A stretch of 46,701 nt of DNA, from the sequence record CP025712.1. One strand, written 5' to 3'. The number at the start of each line of letters is the position of its first letter. Positions within the stretch are counted from its first letter, which is position 1. The DNA is from Escherichia phage YDC107_1. This document shows, in pieces, positions 1 through 46,701 of this stretch. The notes beneath the pieces are model-generated. The model was not told the DNA's origin. It made no database searches and saw only the letters and a list, made by a program, of their open reading frames with translations. The position numbers and the translations under genes were made by a program.

Positions 1-1804
1 CCCGTTATCCACGATGGCTCTTTCTCCGGCACATGCTGCACGGCAGTGATGGCATACGTGCCGTCGTCGTTCTCACGGATACTCACGCAGCGGAACAGGC
101 GCTGGCGCAGCGTCGGCAGCTTAAGCCCCCACACGCTGTATTCAGCAACACCGTCAGGAACCCGGCTCACTTTTACCTTCACGCCGTCGGTGACGGACTG
201 AACCTCCACGCTGACCGGACTCCCCTGCCCGTCAACCAGGCTTATCAGCGTGGTGCCGGAGGCTGGCAGCGTGATTTCACGGTCGAGCGTCAGTGTCCGC
301 GTCTGGCTGTTCACCGCCAGCACGCGCCCGCCGGTGCTGATGCCCGCATAGTCATCATCGCAGATTTCAATGACATCGCCCGGTACATGGCGAAGCCTTC
401 TGCGCCCACGCTGAAGTCCACGGTCTGCGTTTCCAGCAGTTCCGTTTTAATCAGCCACAGCCCGGCTCGGTGTGCCTGCCCCCGACTGGTACAACCAAAG
501 GCATCCATCTTCGTGACGTTACGACCGTAACGGGCAATGGCCTGCGTGTCCTCCACAAGCTCTGTCGCCGTCTCCCAGCCGTTATCCGGGTCAATCCAGT
601 TCACCTCAACGGCATTATGGCGGTCCTTCAGGGCGCTGAAGCTGTAGCGGAACGGCGCGCCATCATCCGGCATCACCACATTACTGCGGTTATAGGTCCA
701 CACCTTATCCGACGGTCGGTCCTGCACGAACGTCAGCGTCTGCCCGTTCCATACCGGCATACAGCGCATCGCCGAGCAGAAATCACTGAGCACATCCCAC
801 GCCTTGCGCTGTGTGGTCAGGTACGCATTACAGGTGATGCGCGGCTCCGTGCCGCCAAAGCCGTCCGGCACTGACTGGTCGCAGTACTGGCCGATGACAT
901 ACAGCGCCCATTTATCCACATCCGCCGCACCAAGACGTTTCCCCATGCCGTAGCGCGGATGGGTCAGCATATCCCACAGACACCAGGCCATGTTGTTGCT
1001 GTATGCCGGTTTAAACGTTCCGTCCCAGATACCGCTGTATTGCCGCGTCTGCGGGTTATAGTTCGACGGCACCTGCAGAATGCGCCCGCGCAGATGATAA
1101 TTACGGCTCACCTGCTGGCTGCCGAACTGCTCCGAATCCACCTGCACGCCGACCAGTGCCGTGTTCGGGTAGCCCTGTTTCACATCGATGATTTCGGTGT
1201 ATGACGACCAGAGCGTTTTGTTCTGCAGCTGGTCTGTGGTGCTGTCCGGCGTCATCCTGCGCATCCGGATATTGAACGGGCGCGGCGGCAGGTTACCCAC
1301 CACCACCGAGGCCAGATACTGCGAGGTGGTTTTGCCCTTAATGGTGATGTCTTTTTCCGTCACCCAGCCACCGTTACGTTGTATCTGAACCAGCAGGCGG
1401 ACTTCCGACGGATTCCGGTCACCCTTTGAGGTGGTTTCCACCAGTGCCTGCACACCGAAGGTAAAGCGCAGTCGGTCAATGTTTGCCGACGTGATGGTCC
1501 GGGTGATCGGCGTGTCGTATTTCACTTCCGTACCCAGCACCGTCTCGGAGCCGGAGGATTCAAATCCCTCCGGCGGTGACTGCTCCTGCTCACCGGCCCG
1601 GAACACCACCGTGACGCCGGATATATTGGTATTCCCCTCACTGTCCAGCACCGGCGTACTGTTCAGCAGCACGCTTTTTAATCCATCCACCGGACCTTCA
1701 ACCGGCCCTTCGCTGATGGCATCGATCACACTCAGCAGCTGCGTGGACTTCAGGTTATCTTTCGCTTCGCGCGGGGTATGCCCCTTACTGCCGCCTTTAC
1801 CCAT
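1..1804 (-). CDS. J: Tail tip host-specificity protein J, N-terminal part; gene runs off the window start; apparent frameshift near 397
   Basis: ORF 311..1804 starts MGKGGSKGHTPREAKDNLKSTQLL and follows lambda J as I recall it. Near 397 the frame breaks (CC where lambda has CCC); the remaining J sequence (…VAEYSVWGLKLPTLRQRLFRCVSIRENDDGTYAITAVQHVPEKEAIVDNG) continues in another frame to position 1. Confidence 0.85.
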
Positions 1805-1864
1805 TCGTCATGCTCCATAAACGATAAAACCGCCCGGAGGCGGTTTCACATAAAACATTTTGCA

Positions 1865-2536
1865 TCAGCGACCAATCACCACAACCTGACCACCGTCCCC
1901 TTCGTCTGCCGTGCTGATCTCCTGAGAAACCACGCGTGACCCCACGCGCATTTCACCGTACAGAACCGGCAGAACATTGCCCTGGGCAACCATGTTATCC
2001 AGTGAGGAGAAATAGGTGTTCTGTTTGCCGTTATCCGTTGTCTGTGTACGGGGAGTTCTGGCTTTCGGTGCCAGCATCTGCGCCACACCACCGAGCACCA
2101 TACTGGCACCGAGAGAAAACAGGATGCCGGTCATACCACCGGCCCCAATGGCTGCCCCCCATGCTGCAAGGGTGGCTCCGGCGGTAAAGAATGATCCGGC
2201 AATGGCGGCAGCCCCCAGGACAATCTGGAATACGCCACCTGACTTGGCCCCGGCGACTCTGGGAACAATATGAATCACAGCGCCATCAGGCAGAGTCTCA
2301 TGTAACTGCGCCGTTAACCCGGACGTGCTGACGTCCCGCCCGGCAATCCGTACCTGATACCAGCCGTCGCTCAGTTTCTGACGAAACACCGGGAGCTGTG
2401 TGGCCAGTGCGCGGATGGCTTCAGCCCCCGTTTTCACACGAAGGTCGATGCGGCGGCCAAATCGTTGCAAATCCCCGTAAAGGCAGATGCGCGCCATGCC
2501 CGGTGACGCCAGAGGGAGTGTGTGCGTCGCTGCCAT
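1865..2536 (-). CDS. I: Tail assembly protein I
   Basis: 223 aa, same length as lambda I; 60-bp gap to J and 103-bp overlap with K as in lambda. Confidence 0.9.
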   Translation of the reverse strand: MAATHTLPLASPGMARICLYGDLQRFGRRIDLRVKTGAEAIRALATQLPVFRQKLSDGWYQVRIAGRDVSTSGLTAQLHETLPDGAVIHIVPRVAGAKSGGVFQIVLGAAAIAGSFFTAGATLAAWGAAIGAGGMTGILFSLGASMVLGGVAQMLAPKARTPRTQTTDNGKQNTYFSSLDNMVAQGNVLPVLYGEMRVGSRVVSQEISTADEGDGGQVVVIGR

Positions 2537-3177
2537 TTGTCGGTATACCTCTCTCGTTTGCTCAGTTGTTCAGGAATATGGTGCAGCAGCTCGCCATCAC
2601 CACAGTAAATGGCGGCATGATTCGGCACCGATGAACCAAAACAGCACAGCAGCACATCGCCCGGTTGTGCTGATGACAACGGCACCTGATACAGCCCTGT
2701 GGCCTCCAGATTATCCAGATAGAGATTCTGACCGTGACGCCACCAGTCATCCTCGCGATGAAAATCCGGCATATCAATCCCCGCCAGATGGTAAGCATCC
2801 CGGAACAGCGTGTAACAGTCCGTCACTCCGTGCTCAAAGCGCCGCCCGGTGAGATACGGCACACAGCGGAATTTATGAATCTCCCCACGGCAGACCAGCC
2901 ACCACGGCAAATCACTCTGCACCTGCAGCCGCCGGTCGGCCTCACTCAGCCAGGGCAGACCACCGGGGTGGCTGTGGACCAGTGCCACAATCTCACCCTG
3001 CATTTCTGCCTGCAGCCAGTCCTCCGGCGACATACGGAAATACGCCTCCGGCTCACCGGAGATATTCACGCAGGGGAAATATCTTTCCCCCTCCGGCGTG
3101 CTTACCACGAAGCCGCACGACTCCGCTGGCGCACATCGCCGGGCGTGCGCCAGAATCGCTGATTCTGTCTGTGTCAT
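2434..3177 (-). CDS. K: Tail assembly protein K (JAB/MPN plus NlpC/P60 domains)
   Basis: HSHPGGLPWLSEAD metal-binding motif and a C-terminal cysteine peptidase-like region. The longest ORF starts at 3177; the lambda-annotated 199-aa form would start at the internal Met near 3033. Confidence 0.85.
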   Translation of the reverse strand: MTQTESAILAHARRCAPAESCGFVVSTPEGERYFPCVNISGEPEAYFRMSPEDWLQAEMQGEIVALVHSHPGGLPWLSEADRRLQVQSDLPWWLVCRGEIHKFRCVPYLTGRRFEHGVTDCYTLFRDAYHLAGIDMPDFHREDDWWRHGQNLYLDNLEATGLYQVPLSSAQPGDVLLCCFGSSVPNHAAIYCGDGELLHHIPEQLSKRERYTDKWQRRTHSLWRHRAWRASAFTGICNDLAAASTFV

Positions 3178-3182
3178 GGGAT

Positions 3183-3881
3183 TTACTGCGAAAGTTTGTT
3201 AATGGAAAGGAAGCCGCCAAAGTTGCCGACGTTATTGCGGAACTTACAACCGCTCAGGCATTTGCTGCATTTATCCTTCGTGATATCGGACGTTGGCTGG
3301 TCATATTCATCCGCGACTGCCGGACCGTGATAACCGCACTCATCACCGCGATAGGTCCAGGTGCAGGTGTTGGCCAGCATGATACGTCCCGGAAAAACGG
3401 CACCGTCCGTTTCCGTCGGCGTGGACAGTACAAAAGAGGCACTCACCGCGCTCAGTTCGCTGCACTGCTCAATGCGCCAGCGGCTGATCACCTCCTGCTC
3501 CGGATCGGCGCCACTGTTTCCGTTGACGAAGTTCACCGCATCCAGAAAACGGGCGTAAACCTTACGCCGGACCACCGTTCCACCGACCAGACTCTGCAGA
3601 TCTTCCGCCATCCCGGTGACCATACCGTACAGGTTAGAAACCGTCAGTGTGGGGCGCGTACTGGTGCCTTTGCCATTCAGTTCAAAACCACTCCCCTGAA
3701 TGGGATACGGCTGATACTGTCGCCCCTGCCAGGTGACCGGCTCACCTTTTTCGTTCTGCTCATTACAGAAAAAATAACGTTCTCCACCGACCTCTGTCAG
3801 GTCGATTTCCCAGAGCACCACGCTGGCCGACTGCTCCGCACGGGTGCATTCATTCAGTGTTTCCTGCCGGATATCCTGCAT
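3183..3881 (-). CDS. L: Tail tip protein L
   Basis: 232 aa, collinear with lambda L; stop overlaps M. Confidence 0.9.
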   Translation of the reverse strand: MQDIRQETLNECTRAEQSASVVLWEIDLTEVGGERYFFCNEQNEKGEPVTWQGRQYQPYPIQGSGFELNGKGTSTRPTLTVSNLYGMVTGMAEDLQSLVGGTVVRRKVYARFLDAVNFVNGNSGADPEQEVISRWRIEQCSELSAVSASFVLSTPTETDGAVFPGRIMLANTCTWTYRGDECGYHGPAVADEYDQPTSDITKDKCSKCLSGCKFRNNVGNFGGFLSINKLSQ

Positions 3882-4210
3882 CAGTTCACCACCTGTTCAA
3901 ACTCTGCGCTGAACTCAACACGCAGCATACTGACCCGCGACGACCATTTTGCGCAGGTCACCTTTATCTGCCGCCACTCATAAGGCGGCGTCCACAGAAA
4001 GGCTTTCCAGCCCCCGTGCTCAGCCAGAAACGACTCCAGCGCCGTGGCCTCCCAACGGGGAACAGAAAGCGTCACGCTGTACGTTTTCAGGTCGGCATTC
4101 AGCCCGGCAGGCGCTCGCTGGGAATAGCCATCACCAAAGCGCACCTTTCTTACAGAAGGGGCCGAAGCCACATCCATACCGGGTTTCACTTTCCAGCGGA
4201 AGGTTTTCAT
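3881..4210 (-). CDS. M: Tail tip assembly protein M
   Basis: 109 aa, MKTFRWKVKPGMDV…, lambda M position between H and L. Confidence 0.9.
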   Translation of the reverse strand: MKTFRWKVKPGMDVASAPSVRKVRFGDGYSQRAPAGLNADLKTYSVTLSVPRWEATALESFLAEHGGWKAFLWTPPYEWRQIKVTCAKWSSRVSMLRVEFSAEFEQVVN

Positions 4211-6786
4211 CGTCCACCTCCGGAGAACAGGCCACCATCACGCATCTGTGTCTGAATTTCATCACGGGCACCCTTGCGGGCCATGTCATACACTGCCTTC
4301 ATCATCTGTGGACCTGGCAGACCATTCGTACCGTCGTTCTGAATCACCACGTTGTTGTTCTGCTCAAACCTGATACCCTCTGAACGCCGCATTTGCGCCG
4401 GACTTCCGGTGCCACCGACATAACCGCCGGTGGCATAGCCGCGCATCAGCCGGTAGAGATTTCCCACGCCAATCCGGCTGGTTGCCTCCTTCGTGAAGAC
4501 AAATTCACCACGGTGAACAATCCCCGCTGGCTCATATTTGCCGCCGGTTCCCGTAAATCCTCCGGTTGCAAAATGGAATTTCGCCGCAGCGGCCTGAATG
4601 GCTGTACCGCCTGACGCGGATGCGCCGCCACCAACAGCCCCGCCAATGGCGCTGCCGATACTCCCGACAATCCCCACCATTGCCTGCTTAAGCAGAATTT
4701 CTGTCATCATGGACAGCACGGAGCGGGTGAAGCTGCGCCAGTTCTGCTCACTGCCGGTCAGCATCGCCGCCATATTCTGTGCAATACCATCAAAGGTCTG
4801 CGTGGCTGCACTTTTTACCTGCGACATACTGTCCGTGGCGCTCTCTTCCCACTCACTCCAGCCGGACTTCAGGCCTGCCATCCAGCTCCCGCGAAGCTGG
4901 TCTTCAGCCGCCCAGGTCTTTTTCTGCTCTGACATGACGTTATTCAGCGCCAGCGGATTATCGCCATACTGTTCCTTCAGGCGCTGTTCCGTGGCTTCCC
5001 GTTCTGCCTGCCGGTCAGTCAGCCCCCGGCTTTTCGCATCAATGGCGGCCCGTTTTGCCCGTTGCTGCTGTGCGAATTTATCCGCCTGCTGCGCCAGCGC
5101 GTTCAGGCGCTCCTGATACGTAACCTTGTCGCCAAGTGCAGCCAGCTGGCGTTTGTACTCCATCGTCTCATCTTTATGCGCCAGCAGGGATTTCTCCTGT
5201 GCGGACAGCTGGCGACGTTGTGCCGCCTCCTCCAGTACCGCGAACTGACTTTCTGCCTTCCACAAATCCCGGCGCTGCTGGCTGATTTTCTCATTTGCTC
5301 CGGCATGCTTCTCCAGCGTCCGGAGTTCAGCCTGAAGCGTCAGCAGGGCAGCATGAGCACTGTCTTCCTGACGATCGCCCGCAGACACCTTCACGCCGGA
5401 CTGTTTCGGCTTTTTCAGCGTCGCTTCATAATCCTTTTTCGCCGCCGCCATCAGCGTGTTGTAATCCGCCTGCAGGATTTTCCCGTCTTTCAGTGCCTTA
5501 TTCAGTTCTTCCTGACGGGCGGTATATTTCTCCAGCGGCGTCTGCAGGCGTTCGTAAGCCTTCTGCGCCTCTTCGGTATATTTCAGCCGTGATGCCTCAG
5601 ACTCGACCCAGTCCTTTGCTGCCATCTCTCTGGCCTTTTCAAGATCGGCCTGCAACGTGGCGGCTGAAAGCCCAAGTTGCGCATTCGCTCTGTCCTCCCA
5701 TGCTCCCCGGAGATTGGCAAGAAATGCTGAGGTTTTACCGCGCCGGTGGCTCCGGCTCTGATACCACTGCCATTTTTTGTCCGCCTCATCAAAAGCCTTT
5801 TCTGCTTTCTCCAGCATTCCCTGGGCAGTGTCCGGGCGACCAATATCCAGCACCGAATCCCACATGGATTTGAATGCCCGTGCTGTCCTGTCTGCCCAGG
5901 TCTCCAGCGTGCCCATGTTCTCTTTCAGGCGGCGGGTCTGGTCATCAAACCCTTTCGTTGCGGCCTCGTTCGCCGCCTGCAATGCCCCGGCTTCATCTCC
6001 GGAACGCTGCAACTGAGCAACATACGCAATCTGCTCCGCCGTCACGTTATGGAACTGACGTGCCATCGCTGTCAGTCCCGACGTCGGGTCTGTGGTCAGC
6101 TTCCCGAAGGCTTCAGCGACCTTGTCCACCTCCACGCCGGATGCAGAGGAGAAACGCGCCACACTCTGGCTGATCGCCTCAAACTGCTCACCACCACGCA
6201 CACCTGCATTCACCAGCGCCGTCAGTGACTCGCTGGTCTGGTTAAACGTCAGCCCTGCCGCCTGCCCGGCTCTGGACAGGACCAGCATACGATCTGCCGT
6301 CAGTCCCGCCTGATTGCCGGAAAGGACCAGCGTTTTGTTGAAATCGGACAGGGTTGAGTCCCCCTGATACCAGGCATACGCCAGCGCACCGGTCGCCACC
6401 GCCAGCGAGGTGGCCCCGACCATCGGCAGGGTGATCGCACCGGCAAGCCCCCTGAACATGGGGATCATCCCGCCGAAGGAGTCCTTAACCTGACCACCCT
6501 GTTGCAGCAGGATCAGCCACGGACTTTGCCCGCCTGCAAGCTGCGTGGCCACGTCGGTGAACTGTGCAGGCAGCATACGCATGGCAGCTTTATACTGCCC
6601 GACGGAAATCCCCGCTTTCTGTGCAGCCAGTGCCTGTCGGCTCAGCGACTGTTCAACGACTGCCGCTGTTTTTTTCGCATCACTTTCCGTACCGGAAAAA
6701 TGACGCCTGACTCTGGCCATCTGCTCGTCAAATCTGGCCGCATCCAGACTCAAATCAACGACCAGATCGCCTACCGGTTCAGCCAT
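4207..6786 (-). CDS. H: Tail tape measure protein H
   Basis: 859 aa, lambda H-like along its length, Ala/Gln-rich coiled-coil middle, Gly-rich C-terminus. Confidence 0.92.
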   Translation of the reverse strand: MAEPVGDLVVDLSLDAARFDEQMARVRRHFSGTESDAKKTAAVVEQSLSRQALAAQKAGISVGQYKAAMRMLPAQFTDVATQLAGGQSPWLILLQQGGQVKDSFGGMIPMFRGLAGAITLPMVGATSLAVATGALAYAWYQGDSTLSDFNKTLVLSGNQAGLTADRMLVLSRAGQAAGLTFNQTSESLTALVNAGVRGGEQFEAISQSVARFSSASGVEVDKVAEAFGKLTTDPTSGLTAMARQFHNVTAEQIAYVAQLQRSGDEAGALQAANEAATKGFDDQTRRLKENMGTLETWADRTARAFKSMWDSVLDIGRPDTAQGMLEKAEKAFDEADKKWQWYQSRSHRRGKTSAFLANLRGAWEDRANAQLGLSAATLQADLEKAREMAAKDWVESEASRLKYTEEAQKAYERLQTPLEKYTARQEELNKALKDGKILQADYNTLMAAAKKDYEATLKKPKQSGVKVSAGDRQEDSAHAALLTLQAELRTLEKHAGANEKISQQRRDLWKAESQFAVLEEAAQRRQLSAQEKSLLAHKDETMEYKRQLAALGDKVTYQERLNALAQQADKFAQQQRAKRAAIDAKSRGLTDRQAEREATEQRLKEQYGDNPLALNNVMSEQKKTWAAEDQLRGSWMAGLKSGWSEWEESATDSMSQVKSAATQTFDGIAQNMAAMLTGSEQNWRSFTRSVLSMMTEILLKQAMVGIVGSIGSAIGGAVGGGASASGGTAIQAAAAKFHFATGGFTGTGGKYEPAGIVHRGEFVFTKEATSRIGVGNLYRLMRGYATGGYVGGTGSPAQMRRSEGIRFEQNNNVVIQNDGTNGLPGPQMMKAVYDMARKGARDEIQTQMRDGGLFSGGGR

Positions 6787-7608
6787 ACCGGACTCCTCCT
6801 GCGATCCCTTCTGATACTGTCATCAGCATTACGTCATCCTCCGTCATGTCCGCCACATCCGGGGAAGCGGGGATAACTTCATTCCCGTCCGGGCCAAAAC
6901 GAACGCCTCCGGCAAGCCCTGCCGCTTTCTGCATCAGCACATCATCTTCAGGCTCTTCGTCAGCCTCGCGCCGGTTCAGCAGACTGAAATCCAGCGGATG
7001 CATCTCCGGATCGCTGAAAAACAGGCTGAGCACGGTGTACGTCAGCCCGGAAAAGTGCATATCCAGCAGAACATCATGAAAATAATGGGTACTGTAAAAG
7101 CGGTGCCAGTCGGCATACTCCGTGGATGACATCCCGGCAAGCATGGCGCGCCAGTCGGGTCGCCCCATCTCACGCGCCAGTTTCAGGGCAAAACTCAGCT
7201 CACCGTCGAACACTTTCCCGCAGAAACAGGCTCTGCAGGCCCGGCGTCCTCTGCCTGTTCAGGAGCATTATTCACCACAAACTCATACATACCGGACAGC
7301 CGGTACACCACGTTTTCAGCATGAGAAATTGCCTCTGTGGGCCAGGTGGTAAGCACTTCCTGCTCAATCTGTTTAACGGCTTCATTCATGGAAGGCAGCT
7401 TTGTCTTCTTCGGATGGTTATGCCACAGGGACATCGCCACCAGAAACGCGCCGGTTCTGATGGCGTCTTCCACAGTAAACTTCCGGTTGCTGTCGGATTC
7501 TGCCTGCTGTTTCATCAGAGCGAGATGCTCAATACGCTGCAGGGCTGACAGTTCAGAAAGCGTGACGGTCACGCCGTTATATTCAAATGATTCGGTTTTC
7601 AGGAACAT
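6779..7608 (-). CDS. GT: Tail assembly chaperone GT, made by programmed -1 frameshift from G into the T frame
   Basis: T-frame ORF 6779..7213 overlaps the G 3' end; slippery heptamer GGGAAAG on the minus strand at 7213-7219. Confidence 0.8.
7195..7608 (-). CDS. G: Tail assembly chaperone G
   Basis: 137 aa lambda G-like; ends just past the slippery site. Confidence 0.9.
   Translation of the reverse strand: MFLKTESFEYNGVTVTLSELSALQRIEHLALMKQQAESDSNRKFTVEDAIRTGAFLVAMSLWHNHPKKTKLPSMNEAVKQIEQEVLTTWPTEAISHAENVVYRLSGMYEFVVNNAPEQAEDAGPAEPVSAGKCSTVS
7213..7219 (-). promoter_or_regulatory. Slippery heptanucleotide G GGA AAG for the G/GT -1 ribosomal frameshift
   Basis: Plus-strand CTTTCCC at 7213-7219 is GGGAAAG on the coding strand, inside the last G codons. 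Confidence 0.7.
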
Positions 7609-7623
7609 CGCTGACTCTCCGGA

Positions 7624-8364
7624 TTAACTGGCGGTGACGGTGATTTCTGCAACCGCAGCAAACTCACCATTACCGGATACGACCGGAATGTTGACCTTGC
7701 CTGCAGCAACGCCGTTCACGGTGATGGTCATACCACTGACCGACACGGTGGCTTTTGTTTTATCCGAAGACACCGCACGGAAGCTCTTGTCGGTTACGCC
7801 TTCCGGCTGGAAGGCCACGGTCAGCGTGGTGCTCTGTCCTTTCACTACGGACGCACTGGCTGGCGTTACCGTCATGCCGGTTGCCGCCGTCACCGTACTG
7901 CGATCTTCAGCCATCGACGGGCGTCCCACATTGGTGACCTTCACCGTGCGGGTGATCACTTCCTTCGCCGTCACCGCTTTACCGATACTGCTGACCCAGC
8001 CACGGAACACATCGACCGTGCCGTTAGGAAAGCGGATTTTATAGGCACGGGTATCACCTTCATTAAACCACGCCAGCAGCGCCTGCTGCCCCTGCTCTCC
8101 GGGCATCCACGCCAGCGTGAAGCTGGTATCTCCGGCAGATTTCTGCCCCTGCCCGGTCGCAGTCCAGTCCGCATCTTCATCATCGAGATAGCTGTCGTCA
8201 TAGGACTCAGCGGTCAGTTCGCCGGGCGTCAGGTCTTTAACTTTTGCCAGACGCGACCAGTCAACGTCTGAAAGCGGGTTCGCATAAGGGTCACCGTTCC
8301 CCTTATAAACCCACAGTGTGGTCCCGGCACCTTTCACCGGCATTGTTGGATTTGGTACAGGCAT
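7624..8364 (-). CDS. V: Major tail tube protein V
   Basis: Lambda V-like from [16 protein letters not shown] (246 aa); the ORF-track start at 8394 is an upstream in-frame Met; C-terminal Ig-like domain. Confidence 0.9.
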
Positions 8365-8371
8365 AGCGTCC

Positions 8372-8767
8372 TCACATTTCATAGGTAATGACATAAGTCA
8401 GATCGGCTGAACTCCACAGGCCCGCATCATCGTCGCGCCGGTAGTCATAGCCACTGGCCACCATACTGGTGATCAAATCTGACAGTGCCGGGATATCGCT
8501 CATCACCGGATAAATCCGGGACTCCATCCACGAATCCAGCTCTGAATCCGGCACCTGAGCAGGCAGGAAAACTTCAATATGCAGCTCCGCCTGCCAGGTA
8601 TCGCTGTCCAGCTCTTCGCCCGTGTATTCAGCGCCGGTGAGATAAACGGCAATTGCCGGAAAATCTTCCTCATCAAAAACAGCGGGGCGACCATCAAAAA
8701 GCGTCGCCCCGGTGTCATGCTTCTCCAGTGCATCCAGTACGGCTGCACGGAGTTCAGTATGTTTCAT
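8372..8767 (-). CDS. U: Tail terminator protein U
   Basis: 131 aa, lambda U-like, 7-bp gap to V. Confidence 0.9.
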
Positions 8768-9342
8768 CGCTTTATTACCATTCTCAGTTGATGCTGCAGC
8801 GCATAGCCCAGCTCTTTCGGAAGACGCTCACGCCGTATCCGCTCAATATTCTGTTTAAACGCCGTGGTCAGCGGCACCGCCATCGGGATTTTCACCACAT
8901 CAATGGGGTAACGGTTTTTCCCGGCCACACGCTGCATGACATGCCACCGGCCATTTTTCAGTTGCTGAATAAACGCGCCGGGAATACGACGGTTACCCAC
9001 CACAAGCACGCTGCCGCCACCTTTCAGGGATGAACGCTGCCCTTTTTTACGACGCCTGCGGCGGGACAGGACAACCCGCGCATTACCCAGCTTGATTACG
9101 GGCAAATCCCCCCGGTTAACTTTGATTCTGGCCTGCGGATTTTTGACCGTGGCCCTTTTCAGCCTGGCCCTTTCCTTTACCAGTTTCCGGCGTACCTTTG
9201 TCTCACGGGCAACCTGTGACGCCGACTGCGATATCGCGGATGAAGCAACGCGGTTAATGGCCATTGCGGCGGCACCAGGCACCGCCGTTTTGCTGATACG
9301 GCTGAGGTTTTCAACGGCCTGCTCAAGACCTTTTATGGCCAT
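8764..9342 (-). CDS. Z: Tail completion protein Z
   Basis: 192 aa lambda Z-like; 4-bp overlap with U. Confidence 0.9.
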   Translation of the reverse strand: MAIKGLEQAVENLSRISKTAVPGAAAMAINRVASSAISQSASQVARETKVRRKLVKERARLKRATVKNPQARIKVNRGDLPVIKLGNARVVLSRRRRRKKGQRSSLKGGGSVLVVGNRRIPGAFIQQLKNGRWHVMQRVAGKNRYPIDVVKIPMAVPLTTAFKQNIERIRRERLPKELGYALQHQLRMVIKR

Positions 9343-9353
9343 ACATCCCCCTT

Positions 9354-9707
9354 TCAGCGACGACGGTTAACGGCAGGCGGCACACCACGCCCAAGCCAGA
9401 GATGACAACTTCCGCCATCATCCGGCGAAATCCGGTCTATCCAGAAGTTTTCCTCACCGATGGTCAGCGTGTCGCCGCGCCGCAGCTGCCGCACATCATC
9501 AGTCCGGACAAACAGGGACGGGCTGGAGCCTTCAACGCGCACGCCCTGTCCGGCATAGCTGATATTTTCAGGGTCATCAAAAACACCACGTATCACCGCA
9601 CCGGACTGCTCACCGGATGTCATGGTGGCTGACGTTCCCATGTACCCGCGTATTGTTTCATCGGCGCGGGCAATGGCAGCATCGAACAGGTTATCGAAAT
9701 CAGCCAC
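9354..9707 (-). CDS. FII: Head-tail joining protein FII
   Basis: 117 aa lambda FII-like. Confidence 0.9.
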   Translation of the reverse strand: MADFDNLFDAAIARADETIRGYMGTSATMTSGEQSGAVIRGVFDDPENISYAGQGVRVEGSSPSLFVRTDDVRQLRRGDTLTIGEENFWIDRISPDDGGSCHLWLGRGVPPAVNRRR

Positions 9708-9718
9708 AGCGCCTCCCG

Positions 9719-10117
9719 TTATTGCATTCTGGCCAGGCCACGTTCTGTCATTTCGGCTGCCACACCGGCAGAGACACGGAACGCCGTTCCCGGCAGCACA
9801 AATGCCACAGGTTCATCCCGCGTGGCGTGAAGTGCATCGGTATGCAGCGTCACCAGTGCCACTACCGTGACCAGTTCAGCCGTATCATGAATCACGGTAT
9901 CCGGCTGCGCTGATACCACCTCATTTTCATGCCCGGTCAGCACATTTTCCGGGCTGAGAGATGTGTCCTGACCGGCAGCGTCATCCGTGTCATCAAGCTC
10001 CTCTTCCAGCTCTGCCACACGGAGTGCCAGTTCTTCTTTCGTCCCCGTCAGGCTGACATCACGGTTCAGTTGCTCACCCAGCACCTGAAGACGGGCAATC
10101 AGTTCATCTTTCGTCAT
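9719..10117 (-). CDS. FI: DNA packaging protein FI
   Basis: Lambda FI-like from MTKDELIARLQ (132 aa); ORF-track start at 10156 is an upstream in-frame codon. Confidence 0.85.
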   Translation of the reverse strand: MTKDELIARLQVLGEQLNRDVSLTGTKEELALRVAELEEELDDTDDAAGQDTSLSPENVLTGHENEVVSAQPDTVIHDTAELVTVVALVTLHTDALHATRDEPVAFVLPGTAFRVSAGVAAEMTERGLARMQ

Positions 10118-10158
10118 GGACTCCTCCACAGAGAGAAAATGGCCCCGAAGGGCCATGA

Positions 10159-11184
10159 TTACGCCAGTTGTACAGACACGAATTCATCAGGGTCAGCCAG
10201 CAGCATCAGCGGTGCTGACTGAATCATAGTGAACTCACGCGCCGGATCGCCGGTGGTCACCCAGTTTTTCGGGTAACGGGCAGAGGCGTTAATGCCTTCG
10301 CGCTGTGCGTCCGCATCCTGAATGCAGCCATAGGTGCGCAGACCGCGTGCCTGAGTGTTCCCCAGCACCATCGTGTTGTCCGGCAGGAAGTTCTTTTTGA
10401 TGCCGTTTTCCACGTACTGTCCGGAATACACGACGATGGCCACATCGCCATACATTCCCTTATAGGACACCGCTTTGCCCAGGTCTTTCACCGCTGTCTC
10501 CAGCTCGGAATGAGAGCCGCGACGGGTATCCAGCTTATCCTTGACGGCCTTGAAGGAACGGAACAGCGCCCAGCCTTTCGGATCAAACACGATGATATTC
10601 ACCACACCGCTGGCGTTCAGCGCGTAGGCTTCGATATCGTCGGTCGGGTCATACGTGGACTTGTCACGCTGGCTCCACTGCGTGCCGCCGGACTGCGTGA
10701 TGTTATTCGCCGCACTGCGGCCCATATCCACTTCAACCGGATCGAAGGCTTCACCGGTCATGGTGTATTTGCCCTTAAGCACGGCAGAAACGGCCTGCAT
10801 CTCTTCGACCTGGGCAATGGCCAGCTCTTCATCACGCATGTTCTGCATGATGATGCGACGGCGGCGGTAAGCCGGGTCCGCCAGATTCTGCGGATCTTCA
10901 TCCGGCAGGCGACGCAGGGTCATCTGCGGATTCACCTCATGCTTGGGTTTGACATATCCCGGCGTAAATTCAGAGGTGGAGCCGCCACGGGAACGGATAA
11001 CCTCACCGGAAACAATCGGCGAAACGTACAGCGCCATGTTTACCAGTCCCGGAATTTGTGAGAGATAGACTTTCTCCGTGGTGAAGGGATAGCTCTCACG
11101 GAAAAAGAGACGCAGAAACAGCGGATCAAACTTAAATTTCTGCTCATTTGCCGCCAGCAGCTGGGCGGTTGTGTACATCGACAT
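10159..11184 (-). CDS. E: Major capsid protein E
   Basis: Lambda E-like from MSMYTTAQLLAANEQKF (341 aa). Confidence 0.92.
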   Translation of the reverse strand: MSMYTTAQLLAANEQKFKFDPLFLRLFFRESYPFTTEKVYLSQIPGLVNMALYVSPIVSGEVIRSRGGSTSEFTPGYVKPKHEVNPQMTLRRLPDEDPQNLADPAYRRRRIIMQNMRDEELAIAQVEEMQAVSAVLKGKYTMTGEAFDPVEVDMGRSAANNITQSGGTQWSQRDKSTYDPTDDIEAYALNASGVVNIIVFDPKGWALFRSFKAVKDKLDTRRGSHSELETAVKDLGKAVSYKGMYGDVAIVVYSGQYVENGIKKNFLPDNTMVLGNTQARGLRTYGCIQDADAQREGINASARYPKNWVTTGDPAREFTMIQSAPLMLLADPDEFVSVQLA

Positions 11185-11239
11185 AAAAAAATCCCGTAAA
11201 AAAAGCCGCACAGGCGGCCTTTAGTGATGAAGGGTCAGG

Positions 11240-11572
11240 TTAAACGATGCTGATTGCCGTTCCGGCAAACGCGGTCCGTTTTTTCGTCTCATCGCTGGCA
11301 GCCTCCGGCCAGAGCACATCCTCATAACGGAACGTGCCGGACTTGTAGAACGTCAGCGTGGTGCTGGTCTGGTCAGCAGCAACCGCAAGAATGCCAACGG
11401 CAGCACCGTCGGTGGTGCCATCCCACGCAACCAGCTTACGGGTGGAGGTGTCCAGCATCAGCGGGGTCATTGCAGGCGCTTTCGCACTCAATCCGCCGGG
11501 CGCGGTTGCGGTATGAGCCGGGTCACTGTTGCCCAGCGGCTGGTAATGGGTAAAGGTTTCTTTGCTCGTCAT
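11240..11572 (-). CDS. D: Head decoration protein D
   Basis: Lambda D-like from [12 protein letters not shown] (110 aa). Confidence 0.9.
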
Positions 11573-11581
11573 AAACATCCC

Positions 11582-12187
11582 TTACACTGGTGTATTCAGC
11601 AAATCGTTAACGGCATCAGATGCCGGGTTACCTGCAGCCAGCGGTGCCGGTGCACCCTGCATCAGACGATCCAGCGCAGTATCACTGCGCGCCTGTGCAC
11701 TCTGTGGTGCTGCGGCCAGAATGCGGCGGGCCGTTTCCACGGTCATTCCGGGGGTTTCTGCCAGAACGCGCGCCTGTTCTTCGCGTCCGTGAGCCTCATC
11801 ACAGTTGAGGATCCCCATAATGCGGCTGTTTTCTGCCGCAACCGCTGCGGTGATCTGCGCGTTCACGTCCGGCTGCGCCGCGCTGGCGTTTTCGCCCTCC
11901 GTCGCTTGCACCACGTCAGTAACGTCAGCCTGCGAAGCGGTGGCTGAAACAGTTGTTGATTGAGTCTCTTTGGTCATTCGCCCTCCTGAGAGACGGGATT
12001 TACGTGCATCCAGTGCATCACGCATGACGGTGATCGCATCGGTGCTGTTAACAAGTTCATCAGCCAGTCCGGCATCAATGGCCTCCTGACCGCTGTACAC
12101 TGCAGCCTCGGTATCCAGCACAGTCTGCACGGACAGGCCGGTATATGCCGACACCTTCTGCGCAAACATCTGGCGGGTTGCATCCAT
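11582..12187 (-). CDS. nu3: Scaffolding protein Nu3 (in-frame internal start within C)
   Basis: Internal Met MDATRQMFAQ gives the 201-aa C-terminal product, as for lambda Nu3. Confidence 0.7.
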   Translation of the reverse strand: MDATRQMFAQKVSAYTGLSVQTVLDTEAAVYSGQEAIDAGLADELVNSTDAITVMRDALDARKSRLSGGRMTKETQSTTVSATASQADVTDVVQATEGENASAAQPDVNAQITAAVAAENSRIMGILNCDEAHGREEQARVLAETPGMTVETARRILAAAPQSAQARSDTALDRLMQGAPAPLAAGNPASDAVNDLLNTPV

Positions 12188-12881
12188 CCGGGACTGCAGT
12201 GTCTCCCGGACGTCATCCGGAAGATGGCTGTAGGGGTTGCCATCCACCTTATGGCTGCCGCTGTAAATCAGCGTGATTTCCACGCCCTGTTTCTCCAGCG
12301 CAGCACCGTAATTACTGTGAGCCATCATGACGCCGATGGAGCCTGTCCGGGCGGTCTGCGTGACCAGACGCCGGGAGGCGGCGCTGGCAAGCAGCTGACC
12401 TGCACTGCAGTTCATGTCGTTGGCCAGCGCCCATACAGGTTTTATGTCACGCACGCGGGCGATGATGTCAGCGCAGTCAAATGCCCCCGCCACCATCCCG
12501 CCGGGCGTGTCCATATCGAGCAGAATGCCGTCCACCATCGGGTCGCTGGCAGCCTGTTGCAGACGGGCGATAATGCCGTTGTAACCGGTCATCCCCGAAT
12601 ACGGCTGCAGCGCCCGCGTCCGGCTGACCAGCGTGCCGGAAACCGGCAGCACGGCGATGCCGTTCATGACCTGATAACTGCGGGCCTGTCGTGGTCCGTC
12701 ATCATCACCGGATAACGCCAGCGTCGCGGGTGCCTCCGGGGCAGTCAGGCTGTCACCGGACACCGCATCTGTCAGGCGGCTGATCCCAAGCTGGCCTGCA
12801 AGCGCACAAAAGAAAACCCGCGCATAGGCGGGTTCAAGCATCAGCGGCTCATTAAAGGCCATGCTGGCAATATGCGGGAGA

Positions 12882-12901
<20 letters not shown>
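11582..12901 (-). CDS. C: Capsid assembly protease C
   Basis: Lambda C-like from a GTG start (V)TAELRNLPHIASMAF, 439 aa; ClpP/S49-like fold. Confidence 0.88.
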
Positions 12902-16582
<3,681 letters not shown>

Positions 16583-16608
<26 letters not shown>

Positions 16609-17128
16609 TCAGCAACCCCGGTATCAGTTCATCCAGCGCGGCTGCTTTGTTCATGGCTTTGATGATATCCCGTTTCAGGAAATCAATGTGCCGGTTATCC
16701 AGCTCAGGAAAACGTCGCTGCACCGACAGAGGAATACCGTCGAGAATACTGGATATTTCCCTTGCTATACGCGACAGCACGAAAGTACAGAATGCGGTTT
16801 CCACCACTTCAGCCGATTCTTTGGCATTTTTCAGTTCCTGCGCCGTCGCCTGAGCACGAGTCAGGCGATGGCGCTCAAATTCAAGTGTTCCGGGGTGAAG
16901 ATCTGCCTCGCTGGCCAGCCGTAATTCTTCAACCTCCCGGCGCAGCTTTTCGTTCTCAATTTCAGCATCCCTTTCGGCATACCATTTTATGACGGCGGCA
17001 GAGTCATAAAGCACCTCATTACCCTTGCCACCGCCTCGCAGAACGGGCATTCCCTGCTCCTGCCAGTTCTGAATGGTACGGATACTCGCACCGAAAATGT
17101 CAGCCAGCTGCTTTTTGTTGACTTCCAT
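16583..17128 (-). CDS. nu1: Terminase small subunit Nu1
   Basis: 181 aa lambda Nu1-like with N-terminal HTH (MEVNKKQLADIFGASIRTIQNWQEQGMPV); 26-bp overlap with A. Confidence 0.9.
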
Positions 17129-17312
17129 TGTTCATTCCACGGACAAAAACAGAGAAAGGAAACGACAGAGGCCAAAAGGCCTGTTTTCAGCACCTGTCGT
17201 TTCCTTTCTTTTCAGGGGGTGTTTTAAATAAAAACATTAAGTTACGGAGAAGAAGAACGGAAACGCCTTAAACCGGAAAATTTTCATAAATAGCGAAAAC
17301 CCGCGCGCCTTC
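17129..17312 (-). other. cos site (cosB upstream of Nu1 plus cosN)
   Basis: Reverse complement of 17129-17290 matches the lambda left-end cosB sequence as I recall it. Cohesive-end equivalent at 17296-17307 reads GGGCGGAAGGCG on the minus strand versus lambda GGGCGGCGACCT. Confidence 0.75.
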
Positions 17313-17390
17313 CGCCCCGTAGCCTGCCGGATCGCCGGAAAGGACCCGCAAAGGTGAGAATAATTATCACTTGCATTAATATCCAGCTTC

Positions 17391-17559
17391 TTCCACCATC
17401 GCACCGGACGGGCGACTATGAGGGACAAAACCGCGCACCATAAACGCGGTAAAAACCCGGTGTGCATCGTTTTTGATTATTTCCGCACACTCGCGCAGAA
17501 GGAATTCCCCGTCGGGCTACGGTCATGGTTAATGCGGAAATACGGCGACGATGCAGCGC
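17391..17559. repeat. Direct repeat copy A (about 169 bp), partner at 18341..18509
   Basis: Shared …CATGAGGGACAAA…CGGTAAAAACCCGGTGTGCATCGTTTTTGATTATTTCCGCACACTCGCGCAGA…TTCCCCGTCGGGCTACGGTCATGGTTAATGCGGAAATACGGCGACGATGCAGCGC with a few mismatches. Confidence 0.85.
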
Positions 17560-17679
17560 ATGATGTGTCAGGCTTGAATACCTTTATCCGTTAAAAGGGA
17601 TATCAGTTAAGTTATCCCGTGCAGGGTATAAGCCATTATCAAAGCCACTCAGTAGCGAATGGCTTTTGTAATGGACTAT

Positions 17680-18276
17680 TTAATTAGTGATGCTGCGTGG
17701 CTTCATACAAATTTCAGAAATATGATTCTTTTCGTCCAAATGATGCTGGACATCATTTTTATCATCACTCAACAACTCTGCTGTTAATACAATCCCTGCT
17801 GTCTCAGATTTCCAGGAAATGCTGATATCCTGATCATCTGCATCAACATCATATTTTATCGAGTAAGGACTAAAGCTACGTCCAACGAACGCATCATTTA
17901 CCAGTACACGCCCACCCTGTCTGACCTGAAAGTCAACGCGCCCTGAAAGCTGATTTGCTGTTACAAGCAATGCCTTTTTTCTTTTTGTTTTATTGCTCAT
18001 TGCCACCAACTGTTCAGCCATCTCTCTTGTCACACTACCAGAAACTCTTTCTTGAATTTTCACAGAAAATTTTCTGGATGTAGTAGCATCGACATTAAAA
18101 AATCTGGATGTCATCAGGCAGTTATTAACAATTGGCATCAGCTCACTTACGATTGTAAAAAATTCCCGGTAAAGCTCATTTTGCTTTTCAACACACAGCT
18201 TTCCACAATCGTCCAGCTTACGCTCAAGAGCACTTAATCTTTCCATTATTGAATTAATTTTTTGCAACTCTTTCAT
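17680..18276 (-). CDS. Hypothetical protein (AT-rich moron between lysis genes and cos)
   Basis: 198 aa from MKELQKINSIMERLSALERK with a strong SD (GGAGG) upstream. The ORF-track start at 18537 (MRPWSH…) is a GTG inside a palindrome and probably not used. No family recognised. Confidence 0.6.
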   Translation of the reverse strand: MKELQKINSIMERLSALERKLDDCGKLCVEKQNELYREFFTIVSELMPIVNNCLMTSRFFNVDATTSRKFSVKIQERVSGSVTREMAEQLVAMSNKTKRKKALLVTANQLSGRVDFQVRQGGRVLVNDAFVGRSFSPYSIKYDVDADDQDISISWKSETAGIVLTAELLSDDKNDVQHHLDEKNHISEICMKPRSITN

Positions 18277-18299
18277 CAAAACCTCCTGACAAAGATACC

Positions 18300-18317
18300 G
18301 TGCGACCACGGTCGCAC
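18300..18317. repeat. 18-bp palindrome GTGCGACCACGGTCGCAC (candidate SopB-type centromere or protein-binding site), copy 1
   Basis: Perfect palindrome just upstream of the moron gene start. Confidence 0.6.
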
Positions 18318-18340
18318 GCTCCTGAATACATGCCCTGTTT

Positions 18341-18509
18341 CTTCCACCCTCGCACAGGACTGGCGAGCATGAGGGACAAACCCGCGAATCATTAGCGCGG
18401 TAAAAACCCGGTGTGCATCGTTTTTGATTATTTCCGCACACTCGCGCAGAGGAGTTCCCCGTCGGGCTACGGTCATGGTTAATGCGGAAATACGGCGACG
18501 ATGCAGCGC
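18341..18509. repeat. Direct repeat copy B (partner of 17391..17559)
   Basis: See copy A; together they bracket the 17680..18276 gene. Confidence 0.85.
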
Positions 18510-18519
18510 GGTATTTAAT

Positions 18520-18537
18520 GTGCGACCACGGTCGCAC
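18520..18537. repeat. 18-bp palindrome GTGCGACCACGGTCGCAC, copy 2
   Basis: Intergenic, between the DUF4406-like gene and direct repeat B. Confidence 0.6.
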
Positions 18538-18556
18538 ACGAGAAACAAAGAGATTT

Positions 18557-18868
18557 TTATGCTACAGAGGAACAAGCTGGCGGGTAATTCAGCGTAGTGA
18601 ATACCGGCATCTCCATCTTGTATGCGTAATGATACTCAGCAGTTGCTCCAGCAGACGCTTTCCAGCCAGGAAGCATCAAAATAGCATCAGCACAACGAAG
18701 CATTGCAAAGCAAATATCCATGTATTCACGTTGTGTCAGACCATTAGGCAAAGTGGCTGGATTCAAGACAGAGTGACCATGTCGTGACAAACGATCTGCC
18801 TCTTTATTAAAGGCGTCACGATTAAAGTTCTCATATCCAGTCATTGGCCCGGCAATATAAATTTTCAT
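18557..18868 (-). CDS. DUF4406-like small protein (nucleoside deoxyribosyltransferase-like fold)
   Basis: 103 aa, MKIYIAGPMTGYENFNRDAF… N-terminus typical of that family as I recall; function unknown. Confidence 0.5.
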   Translation of the reverse strand: MKIYIAGPMTGYENFNRDAFNKEADRLSRHGHSVLNPATLPNGLTQREYMDICFAMLRCADAILMLPGWKASAGATAEYHYAYKMEMPVFTTLNYPPACSSVA

Positions 18869-18909
18869 TCACTATCCAACAAATTGAGTTCGTTTTTGAT
18901 ACAGAGGGA

Positions 18910-19377
18910 TTAATTCGGGCATTGCGTCTTGATGTATTCCTGAAGCGTTCTCAGTGCTGTCTGGTCTCTGATGATTCCGTCCCGGATACCGAGAACGTTT
19001 CGTCCAGCAACTGGAGAGAGTTCGACGGTGGCATCATTGCCCATGCCGGAGGCGCTGGAGGTTTCGGCTGAGGATGGCACAGAGCATTTTCCTTTGACGA
19101 GCACCCGACCACCATTATCAAGCTTGCGCCGAAGAGCATCATTTTCAGCTTTCGCATCAGCCAACTCCTTCGTGTATTTTGCATCGAGCGCAGCAACATC
19201 ACGCTGACGCTGCTGCATGTCAGCGATGGTGGCGGTCGCCTGCTTCAGCTCACTGACTTTTTTATCACGCTGTTCTTTGTAGGCGATGGCGTTATCACGG
19301 TAATGATTAACAGCCCACGACAGGCAGACGATGATGCAGATAACCAGTGCGGAGATAATTGCGGTTACTCTGCTCAT
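18910..19377 (-). CDS. Rz: Spanin inner-membrane subunit Rz
   Basis: Lambda Rz-like N-terminus [30 protein letters not shown], coiled-coil periplasmic domain. Confidence 0.85.
18951..19157 (-). CDS. Rz1: Spanin outer-membrane lipoprotein Rz1 (embedded in Rz, +1 frame)
   Basis: [21 protein letters not shown] lipobox followed by a Pro-rich segment. Confidence 0.7.
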
Positions 19378-19874
19378 TGCTGCCCCCACAAACAGACTTC
19401 ACGCTCAATCTCACGGCGAGTCATCAGCCCTTTCCATTGCTTACCGCCAGCATATGTCCAGCGACGTAGTTGATCACATGCACCTTTGATATCGCCCTGG
19501 TTGATTTTGCGAAGAAGTGTCGATGTTCTGAAATTGCCTGCACCCACGTTGTAAACGAACGAGTAAAGAGCACCACGCGTTGTTTCCGGTATATCGACTT
19601 TGATGTACGGGTTAATTTGTCTGGCGACAGTAGCAAGGTCTTTATTCAGGAGAGCTTTGCATTCTGCTTCGGTATACGTTTTACCGAGCATAATGTCTTT
19701 TCCTGTATGCCCGTAACATACAGTCCATACACCAACGATGTCTTTGTAGGGGTTATGTCTCACACCTTCCAGACCATCGTTGCCGCTCGGACCAGAGATG
19801 AGCACAGATGCTATGGCAATAGCCCCGCCACCAATAGCAGTTGCGACAGCTTTGCGTAATGATGACTGCATCAT
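19374..19874 (-). CDS. R: SAR endolysin (T4-type lysozyme, phage 21 R-like)
   Basis: 166 aa; N-terminal SAR segment [16 protein letters not shown] then lysozyme domain; close to P21 R as I recall. Confidence 0.88.
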
Positions 19875-20143
19875 ATTTCCTTCGGTGCTCTCTTTCCCAA
19901 TTCACCAATAACCATCGCCGTGGCGGAAATATTATTGGCATCAGTTTTATCCAATATGTCCTGCAATATCTTCGTGCGCTTCATCTGCTCGCGTTTATTG
20001 AGCCGGTATGTAAGTACACCGAGGATAATGCTGAACGCGACACCGATAATGAAGCCCCAATCCTGCAATGACAGGCTGGCAAAGAACGCAGTAAGACCAG
20101 CACTACCATAAGATGCGCTGCTGTATCGTTCATCCATCTTCAT
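19871..20143 (-). CDS. S: Holin, probably pinholin-type
   Basis: 90 aa; MKM dual-start motif; weakly hydrophobic TMD1 and TMD2 [18 protein letters not shown]; immediately upstream of a SAR endolysin. Confidence 0.65.
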
Positions 20144-20238
20144 ATCTCTTACCTCGCAATAGTTGCTGAGGTTTCGGCTTGGAAACTATACGGCGAGAAA
20201 TAACCCCATCAAAAACGGCAGGGGAATATATTCTTCAG

Positions 20239-21315
20239 TTACTCAAATAACTTTTTCACTTCATCAACTGTCTGAAGATAACGTTCACCCTCAATCTCAA
20301 TACCGATTGCCTGACGACCTAACTTCAGCGCGGCTTTAATAGTAGAGCCTGATCCCATAAAGAAATCGGCAACGATATCTCCGGGGCGGGAACTACTTTT
20401 TATAATATGTTCCATCATCGCTGCAGGTTTTTCACATGGGTGCTTGCCAGGATAATATTGCACAGGAGGAAACTCCCATACATCGGTATAAGGTACATCA
20501 GCAGTAACATGAAATGGGCGGCGCAAATTTTCATACTGAGCCTTCAAATCATCATACTGCTTCTTTACTTCCTCATAACGCAATTTCAGATCGCTATAAC
20601 GCTTTTCATGTTCTGAATAATCAACATTAAAAGGATATGGACACGGGACACCGAGTGAATCTGCCTTCCTGCGAAATAATTCGCATAGTTTATTAAAATC
20701 ACTTAATGATGGAAGCCGCCACTGCGAATAAGAAAACCAGTGCGAACACATCTGCTTTCCTGTTGCTGAATTAATGTCTGCGGCTGATATATCTAACTGA
20801 CGGCGAGCCAGCGAAAAAGCATCAATTAGTGGAGAAAAAATATTTTTTCTTAAATCTGCACATTTTGAAGCATAACCTGACTGACCTTTAGCATAACCTG
20901 ACGCGCCGTAATGCTCTGCAAATAATATTCTTTCAGTGGCAGGAAAATAAGCCCTTAAACTTTCTTTATGACAACCGCGCCACATACCACTGGGTTTAGC
21001 CCAAATGATATGGTTCAGAACATTGAAACGGTCGCGAGTTAATAATTCAATTTTTGACGCAAGGCGAGAGCCGGTAAACATATACAGGCTGCCATTAGGG
21101 GCCAATATCCGCCAAAATTCTGCCAAAAATTCATCAATCCACCCCAAAAAGTCAGCATCGCTATCCCACTGGTTATCCCATGCGTTAGCCTTTACGCCGA
21201 AGTATGGTGGGTCTGTTGCAATCAAATTGACCGAGTTATCAGGGATGGTTTTGATAAATTGCAGAGAATCTGCGCAAACGAGTTGCGCGCCATGAATATT
21301 AGTGGTTTTGAACAT
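20239..21315 (-). CDS. DNA methyltransferase (DPPY-type, N6-adenine or N4-cytosine)
   Basis: Motif IV LIATDPPYF near the N-terminus and motif I FFMGSGST near the C-terminus; likely start MFKTTNIHGAQ at 21315 (ORF-track start 21360). Confidence 0.8.
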   Translation of the reverse strand: MFKTTNIHGAQLVCADSLQFIKTIPDNSVNLIATDPPYFGVKANAWDNQWDSDADFLGWIDEFLAEFWRILAPNGSLYMFTGSRLASKIELLTRDRFNVLNHIIWAKPSGMWRGCHKESLRAYFPATERILFAEHYGASGYAKGQSGYASKCADLRKNIFSPLIDAFSLARRQLDISAADINSATGKQMCSHWFSYSQWRLPSLSDFNKLCELFRRKADSLGVPCPYPFNVDYSEHEKRYSDLKLRYEEVKKQYDDLKAQYENLRRPFHVTADVPYTDVWEFPPVQYYPGKHPCEKPAAMMEHIIKSSSRPGDIVADFFMGSGSTIKAALKLGRQAIGIEIEGERYLQTVDEVKKLFE

Positions 21316-21450
21316 AGCTATTATTTTTTTGCCTGGGTAAGCTAACCCGGCGATGCGCATCGCGGGTGGGCTTTAGGTTCAGCCTATAGCTCTGGCATGG
21401 GTTGACCGCAGGACAAGCTGCAACTTGTCCTGCGCCCACTTTTCAGGCAC

Positions 21451-21472
21451 AAAAAAACCGCCATAAAGGCGG
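21451..21472 (-). terminator. Rho-independent terminator on the late (minus) strand upstream of the methylase/lysis block, tR'-like position
   Basis: Minus-strand CCGCC-TTTAT-GGCGG followed by seven T. Confidence 0.5.
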
Positions 21473-21559
21473 CTTGTTGGCTGTTGGGTACAAAAAACCC
21501 AACTTAACAAAACAATAACTAAAAACCGTAATTTTGCCAAGCTTTTTCGTTTTTGTGCT

Positions 21560-21577
21560 GTGCGACCGTGGTCGCAC
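21560..21577. repeat. 18-bp palindrome GTGCGACCGTGGTCGCAC, copy 3 (opposite orientation of the central dinucleotide)
   Basis: Intergenic, in the late regulatory region. Confidence 0.6.
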
Positions 21578-21582
21578 AGTTT

Positions 21583-21810
21583 TTAGAAAGTTGCCTGCTT
21601 ATATTCATCGGTCAAAGAATATCGACCAGACCCGCTACGCTTTGCAACCCCAAAACAGATCATCTGTTCGATGATAAATTCAACGGCAGCTTGACTCAAA
21701 AAACAGGCTTCGCTTAACTCTTTCAGGGAAATGCGTGGGTATCCACGCATAACACATTCCACACTCAGGGCCGCTTCAGTCATATTTCCACGAATTTCAT
21801 TAATATTCAT
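21583..21810 (-). CDS. Hypothetical small protein
   Basis: 75-aa ORF just upstream of the terminator region; no family recognised. Confidence 0.45.
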   Translation of the reverse strand: MNINEIRGNMTEAALSVECVMRGYPRISLKELSEACFLSQAAVEFIIEQMICFGVAKRSGSGRYSLTDEYKQATF

Positions 21811-21823
21811 AACGCCTCTCTAA

Positions 21824-22063
21824 TCAATCTTGAAACTGGAAATCAACATCAGCCATAAAGCGGTTCAACTCAGCCAGTTTTGGCCCCATAGTCCCAACTA
21901 AGCGACCAGCCAGTCGGTCTGCCAGGTTGGTACTGTTGAAACCATATTCCTTTTCGAAACGTTCAACCTTCTGCCACAACTCATACAGTTCGTTAGCTAT
22001 CTCCGCAACGTCGTCGCGCATTTTTTCGTTACCTTGATAATTCATAATATCCTCCAAATTCAT
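21824..22063 (-). CDS. Hypothetical small protein
   Basis: 79-aa ORF; no family recognised. Confidence 0.45.
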   Translation of the reverse strand: MNLEDIMNYQGNEKMRDDVAEIANELYELWQKVERFEKEYGFNSTNLADRLAGRLVGTMGPKLAELNRFMADVDFQFQD

Positions 22064-22210
22064 ATAGTTAGTGGGTTATTGCCCCTCAATGACACGAACT
22101 GTAACTCTGCCAAACGAACACATCCAGTGTTATTTTTCACTTTTTAGTGAAATTTTTAATTTGCGCTTTTTTCTTGTTTTGGTGTATTTTATGGCTATGG
22201 AGGCTATAAT

Positions 22211-22522
22211 ATGTTTAACGTGATAACCCACCCTGCAGCACTGGATGAACTGCTTGAACTACCAGATGATTTGCGAGGTCGCATGACCAGATTAATTGAG
22301 CGACTGGAGAAGGAAGGCAACAAACTGAAGATGCCCCATAGCCGTGTAATAGGTGGAGGGCTTTTTGAACTACGAGTAGGGGATAAAAACATCGCAAGAA
22401 CGCTGTACGCCTACGCGACTGGTAACGAAATTTATCTATTGCATGCATTTGTAAAAAAGACACAGAAAACACCGGTGAAGGCTATCGAAATCGCCAGAAC
22501 TCGCCTGAAGGAGATGAACTGA
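22211..22522 (+). CDS. Type II toxin, HigB / Gp49-like (RelE/ParE superfamily)
   Basis: 103 aa with …GGGLFELRVGDKNIARTLYAYATGNEIYLLHAFVKKTQKTP… typical of Gp49/HigB; SD GGAGG; upstream palindrome TTTCACTTTTTAGTGAAA at 22135-22152 is a candidate operator. Confidence 0.8.
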   Translation: MFNVITHPAALDELLELPDDLRGRMTRLIERLEKEGNKLKMPHSRVIGGGLFELRVGDKNIARTLYAYATGNEIYLLHAFVKKTQKTPVKAIEIARTRLKEMN

Positions 22523-22809
22523 TGAAAGCGAAAGGCATCCCGTTTAACGAAGTAAAAGAAAAACTTCTCAACACTCCAGAAGCCATCAAAGGATATGAAG
22601 AGGCCGATAAAGAGCTGGAGATGGTCGAAATGTTATACGAAATGAGGGAAAGAGCAGGTTTAACGAAATCAGCTCTGGCTGAACGAATGGGGTTGCGACC
22701 GTCAGCCATCAGCCGCCTGGAAAGCAATCCTTTAGGGGCAAGTATGAAAACTTTGGCTAAATATGCTCATGCCTGCGGCGCAACCATCGATATTCGCGCT
22801 GTTTATTAA
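22522..22809 (+). CDS. HigA-like HTH (XRE family) antitoxin
   Basis: 95 aa, HTH LTKSALAERMGLRPSAISRLE; start overlaps toxin stop (ATGA). Confidence 0.8.
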   Translation: MKAKGIPFNEVKEKLLNTPEAIKGYEEADKELEMVEMLYEMRERAGLTKSALAERMGLRPSAISRLESNPLGASMKTLAKYAHACGATIDIRAVY

Positions 22810-22851
22810 TTAGACTCTTTTACTACCCCGTCCAGAAGGGCGGGGTGTGCA

Positions 22852-23055
22852 TCAATGATGTGAACGCTCAACAGCGATAGTTTTCTGACAATGCTGGGCA
22901 ATCTCTCGCGACATGTTGATGAGTCGTGAAACCTCACCAATATGTAGGCTGGCTTCTGGAGAAGCCAGGGTGACGCTAACCAGATCCAGAACGGCGTCAA
23001 TATCTCTCAAATTTGAATCGAGTTGTTCAAGAGTTGATACGGCTGCTTCAGACAT
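22852..23055 (-). CDS. Hypothetical small protein
   Basis: 67-aa ORF, weak RBS. Confidence 0.3.
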   Translation of the reverse strand: MSEAAVSTLEQLDSNLRDIDAVLDLVSVTLASPEASLHIGEVSRLINMSREIAQHCQKTIAVERSHH

Positions 23056-23137
23056 TAAATCTCATACCATTTAACTAAAAAAGGTTTTTTATACTGTATA
23101 AAATTACAGGATAAAACTCAAACTTTACGGTCAATTT

Positions 23138-23380
23138 TCAATGAATTAACTGCGTAAACTGCTGTGTGACCCGATACTTATGCTCTCTCCCTATGCCACG
23201 ATCAACTTTCTCAAGAAGTCCAGTACGGACAGCAGAATCAAGCATCCTTTTAACAATTCTGCTATTTAACCCAACATCAAAAGCAAGCATCGAAGCGAAA
23301 ACAAACCCATCACCACCATCAGAAAAGCTCTTTTCGCTCCGTTTTCGTATCATTTCAAAAAGCAATGCCTTTTTATCCAT
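23138..23380 (-). CDS. Hypothetical small protein
   Basis: 80-aa ORF; no family recognised. Confidence 0.45.
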   Translation of the reverse strand: MDKKALLFEMIRKRSEKSFSDGGDGFVFASMLAFDVGLNSRIVKRMLDSAVRTGLLEKVDRGIGREHKYRVTQQFTQLIH

Positions 23381-23398
23381 TTATCCCTCCGTGACCAG

Positions 23399-23725
23399 TC
23401 ACACTTTGAGCGCAAGTTTCAGCCTCGTGGTTGTAAGGTGGCATGACCCTTCGCCATCAAAAATGCATTCTGAAACAGGCATTTTTTGACCACATCGCGG
23501 GCAAGTAGTAGATAGCTGCTTCTGCAGCTCCTTATAGTTTTTCCTGATCAGCAAACCAATGACTTCGTTCTCCGAATATGGAACTCGCCCTGGTCTACGC
23601 AATACACAAATTTCCCCCAACATACGTAACTCGTCAGGTTCTAGAATCCAGTCCCGTCTTGATGTGCCTTCCTTCTTCAACCGTTCCCTGCGTCTCCTTT
23701 GCCGTTCTGCCGGTGTCAGCGCCAT
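23399..23725 (-). CDS. Hypothetical protein with C-terminal zinc-ribbon-like cysteines
   Basis: 108 aa; basic N-terminus; CPRCG…C…C. Confidence 0.45.
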   Translation of the reverse strand: MALTPAERQRRRRERLKKEGTSRRDWILEPDELRMLGEICVLRRPGRVPYSENEVIGLLIRKNYKELQKQLSTTCPRCGQKMPVSECIFDGEGSCHLTTTRLKLALKV

Positions 23726-23740
23726 AAATCCTCCTGAAAA

Positions 23741-24400
23741 TTACTTAACCCAACTAACTACACCGCCAGCGGCCACAACCGCCCTTTCACAATCACGCTC
23801 ATATCTCAAAGGTTGAAATACACCATCAATAAAATATTTATCTCCACCAAACGCTGCAGGAAGTGAAACAGAAAACTGAACATGACCATCCGGAGTTACC
23901 GGAGAGTTGCCAGCCTCATACGCGACCCTTATCCAGTGCATAAACATTTCAGTACTTACACATCCACAATCAACATCAATTTTGTCATGCTGCTGTTCCA
24001 GCCATTGCTCAAAAGTTAACTTGTAAGTTTGGCTTACAGGTTTGGCTTCCAGTTCTGCTACGCGCTGTTTTGCAGCATCCAGTTCAATCGACAATTTTTC
24101 CAACTGCTCTTTATGCTTCTTGTATTCCTGATATGCGTGCCAGGACTGACCTTTGCGCACACTATCAGTAATATCAGTAATCTGTTCTGGTGTTAGCGTG
24201 GTCAGTGGCTGTGCTGGGAAAATCAGCACTTTCCCGGAATCCCAATCAAAACCAGCGTGAATTGACTGAACCTCAACTGAGGGTGTTGAACCAATGCTGC
24301 CAGGCGAATGAATAACGATTGTTACATCCATATCGCGACGATGGCTGTGGTTGTTGGACAAAATACGATTCACCAACTCAGAAAATTTGGAAAATTTCAT
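23741..24400 (-). CDS. Hypothetical protein
   Basis: 219-aa ORF, translationally coupled to the next gene; no family recognised. Confidence 0.5.
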   Translation of the reverse strand: MKFSKFSELVNRILSNNHSHRRDMDVTIVIHSPGSIGSTPSVEVQSIHAGFDWDSGKVLIFPAQPLTTLTPEQITDITDSVRKGQSWHAYQEYKKHKEQLEKLSIELDAAKQRVAELEAKPVSQTYKLTFEQWLEQQHDKIDVDCGCVSTEMFMHWIRVAYEAGNSPVTPDGHVQFSVSLPAAFGGDKYFIDGVFQPLRYERDCERAVVAAGGVVSWVK

Positions 24401-24687
24401 GCTGATTCCCCTTTATCTGCTCTCTCCTGTCGGAACATCACTATCATCAGGTCGCCTTTTGTCGCTATCTTGGCTGTTGTGCCTGGCTCAATGCGGCTAA
24501 GTTCAAATGCGTCATAGAACGCCTCTAACACTTTCTGGCGTCTTTCCTGTTTGCGGTGCTTTCCCCACTGCTTTAGAAAAACAGAGGCCGCCCACTTCCC
24601 CGCACTGAACATGATGTAAAACCAACCGAGAAGTGCCAGACCGATATTTAGGGCCGTATCGATCGTTATCGTGGTGTCGATATTCAC
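24397..24687 (-). CDS. Hypothetical membrane protein
   Basis: 96 aa with one predicted TM segment LNIGLALLGWFYIMF. Confidence 0.45.
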   Translation of the reverse strand: MNIDTTITIDTALNIGLALLGWFYIMFSAGKWAASVFLKQWGKHRKQERRQKVLEAFYDAFELSRIEPGTTAKIATKGDLMIVMFRQERADKGESA

Positions 24688-25106
24688 TACGCCACCTCCT
24701 GTAAATTTCCCTGATAAAAAGCCAGCACACGCTGCATAACTTCACTTTTCCGGCAATCGTGACAAATCATGTTCAAGCGCCTGTCGTAACGACGTATTTC
24801 TCCGTCAGGTAATGACCAGATAAGGTCTGGATCAACCACTACCGATGTCTTCGGCTTTACTCTTGATAGTTTTTTACGGGCGTTTTGCCAGTCCTTGCGT
24901 GCTTGTGCAGACAGAAATATCCCGGAGCCAGAGATATACAAATCACCACTGGCAGCAAGCTCTCTTGATAAACGACTAACAGCACACCGGCTAATACCAG
25001 TTTCATCCGCAAGTTGCCTAACCGTTCCTCGTCCATTCAGGCGCACGAGTTCCACAATTTGTTTATTCAGTTCTTCCCTCTGTTCTGGTGTAAAAGCCTT
25101 TGCCAT
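24687..25106 (-). CDS. Putative HTH DNA-binding protein
   Basis: 139 aa; HTH-like RQLADETGISRCAVSRLSREL. Confidence 0.5.
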   Translation of the reverse strand: MAKAFTPEQREELNKQIVELVRLNGRGTVRQLADETGISRCAVSRLSRELAASGDLYISGSGIFLSAQARKDWQNARKKLSRVKPKTSVVVDPDLIWSLPDGEIRRYDRRLNMICHDCRKSEVMQRVLAFYQGNLQEVA

Positions 25107-25705
25107 TACGATTCTCCTTGCCCTTTTACAAGACGGGAGAAAATTGCGGATACATACTTAGCCTGATGAATAGCATCAGCCAGGGCATTGTGTCGTTCAC
25201 CATCAAATGGCATATCTTTTTTAGGATTGAAACCAATAAACTGACCAAGATTAACGATTGTTCGAACATCCTGATCATTAAAATATTCCCACGGACAGGC
25301 TAAGCCAACGCGCTCATAAGCACCGCGTAAAATTACATTGTCGAATGTTGCTCCATTTCCCCATACTTTCAATTTTTTTAAATTACATGCATGGCAAGTA
25401 ATAAAGTGTGATAATTCAAAAAGTGCATCCTTAATATTAAGGGCATCATTAGTACAAATTGCGGCTCTGGCTTCCTTGCTCTGTTTCAACCACCATAAAA
25501 TGGTATCACCATCGGCGACACCACCATTCAACATCGAGCTTCTGAGATTCACTGGCACATAAAAAGTAGGACCTAATTCCTCACCTTCTGGAGAAAAAAA
25601 CACTGCCCCGATAGAAACAATTGGAGCACATGTGTTAGTACCCATTGTTTCAAGGTCAATCATTACATCAGACCGTTTCCTGTCGTAAATAATCTGATTA
25701 GTCAC
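25106..25705 (-). CDS. DEDDh-type 3'-5' exonuclease (DnaQ-like)
   Basis: Exo I motif MIDLETMG and Exo III H-x4-D (HNALADA). Confidence 0.75.
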   Translation of the reverse strand: MTNQIIYDRKRSDVMIDLETMGTNTCAPIVSIGAVFFSPEGEELGPTFYVPVNLRSSMLNGGVADGDTILWWLKQSKEARAAICTNDALNIKDALFELSHFITCHACNLKKLKVWGNGATFDNVILRGAYERVGLACPWEYFNDQDVRTIVNLGQFIGFNPKKDMPFDGERHNALADAIHQAKYVSAIFSRLVKGQGES

Positions 25706-25728
25706 GAATAATTCTCCTCAACGTTTAT

Positions 25729-25932
25729 CTATACCCAAATTTTCTGTTGATATGTTCTGGATGGTTTTGGTGTTCTTTCTGATTCAGGTAAATGAACATA
25801 AACGCAATATCCATCACCTAAAAAATCAGAACGAACAACCAGAACTTTCTTACCACGCCGCCGATAAGTATCTGAAAGACGCTCTGCTTCATCATGCGTC
25901 ATCGGCCCCTGTTTAAATGGCGTTATTTTCAT
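25729..25932 (-). CDS. Hypothetical small protein
   Basis: Starts at MKITPFKQGPM; the ORF-track start at 25956 is a GTG inside the palindrome. Confidence 0.35.
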   Translation of the reverse strand: MKITPFKQGPMTHDEAERLSDTYRRRGKKVLVVRSDFLGDGYCVYVHLPESERTPKPSRTYQQKIWV

Positions 25933-26233
25933 TTTCTTGTGCGACCACGGTCGCACCCTCTCTGATTTCCAAGTAACGCTTAATCCAAAGATTTTCTATA
26001 TGCTTATTACCTGGCTGATTTGATAAATACCAATCGGCAATTACAGACTGCTTATTACTATCTGGTCGTGTCCTGTAACCACAAGTTGGACACCAAATAA
26101 CATATTCATTTCTTACCCCCGAATACCTTAATTCTGGCTTCGACGGTTTCCTGAACATAACTTGTTTACAAAGGCAGAATGGCACTTCCTGCCCGATGGC
26201 GTTTGATGATTTCACTGCGCTTCTCCGCCGCAT
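25913..26233 (-). CDS. Hypothetical protein with CxxC zinc-ribbon motif
   Basis: 106-aa ORF with CPTCG; start uncertain. Confidence 0.4.
   Translation of the reverse strand: MRRRSAVKSSNAIGQEVPFCLCKQVMFRKPSKPELRYSGVRNEYVIWCPTCGYRTRPDSNKQSVIADWYLSNQPGNKHIENLWIKRYLEIREGATVVAQENENNAI
25939..25956. repeat. 18-bp palindrome GTGCGACCACGGTCGCAC, copy 4
   Basis: At the junction of two small early genes. Confidence 0.6.
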
Positions 26234-26876
26234 TTAATAATGCGGTTCGATTTAAGCTCAGACATCGCGACTTAATTAAAAGCCAGCGTTCTTTATAATC
26301 TTGTCTCCAGCTATCAATAGATATATTCAGTAGAAAACTCAGATGCCTGTCCTGTTCTCTCTCATCAACTGCCTCAGCACACGTAAGTTCTGATTTAACC
26401 TGTTGTGCCGCGTAATAAATCAATTTCCGCATGGCTTTTTTCGTGGAGGCCTTCATTTTTTTAAAGCCGCCCCCCGAATGAGCAACCAGAAAATCAAGCC
26501 ATAACCACTGACAAACAATCACATCATTGTTGTAATCAGGCTTGCATCCGTAGCAATAATAAAGCCAGGCTGATTCCTCGTTATTCAACTGACCAATAGC
26601 CCTGCGCCAGCTGGCGCTCTGAAAATCAATATCAGTGAGCAACATTGATGATTGTTTAAATGTTTTCCCCTGATGGAATCTAACCGGCTCAGCAGGAACG
26701 GACACTTCGTATGAGTTATCATCCCCCACACTGATTGACCGGACTGGTTTATTGTTAAACCGTCCTGATCTACCGAGACGCATCTGCTCAAGCTGGACCT
26801 CCAGAATGCCACGCTGGCGATAATGAACATCAGCCAATGCCGTAGAGACGCAGCTGCGTATATACTCAAGCTCCAC
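26166..26876 (-). CDS. Hypothetical early protein directly downstream of cro (regulator or Q-like candidate)
   Basis: 236 aa from a GTG start with SD AAGGAG; contains CYGC…C cysteines; family not recognised. Confidence 0.5.
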   Translation of the reverse strand: MELEYIRSCVSTALADVHYRQRGILEVQLEQMRLGRSGRFNNKPVRSISVGDDNSYEVSVPAEPVRFHQGKTFKQSSMLLTDIDFQSASWRRAIGQLNNEESAWLYYCYGCKPDYNNDVIVCQWLWLDFLVAHSGGGFKKMKASTKKAMRKLIYYAAQQVKSELTCAEAVDEREQDRHLSFLLNISIDSWRQDYKERWLLIKSRCLSLNRTALLNAAEKRSEIIKRHRAGSAILPL

Positions 26877-27087
26877 GCTTACGACTCTCCTTAATCGACT
26901 GCTTTACCCGCCGAGTTGTAAAGTCACTCTTCAGCTTATAAGCAGTACGAACTTCAATATCGCTTTGCCGCAATGAAGGAATCTCTCCAGCGGTTAACCA
27001 TTGGTAAACAGCTCCGGGTGTTACACCTACCCCTGCCGCTGCTTTTTCTACACTGCCAAAATGGCGAATAAGTTCTTCTGGTTTCAT
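26866..27087 (-). CDS. cro: Cro-like HTH repressor
   Basis: 73 aa from MKPEELIRHFGSVEKAAAGVGVTPGAVYQWL; divergent from the repressor gene. Confidence 0.7.
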   Translation of the reverse strand: MKPEELIRHFGSVEKAAAGVGVTPGAVYQWLTAGEIPSLRQSDIEVRTAYKLKSDFTTRRVKQSIKESRKRGA

Positions 27088-27118
27088 GTTGTTATTATAA
27101 ACAATAAACAACAATTAA

Positions 27119-27156
27119 AGCCAGCTATAATAAATAAATTTTATAGCCAGCTATAA
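27119..27156. promoter_or_regulatory. Operator region between cro and cB: two AGCCAGCTATAA repeats
   Basis: Repeats at 27119-27130 and 27145-27156; the second lies in the near-palindrome TTATAGCCAGCTATAA; AT-rich promoter context. Confidence 0.5.
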
Positions 27157-27178
27157 GAAGATCATTTATGATTACAGT

Positions 27179-27775
27179 ATGAAAACACGAGGCGAACGAC
27201 TGAAAGCACGCCGTTTAGAGATGAAGCTGACGTTGCGAGAAGTTGCTGAGGCTGTCGATATCTCTATAGCAGGCGTCCAAAACTTAGAACGTGGCGACGT
27301 AATGCCGTCACTGGAGATAGGTATTGCCCTGGCTAAGTGCTTACGCAAGCCAGTGCATTGGGTGCTATATGGGACAGAATATGACCCTGATCGCATTCCT
27401 GTTATTGGCACAACTGAAAGTGGGCCGGATGAAGAGTGGAAGCCGGGACAGGTTCCAAATACTGAGCGATTCCTGCCATTCATCAGCCAGCGCAATACTG
27501 TGTATGCGTTAACTATCAGCAATCTTACGCAGGGAAACTATCAGCCAGGCGATTTTCTCCTGGTCGATTCTGCGCTGGAACTGGTCCCCGGCGAGGATGT
27601 TCTGGTTCGTGATACTGCAGGAAATATCACTATCCAGCGCCTGGCCCGTTTTGATGATGAAAATTACTATCTGGATGGAACAAACTCACAACGCGCCATC
27701 TTCAGGAAAAGCGATCTTGAATTTGTTCACCAAATAGTCGGAACGATCAAATCATTCATGGTTGAGGGTAGATGA
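27179..27775 (+). CDS. cB: Prophage repressor (N15 CB / lambda CI analogue): HTH plus degenerate LexA-like C-terminal domain
   Basis: 198 aa; N-terminal HTH LTLREVAEAVDISIAGVQNLERG. Confidence 0.8.
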   Translation: MKTRGERLKARRLEMKLTLREVAEAVDISIAGVQNLERGDVMPSLEIGIALAKCLRKPVHWVLYGTEYDPDRIPVIGTTESGPDEEWKPGQVPNTERFLPFISQRNTVYALTISNLTQGNYQPGDFLLVDSALELVPGEDVLVRDTAGNITIQRLARFDDENYYLDGTNSQRAIFRKSDLEFVHQIVGTIKSFMVEGR

Positions 27776-27869
27776 CTTAATACGGGGTTTATTGTTTGCT
27801 GTAAATCTGGTTTAATGCAGGGCATATGTTCTGTGGGTTGACTCAGGTTACAGCAGCAGAAAAAAGACG

Positions 27870-27905
27870 AAAAAAAACCCGAGTCGGCAAACTCGGGTCC
27901 TTTTC
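27870..27905. terminator. Bidirectional rho-independent terminator after the repressor gene
   Basis: A-run, CCCGAGT-CGGCAAA-ACTCGGG, then T-run. Confidence 0.5.
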
Positions 27906-28020
27906 AGGAAGCAGCCACAACAACGCGACAGATTCCGTCAATTCAAGATGCGTTTATTGTGGCTGCTCCTGCGGATTTTTTCAACCCGAAAAAACATAAT
28001 TCGCATGGAATGGCTAAAAA

Positions 28021-31000
28021 ATGACATTAAACGATTTCTATGCGGATCGCTTTGGCAGCGATCCGTTCTCGCTAATTGAAGCAGCACGGGATGAACTAAC
28101 CGAGCTGGCACAGATGGCTGGTATCAACTGGCCTGCCTGTTCCGACAACATCCAACTCAACCCTCGCGGGGGGGTTGAGCGTTACTCTTCATACAATAAA
28201 ACATCTCCAGAAGCTCTCGAAAAGAGCCTGAAAGGACGCGTAGAAATTTACTCCAGGCTGGAACACAGCAAAGGGATTGATTACCCGTTCATTAACTTCG
28301 TCCATAAAGGCAGCGATGCTGGCTCATGGAGCGGTTTCTCCTTCCTGTTTTCTGAATATCGCCGTGAGCAACAACGGAATAATGCGACCGTGGTCGCACA
28401 ACCGGAAGAAGAACGGGAAAGAATAGAACGTCAGGCCGAAGCACGTCGTCGCCGTGAAGAACAAAAACGAATTAATGACCTGAAAAACAACCAAATGGAC
28501 CATGAACGTTTGCTGGGATGGCTGGCATTCCACAGCGCGTGGGAACATGCTCAGGCTGAAGACGGCTCATGGCCATATGCGATTAAAAAAGGTATTCGTG
28601 ACGTTTTTAGTTCATGTGATGTGCGTCGCGTGACCAGTCACGACAGTGCGAAATGGAGCCGGGGGCCAACCACATATATGGCTATCCCTCTGGCTCACCT
28701 GGACGGTCGTTATGATGGTCGTATTGTGGGTTGGCAGCGAATCGACAAACAAGGTGGGAAATACCAGACCAGCGCAGTAACCAGCGGCGATTTCGTCGGT
28801 GCCTGCTTTGTTATCGGTGAGCTGAAAGGGGCGCAAAACATCGCTGTTACAGAAGGTTTTGCTACTGGTGCATCCATCTGGCTTGCCACGAAAAAAGATA
28901 AACGCTTTGACGCGGTGGTTGTCGCTGTATCCGCTAACAACATGGTTCATGTTGTGGAACAACTGGTAAACATGTACCCGGCGGCAAAAATCACCTGCGC
29001 ACTGGATAATGACCGGAAATCTGCCACAGAAGGAAAAGGGAATACCGGCCTGCGGACTGGCTATGAAATCTTATCGAAATTCAACGATGTCCGCTGCGTC
29101 TACCCAACTTTTGAAGACGATCCGCAAATGGAGTGCAGTGACTTCAACGACCTGCACAAACTACGTGGACTTCGTGAAACAGCACGTCAACTATTTGCAA
29201 CAGCAAACCGCCTGAAAACCGGCACTGATTTGCTATCTCTGACGCTCAACCGCCTGAAGACAATTAAGCGGGATAACCGTCGTACTTTTGCCAAAGAGCT
29301 GCTGAGAGCGGTGGATATTGGCATGCTAACCTGTCCGGTTCCTAACAGTCCGTCAGATTTGTTTAACATGTTCTGTATCGTTCTGCGTGAAATGGGGCTG
29401 GAAAATATCTATCGCGCTACGGTAAAAGACCACATTGCCCGTCGCCTGAATAAAAAATGCCGTATTGCCCAGGCTCCGCGCTCTTTCAGCGAACGCATAA
29501 CTGATCCCAATAAACGCCCTCAACATATCACCTATAAGCGTTTTGAAACTTCGGTAATGACCTATGACGTCCTGAAGTACGTGCAATCACTACAGGGGAT
29601 CGTCATCGTTCGTGCTGGTATGGGTTCCGGCAAATCTACTGGATTGTTACGACCGTTAATGCATAGCTCAGAACGCGGTATCTCTGTAGCTCACCGTGTT
29701 TCCCTTATTGGTGGCCTGTGGGAAATGATGACTGAAGGAAAAGGTGTAAAAGCCGATATCCTGCACTATCAGGACCCTGGCTATCAGGAAATGGCTCCAT
29801 ACGCCAGTAAACTGACCATCTGCATAAACTCGATTGTTAAAAACTGCTGGCAACCGTTGATGCGCCAGCACGACTATTTTGGCTTTGACGAGGCCACACA
29901 AGGGCTACGTGCCGTTCTTTCCGGTCGGGCTATGGAAAACCCAGTGGCTGTATTCAATACGCTAATTGACGCGCTGGCCAGAACGGAACAACACCCAATA
30001 ATGGTGGATGCTGATGCGAACGATCTGCTGGTTGACCTGGCTGAACTGGCTATGAAACGCCGTGAAGAACTAGGTTTACCGGCATGGCTGCAGATCCACG
30101 TAATTGAATTACCTGTTGATGTTCGCAACCGCGAAACAGGTGAGCCAATCCGGGTTTTTTATACAGAAAAAGATCGCATCATGACCGAGGTGGTGAAAGC
30201 TGTATCGGATGGCGAAAAAATCATGTTGGCCACCGACAGCTCCACCTTTGCAGAAGATGTGACCGCCACCCTGAGAATGCATTTTCCTGGTAAGAAATTT
30301 CTGTGCGTAAACCAGAAAAGCAAACAGGATGAAGAAGTCGATGCTTTTACCAACCAGCCAAAAGTAATGGTGATGAAATACGATGGACTGATCTACAGCC
30401 CGTCGATTTCCTCCGGGGTGTCATTTGAGAAAAAACATTTTGACCGTCATTTCGGCATGTTCTGCGGTGAAGTTGTGCCCAGCGACGCAGTGCAAATGCT
30501 ACGCCGCGACCGTACAGCAAAAGAATTTATTATCGGCTTTGATAAAGCTCGTGCAAAACGCGAGACTGATCCGCAAAAAATAGAACGTGCATTCGCCCAG
30601 GCATTACTTGCTACCGCAGGCATGAACGGTGAACTGACGGATGTCGTTTTCGATGGCGACCGTATATCAATGGGGGTGGCCAATACCGACTTTACCAGGA
30701 TGAAAATTAAAGCTGCCGCTATTGAAGCGTCTGCGCGTAACGACTACGCCAGCAACATGATCTGCATCATGCACAGCGACGGTTATAAGGTATCGCCATT
30801 AGCTACTGATTATGCCGCAAATGATTTTGGTAAAGAGCTGCGCAAAGAAGCGCGGGATATTGTGTGGGAACAGACGCTGGATCTGCACCTCAATACAGAG
30901 ACACCAGAAGAATCAGAGCGTGAAGAACTACTAAAAAAACGTGCGCTAACGCTTGAAGAACAGGCAAAACTTGTCCGCTGGGATATTGAGAACGAACTGA

Positions 31001-32004
31001 AACTACCGGTTGAAGAAGGCACGCTGAAATTCTATTTCGATGGTGCTCGAGACAAAATTCGCCGTTATGAAACGATGCTGCTTGATGAAGTCACAGCCCG
31101 TCGTTATGACCGTGAAGAAGCGGCTATCAATTTTACATACGCATACCGCCAGACCGGACAGTGGCAATATTTTGTGGTGACCGCGATGACACGCGAGCAG
31201 GCTGATGATGTATTCAAAGCGAAATTTCCGGGAATAATCGACTACAAGGTAAAAGCCACCCCAGCTGTTGAGGTCGGCATGCGCGGATTCTATGCGCTTA
31301 AATCAGCAACTCTCCGGCAGTATTTTATCGACTGCGGTATCGACCCTGAAACTATGACTGGCGAAGCGACGCAGGAACGCCTTAAGTTCGCTCGAGATAA
31401 TCTCATGACAGCAGAACGCCGTGACCTGTTGAATAACGTTCTGCGCATTGGTGGTTTTATGACACCAAAAGGGAAGCCTAAAGTGCCGGAAGCACTGTTT
31501 AAAAACATCTGCGACTCTCTCGGCCTAAAAACAGGAAAACGTCGCGGCAGAGATGGCGATAAGCGCCCGACATTGCGTTTTGTTGAGCCTGAGTCTGTAG
31601 CATTTATGCTTGATATTCTTACGCAACGTCAGGAGGACGGTATGACGTTGAAAGCTCGCAAGGCAGAAAAATCAACGACCGAAGTGGATCGCGATTTGTC
31701 ATTAAATATATATATGAATGGTGAAACGCGATCCACAAACACGGAGGAACAGGATCCCCCTCGTTCAGCTATATCACAGGCTTTGGCTGTATTGCCGGTG
31801 GCTGTTCCTGAGTCCTGGGCGATGAGTGCTCTGCCATCAGCCGAACTGGAATCTATCAGGGGGTGGTCAGTTGACAGCATCGCATACACGTTTGCAGCCC
31901 TTTATATGACTGAGTTTATGGATTTGCTGTCCGGTCATGAGATTAAGTTGCTGAAGGCTTTTATAGGCCCACGACATGCCAGCGATGAGTTTTGTGTAGT
32001 TTAG
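28021..32004 (+). CDS. repA: Replication protein: Toprim primase fused to a helicase/NTPase (N15 RepA / P4 alpha-like)
   Basis: 1327 aa; Toprim motifs (VTEGFATGASIW, ALDNDRKSATEGKG); Walker A GMGSGKST; Walker B-like FDEATQ. Confidence 0.9.
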   Translation: MTLNDFYADRFGSDPFSLIEAARDELTELAQMAGINWPACSDNIQLNPRGGVERYSSYNKTSPEALEKSLKGRVEIYSRLEHSKGIDYPFINFVHKGSDAGSWSGFSFLFSEYRREQQRNNATVVAQPEEERERIERQAEARRRREEQKRINDLKNNQMDHERLLGWLAFHSAWEHAQAEDGSWPYAIKKGIRDVFSSCDVRRVTSHDSAKWSRGPTTYMAIPLAHLDGRYDGRIVGWQRIDKQGGKYQTSAVTSGDFVGACFVIGELKGAQNIAVTEGFATGASIWLATKKDKRFDAVVVAVSANNMVHVVEQLVNMYPAAKITCALDNDRKSATEGKGNTGLRTGYEILSKFNDVRCVYPTFEDDPQMECSDFNDLHKLRGLRETARQLFATANRLKTGTDLLSLTLNRLKTIKRDNRRTFAKELLRAVDIGMLTCPVPNSPSDLFNMFCIVLREMGLENIYRATVKDHIARRLNKKCRIAQAPRSFSERITDPNKRPQHITYKRFETSVMTYDVLKYVQSLQGIVIVRAGMGSGKSTGLLRPLMHSSERGISVAHRVSLIGGLWEMMTEGKGVKADILHYQDPGYQEMAPYASKLTICINSIVKNCWQPLMRQHDYFGFDEATQGLRAVLSGRAMENPVAVFNTLIDALARTEQHPIMVDADANDLLVDLAELAMKRREELGLPAWLQIHVIELPVDVRNRETGEPIRVFYTEKDRIMTEVVKAVSDGEKIMLATDSSTFAEDVTATLRMHFPGKKFLCVNQKSKQDEEVDAFTNQPKVMVMKYDGLIYSPSISSGVSFEKKHFDRHFGMFCGEVVPSDAVQMLRRDRTAKEFIIGFDKARAKRETDPQKIERAFAQALLATAGMNGELTDVVFDGDRISMGVANTDFTRMKIKAAAIEASARNDYASNMICIMHSDGYKVSPLATDYAANDFGKELRKEARDIVWEQTLDLHLNTETPEESEREELLKKRALTLEEQAKLVRWDIENELKLPVEEGTLKFYFDGARDKIRRYETMLLDEVTARRYDREEAAINFTYAYRQTGQWQYFVVTAMTREQADDVFKAKFPGIIDYKVKATPAVEVGMRGFYALKSATLRQYFIDCGIDPETMTGEATQERLKFARDNLMTAERRDLLNNVLRIGGFMTPKGKPKVPEALFKNICDSLGLKTGKRRGRDGDKRPTLRFVEPESVAFMLDILTQRQEDGMTLKARKAEKSTTEVDRDLSLNIYMNGETRSTNTEEQDPPRSAISQALAVLPVAVPESWAMSALPSAELESIRGWSVDSIAYTFAALYMTEFMDLLSGHEIKLLKAFIGPRHASDEFCVV
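28383..28398. repeat. 16-bp core TGCGACCGTGGTCGCA, copy 5, inside repA
   Basis: Outer bases not complementary (16 of 18); mirrored copy at 45080-45097. Confidence 0.5.
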
Positions 32005-32021
32005 AGGGTAGAAGCGTGGGA

Positions 32022-32288
32022 ATGATGCAAGAGTGCCTCGTTTTGATTGAAGGGTATGATCCGTATGTTGTTAACGTCAGCAGAATGGATACTGGCTATA
32101 GCGACTACAAAACTGGTCGTGAACTGCCGTTCACCATCATCAGGATGAATAGCTTTGGCGATGATGATGCTGTTTATTGCTGTATAGCCAGCGATAAAAA
32201 CATGGAAGACCGGACAGATGAAGCCCGTATGCTATTGAGGAAATATAAGGTAAAGCCGTTATCAGAGAATAACGCTGAGAGGGGTTAA
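32022..32288 (+). CDS. Hypothetical protein
   Basis: From ATG MMQECLVLIEGYDP (ORF-track start 31992 is TTG). Confidence 0.45.
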   Translation: MMQECLVLIEGYDPYVVNVSRMDTGYSDYKTGRELPFTIIRMNSFGDDDAVYCCIASDKNMEDRTDEARMLLRKYKVKPLSENNAERG

Positions 32289-32290
32289 AA

Positions 32291-32686
32291 ATGGCAGTTC
32301 AATCATACAAATACGAATCCCCTTTGGATAAGGGATACATTCGTATCAAGTTAAGTCGTTCTCAGCATAAGGCTATTTTTAAGGTAAGGAAAATTCGCAT
32401 ATTGGATGCGTATGCGTATTACTACAACGGTGAAAATGTTGTTGTTGAACACTTTCTTGCACGATGGTTTGTAGCTCTGATTTTTGTCCCTCTCCTGTTA
32501 ATTGGTACTTTTGTGGATGGTTTTCCTAGTACATGGCGGGAGATAAAGAAAGGCCTATTCCCGCGTAAGTACGGCAGATTTTCGCAAGATAGCTGGCGAG
32601 TTATACCTGGTAAACATTCTGTGGATGAGCAGCCGATTGTTGATTACTGGTTGAAGCATATGGCTGATGCTAAAAAAGTTGATTGA
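32291..32686 (+). CDS. Hypothetical membrane protein
   Basis: 131 aa with SD GAGAGGGG; TM segment WFVALIFVPLLLIGTFV. Confidence 0.5.
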   Translation: MAVQSYKYESPLDKGYIRIKLSRSQHKAIFKVRKIRILDAYAYYYNGENVVVEHFLARWFVALIFVPLLLIGTFVDGFPSTWREIKKGLFPRKYGRFSQDSWRVIPGKHSVDEQPIVDYWLKHMADAKKVD

Positions 32687-32704
32687 GTTGTGGAAGGAGT
32701 ATTT

Positions 32705-32929
32705 ATGAACTGTAACAAAAATGAAGAAACTCGCCTGGTTTGGACGGTAGTAATCGGAGATAAAGAGGGCGGTGAAGAGCCTCATTTTGATTATTCTGTG
32801 GCTTTGCAGGCTCTCATCCTTGAAGCGCAGAGATACCAACAAGAGATGCAGAAGAACCCTCAACTGGAACCTCGACCAATTGGCCTATTCTGCGAGCGAG
32901 TATCAGCGGCGGAACTCCCTGATATCTGA
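32705..32929 (+). CDS. Hypothetical small acidic protein
   Basis: MNCNKNEETRLVWTVVIG…; SD GGAAGGA. Confidence 0.45.
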   Translation: MNCNKNEETRLVWTVVIGDKEGGEEPHFDYSVALQALILEAQRYQQEMQKNPQLEPRPIGLFCERVSAAELPDI

Positions 32930-33120
32930 TGCCCTCCAACAGCTGATCAGGTTCTGATCAGTTAGTAAAGCAAACTATAAAAACACCTGTCCCCGTGACT
33001 GGTCACGGGGTAAAATGTCTTTGCAAATTATTGACGTGTGCGTCGTTTTGACGGTAAAGTTACTTCGCTGCGGTAAATCCCGTAGCCGGGACTCTCAACC
33101 CCGAAATCCGAACGACGCAC

Positions 33121-33143
33121 AACACGCGCCAGCGTGTTTTTTT
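33121..33143 (+). terminator. Rho-independent terminator ending a short untranslated transcript upstream of the anti-repressor operon
   Basis: AACACGC-GCCA-GCGTGTT followed by a T-run. Confidence 0.45.
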
Positions 33144-33309
33144 GTGTGTATGAGCCTGCGCATATCCGAATTATGGTGGCTCAGGTGGGGCAGCCGAAAG
33201 GCTGGCCGGTGTCGTTTGGGCCGGTGTTGAGAACCCCGCTTGGGCTACCACCCCATAGAGATTCTCAACTCTGGTGGTAGCACTGTTTTACCAAACAAGA
33301 GTGCATACC

Positions 33310-33474
33310 ATGTTCAAATTCAAATTTGCGGCAGTCGTTCGCACAGACAAAAAGTCACACATCCATCATCTTTCCACCATCGCGTCATCTGAACGGGAAG
33401 CTCGTCGCCAGTTCGCCAGCCGGTTTGTCCTGGTATTGTCTGCCCGTATTCCGGTGCGCGAGGTGGCTGCATGA
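33310..33474 (+). CDS. Small protein, first gene of the anti-repressor operon (Icd-like position)
   Basis: 54 aa from MFKFKFAAVVRTDKK. Confidence 0.35.
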   Translation: MFKFKFAAVVRTDKKSHIHHLSTIASSEREARRQFASRFVLVLSARIPVREVAA

Positions 33475-33704
33475 ATCAGGTAAAAATGAACACTGTTGGC
33501 CTGCTGGAATCGTTGGATGAACGTCTGGCTCAGGTCTATGCGCTTGTGTCATCAGCCCATCGTACAGTCTCCAGTTGTGAGGCGTCGATTTATCTCTCAG
33601 AAGCCGGGAAGCTCCTTCAAATCGCGTGTGAGTTGACACACAAAGCACAGGGGTATTCAGCATCTCTCTCGTCGCAATTGCAGCACAATAAGGAGGCCAA
33701 ATGA
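33471..33704 (+). CDS. Hypothetical protein (anti-repressor operon)
   Basis: 77 aa, SD GAGGTGG, ATGA-coupled to neighbours. Confidence 0.45.
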   Translation: MNQVKMNTVGLLESLDERLAQVYALVSSAHRTVSSCEASIYLSEAGKLLQIACELTHKAQGYSASLSSQLQHNKEAK

Positions 33705-34477
33705 GCGCGTTAGCTGTATTTTCGTTTCAGGAAGAGCATCAGGTTCGTGTAGTGATGATTGATAGCGATCCGTGGTTTGTTGCATCTGATGTGTGTATGG
33801 CGGCGGGTATTGATTCTACGGCCATTAGAAAGTTGGATGAGGACGAAAAGGGTCTGCATTTAATGCAGACCCCTGGCGGATACCAGAATGTTTCAATCAT
33901 CAAGGAGTCAGGTCTATACACCCTAATCCTCCGCTGCCGTGACGCGGTGAAGCAAGGCACAACAGCTTGGCGGTTTCGCAAATGGGTAACGAACGAAGTC
34001 TTGCCCTCTATTCGCAAAAATGGAGAGTACGTTTACGTTGAGCCAGAGCCAATGCGAGCAGCAGAGCCGTTGAACTGGAGGCAGAAAGAGTATCTGCGAG
34101 GGCTGATTAACGATATTGCACAAAGTTTTCAATACCGAAATGCCTGGATTAGCGGTGTATGGTTGGCTTTGCGTCGGGCGTGTCGTAATCCATCCCCGAA
34201 CCCCATAACTGTTGATGATTTGCCAGCAATAACGGCAGAACTGCGACGGATTTTGACGGCTGCTGAGTCGGCATTGGGGAACATGCGCACGTATGAACGA
34301 GAGTTGTTGCGTGATGTTGTTCGTGGTGGTAGGCGGAGTATGTCGTGTGGTGATTTGCCCATCACCGATATCAACTCTGATCTGGAAAAGGCGTTACCCG
34401 CGCATTTTGAACTGGCAGTTCAAAAACTTGAGCAGTTGTCCGCGCAGCTAAAGCCAGCAGAAATCACCAATAAATAG
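33701..34477 (+). CDS. ant: Anti-repressor with Bro-N domain
   Basis: 258 aa; N-terminus FSFQEEHQVRVVMIDSDPWFVASDVCMAAGI… typical of Bro-N/Ant; SD AGGAGG. Confidence 0.75.
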   Translation: MSALAVFSFQEEHQVRVVMIDSDPWFVASDVCMAAGIDSTAIRKLDEDEKGLHLMQTPGGYQNVSIIKESGLYTLILRCRDAVKQGTTAWRFRKWVTNEVLPSIRKNGEYVYVEPEPMRAAEPLNWRQKEYLRGLINDIAQSFQYRNAWISGVWLALRRACRNPSPNPITVDDLPAITAELRRILTAAESALGNMRTYERELLRDVVRGGRRSMSCGDLPITDINSDLEKALPAHFELAVQKLEQLSAQLKPAEITNK

Positions 34478-34649
34478 GGTTGGCCAGCCCGAATTGATGC
34501 CCTTCTTAGTGAGGGGAAGCCTCGCAGTCTGGGCGGTGATGTCTGTGGTTGCAGCCGCGTTTCCTCCGTTACTTCTGCCCTTTGCAGGGGGCAGGCGAGG
34601 CAGGCCACATAACAAGGCACCGATTAATTCGGTGCCTTTAACGTATGCT

Positions 34650-36551
34650 TTAGCCGAAATATGTCAGCCATGCTAACTGCATTGCTGACATGGGGCTGTT
34701 TGCACTGCCTGACCACGCATAATTCTGGCCATTATAATGAAACTCAACAACGTATGAGCCATCACCAATATTTCTCACAGGCTTAAATACCGGCTTAGAT
34801 ACAGGTGAAGAAGGCGCGGGCGGTTGCTGTTCTTCTACGCTCTCTTCCTCTTCCTCTTCCTCTTCCTCTATCTCAATTTCGTCGTCATCCAGATCGTCAT
34901 CCTCTGATAATTCATCCGTCTGTTCAGGTATTGCTTCCAGCTCTTCTTCGTCAGGCATAACGATTTCTGGAGAATCTATTTTCAGCTGCCATTGTCCATT
35001 TTCGCCAACAAATTGCCCCAGAGCATCAGCAGCAAATTCCAGGTATCGACTAATCATTGTAGGGCTAAATTTGAATGCTCTTAGAGTGCTGTTCGTGATT
35101 TTTATAGAGGGGTCATGCTCTACCAGCTGCTTAACTGTGTTATGCAGACGAACCCCGGCATCTCCTCTGGCGAATCCTGGCATTTCGTCATCAAGCTGCT
35201 GCAATGCTTCCAGCCTGGTATTTTCGTTTCCAGTATTTGGCCTCCATGTCTTTGAGAAGTTGGCCAGCTTGAATTGCTTATAGTGTAATTGAGTGTTTTC
35301 ATCGTCATGGCCTAAAATTTCCATAAAGAAAACATCCTCATCTACGTTTTTCCAACGAGGATCTACGCGGAAAAACATTTCATACGCAATACGGGCATAA
35401 ATAGCACGACTATCTTTATAAACACGGCGGTCATCTTTGAAAAATGATTTAACCCACGGGTTAAAAGCCTTTGCTAATATGGCATTAATCCGTCCGTTTT
35501 CAGAGCGTGTGTCGTTATCTCCATAACCTTTAACGACATCATCAAAATCAGATGCTGCCGGGCATGAGCGAAGTACATTTATTAAATAAACAAATGTTTT
35601 TGCTTCGCATAATGTATATATTTTTCTGGTTATATCATCAGAAGTTCTTTTTTTTGCTTGGCCTAAAAAATCAACGGTATACTTACCAGAAACAGTAAAT
35701 GTACCTTGATACATAATCTCAATCATTCGTCTTCCTGACAATGCAGCAAGTGCAAATGCCAAAGGAGCCATACCTGAACGAGTGTTTAGATTATTTAATG
35801 TAGCAGGGCTATTTATAATATCGTAAATAGCTTGCATATATTTAGGGTAATCAATGACCACCACGTTACGTTTCTTATTGTGCAGAACGTCTGCCCATCG
35901 TTGCTGGATAGATGCGCGTTCGGCAGGGCTTAGTTGAAGATGATAGAGAATCTCATGGTTAACTTTTAGCTGATTCAACTCCTCAAGCAAGGCAGATCCT
36001 TGCTGTAGTAATTTATATAAATAATCGCGCTTATCTTTCCAGTTATCGCTAGTTAAATCAGAAATGGCGAATTGCCACTCTTTATATTTATTTGATAATT
36101 TTAATAACTTATTATGACTTTTGTTATCACCAATTCTGATATTAGATAAATCTTCTGATAAAGGGAGAATTAATTTTAATTTTGCCTGTAAAGCTGACAT
36201 TCTCTGGCGAATATCGGCAGCAGGTAGAGAAAGCCATGACAATAGCTCCTCATTATATAAAGGATACTTTTCAGATAGGCGATGTATATTTTTTTCAAAG
36301 CTATGATGAAGTTTATCATCAAACCGTTTTCTGGCCCTGCTCATATAGGTATTGAATGTGTTGGCTGTAATTCTTTTTTCTAATCCTTTCCCCCTAAACT
36401 TTCGCTTGTCATTAAATAATGCATTTTTAAACTTTAATGCAACAGCCTTTATTTTTTTTGTTTTCTCCCCTTGAGGACGGTCAGAGTTATCTATTGACTC
36501 AACATCGCTAACAAGTGAGTTTATTAATTCACCGATTTTTACTTTGCTCAT
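34650..36551 (-). CDS. telN: Protelomerase (TelN-like telomere resolvase)
   Basis: 633 aa; N-terminus MSKVKIGELINSLVSDVESIDNSDRPQGEKTKKIK… and length resemble N15 TelN as I recall; acidic C-terminal stretch; start 190 bp from the telRL-like palindrome. Confidence 0.88.
   Translation of the reverse strand: MSKVKIGELINSLVSDVESIDNSDRPQGEKTKKIKAVALKFKNALFNDKRKFRGKGLEKRITANTFNTYMSRARKRFDDKLHHSFEKNIHRLSEKYPLYNEELLSWLSLPAADIRQRMSALQAKLKLILPLSEDLSNIRIGDNKSHNKLLKLSNKYKEWQFAISDLTSDNWKDKRDYLYKLLQQGSALLEELNQLKVNHEILYHLQLSPAERASIQQRWADVLHNKKRNVVVIDYPKYMQAIYDIINSPATLNNLNTRSGMAPLAFALAALSGRRMIEIMYQGTFTVSGKYTVDFLGQAKKRTSDDITRKIYTLCEAKTFVYLINVLRSCPAASDFDDVVKGYGDNDTRSENGRINAILAKAFNPWVKSFFKDDRRVYKDSRAIYARIAYEMFFRVDPRWKNVDEDVFFMEILGHDDENTQLHYKQFKLANFSKTWRPNTGNENTRLEALQQLDDEMPGFARGDAGVRLHNTVKQLVEHDPSIKITNSTLRAFKFSPTMISRYLEFAADALGQFVGENGQWQLKIDSPEIVMPDEEELEAIPEQTDELSEDDDLDDDEIEIEEEEEEEEESVEEQQPPAPSSPVSKPVFKPVRNIGDGSYVVEFHYNGQNYAWSGSANSPMSAMQLAWLTYFG
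34842..34868. repeat. (CTCTTC)n hexanucleotide repeat inside telN, encoding a poly-Glu tract
   Basis: Four and a half tandem CTCTTC units; mirrored at about 38616-38642. Confidence 0.6.
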
Positions 36552-36714
36552 CTTTCCTCTCCTGATTATCCGCTCGGATTATCGTAACACAATTTGAGAA
36601 TAAGATAACTAATAACGCGTTAACTTAGGCACAAACTAACAGAACACAATAACGGATAATAAATAAAAACACAATATCGGAACGTTAAAATTTGTTCCTT
36701 GACTTTGTTCTGAA

Positions 36715-36770
36715 AATCAGCACATAATTTCCCATTATACGCGCGTATAATGGGAAATTATGTGCTGATT
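36715..36770. other. telRL-like telomere resolution site; centre of dyad symmetry between 36742 and 36743
   Basis: AATCAGCACATAATTT-CCCATTATACGCGCGTATAATGGG-AAATTATGTGCTGATT, same architecture as N15 telRL as I recall. Confidence 0.8.
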
Positions 36771-36933
36771 TTCAGAACAAAGTCAAGGAACAAATTTTAA
36801 CGTTCCGATATTGTGTTTTTATTTATTATCCGTTATTGTGTTCTGTTAGTTTGTGCCTAAGTTAACGCGTTATTAGTTATCTTATTCTCAAATTGTGTTA
36901 CGATAATCCGAGCGGATAATCAGGAGAGGAAAG

Positions 36934-38833
36934 ATGAGCAAAGTAAAAATCGGTGAATTAATAAACTCACTTGTTAGCGATGTTGAGTCAATAGATAACT
37001 CTGACCGTCCTCAAGGGGAGAAAACAAAAAAAATAAAGGCTGTTGCATTAAAGTTTAAAAATGCATTATTTAATGACAAGCGAAAGTTTAGGGGGAAAGG
37101 ATTAGAAAAAGAATTACAGCCAACACATTCAATACCTATATGAGCAGGGCCAGAAAACGGTTTGATGATAAACTTCATCATAGCTTTGAAAAAAATATAC
37201 ATCGCCTATCTGAAAAGTATCCTTTATATAATGAGGAGCTATTGTCATGGCTTTCTCTACCTGCTGCCGATATTCGCCAGAGAATGTCAGCTTTACAGGC
37301 AAAATTAAAATTAATTCTCCCTTTATCAGAAGATTTATCTAATATCAGAATTGGTGATAACAAAAGTCATAATAAGTTATTAAAATTATCAATAAATATA
37401 AAGAGTGGCAATTCGCCATTTCTGATTTAACTAGCGATAACTGGAAAGATAAGCGCGATTATTTATATAAATTACTACAGCAAGGATCTGCCTTGCTTGA
37501 GGAGTTGAATCAGCTAAAAGTTAACCATGAGATTCTCTATCATCTTCAACTAAGCCCTGCCGAACGCGCATCTATCCAGCAACGATGGGCAGACGTTCTG
37601 CACAATAAGAAACGTAACGTGGTGGTCATTGATTACCCTAAATATATGCAAGCTATTTACGATATTATAAATAGCCCTGCTACATTAAATAATCTAAACA
37701 CTCGTTCAGGTATGGCTCCTTTGGCATTTGCACTTGCTGCATTGTCAGGAAGACGAATGATTGAGATTATGTATCAAGGTACATTTACTGTTTCTGGTAA
37801 GTATACCGTTGATTTTTTAGGCCAAGCAAAAAAAAGAACTTCTGATGATATAACCAGAAAAATATATACATTATGCGAAGCAAAAACATTTGTTTATTTA
37901 ATAAATGTACTTCGCTCATGCCCGGCAGCATCTGATTTTGATGATGTCGTTAAAGGTTATGGAGATAACGACACACGCTCTGAAAACGGACGGATTAATG
38001 CCATATTAGCAAAGGCTTTTAACCCGTGGGTTAAATCATTTTTCAAAGATGACCGCCGTGTTTATAAAGATAGTCGTGCTATTTATGCCCGTATTGCGTA
38101 TGAAATGTTTTTCCGCGTAGATCCTCGTTGGAAAAACGTAGATGAGGATGTTTTCTTTATGGAAATTTTAGGCCATGACGATGAAAACACTCAATTACAC
38201 TATAAGCAATTCAAGCTGGCCAACTTCTCAAAGACATGGAGGCCAAATACTGGAAACGAAAATACCAGGCTGGAAGCATTGCAGCAGCTTGATGACGAAA
38301 TGCCAGGATTCGCCAGAGGAGATGCCGGGGTTCGTCTGCATAACACAGTTAAGCAGCTGGTAGAGCATGACCCCTCTATAAAAATCACGAACAGCACTCT
38401 AAGAGCATTCAAATTTAGCCCTACAATGATTAGTCGATACCTGGAATTTGCTGCTGATGCTCTGGGGCAATTTGTTGGCGAAAATGGACAATGGCAGCTG
38501 AAAATAGATTCTCCAGAAATCGTTATGCCTGACGAAGAAGAGCTGGAAGCAATACCTGAACAGACGGATGAATTATCAGAGGATGACGATCTGGATGACG
38601 ACGAAATTGAGATAGAGGAAGAGGAAGAGGAAGAGGAAGAGAGCGTAGAAGAACAGCAACCGCCCGCGCCTTCTTCACCTGTATCTAAGCCGGTATTTAA
38701 GCCTGTGAGAAATATTGGTGATGGCTCATACGTTGTTGAGTTTCATTATAATGGCCAGAATTATGCGTGGTCAGGCAGTGCAAACAGCCCCATGTCAGCA
38801 ATGCAGTTAGCATGGCTGACATATTTCGGCTAA
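36934..38833 (+). pseudogene. Mirror copy of telN, broken by two 1-bp homopolymer contractions
   Basis: ORF fragments 36934..37143, 37140..37430 and 37493..38833; first break is A6 to A5 at about 37107. Confidence 0.7.
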
Positions 38834-39005
38834 AGCATACGTTAAAGGCACCGAATTAATCGGTGCCTTGTTATGTGGCCTGCCTCGCCTGCCCCCTGCA
38901 AAGGGCAGAAGTAACGGAGGAAACGCGGCTGCAACCACAGACATCACCGCCCAGACTGCGAGGCTTCCCCTCACTAAGAAGGGCATCAATTCGGGCTGGC
39001 CAACC

Positions 39006-39782
39006 CTATTTATTGGTGATTTCTGCTGGCTTTAGCTGCGCGGACAACTGCTCAAGTTTTTGAACTGCCAGTTCAAAATGCGCGGGTAACGCCTTTTCCA
39101 GATCAGAGTTGATATCGGTGATGGGCAAATCACCACACGACATACTCCGCCTACCACCACGAACAACATCACGCAACAACTCTCGTTCATACGTGCGCAT
39201 GTTCCCCAATGCCGACTCAGCAGCCGTCAAAATCCGTCGCAGTTCTGCCGTTATTGCTGGCAAATCATCAACAGTTATGGGGTTCGGGGATGGATTACGA
39301 CACGCCCGACGCAAAGCCAACCATACACCGCTAATCCAGGCATTTCGGTATTGAAAACTTTGTGCAATATCGTTAATCAGCCCTCGCAGATACTCTTTCT
39401 GCCTCCAGTTCAACGGCTCTGCTGCTCGCATTGGCTCTGGCTCAACGTAAACGTACTCTCCATTTTTGCGAATAGAGGGCAAGACTTCGTTCGTTACCCA
39501 TTTGCGAAACCGCCAAGCTGTTGTGCCTTGCTTCACCGCGTCACGGCAGCGGAGGATTAGGGTGTATAGACCTGACTCCTTGATGATTGAAACATTCTGG
39601 TATCCGCCAGGGGTCTGCATTAAATGCAGACCCTTTTCGTCCTCATCCAACTTTCTAATGGCCGTAGAATCAATACCCGCCGCCATACACACATCAGATG
39701 CAACAAACCACGGATCGCTATCAATCATCACTACACGAACCTGATGCTCTTCCTGAAACGAAAATACAGCTAACGCGCTCAT
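39006..39782 (-). CDS. Mirror copy of the Bro-N anti-repressor gene (intact)
   Basis: Identical 258-aa translation to 33701..34477. Confidence 0.5.
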   Translation of the reverse strand: MSALAVFSFQEEHQVRVVMIDSDPWFVASDVCMAAGIDSTAIRKLDEDEKGLHLMQTPGGYQNVSIIKESGLYTLILRCRDAVKQGTTAWRFRKWVTNEVLPSIRKNGEYVYVEPEPMRAAEPLNWRQKEYLRGLINDIAQSFQYRNAWISGVWLALRRACRNPSPNPITVDDLPAITAELRRILTAAESALGNMRTYERELLRDVVRGGRRSMSCGDLPITDINSDLEKALPAHFELAVQKLEQLSAQLKPAEITNK

Positions 39783-40012
39783 TTGGCCTCCTTATTGTGC
39801 TGCAATTGCGACGAGAGAGATGCTGAATACCCCTGTGCTTTGTGTGTCAACTCACACGCGATTTGAAGGAGCTTCCCGGCTTCTGAGAGATAAATCGACG
39901 CCTCACAACTGGAGACTGTACGATGGGCTGATGACACAAGCGCATAGACCTGAGCCAGACGTTCATCCAACGATTCCAGCAGGCCAACAGTGTTCATTTT
40001 TACCTGATTCAT
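39779..40012 (-). CDS. Mirror copy of the 77-aa anti-repressor-operon gene
   Basis: Identical translation to 33471..33704. Confidence 0.4.
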   Translation of the reverse strand: MNQVKMNTVGLLESLDERLAQVYALVSSAHRTVSSCEASIYLSEAGKLLQIACELTHKAQGYSASLSSQLQHNKEAK

Positions 40013-40173
40013 GCAGCCACCTCGCGCACCGGAATACGGGCAGACAATACCAGGACAAACCGGCTGGCGAACTGGCGACGAGCTTCCCGTTCAGATGACG
40101 CGATGGTGGAAAGATGATGGATGTGTGACTTTTTGTCTGTGCGAACGACTGCCGCAAATTTGAATTTGAACAT
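40009..40173 (-). CDS. Mirror copy of the Icd-position small gene
   Basis: Identical translation to 33310..33474. Confidence 0.3.
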   Translation of the reverse strand: MFKFKFAAVVRTDKKSHIHHLSTIASSEREARRQFASRFVLVLSARIPVREVAA

Positions 40174-40553
40174 GGTATGCACTCTTGTTTGGTAAAACAG
40201 TGCTACCACCAGAGTTGAGAATCTCTATGGGGTGGTAGCCCAAGCGGGGTTCTCAACACCGGCCCAAACGACACCGGCCAGCCTTTCGGCTGCCCCACCT
40301 GAGCCACCATAATTCGGATATGCGCAGGCTCATACACACAAAAAAACACGCTGGCGCGTGTTGTGCGTCGTTCGGATTTCGGGGTTGAGAGTCCCGGCTA
40401 CGGGATTTACCGCAGCGAAGTAACTTTACCGTCAAAACGACGCACACGTCAATAATTTGCAAAGACATTTTACCCCGTGACCAGTCACGGGGACAGGTGT
40501 TTTTATAGTTTGCTTTACTAACTGATCAGAACCTGATCAGCTGTTGGAGGGCA

Positions 40554-40778
40554 TCAGATATCAGGGAGTTCCGCCGCTGATACTCGCTCGCAGAATAGGC
40601 CAATTGGTCGAGGTTCCAGTTGAGGGTTCTTCTGCATCTCTTGTTGGTATCTCTGCGCTTCAAGGATGAGAGCCTGCAAAGCCACAGAATAATCAAAATG
40701 AGGCTCTTCACCGCCCTCTTTATCTCCGATTACTACCGTCCAAACCAGGCGAGTTTCTTCATTTTTGTTACAGTTCAT
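40554..40778 (-). CDS. Mirror copy of the small acidic protein gene
   Basis: Identical translation to 32705..32929. Confidence 0.35.
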   Translation of the reverse strand: MNCNKNEETRLVWTVVIGDKEGGEEPHFDYSVALQALILEAQRYQQEMQKNPQLEPRPIGLFCERVSAAELPDI

Positions 40779-40796
40779 AAATACTCCTTCCACAAC

Positions 40797-41191
40797 TCAA
40801 TCAACTTTTTTAGCATCAGCCATATGCTTCAACCAGTAATCAACAATCGGCTGCTCATCCACAGAATGTTTACCAGGTATAACTCGCCAGCTATCTTGCG
40901 AAAATCTGCCGTACTTACGCGGGAATAGGCCTTTCTTTATCTCCCGCCATGTACTAGGAAAACCATCCACAAAAGTACCAATTAACAGGAGAGGGACAAA
41001 ATCAGAGCTACAAACCATCGTGCAAGAAAGTGTTCAACAACAACATTTTCACCGTTGTAGTAATACGCATACGCATCCAATATGCGAATTTTCCTTACCT
41101 TAAAAATAGCCTTATGCTGAGAACGACTTAACTTGATACGAATGTATCCCTTATCCAAAGGGGATTCGTATTTGTATGATTGAACTGCCAT
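40797..41191 (-). pseudogene. Mirror copy of the membrane-protein gene, frameshifted
   Basis: T5 to T4 contraction splits it into ORFs 40797..41018 and 40982..41191. Confidence 0.6.
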
Positions 41192-41193
41192 TT

Positions 41194-41460
41194 TTAACCC
41201 CTCTCAGCGTTATTCTCTGATAACGGCTTTACCTTATATTTCCTCAATAGCATACGGGCTTCATCTGTCCGGTCTTCCATGTTTTTATCGCTGGCTATAC
41301 AGCAATAAACAGCATCATCATCGCCAAAGCTATTCATCCTGATGATGGTGAACGGCAGTTCACGACCAGTTTTGTAGTCGCTATAGCCAGTATCCATTCT
41401 GCTGACGTTAACAACATACGGATCATACCCTTCAATCAAAACGAGGCACTCTTGCATCAT
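41194..41460 (-). CDS. Mirror copy of the hypothetical gene 32022..32288
   Basis: Identical translation. Confidence 0.35.
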   Translation of the reverse strand: MMQECLVLIEGYDPYVVNVSRMDTGYSDYKTGRELPFTIIRMNSFGDDDAVYCCIASDKNMEDRTDEARMLLRKYKVKPLSENNAERG

Positions 41461-41477
41461 TCCCACGCTTCTACCCT

Positions 41478-44400
41478 CTAAACTACACAAAACTCATCGC
41501 TGGCATGTCGTGGGCCTATAAAAGCCTTCAGCAACTTAATCTCATGACCGGACAGCAAATCCATAAACTCAGTCATATAAAGGGCTGCAAACGTGTATGC
41601 GATGCTGTCAACTGACCACCCCCTGATAGATTCCAGTTCGGCTGATGGCAGAGCACTCATCGCCCAGGACTCAGGAACAGCCACCGGCAATACAGCCAAA
41701 GCCTGTGATATAGCTGAACGAGGGGGATCCTGTTCCTCCGTGTTTGTGGATCGCGTTTCACCATTCATATATATATTTAATGACAAATCGCGATCCACTT
41801 CGGTCGTTGATTTTTCTGCCTTGCGAGCTTTCAACGTCATACCGTCCTCCTGACGTTGCGTAAGAATATCAAGCATAATGCTACAGACTCAGGCTCAACA
41901 AAACGCAATGTCGGGCGCTTATCGCCATCTCTGCCGCGACGTTTTCCTGTTTTTAGGCCGAGAGAGTCGCAGATGTTTTTAAACAGTGCTTCCGGCACTT
42001 TAGGCTTCCCTTTTGGTGTCATAAAACCACCAATGCGCAGAACGTTATTCAACAGGTCACGGCGTTCTGCTGTCATGAGATTATCTCGAGCGAACTTAAG
42101 GCGTTCCTGCGTCGCTTCGCCAGTCATAGTTTCAGGGTCGATACCGCAGTCGATAAAATACTGCCGGAGAGTTGCTGATTTAAGCGCATAGAATCCGCGC
42201 ATGCCGACCTCAACAGCTGGGGTGGCTTTTACCTTGTAGTCGATTATTCCCGGAAATTTCGCTTTGAATACATCATCAGCCTGCTCGCGTGTCATCGCGG
42301 TCACCACAAAATATTGCCACTGTCCGGTCTGGCGGTATGCGTATGTAAAATTGATAGCCGCTTCTTCACGGTCATAACGACGGGCTGTGACTTCATCAAG
42401 CAGCATCGTTTCATAACGGCGAATTTTGTCTCGAGCACCATCGAAATAGAATTTCAGCGTGCCTTCTTCAACCGGTAGTTTCAGTTCGTTCTCAATATCC
42501 CAGCGGACAAGTTTTGCCTGTTCTTCAAGCGTTAGCGCACGTTTTTTTAGTAGTTCTTCACGCTCTGATTCTTCTGGTGTCTCTGTATTGAGGTGCAGAT
42601 CCAGCGTCTGTTCCCACACAATATCCCGCGCTTCTTTGCGCAGCTCTTTACCAAAATCATTTGCGGCATAATCAGTAGCTAATGGCGATACCTTATAACC
42701 GTCGCTGTGCATGATGCAGATCATGTTGCTGGCGTAGTCGTTACGCGCAGACGCTTCAATAGCGGCAGCTTTAATTTTCATCCTGGTAAAGTCGGTATTG
42801 GCCACCCCCATTGATATACGGTCGCCATCGAAAACGACATCCGTCAGTTCACCGTTCATGCCTGCGGTAGCAAGTAATGCCTGGGCGAATGCACGTTCTA
42901 TTTTTTGCGGATCAGTCTCGCGTTTTGCACGAGCTTTATCAAAGCCGATAATAAATTCTTTTGCTGTACGGTCGCGGCGTAGCATTTGCACTGCGTCGCT
43001 GGGCACAACTTCACCGCAGAACATGCCGAAATGACGGTCAAAATGTTTTTTCTCAAATGACACCCCGGAGGAAATCGACGGGCTGTAGATCAGTCCATCG
43101 TATTTCATCACCATTACTTTTGGCTGGTTGGTAAAAGCATCGACTTCTTCATCCTGTTTGCTTTTCTGGTTTACGCACAGAAATTTCTTACCAGGAAAAT
43201 GCATTCTCAGGGTGGCGGTCACATCTTCTGCAAAGGTGGAGCTGTCGGTGGCCAACATGATTTTTTCGCCATCCGATACAGCTTTCACCACCTCGGTCAT
43301 GATGCGATCTTTTTCTGTATAAAAAACCCGGATTGGCTCACCTGTTTCGCGGTTGCGAACATCAACAGGTAATTCAATTACGTGGATCTGCAGCCATGCC
43401 GGTAAACCTAGTTCTTCACGGCGTTTCATAGCCAGTTCAGCCAGGTCAACCAGCAGATCGTTCGCATCAGCATCCACCATTATTGGGTGTTGTTCCGTTC
43501 TGGCCAGCGCGTCAATTAGCGTATTGAATACAGCCACTGGGTTTTCCATAGCCCGACCGGAAAGAACGGCACGTAGCCCTTGTGTGGCCTCGTCAAAGCC
43601 AAAATAGTCGTGCTGGCGCATCAACGGTTGCCAGCAGTTTTTAACAATCGAGTTTATGCAGATGGTCAGTTTACTGGCGTATGGAGCCATTTCCTGATAG
43701 CCAGGGTCCTGATAGTGCAGGATATCGGCTTTTACACCTTTTCCTTCAGTCATCATTTCCCACAGGCCACCAATAAGGGAAACACGGTGAGCTACAGAGA
43801 TACCGCGTTCTGAGCTATGCATTAACGGTCGTAACAATCCAGTAGATTTGCCGGAACCCATACCAGCACGAACGATGACGATCCCCTGTAGTGATTGCAC
43901 GTACTTCAGGACGTCATAGGTCATTACCGAAGTTTCAAAACGCTTATAGGTGATATGTTGAGGGCGTTTATTGGGATCAGTTATGCGTTCGCTGAAAGAG
44001 CGCGGAGCCTGGGCAATACGGCATTTTTTATTCAGGCGACGGGCAATGTGGTCTTTTACCGTAGCGCGATAGATATTTTCCAGCCCCATTTCACGCAGAA
44101 CGATACAGAACATGTTAAACAAATCTGACGGACTGTTAGGAACCGGACAGGTTAGCATGCCAATATCCACCGCTCTCAGCAGCTCTTTGGCAAAAGTACG
44201 ACGGTTATCCCGCTTAATTGTCTTCAGGCGGTTGAGCGTCAGAGATAGCAAATCAGTGCCGGTTTTCAGGCGGTTTGCTGTTGCAAATAGTTGACGTGCT
44301 GTTTCACGAAGTCCACGTAGTTTGTGCAGGTCGTTGAAGTCACTGCACTCCATTTGCGGATCGTCTTCAAAAGTTGGGTAGACGCAGCGGACATCGTTGA

Positions 44401-45458
44401 ATTTCGATAAGATTTCATAGCCAGTCCGCAGGCCGGTATTCCCTTTTCCTTCTGTGGCAGATTTCCGGTCATTATCCAGTGCGCAGGTGATTTTTGCCGC
44501 CGGGTACATGTTTACCAGTTGTTCCACAACATGAACCATGTTGTTAGCGGATACAGCGACAACCACCGCGTCAAAGCGTTTATCTTTTTTCGTGGCAAGC
44601 CAGATGGATGCACCAGTAGCAAAACCTTCTGTAACAGCGATGTTTTGCGCCCCTTTCAGCTCACCGATAACAAAGCAGGCACCGACGAAATCGCCGCTGG
44701 TTACTGCGCTGGTCTGGTATTTCCCACCTTGTTGTCGATTCGCTGCCAACCCACAATACGACCATCATAACGACCGTCCAGGTGAGCCAGAGGATAGCCA
44801 TATATGTGGTTGGCCCCCGGCTCCATTTCGCACTGTCGTGACTGGTCACGCGACGCACATCACATGAACTAAAAACGTCACGAATACCTTTTTTAATCGC
44901 ATATGGCCATGAGCCGTCTTCAGCCTGAGCATGTTCCCACGCGCTGTGGAATGCCAGCCATCCCAGCAAACGTTCATGGTCCATTTGGTTGTTTTTCAGG
45001 TCATTAATTCGTTTTTGTTCTTCACGGCGACGACGTGCTTCGGCCTGACGTTCTATTCTTTCCCGTTCTTCTTCCGGTTGTGCGACCACGGTCGCATTAT
45101 TCCGTTGTTGCTCACGGCGATATTCAGAAAACAGGAAGGAGAAACCGCTCCATGAGCCAGCATCGCTGCCTTTATGGACGAAGTTAATGAACGGGTAATC
45201 AATCCCTTTGCTGTGTTCCAGCCTGGAGTAAATTTCTACGCGTCCTTTCAGGCTCTTTTCGAGAGCTTCTGGAGATGTTTTATTGTATGAAGAGTAACGC
45301 TCAACCCCCCCGCGAGGGTTGAGTTGGATGTTGTCGGAACAGGCAGGCCAGTTGATACCAGCCATCTGTGCCAGCTCGGTTAGTTCATCCCGTGCTGCTT
45401 CAATTAGCGAGAACGGATCGCTGCCAAAGCGATCCGCATAGAAATCGTTTAATGTCAT
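41478..45458 (-). pseudogene. Mirror copy of repA, broken by at least three 1-bp contractions
   Basis: Fragments 41478..41876, 41837..44749 and 44661..45458; contractions TTT to TT, AAA to AA and CCC to CC checked by eye. Confidence 0.7.
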
Positions 45459-45703
45459 TTTTTAGCCATTCCATGCGAATTATGTTTTTTCGGGTTGAAA
45501 AAATCCGCAGGAGCAGCCACAATAAACGCATCTTGAATTGACGGAATCTGTCGCGTTGTTGTGGCTGCTTCCTGAAAAGGACCCGAGTTTGCCGACTCGG
45601 GTTTTTTTTCGTCTTTTTTCTGCTGCTGTAACCTGAGTCAACCCACAGAACATATGCCCTGCATTAAACCAGATTTACAGCAAACAATAAACCCCGTATT
45701 AAG

Positions 45704-46299
45704 TCATCTACCCTCAACCATGAATGATTTGATCGTTCCGACTATTTGGTGAACAAATTCAAGATCGCTTTTCCTGAAGATGGCGCGTTGTGAGTTTGTT
45801 CCATCCAGATAGTAATTTTCATCATCAAAACGGGCCAGGCGCTGGATAGTGATATTTCCTGCAGTATCACGAACCAGAACATCCTCGCCGGGGACCAGTT
45901 CCAGCGCAGAATCGACCAGGAGAAAATCGCCTGGCTGATAGTTTCCCTGCGTAAGATTGCTGATAGTTAACGCATACACAGTATTGCGCTGGCTGATGAA
46001 TGGCAGGAATCGCTCAGTATTTGGAACCTGTCCCGGCTTCCACTCTTCATCCGGCCCACTTTCAGTTGTGCCAATAACAGGAATGCGATCAGGGTCATAT
46101 TCTGTCCATATAGCACCCAATGCACTGGCTTGCGTAAGCACTTAGCCAGGGCAATACCTATCTCCAGTGACGGCATTACGTCGCCACGTTCTAAGTTTTG
46201 GACGCCTGCTATAGAGATATCGACAGCCTCAGCAACTTCTCGCAACGTCAGCTTCATCTCTAAACGGCGTGCTTTCAGTCGTTCGCCTCGTGTTTTCAT
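45704..46299 (-). pseudogene. Mirror copy of the cB repressor gene, frameshifted
   Basis: GGG to GG contraction; fragments 45704..46141 and 45967..46299. Confidence 0.65.
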
Positions 46300-46389
46300 A
46301 CTGTAATCATAAATGATCTTCTTATAGCTGGCTATAAAATTTATTTATTATAGCTGGCTTTAATTGTTGTTTATTGTTTATAATAACAA

Positions 46390-46611
46390 CATGAACCAGA
46401 AGAACTTATTCGCCATTTTGGCAGTGTAGAAAAAGCAGCGGCAGGGGTAGGTGTAACACCCGGAGCTGTTTACCAATGGTTAACCGCTGGAGAGATTCCT
46501 TCATTGCGGCAAAGCGATATTGAAGTTCGTACTGCTTATAAGCTGAAGAGTGACTTTACAACTCGGCGGGTAAAGCAGTCGATTAAGGAGAGTCGTAAGC
46601 GTGGAGCTTGA
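46390..46611 (+). pseudogene. Mirror copy of cro, frameshifted in the fourth codon
   Basis: ATGAAACCAG becomes ATGAACCAG, giving a stop after 12 codons. Confidence 0.6.
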
Positions 46612-46701
46612 GTATATACGCAGCTGCGTCTCTACGGCATTGGCTGATGTTCATTATCGCCAGCGTGGCATTCTGGAGGTCCAGCTTGAGCAGATGCGTC
46701 T
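46601..46701 (+). CDS. Mirror copy of the 236-aa early gene, partial (runs off the window end)
   Basis: GTG-started VELEYIRSCVSTALADVHYRQRGILEVQLEQMR matches the N-terminus of 26166..26876. Confidence 0.35.
   Translation, partial: MELEYIRSCVSTALADVHYRQRGILEVQLEQMR

Follow-up and report, generated by a model that had tools for sequence, protein, structure and literature searches.

The locus considered here occupies positions 32930-34477 of a 46,701-nucleotide stretch of Escherichia phage YDC107_1 (CP025712.1), which in its full length we call the window. It consists of a gap of 380 bp, from the stop of the upstream ORF at 32929 to the ATG at 33310, followed by three genes on the plus strand. 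The first of these, at 33310-33474, encodes a 54-residue member of the host cell-division inhibitor family (67 bits with NCBIfam NF033153, phage_ICD_like, for which the cut-off is 25), 51 of whose 54 residues (~94%, by inspection) are identical to those of the Icd frame of N15. The second, antA-like, at 33471-33704, encodes 77 residues with 59% identity to N15 gp31 and matches phrog_10889, ‘anti-repressor’ (E = 1e-17); the phiKO2 record labels the N15 homologue ‘antirepressor AntA’. The third, antB-like, at 33701-34477, encodes 258 residues with 74% identity to N15 gp30 and carries a Bro-N domain (Pfam, 61.6 bits), and the phiKO2 record notes an ‘auxiliary anti-repressor AntB’. Both junctions, icd/antA and antA/antB, are ATGA overlaps (33471-33474 and 33701-33704). 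An Icd-like first ORF with overlapping AntA and AntB (Bro-N) homologues behind it is the gene content of an N15-type immA operon. An earlier, sequence-only reading of this DNA had described three coupled genes ending in a Bro-N anti-repressor, preceded by about 380 bp, with a small first ORF in the position of icd, and in these respects it was accurate: the first ORF is icd. The gap that it described as non-coding contains two RNA genes curated in Rfam, at 33067-33142 and 33169-33255.

The surroundings are likewise those of N15-type immA. The operon lies between a block on the repA side, with the RepA gene at 28021-32004 on the plus strand, and a convergent protelomerase gene (34650-36551, minus strand) that adjoins the telomere site, and the order repA ... 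immA ... protelomerase is that of N15, phiKO2, KpLi5 and plasmids. The window is that of an N15-like telomere phage. Positions 36743-46701 mirror positions 26776-36742 around the palindrome centre at 36742/36743, so that the window contains the whole locus in two copies; the isrK-like and C4 elements recur at 40228-40416 (minus strand) as part of this telomere-centred palindrome, in a mirror image that is not an independent locus. The comparison with N15 immA, which the earlier reading had suggested as a check, shows direct orthology from the leader to AntB, at the protein identities given above and with 80.7% DNA identity over 650 bp covering the leader, icd and the start of antA; the mean column identity of the pairwise alignment with N15 is 89%. 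Comparisons with relatives covered 11 relatives in the Rfam scan, 12 loci for the leader and 27 distinct loci for covariation. In pattern searches of IMG/VR, a 24-nt terminator pattern returned 47 loci, and a 15-mer returned mostly chance matches and five true ones.

Palindromic DNA upstream of the promoter

Just past the stop codon of the upstream gene lies a double palindrome, CTGATCAG-GTT-CTGATCAG (32943-32961), which contains two GATC sites. No second exact match lies in the non-mirrored sequence of the window; N15, phiKO2, KpLi5 and most relatives share it unchanged, and it is degenerate in PhiR46_1 and the E. albertii plasmid. Further downstream follows a perfect 9+9 palindrome, CCCCGTGAC-TG-GTCACGGGG (32991-33010), with its midpoint some 66 bp ahead of the predicted transcription start. 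The sequence-only reading described it as a 9-bp perfect hairpin in the non-coding DNA. The palindrome is indeed present and perfect, but it lies upstream of the promoter and therefore outside the short transcript, and it is one of three dispersed copies of a conserved DNA palindrome and probably not an RNA hairpin of this system. Leaving the mirrored sequence aside, its core, CGTGACNNGTCACG, is present at 23390, 28629 and 32994; with the two mirrored copies there are five matches in the whole window, against 0.09 expected. In N15, GTGACNNGTCAC is found exactly three times, at equivalent places, and in both genomes the core also occurs within repA and between two other genes.

One might nevertheless consider that 32991-33010 is an RNA element, either a terminator or stabiliser of the repA-side operon or a part of a regulatory RNA, and no DNA-binding site at all. 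The palindrome lies 60 nt past the stop codon of a co-directional gene and as RNA folds at -14.2 kcal/mol (z = -2.6) into an 8-bp stem capped by a 4-nt loop. However, it is followed by no U-run and was not called by the terminator scan; in N15 and phiKO2 the outer pairs of the stem change without compensation, whereas the 12-14-bp core is conserved in all 12 loci compared; and that core recurs inside repA and between two other genes, here and in N15. We consider the RNA reading unlikely, and a putative protein-binding site is probably the better description. Known sites offered no match: the inverted repeat of the N15 SopB centromere is GTGCGACC-NN-GGTCGCAC (PMC7205306), and the five sites of this type in the window lie elsewhere than 32991-33010; inspection by eye showed no fit to a LexA box or to a CRP site; and a literature search for a published account of it found nothing relevant. 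As a putative protein-binding site, CGTGAC-NN-GTCACG may place the immA operon under a DNA-binding regulator in common with repA and the gene-46/47 locus; the 108-residue gene-46 homologue (23399-23725) is one candidate for a protein that binds it.

An IsrK-like leader RNA with a predicted promoter and an intrinsic terminator

On the plus strand the promoter scan returned a single match, the sigma-70-like TTGACG-18-TAAAGT at 33031-33060. Because the scan found two sites where 2.0 were expected in shuffled sequence, that is, no excess, the promoter call rests on conservation, both hexamers being kept in 12 of 12 loci compared, and on homology; we take this promoter to be the counterpart of the N15 immA promoter Pa. 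The promoter-like hexamers of the earlier reading are in this sense substantiated.

Seven nucleotides past the -10 hexamer begins a match to Rfam isrK (RF01394) at 33067-33142, which comprises two 5' hairpins, a single-stranded spacer and an intrinsic terminator hairpin. Its score of 54.9 bits exceeds the gathering score of 50 marginally; relatives score 52.8-76, and the element is present in 11 of 11 relatives. The minimum-free-energy (MFE) fold of the leader is the model structure (z = -3.6), and hairpin 1 has four covarying pairs among the 27 loci. The terminator, AACACGC-GCCA-GCGTGTT with a run of seven T (33121-33145), has a 7-bp stem at 33121-33138 and is near-invariant in the 27 relatives, its stem pairs being either invariant or G-U; the records of N15 and phiKO2 have a putative rho-independent terminator annotated in the corresponding position, and a strong terminator had been placed at 33121-33143 by the earlier reading as well. 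By inspection we saw no conserved structure that could serve as an anti-terminator competing with it, and the leader alone folds as the terminator form. From the end of the -10 hexamer at 33060 and the start of the isrK model at 33067, the primary short transcript is predicted to be about 77-80 nt long. The short promoter-to-terminator transcript proposed before thus gains an Rfam match above threshold, at a length below the roughly 100 nt then estimated. RNAs of the isrK type characteristically have their own promoter and an intrinsic terminator with partial read-through, and bind Hfq. The related c4-a1b1 motif (RF03163) scores 25.1 bits at 33054-33107, under its gathering score of 46.7, and passes in 5 of the 11 relatives; the sites that correspond to a1 and b1 were located through covariation.

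A C4-family RNA between the terminator and icd

A second RNA gene lies 3' of the terminator, at 33169-33255 on the plus strand, and matches the C4 family (Rfam RF01695) over its full length, 1-87, with a score of 71.8 bits (E = 3.6e-12), well over the gathering threshold of 45. C4 and isrK both score above their gathering thresholds, in the same order, in the window and in all 11 relatives, N15 and phiKO2 included. The sequence-only reading contains no C4 RNA downstream of the terminator.

The C4 RNA has the architecture of its family, a long closing stem (17 bp), two internal hairpins and a single-stranded junction, and this architecture is backed by covariation. Its MFE structure (-49.2 kcal/mol, z = -4.5) reproduces that of the model; the stems, helices 4-6, are 99-100% paired in the 27 loci, with four pairs of helix 5 changed on both sides; and the intramolecular stems of leader and C4 RNA together are 97.5% paired, with 10 covarying pairs. 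The closing stem is tRNA-like and is followed by ACCACC. In P1, the mature c4 RNA is processed from the operon leader, with RNase P acting at its 5' end, and is a trans-acting repressor. By sequence and structure, 33169-33255 is the orthologue of the N15 CA RNA, of P1/P7 c4 and of the P4 CI RNA. The claim that this is an anti-repressor operon of the P1 immI/N15 immA type with a small RNA at its head is therefore borne out, by the C4 match and by the orthology with N15.

Recognition segments of the C4 RNA and their targets on both sides

Two exposed segments of the C4 RNA are complementary to sites on both sides of the RNA gene, as is typical of the family. Segment a' (GTGTCGTTTGGG, 33209-33220) forms the loop of hairpin 2, and segment b' (GTTGAGAA, 33226-33233), whose sequence is as in N15, is the single-stranded junction. 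Their targets in the leader are b1 (CTCTCAAC, 33092-33099), in the loop of leader hairpin 2, and a1 (TCCGAACGACGC, 33107-33118), the spacer immediately 5' of the terminator; 3' of the C4 RNA they are b2 (TTCTCAAC, 33262-33269) and a2, with the core CCAAAC (33291-33296), which adjoins the Shine-Dalgarno-like AAGAG of icd (33297-33301). All of these lie on the plus strand, and a b target followed by an a target is found only at 33093 and 33263 on the plus strand of the 36.7-kb non-mirrored sequence. A placement of a1 in the loop of leader hairpin 1, as in the c4-a1b1 consensus, was rejected for its poor complementarity.

The b pairings carry the clearest covariation. Seven core pairs of b'-b2 are paired in 27 of 27 loci, five of them changed on both sides with up to three pair types, and the covariation score of 0.67 (0.135 in shuffles, none of 500 reaching it) is lost when the register is slid; for b'-b1, 88% of cells are paired, six pairs are changed on both sides, and the score is 0.60 against 0.12 (again 0/500). 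Five b specificity classes can be told apart, and all of them covary. The a pairings were compared by duplex energy: across the 27 loci, cognate a'-a1 pairs average -13.9 kcal/mol and non-cognate ones -9.1, and cognate a'-a2 pairs -10.8 against -7.7 (p about 1e-8). In the window, RNAduplex gives 12 bp and -18.9 kcal/mol for a'-a1, and the a2 duplex is short, with a 6-bp core. The two segments also appear in different combinations, the b-type TTGAGAA occurring with three a-types and the b-type TTCCTAC with three too. This covariation of a' and b' with their targets supports antisense control of the type of P1 c4, P4 CI and N15 CA.

These complementarities bear directly on the RNA that the earlier reading had in mind, in which the short transcript running from about 33020 or 33067 to 33143 is itself the c4-like repressor and pairs with the ribosome-binding region of icd or ant. 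A promoter-like site and a terminator do bracket a structured RNA of about 77 nt that matches Rfam isrK, and the IsrK RNA of Salmonella Gifsy-1 does act in trans (PMC4825925). However, b1 and a1 (the latter CCGAAC...) agree in sense with b2 and a2, so that the leader is complementary to the C4 RNA and not to the icd/ant mRNA near icd; membership in the c4 family belongs to the separate 87-nt element 3' of the terminator; and in Gifsy-1 the short IsrK activates the anti-repressor and does not repress it (PMC4825925). We regard this assignment of the repressor role as very unlikely.

The same substitutions speak to a protein-coding interpretation of the interval, according to which 33134-33310 is the coding region of a small protein (in N15 the old ‘cA secondary immunity repressor’ CDS, in PGAP annotation of relatives the ‘ash family protein’) and not of an RNA. 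GenBank U63086 and NC_001901 annotate a CDS over the interval, PGAP places ‘ash family protein’ ORFs there in several plasmids, and the window itself has ORFs at 33134-33280 and 33274-33474. Among relatives, however, the ORFs of the interval vary in frame, start and length, the 48-residue ORF of the window matches no NCBIfam model, and the substitutions are compensatory at the RNA level, both within stems and between a'/b' and their targets; moreover, the title of Ravin et al. 1999, as cited in PMC4488713, names a small processed RNA as the regulator. We find the coding interpretation extremely improbable, and where relatives have a CDS annotated over the gap as ‘ash family protein’ or ‘cA’, it is probably spurious.

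For the antisense RNA itself, predicted energies differ between the two sides. Isolated segments bind the mRNA sites b2/a2 with -10.7 and -11.4 kcal/mol, and a whole-molecule cofold of the C4 RNA with the b2/a2 mRNA shows no net gain (ddG +0.9 kcal/mol), so that the case for the a2/b2 interaction rests on covariation and not on predicted free energy; binding of the C4 RNA there would depend on kissing-type pairing or on help from a protein. Pairing of the C4 segments with the leader sites is predicted to be stronger (-18.9 and -17.6 kcal/mol; cofold ddG -5.3). In addition, GCTACCACC (33244-33252), which makes up the 3' side of the closing stem of the C4 RNA, has a second possible partner in GGTGGTAGC (33273-33281); the resulting alternative hairpin (33244-33281, plus strand) is 100% paired in the 27 loci, has two pairs changed on both sides in phiKO2, and is present in the MFE structure of the long transcript. 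This hairpin would put b2 in its loop.

Discussion

Sequence analysis establishes the family memberships, the RNA structures, covariation at three sites, the gene identities and the synteny of this locus. With a probability of roughly 0.85, we consider 32930-34477 to be the immA locus (secondary immunity, or ‘anti-immunity’) of a linear plasmid-prophage of the N15 kind, where icd-antA-antB would be restrained by a C4/CA antisense RNA. Such a system is already known, from N15 since 1999 and from P1 and P4 before that, and current understanding of it is unchanged by our analysis. What it adds is minor, namely that the a and b specificity modules reassort independently, and that a dispersed palindrome accompanies the operon.

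From analogy with these systems we infer the processing of the C4 RNA, its action in trans, and whether the block would be translational or terminational. Transcription would start from the conserved sigma-70-type promoter at 33031-33060, the first ~77 nt forming an IsrK/seqA-like leader of two hairpins and a terminator, and most transcripts would be expected to end at this terminator, yielding a short RNA. Those that read through would run via the 87-nt C4 RNA (33169-33255) into icd-antA-antB, and the C4 RNA would be cut from them and act in trans, as its homology with P1 c4, P4 CI and N15 CA suggests. Its exposed segments, a' in the loop of hairpin 2 and b' in the junction, would then pair with a2 and b2 between C4 and icd. 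Because a2 adjoins the icd Shine-Dalgarno sequence, such pairing should block icd translation, and because of the ATGA gene overlaps antA and antB should be turned off too, through lost translational coupling and polarity or premature termination. The same segments are predicted to pair more strongly with a1 and b1, directly 5' of the leader terminator, and this pairing could make termination CA-dependent. In N15, termination is reportedly CA-dependent. Another possibility is that the C4 RNA is titrated by the short leader, a role proposed for IsrK in Gifsy-1.

The last possibility can be extended to a switch of three RNAs, in which the short leader acts in trans as a decoy and, by tying up the C4/CA RNA or by remodelling the long transcript, turns icd-antA-antB on, and the C4 RNA by itself is the off state. 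The predicted preference of the C4 segments for the leader over the mRNA sites, in isolation and in cofolds, points in this direction, and in the MFE structure of the 264-nt read-through transcript b1/a1 are paired with b'/a' in cis, an arrangement that resembles the inactive ‘structure A’ of isrK-orf45 (PMC4825925); binding of IsrK to the downstream processed RNA STnc1160 has been raised as a possibility in the same study. The basis for such a switch here is predicted thermodynamics, however, and the known systems do not all agree with it: P4 seqA is described as a cis target required for immunity and not as an activator (PMC3632133), and in Gifsy-1 co-expression of STnc1160 left IsrK toxicity unrelieved (PMC4825925). 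We therefore hold the three-RNA switch to be a tentative reading, conceivable though rather less probable than its absence.

Returning to the immA reading, the closest relative is immA of N15 itself (Ravin, Svarchevsky & Deho 1999, Mol Microbiol 34:980), which is described as antA, icd and antB (PMC4488713) and whose antirepressor is, in a statement of PMC10732415 that cites Ravin et al. 1999, under negative control by the small CA RNA. The two loci agree in position and element order, in the sequences of b', b1, b2 and the terminator, and in the dispersed upstream palindrome. They differ in the a segments, a'/a1/a2 being GTCGTTTGG / CCGAACGAC / CCAAAC here and CTTCTTGTA / ACAAGAAG / TACAAGA in N15. 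Given these sequences, the C4 RNA of the present phage and the CA RNA of N15 are probably only partly cross-specific. To our knowledge, anti-repressor activity against the CB repressor and virulent mutants mapping to cA have been reported for N15 only. Prophage induction in N15 depends on another antirepressor, AntC, according to the title of Mardanov & Ravin 2007 as cited in PMC4488713, which leaves some doubt, even for N15, about what immA does physiologically.

With immI of P1 and P7 (Citron & Schuster 1990; RF01695, RF03163) the locus shares a C4-family RNA, two segments each matched on both sides, an icd homologue as first ORF with the anti-repressor behind it, and a downstream target at the icd ribosome-binding site. 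Unlike in P1/P7, the leader here has an intrinsic terminator and an isrK match, and c4-a1b1 is under threshold. An operator for the C1 repressor at the operon promoter is characteristic of P1 immI; we identified no C1-type operator control at this operon. Whereas ant1 and ant2 of P1 are nested, antA and the Bro-N antB are separate genes here, which is an N15-type arrangement.

IsrK and C4 RNAs are described as structural homologues of seqA and the CI RNA of the satellite phage P4 (PMC3632133, PMC4825925), and P1, P7 and N15 have comparable systems (PMC3632133). In P4, as predicted here, a processed RNA derived from the leader pairs on both sides of its own gene (seqA - CI RNA with seqB - seqC). 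The P4 RNA, however, controls replication genes via premature termination and not an anti-repressor operon, and a single complementary segment (seqB) is described there, compared with the two, a' and b', resolved here. The isrK-orf45-anrP locus of Gifsy-1 (Hershko-Shalev et al. 2016, PMC4825925) is similar in having a promoter-proximal IsrK-family RNA with an intrinsic terminator, made in short and read-through forms, with read-through reaching a small ORF whose translation is coupled to that of an anti-repressor, and with a processed RNA downstream, STnc1160, that is complementary to IsrK. The small ORF of Gifsy-1 begins ~107 nt from the transcription start, so that the C4-like region overlaps orf45; here icd begins ~244 nt from the predicted start, and the C4 RNA is a separate 87-nt element. 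Activation by the short IsrK has been demonstrated in Gifsy-1, in contrast to the present locus, which is known from its sequence.

If the immA reading is right, the locus governs whether an N15-type plasmid-prophage can override the repressor that it makes itself or the one made by a co-resident relative. A more general proposal would be that N15-like telomere phages use a three-part RNA switch, in which the leader decoys the C4/CA RNA, with recombining a and b modules and a regulator acting at CGTGAC-NN-GTCACG; taken as a whole, this proposal is doubtful in our estimation. Were it true, independent a and b modules would give rise to a combinatorial set of partly cross-immune anti-immunity classes. 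At the level of secondary immunity, cross-immunity between phages should be predictable from their exact a' and b' sequences, and the present phage shares b' with N15, not a'.

Gene content and RNA families of the operon

The locus is an orthologue of N15 immA, its closest known system. The upstream ORF stops at 32929 and the first operon gene starts at 33310, leaving the gap of 380 bp from which the sequence-only reading had started, and the three + strand genes that follow (icd-like, 33310–33474; antA-like, 33471–33704; antB-like, 33701–34477), which that reading had called coupled, have ATGA stop/start overlaps at 33471–33474 and 33701–33704. The small first ORF, which had been assigned the position of icd, encodes an Icd-family protein (NF033153, 67 bits versus a cut-off of 25), and the third the expected Bro-N domain protein, 74% identical to N15 gp30. 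The second gene product shares 59% identity with N15 gp31 and hits phrog_10889, a PHROG family annotated ‘anti-repressor’. The N15 counterparts are named icd, antirepressor AntA and auxiliary anti-repressor AntB in the phiKO2 GenBank record, and immA has been described as composed of antA, icd and antB (PMC4488713).

The promoter-like hexamers noticed previously (TTGACG-18-TAAAGT, 33031–33060) and the terminator (stem 33121–33138, then T7) are each the sole + strand site of their kind in our scans. Counting Rfam matches above the gathering score, we found two RNA families in the gap. The first, isrK (RF01394, 33067–33142, 54.9 bits versus a gathering score of 50), folds as its model predicts (folding z = –3.6); the match runs from 7 nt past the –10 hexamer into the terminator, which makes the transcript proposed before real as a family member, with a predicted length of ~77–80 nt instead of ~100 nt. 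The second is the C4 antisense RNA (RF01695, 33169–33255, 71.8 bits versus 45), which likewise folds as predicted (z = –4.5). C4 lies beyond the terminator and had been missed. The c4-a1b1 Rfam model stayed below threshold in the window. The order isrK then C4 recurs in 11 of 11 relatives fetched, including N15 and phiKO2, and in the comparison with N15 immA suggested earlier, colinearity extends from the promoter through both leader hairpins, the terminator and C4 to the icd start, with a mean column identity of 89%.

The C4 model is common to this locus, P1/P7 c4 and P4 CI, and the isrK model to this locus, Gifsy-1 IsrK and P4 seqA; the IsrK/seqA and C4/CI equivalences have been stated before, with similar systems in P1, P7 and N15 (PMC3632133), and the N15 antirepressor is under negative control by CA RNA (PMC10732415). 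The system itself is known, and only the present relative had not been studied. Several relatives carry protein-coding calls over the C4 gene, namely ‘ash family protein’, ‘transcriptional repressor’ or a second ‘Icd-like protein’ (L006 1742–1864, L008 747–914, L011 810–917, L004 1920–2054 and N15 gene 32, L001 3251–3541; L-numbers denote relatives' sequences). The calls differ in frame and length from one relative to the next, over a region whose evolution proceeds by RNA-compensatory changes, and these database entries are probably spurious.

Covariation of the recognition sites

We aligned 27 distinct versions of the region that begins with the leader and ends at the icd ATG (alignment A2), taken from phage and plasmid records and IMG/VR. 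Pairing in the intramolecular stems is 97.5%, and 10 of their pairs have changed on both sides. The 8-nt C4 junction b' (GTTGAGAA, 33226–33233) is complementary to b1 (33092–33099), in the loop of leader hairpin 2, and to b2 (33262–33269), 7 nt past the end of the C4 match. Five b classes occur (TTGAGAA, TTCCTAC, TTGCGAA, TTCTCAC and GTTCCAA), and in every one b', b1 and b2 change together. For b'-b2, 91% of cells are paired (100% for the 7 core pairs), 5 pairs are changed on both sides, and covariation is 0.67 versus 0.135 shuffled; for b'-b1 the values are 88%, 6 pairs, and 0.60 versus 0.12, and in neither case did any of 500 shuffles reach the observed value. In every slid register, b'-b2 pairing falls to 26–47%.

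The second segment, a' (33209–33220), in the loop of C4 hairpin 2, is complementary to a1 (33107–33118), in the leader spacer immediately before the terminator, where a duplex of 12 bp at –18.9 kcal/mol is predicted, and to a2 (CCAAAC, 33291–33296), which is followed by AAGAG and borders directly on the Shine-Dalgarno sequence of icd. In the 27 loci, a duplexes between cognate partners exceed non-cognate ones in strength (p ~1e-8), and on the + strand of the non-mirrored 36.7 kb the order b-target then a-target is found only at the two predicted places. An alternative hairpin, which would show b2 in its loop, can form between 33273–33281 and 33244–33252, the closing-stem 3' strand of C4; this pairing is kept in 27 of 27 loci, and phiKO2 has two double changes in it.

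Compared with N15, the locus differs at the allele level: b' is identical, whereas the a'/a1/a2 set matches that of Klebsiella and Enterobacter relatives. More generally, the a and b modules of C4 assort independently over the 27 loci (e.g. L001, L003, L004, L070, L096, L165, L170). The b-type TTGAGAA occurs with CTTCTTGTA (N15), GTCGTTTGG (window, L170) and CTTCGTTTA (L165), and TTCCTAC with GCTGATTGG (phiKO2), CGTTTGGTT (KpLi5) and CTTCGTTTA (L070, L126). This independent assortment suggests recombination within the ~90-nt C4 gene and, with it, combinatorial immunity classes.

Proposed mechanism

Judging from homology and the a/b pairings, the locus most likely works like N15 immA, P1 immI and P4 immunity. 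Transcripts begun at the conserved promoter would mostly stop at the leader terminator, and C4/CA RNA would be made by read-through and, as in the characterised systems, processed. Acting in trans, it would bind the mRNA at b2 and a2 through b' and a', covering the icd ribosome-binding region in what would be a translational block; because the ATGA overlaps couple the three genes, antA and antB would be shut off along with icd. Pairing at b1/a1, which adjoins the terminator, is predicted to be stronger than at b2/a2 and could make termination RNA-dependent, as has reportedly been seen in N15, so that the block may instead be terminational. Another possibility is that the repressor RNA is titrated by the short leader RNA, an idea raised by the Gifsy-1 study (PMC4825925), with which the cis pairing in the MFE structure of the 264-nt transcript is compatible.

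Palindromes upstream of the promoter

The perfect palindrome described earlier, CCCCGTGAC-TG-GTCACGGGG at 32991–33010, is present; its place upstream of the promoter puts it outside the small RNA. The core, CGTGAC-NN-GTCACG, has three copies outside the mirrored second arm, at 23390–23403, 28629–28642 (inside repA) and 32994–33007, and five in the whole window including two mirrored ones, versus 0.09 expected by chance. The first copy falls between minus-strand ORFs 23399–23725 and 23138–23380 (gene-46/gene-47 homologues). N15 has GTGAC-NN-GTCAC exactly three times (L174 28550, 33237 and 39269) in equivalent places: the gene 46/47 junction, the interior of repA and the stretch upstream of immA. 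The core is kept in 12 of 12 loci compared, while the outer ‘stem’ positions vary without compensation, and we consider the element probably a protein-binding palindrome. Identity with the SopB centromere repeats of N15 (PMC7205306) was rejected, the two sequences being different, and our literature search found no paper with the CGTGAC-NN-GTCACG palindrome.

The interval separating the upstream gene from the immA control region contains CTGATCAG-GTT-CTGATCAG (32943–32961), two 8-bp palindromes with one Dam GATC site in each, identical in N15, phiKO2 and most relatives and degenerate in two.

Genome setting

The window is an N15-like linear plasmid-prophage whose assembly probably ran through the hairpin telomere, as indicated by a RepA-type primase/helicase (28021–32004, +, 1327 aa), a protelomerase (34650–36551, –, 633 aa), mirrored arms, and matches to telomere phages and plasmids. 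Apart from a few small inter-arm differences, 36743–46701 is the reverse complement of 26776–36742 (whole mirrored span 26776–46701), the centre of the mirror at 36742/36743 adjoining the protelomerase gene, and identical copies of isrK (40341–40416) and C4 (40228–40314) recur in the second arm. Paired-coordinate sums drift along the arms from 73485 to 73479, hence a handful of single-base indels, one of which truncates the mirrored protelomerase ORF (36934–37143). The mirrored ~10 kb looks like the product of assembly through a covalently closed hairpin telomere, or like a replication intermediate of the head-to-head kind, together with sequencing errors that are strand-specific. Several IMG/VR contigs (L137/L138, L143/L152, L146/L157, L171) likewise have immA twice, in opposite orientations. 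By megablast, 32700–34700 matches N15, phiKO2 and other telomere phages as well as 107 non-mobilizable Enterobacteriaceae plasmids; among the 5426 complete genomes of the E. coli collection, 17 give a match, each time plasmid-borne.

GCGACC-NN-GGTCGC occurs five times (18302, 18522, 21562, 25941 and 28384, one inside repA), fitting the published N15 SopB centromere inverted repeat (GTGCGACC-NN-GGTCGCAC), and, as in N15, is scattered over the genome. The convergent antB-like and protelomerase genes flank the inverted repeat AAGGCACCGA-TTAA-TTCGGTGCCTT (34614–34639), which the terminator scan did not call because of its short T-run and which lies at the position equivalent to an annotated ‘putative bidirectional terminator’ of phiKO2.

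Follow-up and report, generated by a model that had tools for sequence, protein, structure and literature searches.

Phage-plasmids of the N15-like kind have been described in the literature for Escherichia and Shigella, and among the closest known systems for the element considered here are phage N15 (Ravinvirus N15, NC_001901), with its protelomerase TelN, and phiKO2, with its protelomerase TelK. The TelK target contains the hexamer CGCGCG between its scissile positions, and the known protelomerases all cut 6 bp apart (PMC3558466). TelN loses its catalytic activity when Y425 is replaced by phenylalanine (Y425F; PMC12624138). In assemblies of ONT reads, hairpin telomeres are documented to show up as wraparounds or inverted duplications (bioRxiv 10.1101/2025.07.18.665644), and the Sci Adv telomere-phage paper makes no mention of assembly fold-backs. 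The element type is itself already known, the lineage having been deposited as PhiR46_1 (PV340565.1, host E. coli ECOR13) and around 30 plasmid records from Escherichia, Shigella and E. albertii/fergusonii, which include NZ_CP135212.1, NZ_CP151021.1 and NZ_CP101200.1. Near-identical deposited elements are already annotated with telL/telR sites and a protelomerase. A literature search found no paper on PhiR46_1.

The DNA analysed here, referred to as the window, is a stretch of 46,701 nucleotides from CP025712.1 that runs from J through the head genes, cos, the immunity region, repA and telN to the telL apex (Table 1), from where the sequence turns back upon itself. The element is a routine member of the described N15-like phage-plasmids of Escherichia and Shigella, and the unique part of the window is nearly all collinear with PhiR46_1 and its plasmid relatives at 96–99% nucleotide identity. 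A first-pass annotation, made from the letters alone, had recognised a linear phage-plasmid of the N15 type whose structural genes are lambda-like, a view that is borne out by the location of every E. coli match on a plasmid. The 46.7 kb do not make up the whole element. The mirror copy leaves 36.7 kb of unique sequence in the window, and the remainder of J, which is cut by position 1, together with lom, stf, sopAB and telR, lies outside it. The interpretation that we favour, with a probability of roughly 0.85, is that of an N15-type linear phage-plasmid in which the fold-back is the untrimmed assembly representation of a real telL hairpin.

Table 1. Positions of the features in the window (1 to 46,701).
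Feature	Position	Strand	Remarks
Lambda/N15-type head and tail genes	1..17128	minus	terminase small subunit to incomplete tail-tip J
Terminase small subunit	16583-17128	minus	
Lambda-like cos cohesive-end 12-mer (putative)	17306..17317	minus	GGGCGGAAGGCG; upstream of terminase small subunit
Five dispersed N15-type SopB centromere sites	within 18301..28398		TGCGACCNNGGTCGCA, 16 nt each
Late antiterminator Q	26166-26876	minus	Pfam Phage_antiter_Q 4e-84; 66% identity to N15 gp40
cro	26866-27114	minus	Pfam P22_Cro 2.5e-22; 87% identity to N15 gp39
cB-like prophage repressor	27179..27775	plus	198 aa; HTH + S24-like
repA, multifunctional replication protein	28021..32004	plus	1327 aa; primase/helicase type
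Anti-repressor (N15 immA-type) locus	33067..34477	plus	
isrK-like RNA	33067-33142	plus	Rfam RF01695 71.8 bits, above gathering
C4 antisense RNA	33169-33255	plus	Rfam RF01394 54.9 bits, above gathering
antC-like	33223-33471	plus	77% identity to N15 gp32
gp31-like	33471-33704	plus	62% identity to N15 gp31
AntA-like Bro-N protein	33701-34477	plus	258 aa; 74% identity to N15 gp30; Pfam Bro-N
telN, protelomerase (telomere resolvase), intact copy	34650..36551	minus	633 aa; ORF list, Pfam and PDB
telL-proximal leader, tel half-site to telN	36552..36715	minus	presumed telN promoter/regulatory region; TTGTGTT-type repeats
telL half of tel site	36716..36742		27 nt, ATCAGCACATAATTTCCCATTATACGC; common to telL and telR in relatives
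Central CGCGCG hexamer	36740..36745		hairpin apex; predicted position of 6-bp staggered TelN cuts
Mirror-image copy of 26776-36742	36743..46701		telL hairpin wraparound; no extra gene content

The minus-strand open reading frame that had been likened to TelN was recovered with exactly the same coordinates, length and start, and its assignment is upheld by four Pfam domains, the match to a TelK structure and comparisons with N15, phiKO2 and PY54. The product, which begins MSKVKIGELINSLVSDVESIDNSDRPQGEKTKKIK, contains all four TelK domains (TelK_N, TelK_muzzle, ResT-TelK_cat and TelK_stirrup), each scoring far above the 27–28-bit cut-offs (PF16684 88.7, PF22853 139.5, PF20849 170.8 and PF20818 163.7 bits), and residues 1–536 are matched by TelK (PDB 2V6E) with an E value of 7.9e-295. 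No NCBIfam model matched the protein, the identity of which was settled by Pfam and PDB. It is 99.2% identical to the PhiR46_1 protein, 77–79% to N15 TelN, 72.9–77% to phiKO2 TelK and 43% to the PY54 enzyme. Alignment places Y424 opposite the catalytic tyrosine Y425 of TelN and TelK, whilst R275, K300 and H415 align with R275, K300 and H416 of the two enzymes, which we take, from the TelK structure paper, to be active-site residues. The equivalents of these three residues in TelA have been listed (PMC3558466). The protein also has an acidic run, and its C-terminal block is conserved. The protein is a genuine protelomerase of the TelN/TelK type, for which a cleaving–joining activity is predicted.

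The leader that separates telN from the tel half-site probably has a regulatory role, as suggested by blocks that are conserved with N15 and phiKO2 in the alignment and by short repeats of the form AACACAAT(A/T)(A/T)CGGA. Promoter and terminator scans around telN returned 10 matches against 6.5±2.5 in shuffled sequences, which is no excess, and the promoter-like matches amount to consensus only.

Upstream of telN, the first-pass annotation had described a 56-bp palindrome with the architecture of telRL, in which inverted 16-mers flank a core. Bases 36715–36770 are indeed palindromic, and contain CCCATTATACGCGCGTATAATGGG, but the 56-bp limits are arbitrary, as the palindrome is perfect for 368 nt per arm before the first gap and extends, with gaps, for about 10 kb. 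Its symmetry axis falls between 36742 and 36743, on the dyad of the 22-bp telO core, and the spacer between the repeats is zero. The 11-nt half-core (36732–36742) is identical in N15 and phiKO2, and the N15 annotation gives ‘cut at 24802/3’. The limits of the telL half-site were set by comparison with the true telRL in CP151021 and with the rejoined ends of PhiR46_1. A cognate palindromic target with a 6-bp centre adjoins telN, although only its telL half is native in the window.

Were this palindrome the native telRL that the phage or circular form carries next to telN, the arrangement shown by the virion map of N15, it would be expected to combine the N15/phiKO2 telO core with flanking repeats of the ATCAGCACA type, as it does, and the native tel site of the lineage does have flanking repeats. 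The 191 nt from the telN start codon (36551) to the axis would also suit such a site, as they match the corresponding spacings of N15 (192 nt) and phiKO2 (190 nt). However, telRL joins telN to sopA/parB on the far flank, as seen in CP151021 and N15, whereas here telN stands on both flanks within a mirror image of about 10 kb, of which the 16-mers are merely a part. Moreover, the true telRL of close relatives is a perfect palindrome over only 27+27 nt, after which the far flank leads to sopA/parB. The mirrored telN flank and the comparison with the true telRL of the relatives refute a native telRL, which keeps practically no probability. Since both flanks carry telN, the site represents an unfolded telL hairpin, with a replicated telLL junction as the less likely alternative. 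The window contains neither the telR arm nor its flank, and has no complete telRL; this reflects the incompleteness of the window or contig and does not count against the element type. At telR, the apex of a fold-back is predicted to read ...ATATCAGCACATAATTTCCCATTATACGC/GCG....

The right-hand part of the window, 36743–46701, is the reverse complement of 26776–36742 at 99.92% identity with 0 mismatches (9,959 and 9,967 nt in the two arms), and it continues to the window end. An inverted repeat of 19.9 kb rules out a chance origin. The arms differ by eight one-base deletions, all of which are in the right (outer) copy and in homopolymers of at least three bases, where 18% of the bases lie (0.18^8 ~ 1e-6). 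The mirror copy holds degraded versions of telN, the ant locus, repA, cB and cro, together with the start of Q, and telN, repA and cB appear in pieces. The second, frameshifted telN lies on the plus strand at 36934–38833 and is divided into ORFs of 69, 96 and 446 aa; it had been missed in the first-pass annotation and alters the meaning of the palindrome. No further fold-back or inverted repeat of at least 40 nt was found in the unique part at 1–26775.

Comparable structures are found amongst the public relatives. Six of the 18 matching E. coli RefSeq plasmid records fold back at the same site, pG749_3 does so at both telomeres, and CP088430.1 wraps round completely (2x), its two axes being spaced one unit length apart. 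Public E. coli plasmid records deposited as ‘circular’ include one of 62.6 kb with the same fold-back and a double-length wraparound of 91.5 kb. These records bear on the idea that the duplication is a generic long-read fold-back chimera (template followed by complement), or an assembler mis-join, with no link to a telomere. Such an origin would explain indel-only noise in one arm, as in a contig built from few long reads, as well as the arbitrary ends, which fall within J and within the mirrored Q. Chimeras would scatter, however, whereas the breakpoint lies to the base on the tel-site dyad and is identical in at least six independent public assemblies, with a corresponding one at telR, and an origin of this kind is considered extremely unlikely.

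It is also conceivable, at very long odds, that the window is a stable rearranged palindromic molecule in which the telN–repA end has been inversely duplicated and the sop/telR end lost. The window does lack sopAB and telR, and at 46.7 kb it is near the unit length of the relatives (45–48 kb). Nevertheless, a true duplication would not have homopolymer frameshifts in one arm only, both window ends fall inside genes, as truncation predicts, the loss of sopAB would destabilise the plasmid, and the molecule would keep an uncut TelN target alongside an intact telN.

A real duplex junction, either a replicated telLL or a head-to-head dimer still unresolved by TelN at extraction, is improbable. A telLL junction would have exactly the sequence of 36716–36769, and hairpin read-through and telLL yield the same product, such that sequence alone does not separate them. 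Yet the intact telN predicts efficient resolution, and hence a minority species, whereas every hairpin end can be read through. That the arms differ in indels only, and on one side only, suggests read or polishing noise on a wraparound of low coverage, and the both-telomere and full 2x ‘circle’ patterns in unrelated assemblies fit systematic read-through. That the duplication should be a real and abundant duplex, whether as an unresolved telLL intermediate or as a stable head-to-head derivative without sop and telR, appears highly improbable; if it were true, TelN resolution would be limiting or regulated in this host.

The read-through of a telL hairpin in a linear phage-plasmid is in keeping with the genomic context of the relatives. 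Across 5,426 complete E. coli genomes, every matching place (36/36) is on a plasmid and none is chromosomal. The reported absence of an integrase also stands, as no integrase or recombinase family match was obtained among the 19 non-structural ORFs and none is annotated in the 96–99% identical relatives, the structural block (1–17128) being judged via its collinearity with them. The fold-back provides positive evidence, at the level of sequence, of the linear-plasmid form, and its position exactly on the dyad indirectly indicates that hairpins (or replicated telomeres) were present in the sample. As the window ends inside J, without telR and sopAB, the second telomere and the partition genes of this element are inferred from the relatives at 96–99% identity, in which sopA and sopB are present.

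The replicon had been described as of primase–helicase type, which agrees with the finding of an N15 RepA homologue. The product is 76% identical to N15 gp37 RepA over 1–1321 and matches NCBIfam CyRepA1 with 255 bits (cut-off 200); in Pfam, Herpes_ori_bp scores 28.9 bits (cut-off 20) and Toprim_3 22.5 bits, under its cut-off of 27.2. The cB-like repressor has 78% identity to N15 gp38 CB and matches HTH_3, with Peptidase_S24 falling slightly under the cut-off. RelE/ParE is also present, with 92% identity to N15.

For partition, no recurring perfect palindromes of 12–16 nt were found as centromere candidates, and the SopB sites surfaced once a 2-nt spacer was allowed in the palindrome search. 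They start at 18301, 18521, 21561, 25940 and 28383, with a mirrored copy at 45081, giving six matches to the motif in the window against 0.01 expected. Exact copies number three in N15 and five in PhiR46_1. The core is the same as that of the N15 IR1–IR4 oligonucleotides (PMC7205306 Table 4).

The structural genes are collinear with those of PhiR46_1, Nu1-A-W-B-C-D-E-FI-FII-Z-U-V-G-T-H-M-L-K-I-J, at 96–98% identity, whilst TerL, the portal protein and MCP are 87–90% identical to those of N15. The exact N15 and lambda cos 12-mers are absent from the window, in which the cos-like site has another 12-mer. Its context, ...CTACG/GGGCGGAAGGCG/CGCGGGTTTTCGCTATTTATGAAAATTTTCC..., resembles lambda cos and shows 71% identity when aligned with the cos junction of N15. 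This 12-mer is the putative end of the virion genome, in which case the virion and plasmid maps would be circular permutations of each other.

If the homologous N15 and phiKO2 are a guide, the cos ends would join after infection, and a TelN dimer would bind telRL and make two cuts 6 bp apart around CGCGCG, forming a 3'-phosphotyrosine on Y424. Each half of telRL would then be refolded and resealed as a hairpin, to give telL beside telN and telR beside sopBA. RepA is likely to replicate the plasmid from an internal origin, with TelN resolving the replicated telomeres, and SopAB would partition it via the dispersed TGCGACCNNGGTCGCA sites. Lysogeny is probably controlled by CB, Cro, Q and the ant/C4-RNA locus. 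During sequencing, long reads may cross the closed telL hairpin, from which the assembler would leave a complementary-strand wraparound of 9,959 nt, and the eight homopolymer deletions of the outer copy can be understood as leftover read or polishing errors.

In practical terms, the 10-kb mirror image with its frameshifts, roughly one fifth of the window, calls for trimming at 36742 and is not to be read as extra genes or pseudogenes. The same artefact is represented by several public E. coli plasmid records labelled ‘circular, complete’ (61–92 kb), with the effect that databases give inflated sizes for these plasmids and list genes twice. An inverted duplication centred on a tel dyad also offers a cheap in-silico signature of hairpin-ended linear DNA.

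Within the lineage, the telL arm is identical to that of the PhiR46_1 group save for 1 nt in the first 70. Small module replacements distinguish the window from that group at 31832–32276, 32692–32945 and 33852–34588, and the AntA/Bro-N gene is full-length here (258 aa), whereas PhiR46_1 has a remnant of 54 aa. The PhiR46_1 record is trimmed from telL to telR, in contrast to the window, which is cut in J and has a 10-kb wraparound. N15 shares the gene order, the 22-bp telO core and the SopB-site core, but has only about 72–77% nucleotide identity to the window. The tail-tip and fibre genes here are lambda-like and not N15-like (34–38% identity to gp21), the cos 12-mer of N15 differs from the cos-like 12-mer, and the N15 tel keeps perfect symmetry for only 11 nt per half before three asymmetric positions, as opposed to 27+27 nt in the present relatives. 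In phiKO2, TelK is about 81% identical over residues 1–536, which cover all of the structured domains, and has the same active-site residues as well as CGCGCG at the centre of its target; identity falls to only about 50% in its C-terminal acidic linker and tail, and there are differences at several positions of the outer tel repeats. The fold-back finds its parallel in the linear replicons of Borrelia, a different organism with a different resolvase (ResT), where long reads cross the closed end and generate an inverted duplication centred on the apex that needs trimming; the wraparound described here is one-ended and 10 kb in length.

The palindrome beside the protelomerase gene extends well past the 56 bp (36715-36770) recorded in the first-pass annotation; that stretch is indeed palindromic, but its limits are arbitrary, as the mirrored sequence runs on to 46701. 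Scanned for inverted repeats, 36400-37100 proved to consist entirely of two arms with 100% complementarity and no spacer, and in an alignment of the full window the reverse complement of 26776..36742 (the left copy) corresponds to 36743..46701 (the right copy) with 99.92% identity, 0 mismatches and 8 gaps. The perfect palindrome is 368 nt per arm and its axis lies between 36742 and 36743, the midpoint of CGCGCG. Only 36,742 nt of the supposed 46.7 kb of content are unique, and a second protelomerase gene copy is found on the plus strand, split into ORFs of 69, 96 and 446 aa.

At each of the 8 places where the arms differ, the right-hand copy lacks one base of a homopolymer run of at least three bases; bases in such runs make up 18%, giving a probability of about 0.18^8 = 1e-6 that all eight would fall there by chance. 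Since the deletions are one-sided and homopolymer-confined, with the ORFs for TelN (633 aa, as in the close relative Escherichia phage PhiR46_1, PV340565.1), RepA (1327 aa) and CB (198 aa) all intact in the left copy and telN, repA and cB fragmented in the right, the differences are sequencing or polishing errors, not divergence. Window 1-36753 follows PhiR46_1 from 37155 to 1, and window 36732-46701 then follows it from 1 to 9554. Because this mapping reverses direction at the axis, the sequence enters the telL end, the hairpin end beside telN, and returns along the other strand, and the site is not telRL, the joined site.

Five tel sites were compared, each oriented with telN to the right, including two genuine examples of telRL: that of NZ_CP151021.1, an E. 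coli plasmid deposited as circular, and that of PhiR46_1 with both ends rejoined. In these the perfect palindrome ends at 27 nt per half (ATCAGCACATAATTTCCCATTATACGC followed by GCG...) and sopA/parB is reached through the left flank, whereas the N15 and phiKO2 sites are perfect for 11 and 14 nt per half, respectively. The 22-bp core CCATTATACGCGCGTATAATGG is common to all five. The telN-side arm of the window differs from those of its relatives at 1 of 70 nt, and the place of the ‘sop side’ of telRL is taken by the telN side in mirror image, not by sopA/parB. Only two structures explain the sequence, a telL hairpin that has been read through or a replicated telL junction (telLL), the latter kind of inverted-repeat junction being the resolvase's normal substrate in replication (PMC3558466). 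Either requires a linear hairpin-plasmid lifestyle, because virion or circular DNA would read telN-telRL-sopA instead.

Read-through of the covalently closed telL hairpin is favoured, since the error pattern suits a poorly polished wraparound, the window ends lie inside genes, the same fold-back recurs in public assemblies, and Borrelia hairpin telomeres behave alike in ONT assemblies, where they appear as ‘inverted duplications’ or ‘wraparound’ with an apex that lacks Illumina coverage (bioRxiv 10.1101/2025.07.18.665644). The ends are not natural, as position 1 falls within the tail-tip gene J and 46701 within the mirrored Q gene. A generic fold-back chimera, unrelated to the telomere, is unlikely, given that the breakpoint sits on the tel dyad to the base and is repeated in independent assemblies.

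Among 5,426 complete E. coli genomes, 17 contain matches to a 1-kb query spanning the axis, on 18 plasmid records in all. Six of the 18 include both arms of the junction in full and have two protelomerase annotations, and in the others the match stops 21-27 nt beyond the axis (true telRL) or at the record end. Records with the protelomerase twice around a tel axis are NZ_CP014491.1, CP088430.1, NZ_LT906558.1, NZ_CP126957.1, NZ_CP019258.1, NZ_LR883007.1 and NZ_CP031108.1. The two examined in detail are both flagged circular. The first, pG749_3 (NZ_CP014491.1, 62.6 kb), has fold-backs at both telomeres (1-13175 and 47361-62572); both are self-complementary at 99.8-99.96%, nearly every difference is an indel, and the outer copies are frameshifted. 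The second, CP088430.1 (91.5 kb), wraps around completely to double length and contains hundreds of indels, and its tel cores at 22,682 and 68,112 are one unit length apart. The double-protelomerase records are wraparound assemblies of a linear hairpin plasmid of ~46 kb, and plasmid sizes and gene counts are consequently inflated in databases.

The apexes of pG749_3 are CGTGCG (telR, the end beside sopBA, ~6588) and CGCACG (telL, ~54966), which are mutual reverse complements with a non-palindromic central dinucleotide (TG/CA). Exactly these two apexes would be expected if an asymmetric telRL centre were cut with a 6-bp stagger, which suggests a natural tolerance of a mismatched apex; the alternative is an assembly error at the apex.

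The 633-aa minus-strand ORF is exactly as first described. Its product, with the N-terminus MSKVKIGELINSLVSDVESIDNSDRPQGEKTKKIK, carries all four TelK-type Pfam domains (TelK_N, muzzle, ResT/TelK catalytic and stirrup) far above cut-offs, and its sole PDB match is phiKO2 TelK (2V6E, E 7.9e-295, residues 1-536). By tblastn it is 99.2% identical to its counterpart in PhiR46_1, 77.1% to N15 TelN, 72.9% to phiKO2, 43% to PY54 and 26-33% to those of Vibrio and Halomonas telomere phages. When four sequences are aligned, residues 1-536, which form the core, share 82.6% identity with N15 and 81.2% with phiKO2, compared with 50-59% in the acidic linker and C-terminal block; Y424 corresponds to Y425 of TelN and TelK, with R275, K300 and H415 likewise conserved. 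[quoted passage not shown] By homology, a TelN dimer would bind telRL, cut the two strands at positions 6 bp apart around CGCGCG via a Y424 phosphotyrosine and reseal each half into a hairpin; bidirectional replication by RepA would remake inverted-repeat junctions for TelN to resolve. A further role of TelN is to protect the hairpins against SbcCD (PMC12624138).

Features of the window outside the palindrome junction
Feature	Position	Strand	Details
telN	34650..36551	minus	
RelE/ParE toxin and HTH partner	22211-22809	plus	103 aa, 92% to N15 gp49; 95 aa, 86% to gp48
isrK-like sRNA	33067-33142	plus	Rfam 54.9 bits; mirrored 40341-40416 (minus)
C4 antisense RNA	33169-33255	plus	Rfam 71.8 bits; mirrored 40228-40314 (minus)
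Predicted SopB sites TGCGACCNNGGTCGCA	18301, 18521, 21561, 25940, 28383		16 nt each; mirrored copy 45081
Predicted lambda-like cos, 12-mer	17306-17317	minus	GGGCGGAAGGCG
Inverted repeat, 25 nt	17153-17209		between cos and terminase small-subunit gene
Direct repeat, ~188 nt	17372-17559, 18323-18509		87-98% identity; 951 nt apart
285-aa ORF	17680-18537	minus	no Pfam match
Segments absent from PhiR46_1	31832-32276, 32692-32945, 33852-34588		

The assignment to N15-type linear phage-plasmids, not integrated lambdoid prophages, stands: gene order in the unique part follows that of N15, neither the ORFs scanned for domains nor the annotation of relatives revealed an integrase, and there was no chromosomal match among the E. 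coli genomes searched. Identity to N15 is 76% for RepA (NCBIfam CyRepA1, 255 bits, cut-off 200), 78% for CB, 87% for Cro, 66% for Q, 74% for AntA, 62% for gp31, 77% for AntC, 74% for gp36, 82% for the Dam-like methylase and 87-90% for TerL, portal and MCP, but only 34-38% for the tail-tip protein. Pfam supports HTH/S24-like CB, P22_Cro, Q, Bro-N, Rz, lysozyme, N6/N4 methylase and 3'-5' exonuclease. The toxin-antitoxin pair, presumably with a plasmid-addiction function, is the most conserved non-structural module in common with N15. The two small RNAs lie just upstream of, or overlap, the antC-like gene of the anti-repressor locus, a switch of the P1/N15 type under RNA control.

The predicted SopB sites correspond to the core shared by IR1-IR4, the centromere sites of N15 (PMC7205306 Table 4). 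The window contains six copies, five of them in the unique part, where chance predicts 0.01; one is within repA, and sopAB is outside the window, past its truncated end. The ~188-nt repeats bracket the 285-aa ORF, and sites 18301 and 18521 lie at the right-hand repeat copy. The cohesive-end 12-mer differs from those of lambda (GGGCGGCGACCT) and N15 (GGGCGGCGTCCG).

The short segments absent from PhiR46_1 represent mosaic module exchange; the last yields an AntA/Bro-N anti-repressor of full length (258 aa), which has 74% identity to N15 gp30, whereas PhiR46_1 is annotated with a 54-aa remnant only. The lineage itself is already known, since PhiR46_1, with telL and telR annotated, and ~30 plasmid records with an annotated protelomerase have been deposited, and N15-like phage-plasmids with lambda-like structural genes are described in Escherichia and Shigella (bioRxiv 10.1101/2025.09.12.675607; PMC7969092).

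Follow-up and report, generated by a model that had tools for sequence, protein, structure and literature searches.

Contigs that wrap around a hairpin end are known from PacBio contigs of the linear replicons of Borrelia (PMC10353223). For ONT, "terminal inverse duplications" of 5-18 kb have been reported in Borrelia (bioRxiv 10.1101/2025.07.18.665644). The Klebsiella linear-plasmid and telomere-phage papers PMC9453081 and PMC12042878 do not mention wrap-around assemblies.

Here we examine an inverted repeat in Escherichia phage YDC107_1 (CP025712.1). We analyzed a stretch of 46,701 nt, which we will call the window. A sequence-only reading of the window had claimed that the two arms of the repeat differ only by 1-bp homopolymer contractions in the right arm, and that this reflects sequencing error instead of mutational decay. 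We will argue that the right arm is, with high probability, a long-read wrap-around of the covalently closed telL hairpin, and that the wrapped copy has the poorer consensus.

Most of an N15-family element

By its gene content, the element belongs among the N15-family linear plasmid-prophages ("telomere phages"). It encodes a protelomerase of the TelN/TelK type, a tel palindrome adjoins telN, and repA is found with cB, cro, and Q in the N15 order. By Megablast, the window matches N15 genes 33-38 and U45242 (cB, cro, Q). Across the arm, identity to the best annotated relatives is only about 96%. The window itself was not found in IMG/VR or the GTDB representative genomes, which were searched with the 54-nt tel palindrome, or in JGI metagenomes, which were searched with a 45-mer that spans error 8 (see below) and is specific to the right arm. 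The main features are:

1 to 36742, no strand: unique portion, which covers ~80% of an N15-family linear plasmid-prophage, from the middle of gene J to the telL end
26776 to 36742, plus strand: left arm, the authentic copy, with Q, cro, cB, repA, small ORFs, a Bro-N gene, telN, and the telL half-site
36743 to 46701, minus strand: right arm, very probably a wrap-around copy of 26776-36742, with eight single-base homopolymer under-calls
26866 to 27114, minus strand: cro-like gene, intact on the left (P22_Cro in Pfam, E = 2.5e-22)
27179 to 27775, plus strand: cB-like repressor, intact on the left (helix-turn-helix and a weak S24 peptidase match)
28021 to 32004, plus strand: repA, primase/helicase-type replication protein of 1327 aa, intact; the right copy is broken three times
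32291 to 32686, plus strand: ORF of 131 aa, intact on the left
34650 to 36551, minus strand: telN (protelomerase), 633 aa, intact; the right copy has breaks at 37106-37110 and 37391-37392
36716 to 36769, no strand: tel-site palindrome, folding between 36742 and 36743 (ATCAGCACATAATTTCCCATTATACGC before the fold, GCGTATAATGGGAAATTATGTGCTGAT after it)

The telN ORF matches TelK_N, TelK_muzzle, ResT-TelK_cat, and TelK_stirrup from Pfam (E = 4.6e-25 to 1.4e-50), and each match far exceeds its curated cut-off. For repA, Herpes_ori_bp is above its cut-off (28.9 versus 20 bits), while Toprim_3 is under its cut-off; the counterparts of repA in relatives are annotated as "plasmid replication protein, CyRepA1 family." The 131-aa ORF, which the sequence-only reading called a membrane-protein gene, did not match any Pfam family. 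It has one hydrophobic segment at about aa 50-81 (Kyte-Doolittle windows above 1.6), and its product may lie in the membrane.

Position 1 of the window falls within the CDS of host-specificity gene J of NZ_CP019258.1 and OY754439.1. This corresponds to 8.3 kb from the end of the linear NZ_CP055678.1 and to 9.1 kb from the telR-telR center of CP088430.1. What is missing from the window is the 8-9 kb on the telR side: the rest of J, lom, the tail fibre, parAB/sop, and telR. (In relatives, the partition genes are near the telR-telR center.) The contig ends within gene J, so the absence of sopAB/parAB and of telR is due to truncation and is no argument against membership in the N15 family.

An inverted copy that lacks eight bases

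A repeat search found a single inverted repeat in the window, split into eight gapless blocks, whose arms meet at 36742/36743 with a spacer of 0 nt. The right arm (9,959 nt) is the reverse complement of 26776-36742 (9,967 nt), which matches the net offset of 8 bp that had been noted before. Base 46701, which is the last base of the window and the end of the right arm, has base 26776 as its partner. The earlier start of the left arm, 26784, had assumed arms of equal length and was wrong.

In a global alignment of the arms, there were 8 indels and 0 substitutions. Each of the 8 differences is a homopolymer that lacks 1 nt in the right arm (six runs of 3 nt, one of 5 nt, and one of 6 nt), just as had been claimed. 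The same alignment had been proposed as the place where the claim could fail; it holds no substitution and no indel outside of homopolymers. If the eight bases are removed from the left arm, it becomes the exact reverse complement of the right arm. The eight sites are:

46394 to 46395, plus strand, error 1: AA for the expected AAA in the copy of cro (left arm 27082, T3 to T2)
46106 to 46107, plus strand, error 2: CC for the expected CCC in the copy of cB (left arm 27371, G3 to G2)
44792 to 44793, plus strand, error 3: GG for the expected GGG in the copy of repA (left arm 28686, C3 to C2)
44732 to 44733, plus strand, error 4: TT for the expected TTT in the copy of repA (left arm 28747, A3 to A2)
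41877 to 41878, plus strand, error 5: AA for the expected AAA in the copy of repA (left arm 31603, T3 to T2)
40998 to 41001, plus strand, error 6: A4 for the expected A5 in the copy of the 131-aa ORF (left arm 32481, T5 to T4)
37391 to 37392, plus strand, error 7: AA for the expected AAA in the copy of telN (left arm 36091, T3 to T2)
37106 to 37110, plus strand, error 8: A5 for the expected A6 in the copy of telN (left arm 36374, T6 to T5)

All seven sites that the sequence-only reading named were correct, including the change from A6 to A5 at 37106-37110. It had missed the eighth, in telN (36091 in the left arm, 37391-37392 in the right).

Runs of 3 nt or more hold only 18% of the bases of the arm, and the probability that 8/8 differences would fall in such runs is 1.1e-6. 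The probability that 8/8 would be on one arm is 0.008, and given the right arm's share of the contig's length, the probability that 8/8 would be in that arm is 4.6e-6. On this alignment, the distal arm has the poorer consensus.

Within the arm, we tested for crowding of the eight errors toward the end of the contig and did not find it to be significant (KS p = 0.38; the outer 2 kb holds 4/8, p = 0.057). With this KS result on 8 errors, a simple model of tapering depth was not demonstrated.

The run-length spectrum of the deletions differs from the classic long-homopolymer signature of nanopore data: 3-nt runs take 6/8 deletions, and of the 21 runs of at least 6 nt, 20 have no deletion. We rejected the idea of naming the sequencing platform from this spectrum, which leaves it undecidable. 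By eye, none of the eight error contexts contains a Dam (GATC) or Dcm (CCWGG) motif.

Errors or decay

A location in a homopolymer cannot by itself tell an error from a mutation, and other arguments carry the case.

At 8/8 sites, the run length of the left arm is also found in PhiR46_1, CP088379.1, and NZ_CP014491.1, which are three independent relatives. Also, as had been reported, the ORF lists show that telN, repA, cB, cro, and the 131-aa ORF are intact on the left arm and fragmented on the right. Because the run lengths of the relatives match the left arm and its ORFs are intact, we consider the left arm to be authentic. And since the arms differ at all, they were presumably called independently, which would exclude a graph walk that re-used one unitig.

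The right arm could instead be one half of a genuine inverted duplication that is decaying by frameshift (pseudogenization). The genes of the right arm are disrupted, as this proposal requires, and real indel mutations favor homopolymers as well. But the natural divergence of this lineage looks quite different: over 21.7 kb, the window differs from NZ_CP019258.1 by 131 substitutions and by 0 indels, versus 0 substitutions and 8 indels in the 9,959 nt of the right arm. Decay should leave substitutions beside indels and changes on both copies, but one arm bears 8/8 changes, and every one is a deletion. A spacer-free repeat that is centered exactly on the target of TelN would also be cut by the intact TelN, and it is established that SbcCD cleaves long perfect palindromes in E. 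coli (cited in PMC12624138). Furthermore, the same structure, with other arm lengths, is found in unrelated assemblies. We give this explanation almost no credence.

Given that the relatives side with the left arm, that there are 0 substitutions beside 8 indels, and that all of the deletions are in the distal arm, the comparison supports the view that the eight "frameshifts" of the right arm are sequencing or consensus errors, not decay. This agrees with the sequence-only reading.

That reading also warned that single-base frameshifts elsewhere in the contig might not be biological. Relative to both close relatives, we found two more 1-nt deletions, both in gene J and less than 400 nt from the left end of the contig:

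19 to 19, minus strand: probable error in gene J, a lone T for the TT of both close relatives, which shifts the frame of J
396 to 397, minus strand: probable error in gene J, CC for the CCC of both close relatives, which shifts the frame of J

These two are probably errors too. Between 397 and 36742, we found no further 1-nt frameshift deletions relative to the relatives, so the warning was apt for the left end but not for the rest of the unique part.

The fold is at the center of a tel site

The fold point is the exact dyad center of an N15-like tel site (CCCATTATACGC to its left and GCGTATAATGGG to its right). The half-site in the window is identical to the N15 telR half-site at 25/28 positions (PMC12624138). 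Its telO-type core, CCATTATACGCGCGTATAATGG, exactly matches the sequence that is annotated as telL site in PhiR46_1; that annotation covers the same sequence and lies at the end of the record. The intact protelomerase gene is 191 nt from the fold point.

In the true telRL sites of two IMG/VR contigs (L010 and L012), perfect symmetry ends after only 27 nt on each side, and beyond that the flanks differ. When we extended the palindrome in the window, it was perfect for 368 nt per side, with the telL flank ...TTGTTCTGAAA on both. Because the telL flank occurs on both sides of the fold, the junction is telL-telL and not a natural telRL.

Long-read libraries do contain palindromic chimeric reads. 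So the fold might be an artefact of the assembler or scaffolder that involves no hairpin, such as an extended chimeric read of this kind or an artefact of library preparation. However, a random chimera is unlikely to turn at the exact dyad center of tel, beside telN, and independent assemblies, as well as IMG/VR contigs, turn at the same nucleotide. We consider a non-hairpin artefact to be very improbable.

Fold-backs in related assemblies

Several related records fold back as well. CP088379.1 (36.6 kb) is a perfect palindrome of 18,297 nt, with 0 differences between its arms. In NZ_CP031108.1 (27.2 kb), 1-nt homopolymer indels account for 6/8 differences between the arms. NZ_CP014491.1 (62.6 kb) folds back over at least 7.6 kb; its distal arm has 2 homopolymer deletions, and there is one substitution at the apex. 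The 91.5-kb "circular plasmid" CP088430.1 consists simply of the two strands of a single 46-kb linear molecule: its telR-telR and telL-telL centers are 45,430 and 46,095 nt apart, and its halves have 745 differences (674 indels, 79% of them in homopolymers, and 71 substitutions). IMG/VR contigs L013 (telL-telL) and L007 (telR-telR) are more examples. A fold-back of this type is an ordinary, known artefact.

The repeat in the window has zero spacer, folds at the tel dyad center, is flanked by telL on both sides, and has only error-type differences between its arms. We favor a hairpin wrap-around because the fold is at the tel center beside telN, because the junction is telL-telL, and because independent assemblies have the same fold-backs and the same type of error. 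The sequence-only reading had also leaned toward an artefact or a hairpin, and the tel center, the telL-telL junction, and the recurrent wrap-arounds in public assemblies bear this out.

We propose the following scenario. The TelN protelomerase would make the covalently closed hairpin ends of the linear plasmid-prophage. A linear duplex with closed ends forms a single continuous strand, so a long read that passes the telL hairpin would enter the complementary strand. The assembler would then have run the contig beyond the true end at 36742 with this read-back, which would give the 9,959-nt inverted copy with zero spacer. The data behind the wrapped copy were presumably fewer, or less usable, than those behind the authentic one. 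It has eight single-base homopolymer under-calls, and these split the wrapped telN, repA, cB, cro, and 131-aa ORF. We infer that the data were long reads, that a read-through did occur with a hairpin and not a replication intermediate as the template, and that depth or mapping ambiguity led to the poorer consensus.

A physical molecule could have the same junction. N15 replicates via a dimeric circular intermediate, and TelN cuts telLL/telRR (PMC12624138, citing Ravin 2001/2003). A replication intermediate, or a head-to-head or stable inverted dimer, might contain a double-stranded telL-telL junction that TelN has not resolved. The junction sequence would be identical to that of a hairpin read-through, and the data on the tel center and on the flanks fit equally well. 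The molecule would need to be abundant enough in the sample to assemble, and the eight differences would still be consensus errors. However, the cited replication model implies that every prophage molecule is always hairpinned and that these junctions are transient, and with telN intact on the left arm, efficient resolution is expected. Also, fold-backs are routine in unrelated assemblies of the family and in Borrelia, where they were attributed to hairpin wrap-around (PMC10353223). We think that a physical telL-telL molecule is unlikely.

Implications for annotation

If the right arm is a hairpin wrap-around, then bases 36743-46701 should be trimmed, and it would be wrong to call the broken duplicates of telN, repA, cB, cro, and the 131-aa ORF pseudogenes. 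The fold point marks the exact telL end of the phage-plasmid, at 36742. It is also good indirect evidence for a linear molecule that is capped by a hairpin.

At 46.7 kb, the contig mimics a full-length genome of the family, but it is really about 80% of a genome plus a 21% duplicate. Because of this, estimates of completeness that are based on length would be misled. The same artefact also stands uncorrected in public records of this family that are labeled as complete circular plasmids, where it leads to inflated plasmid sizes and to spurious pseudogenes. The value of the finding is practical, as a flag for quality control, and not conceptual.

Comparison to known systems

Like the wrap-arounds of Borrelia, the repeat in the window is a zero-spacer inverted repeat at the presumed end of a contig, has its center on a telomere-resolution site, and extends over kilobases (10 kb here, 5-18 kb there). 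There, as here, such a structure is read as a sign that the end is a closed hairpin, and the repeated sequence is to be trimmed. In contrast to Borrelia, the replicon is an N15-type phage-plasmid of E. coli instead of a Borrelia chromosome or plasmid, and the target is the tel site of TelN instead of that of ResT. Also, only one telomere is reached, and the wrapped copy retains eight uncorrected homopolymer errors.

The element shares with the TelN/telRL system of phage N15 (Deneke 2000, Ravin 2001/2003, cited in PMC12624138) a four-domain protelomerase, the tel half-site (at 25/28 positions), and the gene order telL-telN-...-repA-cB-cro-Q. But DNA identity to N15 is only about 77-78%, over roughly 30% of the arm. 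Unlike N15, the element belongs to a lineage similar to PhiR46_1 and pG749_3 (95-96% identity).

The structure is also shared with the fold-back records CP088430.1, NZ_CP014491.1, CP088379.1, and NZ_CP031108.1, which have the same tel center and two protelomerase genes that face each other. As in the window, homopolymer indels on one arm split repA or telN in public "complete circular plasmid" records with fold-backs. Arm lengths and error loads vary among these records, from 0 differences in CP088379.1 to 745 in CP088430.1. Some of them were closed into circles, whereas the window is linear and reaches telL only.

The arms differ by single-base losses from one arm

A repeat search found one large inverted repeat in the window, whose arms abut at 36742/36743. 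The repeat comprises eight gapless blocks (98-100% complementary), and at every block boundary the register slips by one base, as is characteristic of single-base indels. In a global alignment of 26776-36742 (the left arm) with the reverse complement of 36743-46701 (the right arm), we found eight differences and no substitutions. Every difference (8/8) is the loss of one base from a homopolymer in the right arm:

Differences between the arms, from the global alignment (left-arm position; run in the left arm, then in the right arm)
27082: cro, T3 to T2
27371: cB, G3 to G2
28686: repA, C3 to C2
28747: repA, A3 to A2
31603: repA, T3 to T2
32481: 131-aa ORF, T5 to T4
36091: telN, T3 to T2 (right-arm 37391-37392)
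36374: telN, T6 to T5

Removing these eight bases from the left arm yields exactly the right arm. An earlier sequence-only reading had described the differences as 1-bp homopolymer contractions in the right arm, and the alignment agrees. All seven of the sites it listed are correct, and the 8-bp offset it reported is explained by an eighth site, the second telN deletion at right-arm 37391-37392. Because of this offset, the left arm starts at 26776, not at 26784 as that reading had it. Runs of three or more account for just 18% of arm bases, so the chance that eight random deletions all hit such runs is P = 1.1e-6. For all eight to be on one arm, P = 0.008.

The left arm is authentic

Phage PhiR46_1 and a group of plasmid-prophages from E. 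coli, Shigella, and E. fergusonii share 95-96% identity with the arm; for N15 and phiKO2, identity is about 75-78% across the replication/immunity region. The arm encodes a protelomerase:

34650-36551, minus strand: telN, with all four protelomerase domains (Pfam), far above the curated cut-offs

As identified with Pfam, the neighbours of telN include Cro, an HTH/S24-type repressor, antiterminator Q, a Bro-N protein, and a RepA-type replication protein; 1-26775 contains lambdoid head, tail, and lysis genes. This element is an N15-family "telomere phage." Such phages are kept as linear plasmids with hairpin ends (PMC12624138; PMC12042878).

The left-arm ORFs for RepA (1327 aa), TelN (633 aa), the repressor (198 aa), Cro (82 aa), and a 131-aa protein are intact, and their right-arm copies are fragmented. 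At 8/8 sites, three independent relatives (PhiR46_1, PV340565.1; CP088379.1; NZ_CP014491.1) have the run length of the left arm. Between 5801-27500 of the window and NZ_CP019258.1, there are 131 substitutions and 0 indels over 21.7 kb: substitutions predominate in the natural divergence of this lineage. Eight one-sided deletions with no substitutions are therefore not mutational decay, and we reject the idea that the right arm is a genuine duplicate that is decaying. Also, the repeat is positioned on the target of TelN, and long palindromes are known to be unstable. Sequencing error, as the earlier reading proposed, accounts for the one-sided deletions and for the relatives' match to the left arm.

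At 34623-34624, and at its mirror in the right arm, the window has one base more than three relatives, within a small terminator-like palindrome (CACCGATTAATTCGGTG) that lies 26 nt past the telN stop codon. Because both arms carry this base, it probably reflects true intergenic variation and not an error. The 131-aa ORF (32291-32686) is conserved, with one hydrophobic segment (about amino acids 50-81) and no Pfam family; its tested site is identical across all relatives.

The arms fold at a telomere site

The sequence at the arm junction is CCCATTATACGC|GCGTATAATGGG. The 28 nt on each side are 25/28 identical to the tel half-site of N15 (sequence from PMC12624138), and the same 22-nt core is annotated as "telL site" at the end of the PhiR46_1 record. 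The fold point is 191 nt from the start codon of telN.

A scan of IMG/VR found the 54-nt core in seven contigs. In L010 and L012, the symmetry extends for only 27 nt per side before the flanks diverge (telL, ...TTGTTCTGAAA; telR, ...CAAGAACAT). Both are the natural uncut site (telRL), in its circular or virion form. In L013 the flank is that of telL on either side, and in L007 it is that of telR on either side:

L010, 2659-2712, and L012, 4909-4962: telRL, 54-nt perfect core with different flanks
L013, 1733-1786: telL|telL fold-back
L007, 12722-12775: telR|telR fold-back

All three types of junction in this phage family are thus represented in IMG/VR. L008, L009, and L011 have short wraps (34-99 nt) at contig ends, which look like short-read assemblies running just beyond the hairpin tip.

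In the window, the telL flank is present in both arms, and the palindrome stays perfect over 368 nt on each side until the first error interrupts it, so the junction is telL|telL. Either a pass round the telL hairpin or a read through a telL junction that had been replicated would give this sequence. A random chimeric read would have no reason to turn at the exact tel centre, and would not be expected to recur there across independent assemblies.

Fold-backs in public records

Four GenBank/RefSeq "complete circular plasmids" of 27-92 kb are hairpin wrap-arounds of roughly 46-kb linear phage-plasmids of this family, and all four have duplicated protelomerase genes that face each other. CP088379.1, recorded as a 36.6-kb circular plasmid, is a perfect palindrome of 18,297 nt. 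NZ_CP031108.1 is a 27.2-kb fold-back; of its eight arm differences, six are 1-nt indels in homopolymers, and only one arm has a split repA. In NZ_CP014491.1, the fold-back is at least 7.6 kb, and the arms differ only by one substitution and by two 1-nt deletions in homopolymers of the distal arm. This sole inter-arm substitution is at the hairpin apex (locus 34968/34969, ACGC|ACGT instead of ACGC|GCGT), and is either a miscall made where the strand turns or an apex base that is truly unpaired. In CP088430.1 (91.5 kb, "circular"), the telR|telR and telL|telL centres are 45,430 and 46,095 nt apart: the record consists of the two strands of a single linear molecule of roughly 46 kb. Between the two halves there are 71 substitutions and 674 indels, 79% of the indels being in homopolymers.

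Among RefSeq complete E. coli genomes, two arm copies are present in 7/18 records that carry this phage family, and 5/7 of those are of aberrant size.

Separately, NZ_CP014491.1 is one C short at the C6 run at window 9108 (locus 4458-5035), and the tail gene is "frameshifted" in RefSeq; this is a homopolymer error in NZ_CP014491.1, not in the window.

Other frameshifts are confined to the left end

The host-specificity gene J has its reading frame shifted twice, less than 400 nt from the left end:

19, minus strand: gene J, 1-nt deletion (single T for TT in both close relatives)
396-397, minus strand: gene J, 1-nt deletion (CC for CCC in both close relatives)

These are probably consensus errors like those of the right arm. 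Beyond these two, 1-17698 has no non-triplet gap relative to OY754439.1, and 5801-27500 has zero gaps relative to NZ_CP019258.1. The warning that single-base frameshifts elsewhere might not be biological thus holds for the left end but not for the rest, including the left arm, which matches relatives at 8/8 sites. Error-type indels are restricted to both extremities of the window, which fits a poorer consensus at contig ends. The implication is that the contig truly ends at the left end of the window. Position 1 falls within J, and comparison with relatives shows that the 8.3-9.1 kb to telR is absent (the rest of J, lom, a tail fibre gene, and parAB/sop). The contig is therefore about 80% of a genome plus a 21% duplicate. 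Coincidentally, its total of 46,701 nt is typical of the family's complete genomes (45-48 kb among relatives).

Reading through a hairpin probably explains the fold-back

TelN cleaves the tel site and closes both ends into covalently sealed hairpins (Deneke 2000, Ravin 2001/2003, cited in PMC12624138). A linear molecule with such caps is, topologically, a single-stranded circle twice as long as the genome, and a long-read sequencer that reaches a hairpin runs on into the complementary strand. A physical telL|telL junction, from a replication intermediate or an inverted dimer, would have an identical sequence, but it is less likely: hairpins are constitutive while such junctions are transient, and telN is intact.

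That the arms differ at all means that the consensus of each was called separately. This points to a long-read assembly built from overlaps, not to a graph walk that used one unitig twice. Plausibly, the wrapped arm is poorer due to lower depth, as only reads that pass the hairpin contribute, or due to ambiguous read placement in polishing. The errors in the right arm are not significantly concentrated toward the contig end.

The fold at the tel centre, the telL|telL junction, and the recurrence in public assemblies support the artefact or hairpin interpretation of the sequence-only reading. Neither the right arm nor its frameshifts are biological; they are a known assembly artefact, which incidentally marks a structure that is real and was known before: the telL hairpin of an N15-type phage-plasmid. 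The same hairpin fold-back is present in public records of this phage family, and the window adds another case. Read-through of hairpin ends is also documented in Borrelia, whose PacBio contigs wrap around at such ends (PMC10353223) and whose ONT assemblies have terminal inverse duplications of 5-18 kb (bioRxiv 10.1101/2025.07.18.665644), and the fold-back in the window is probably the same phenomenon.
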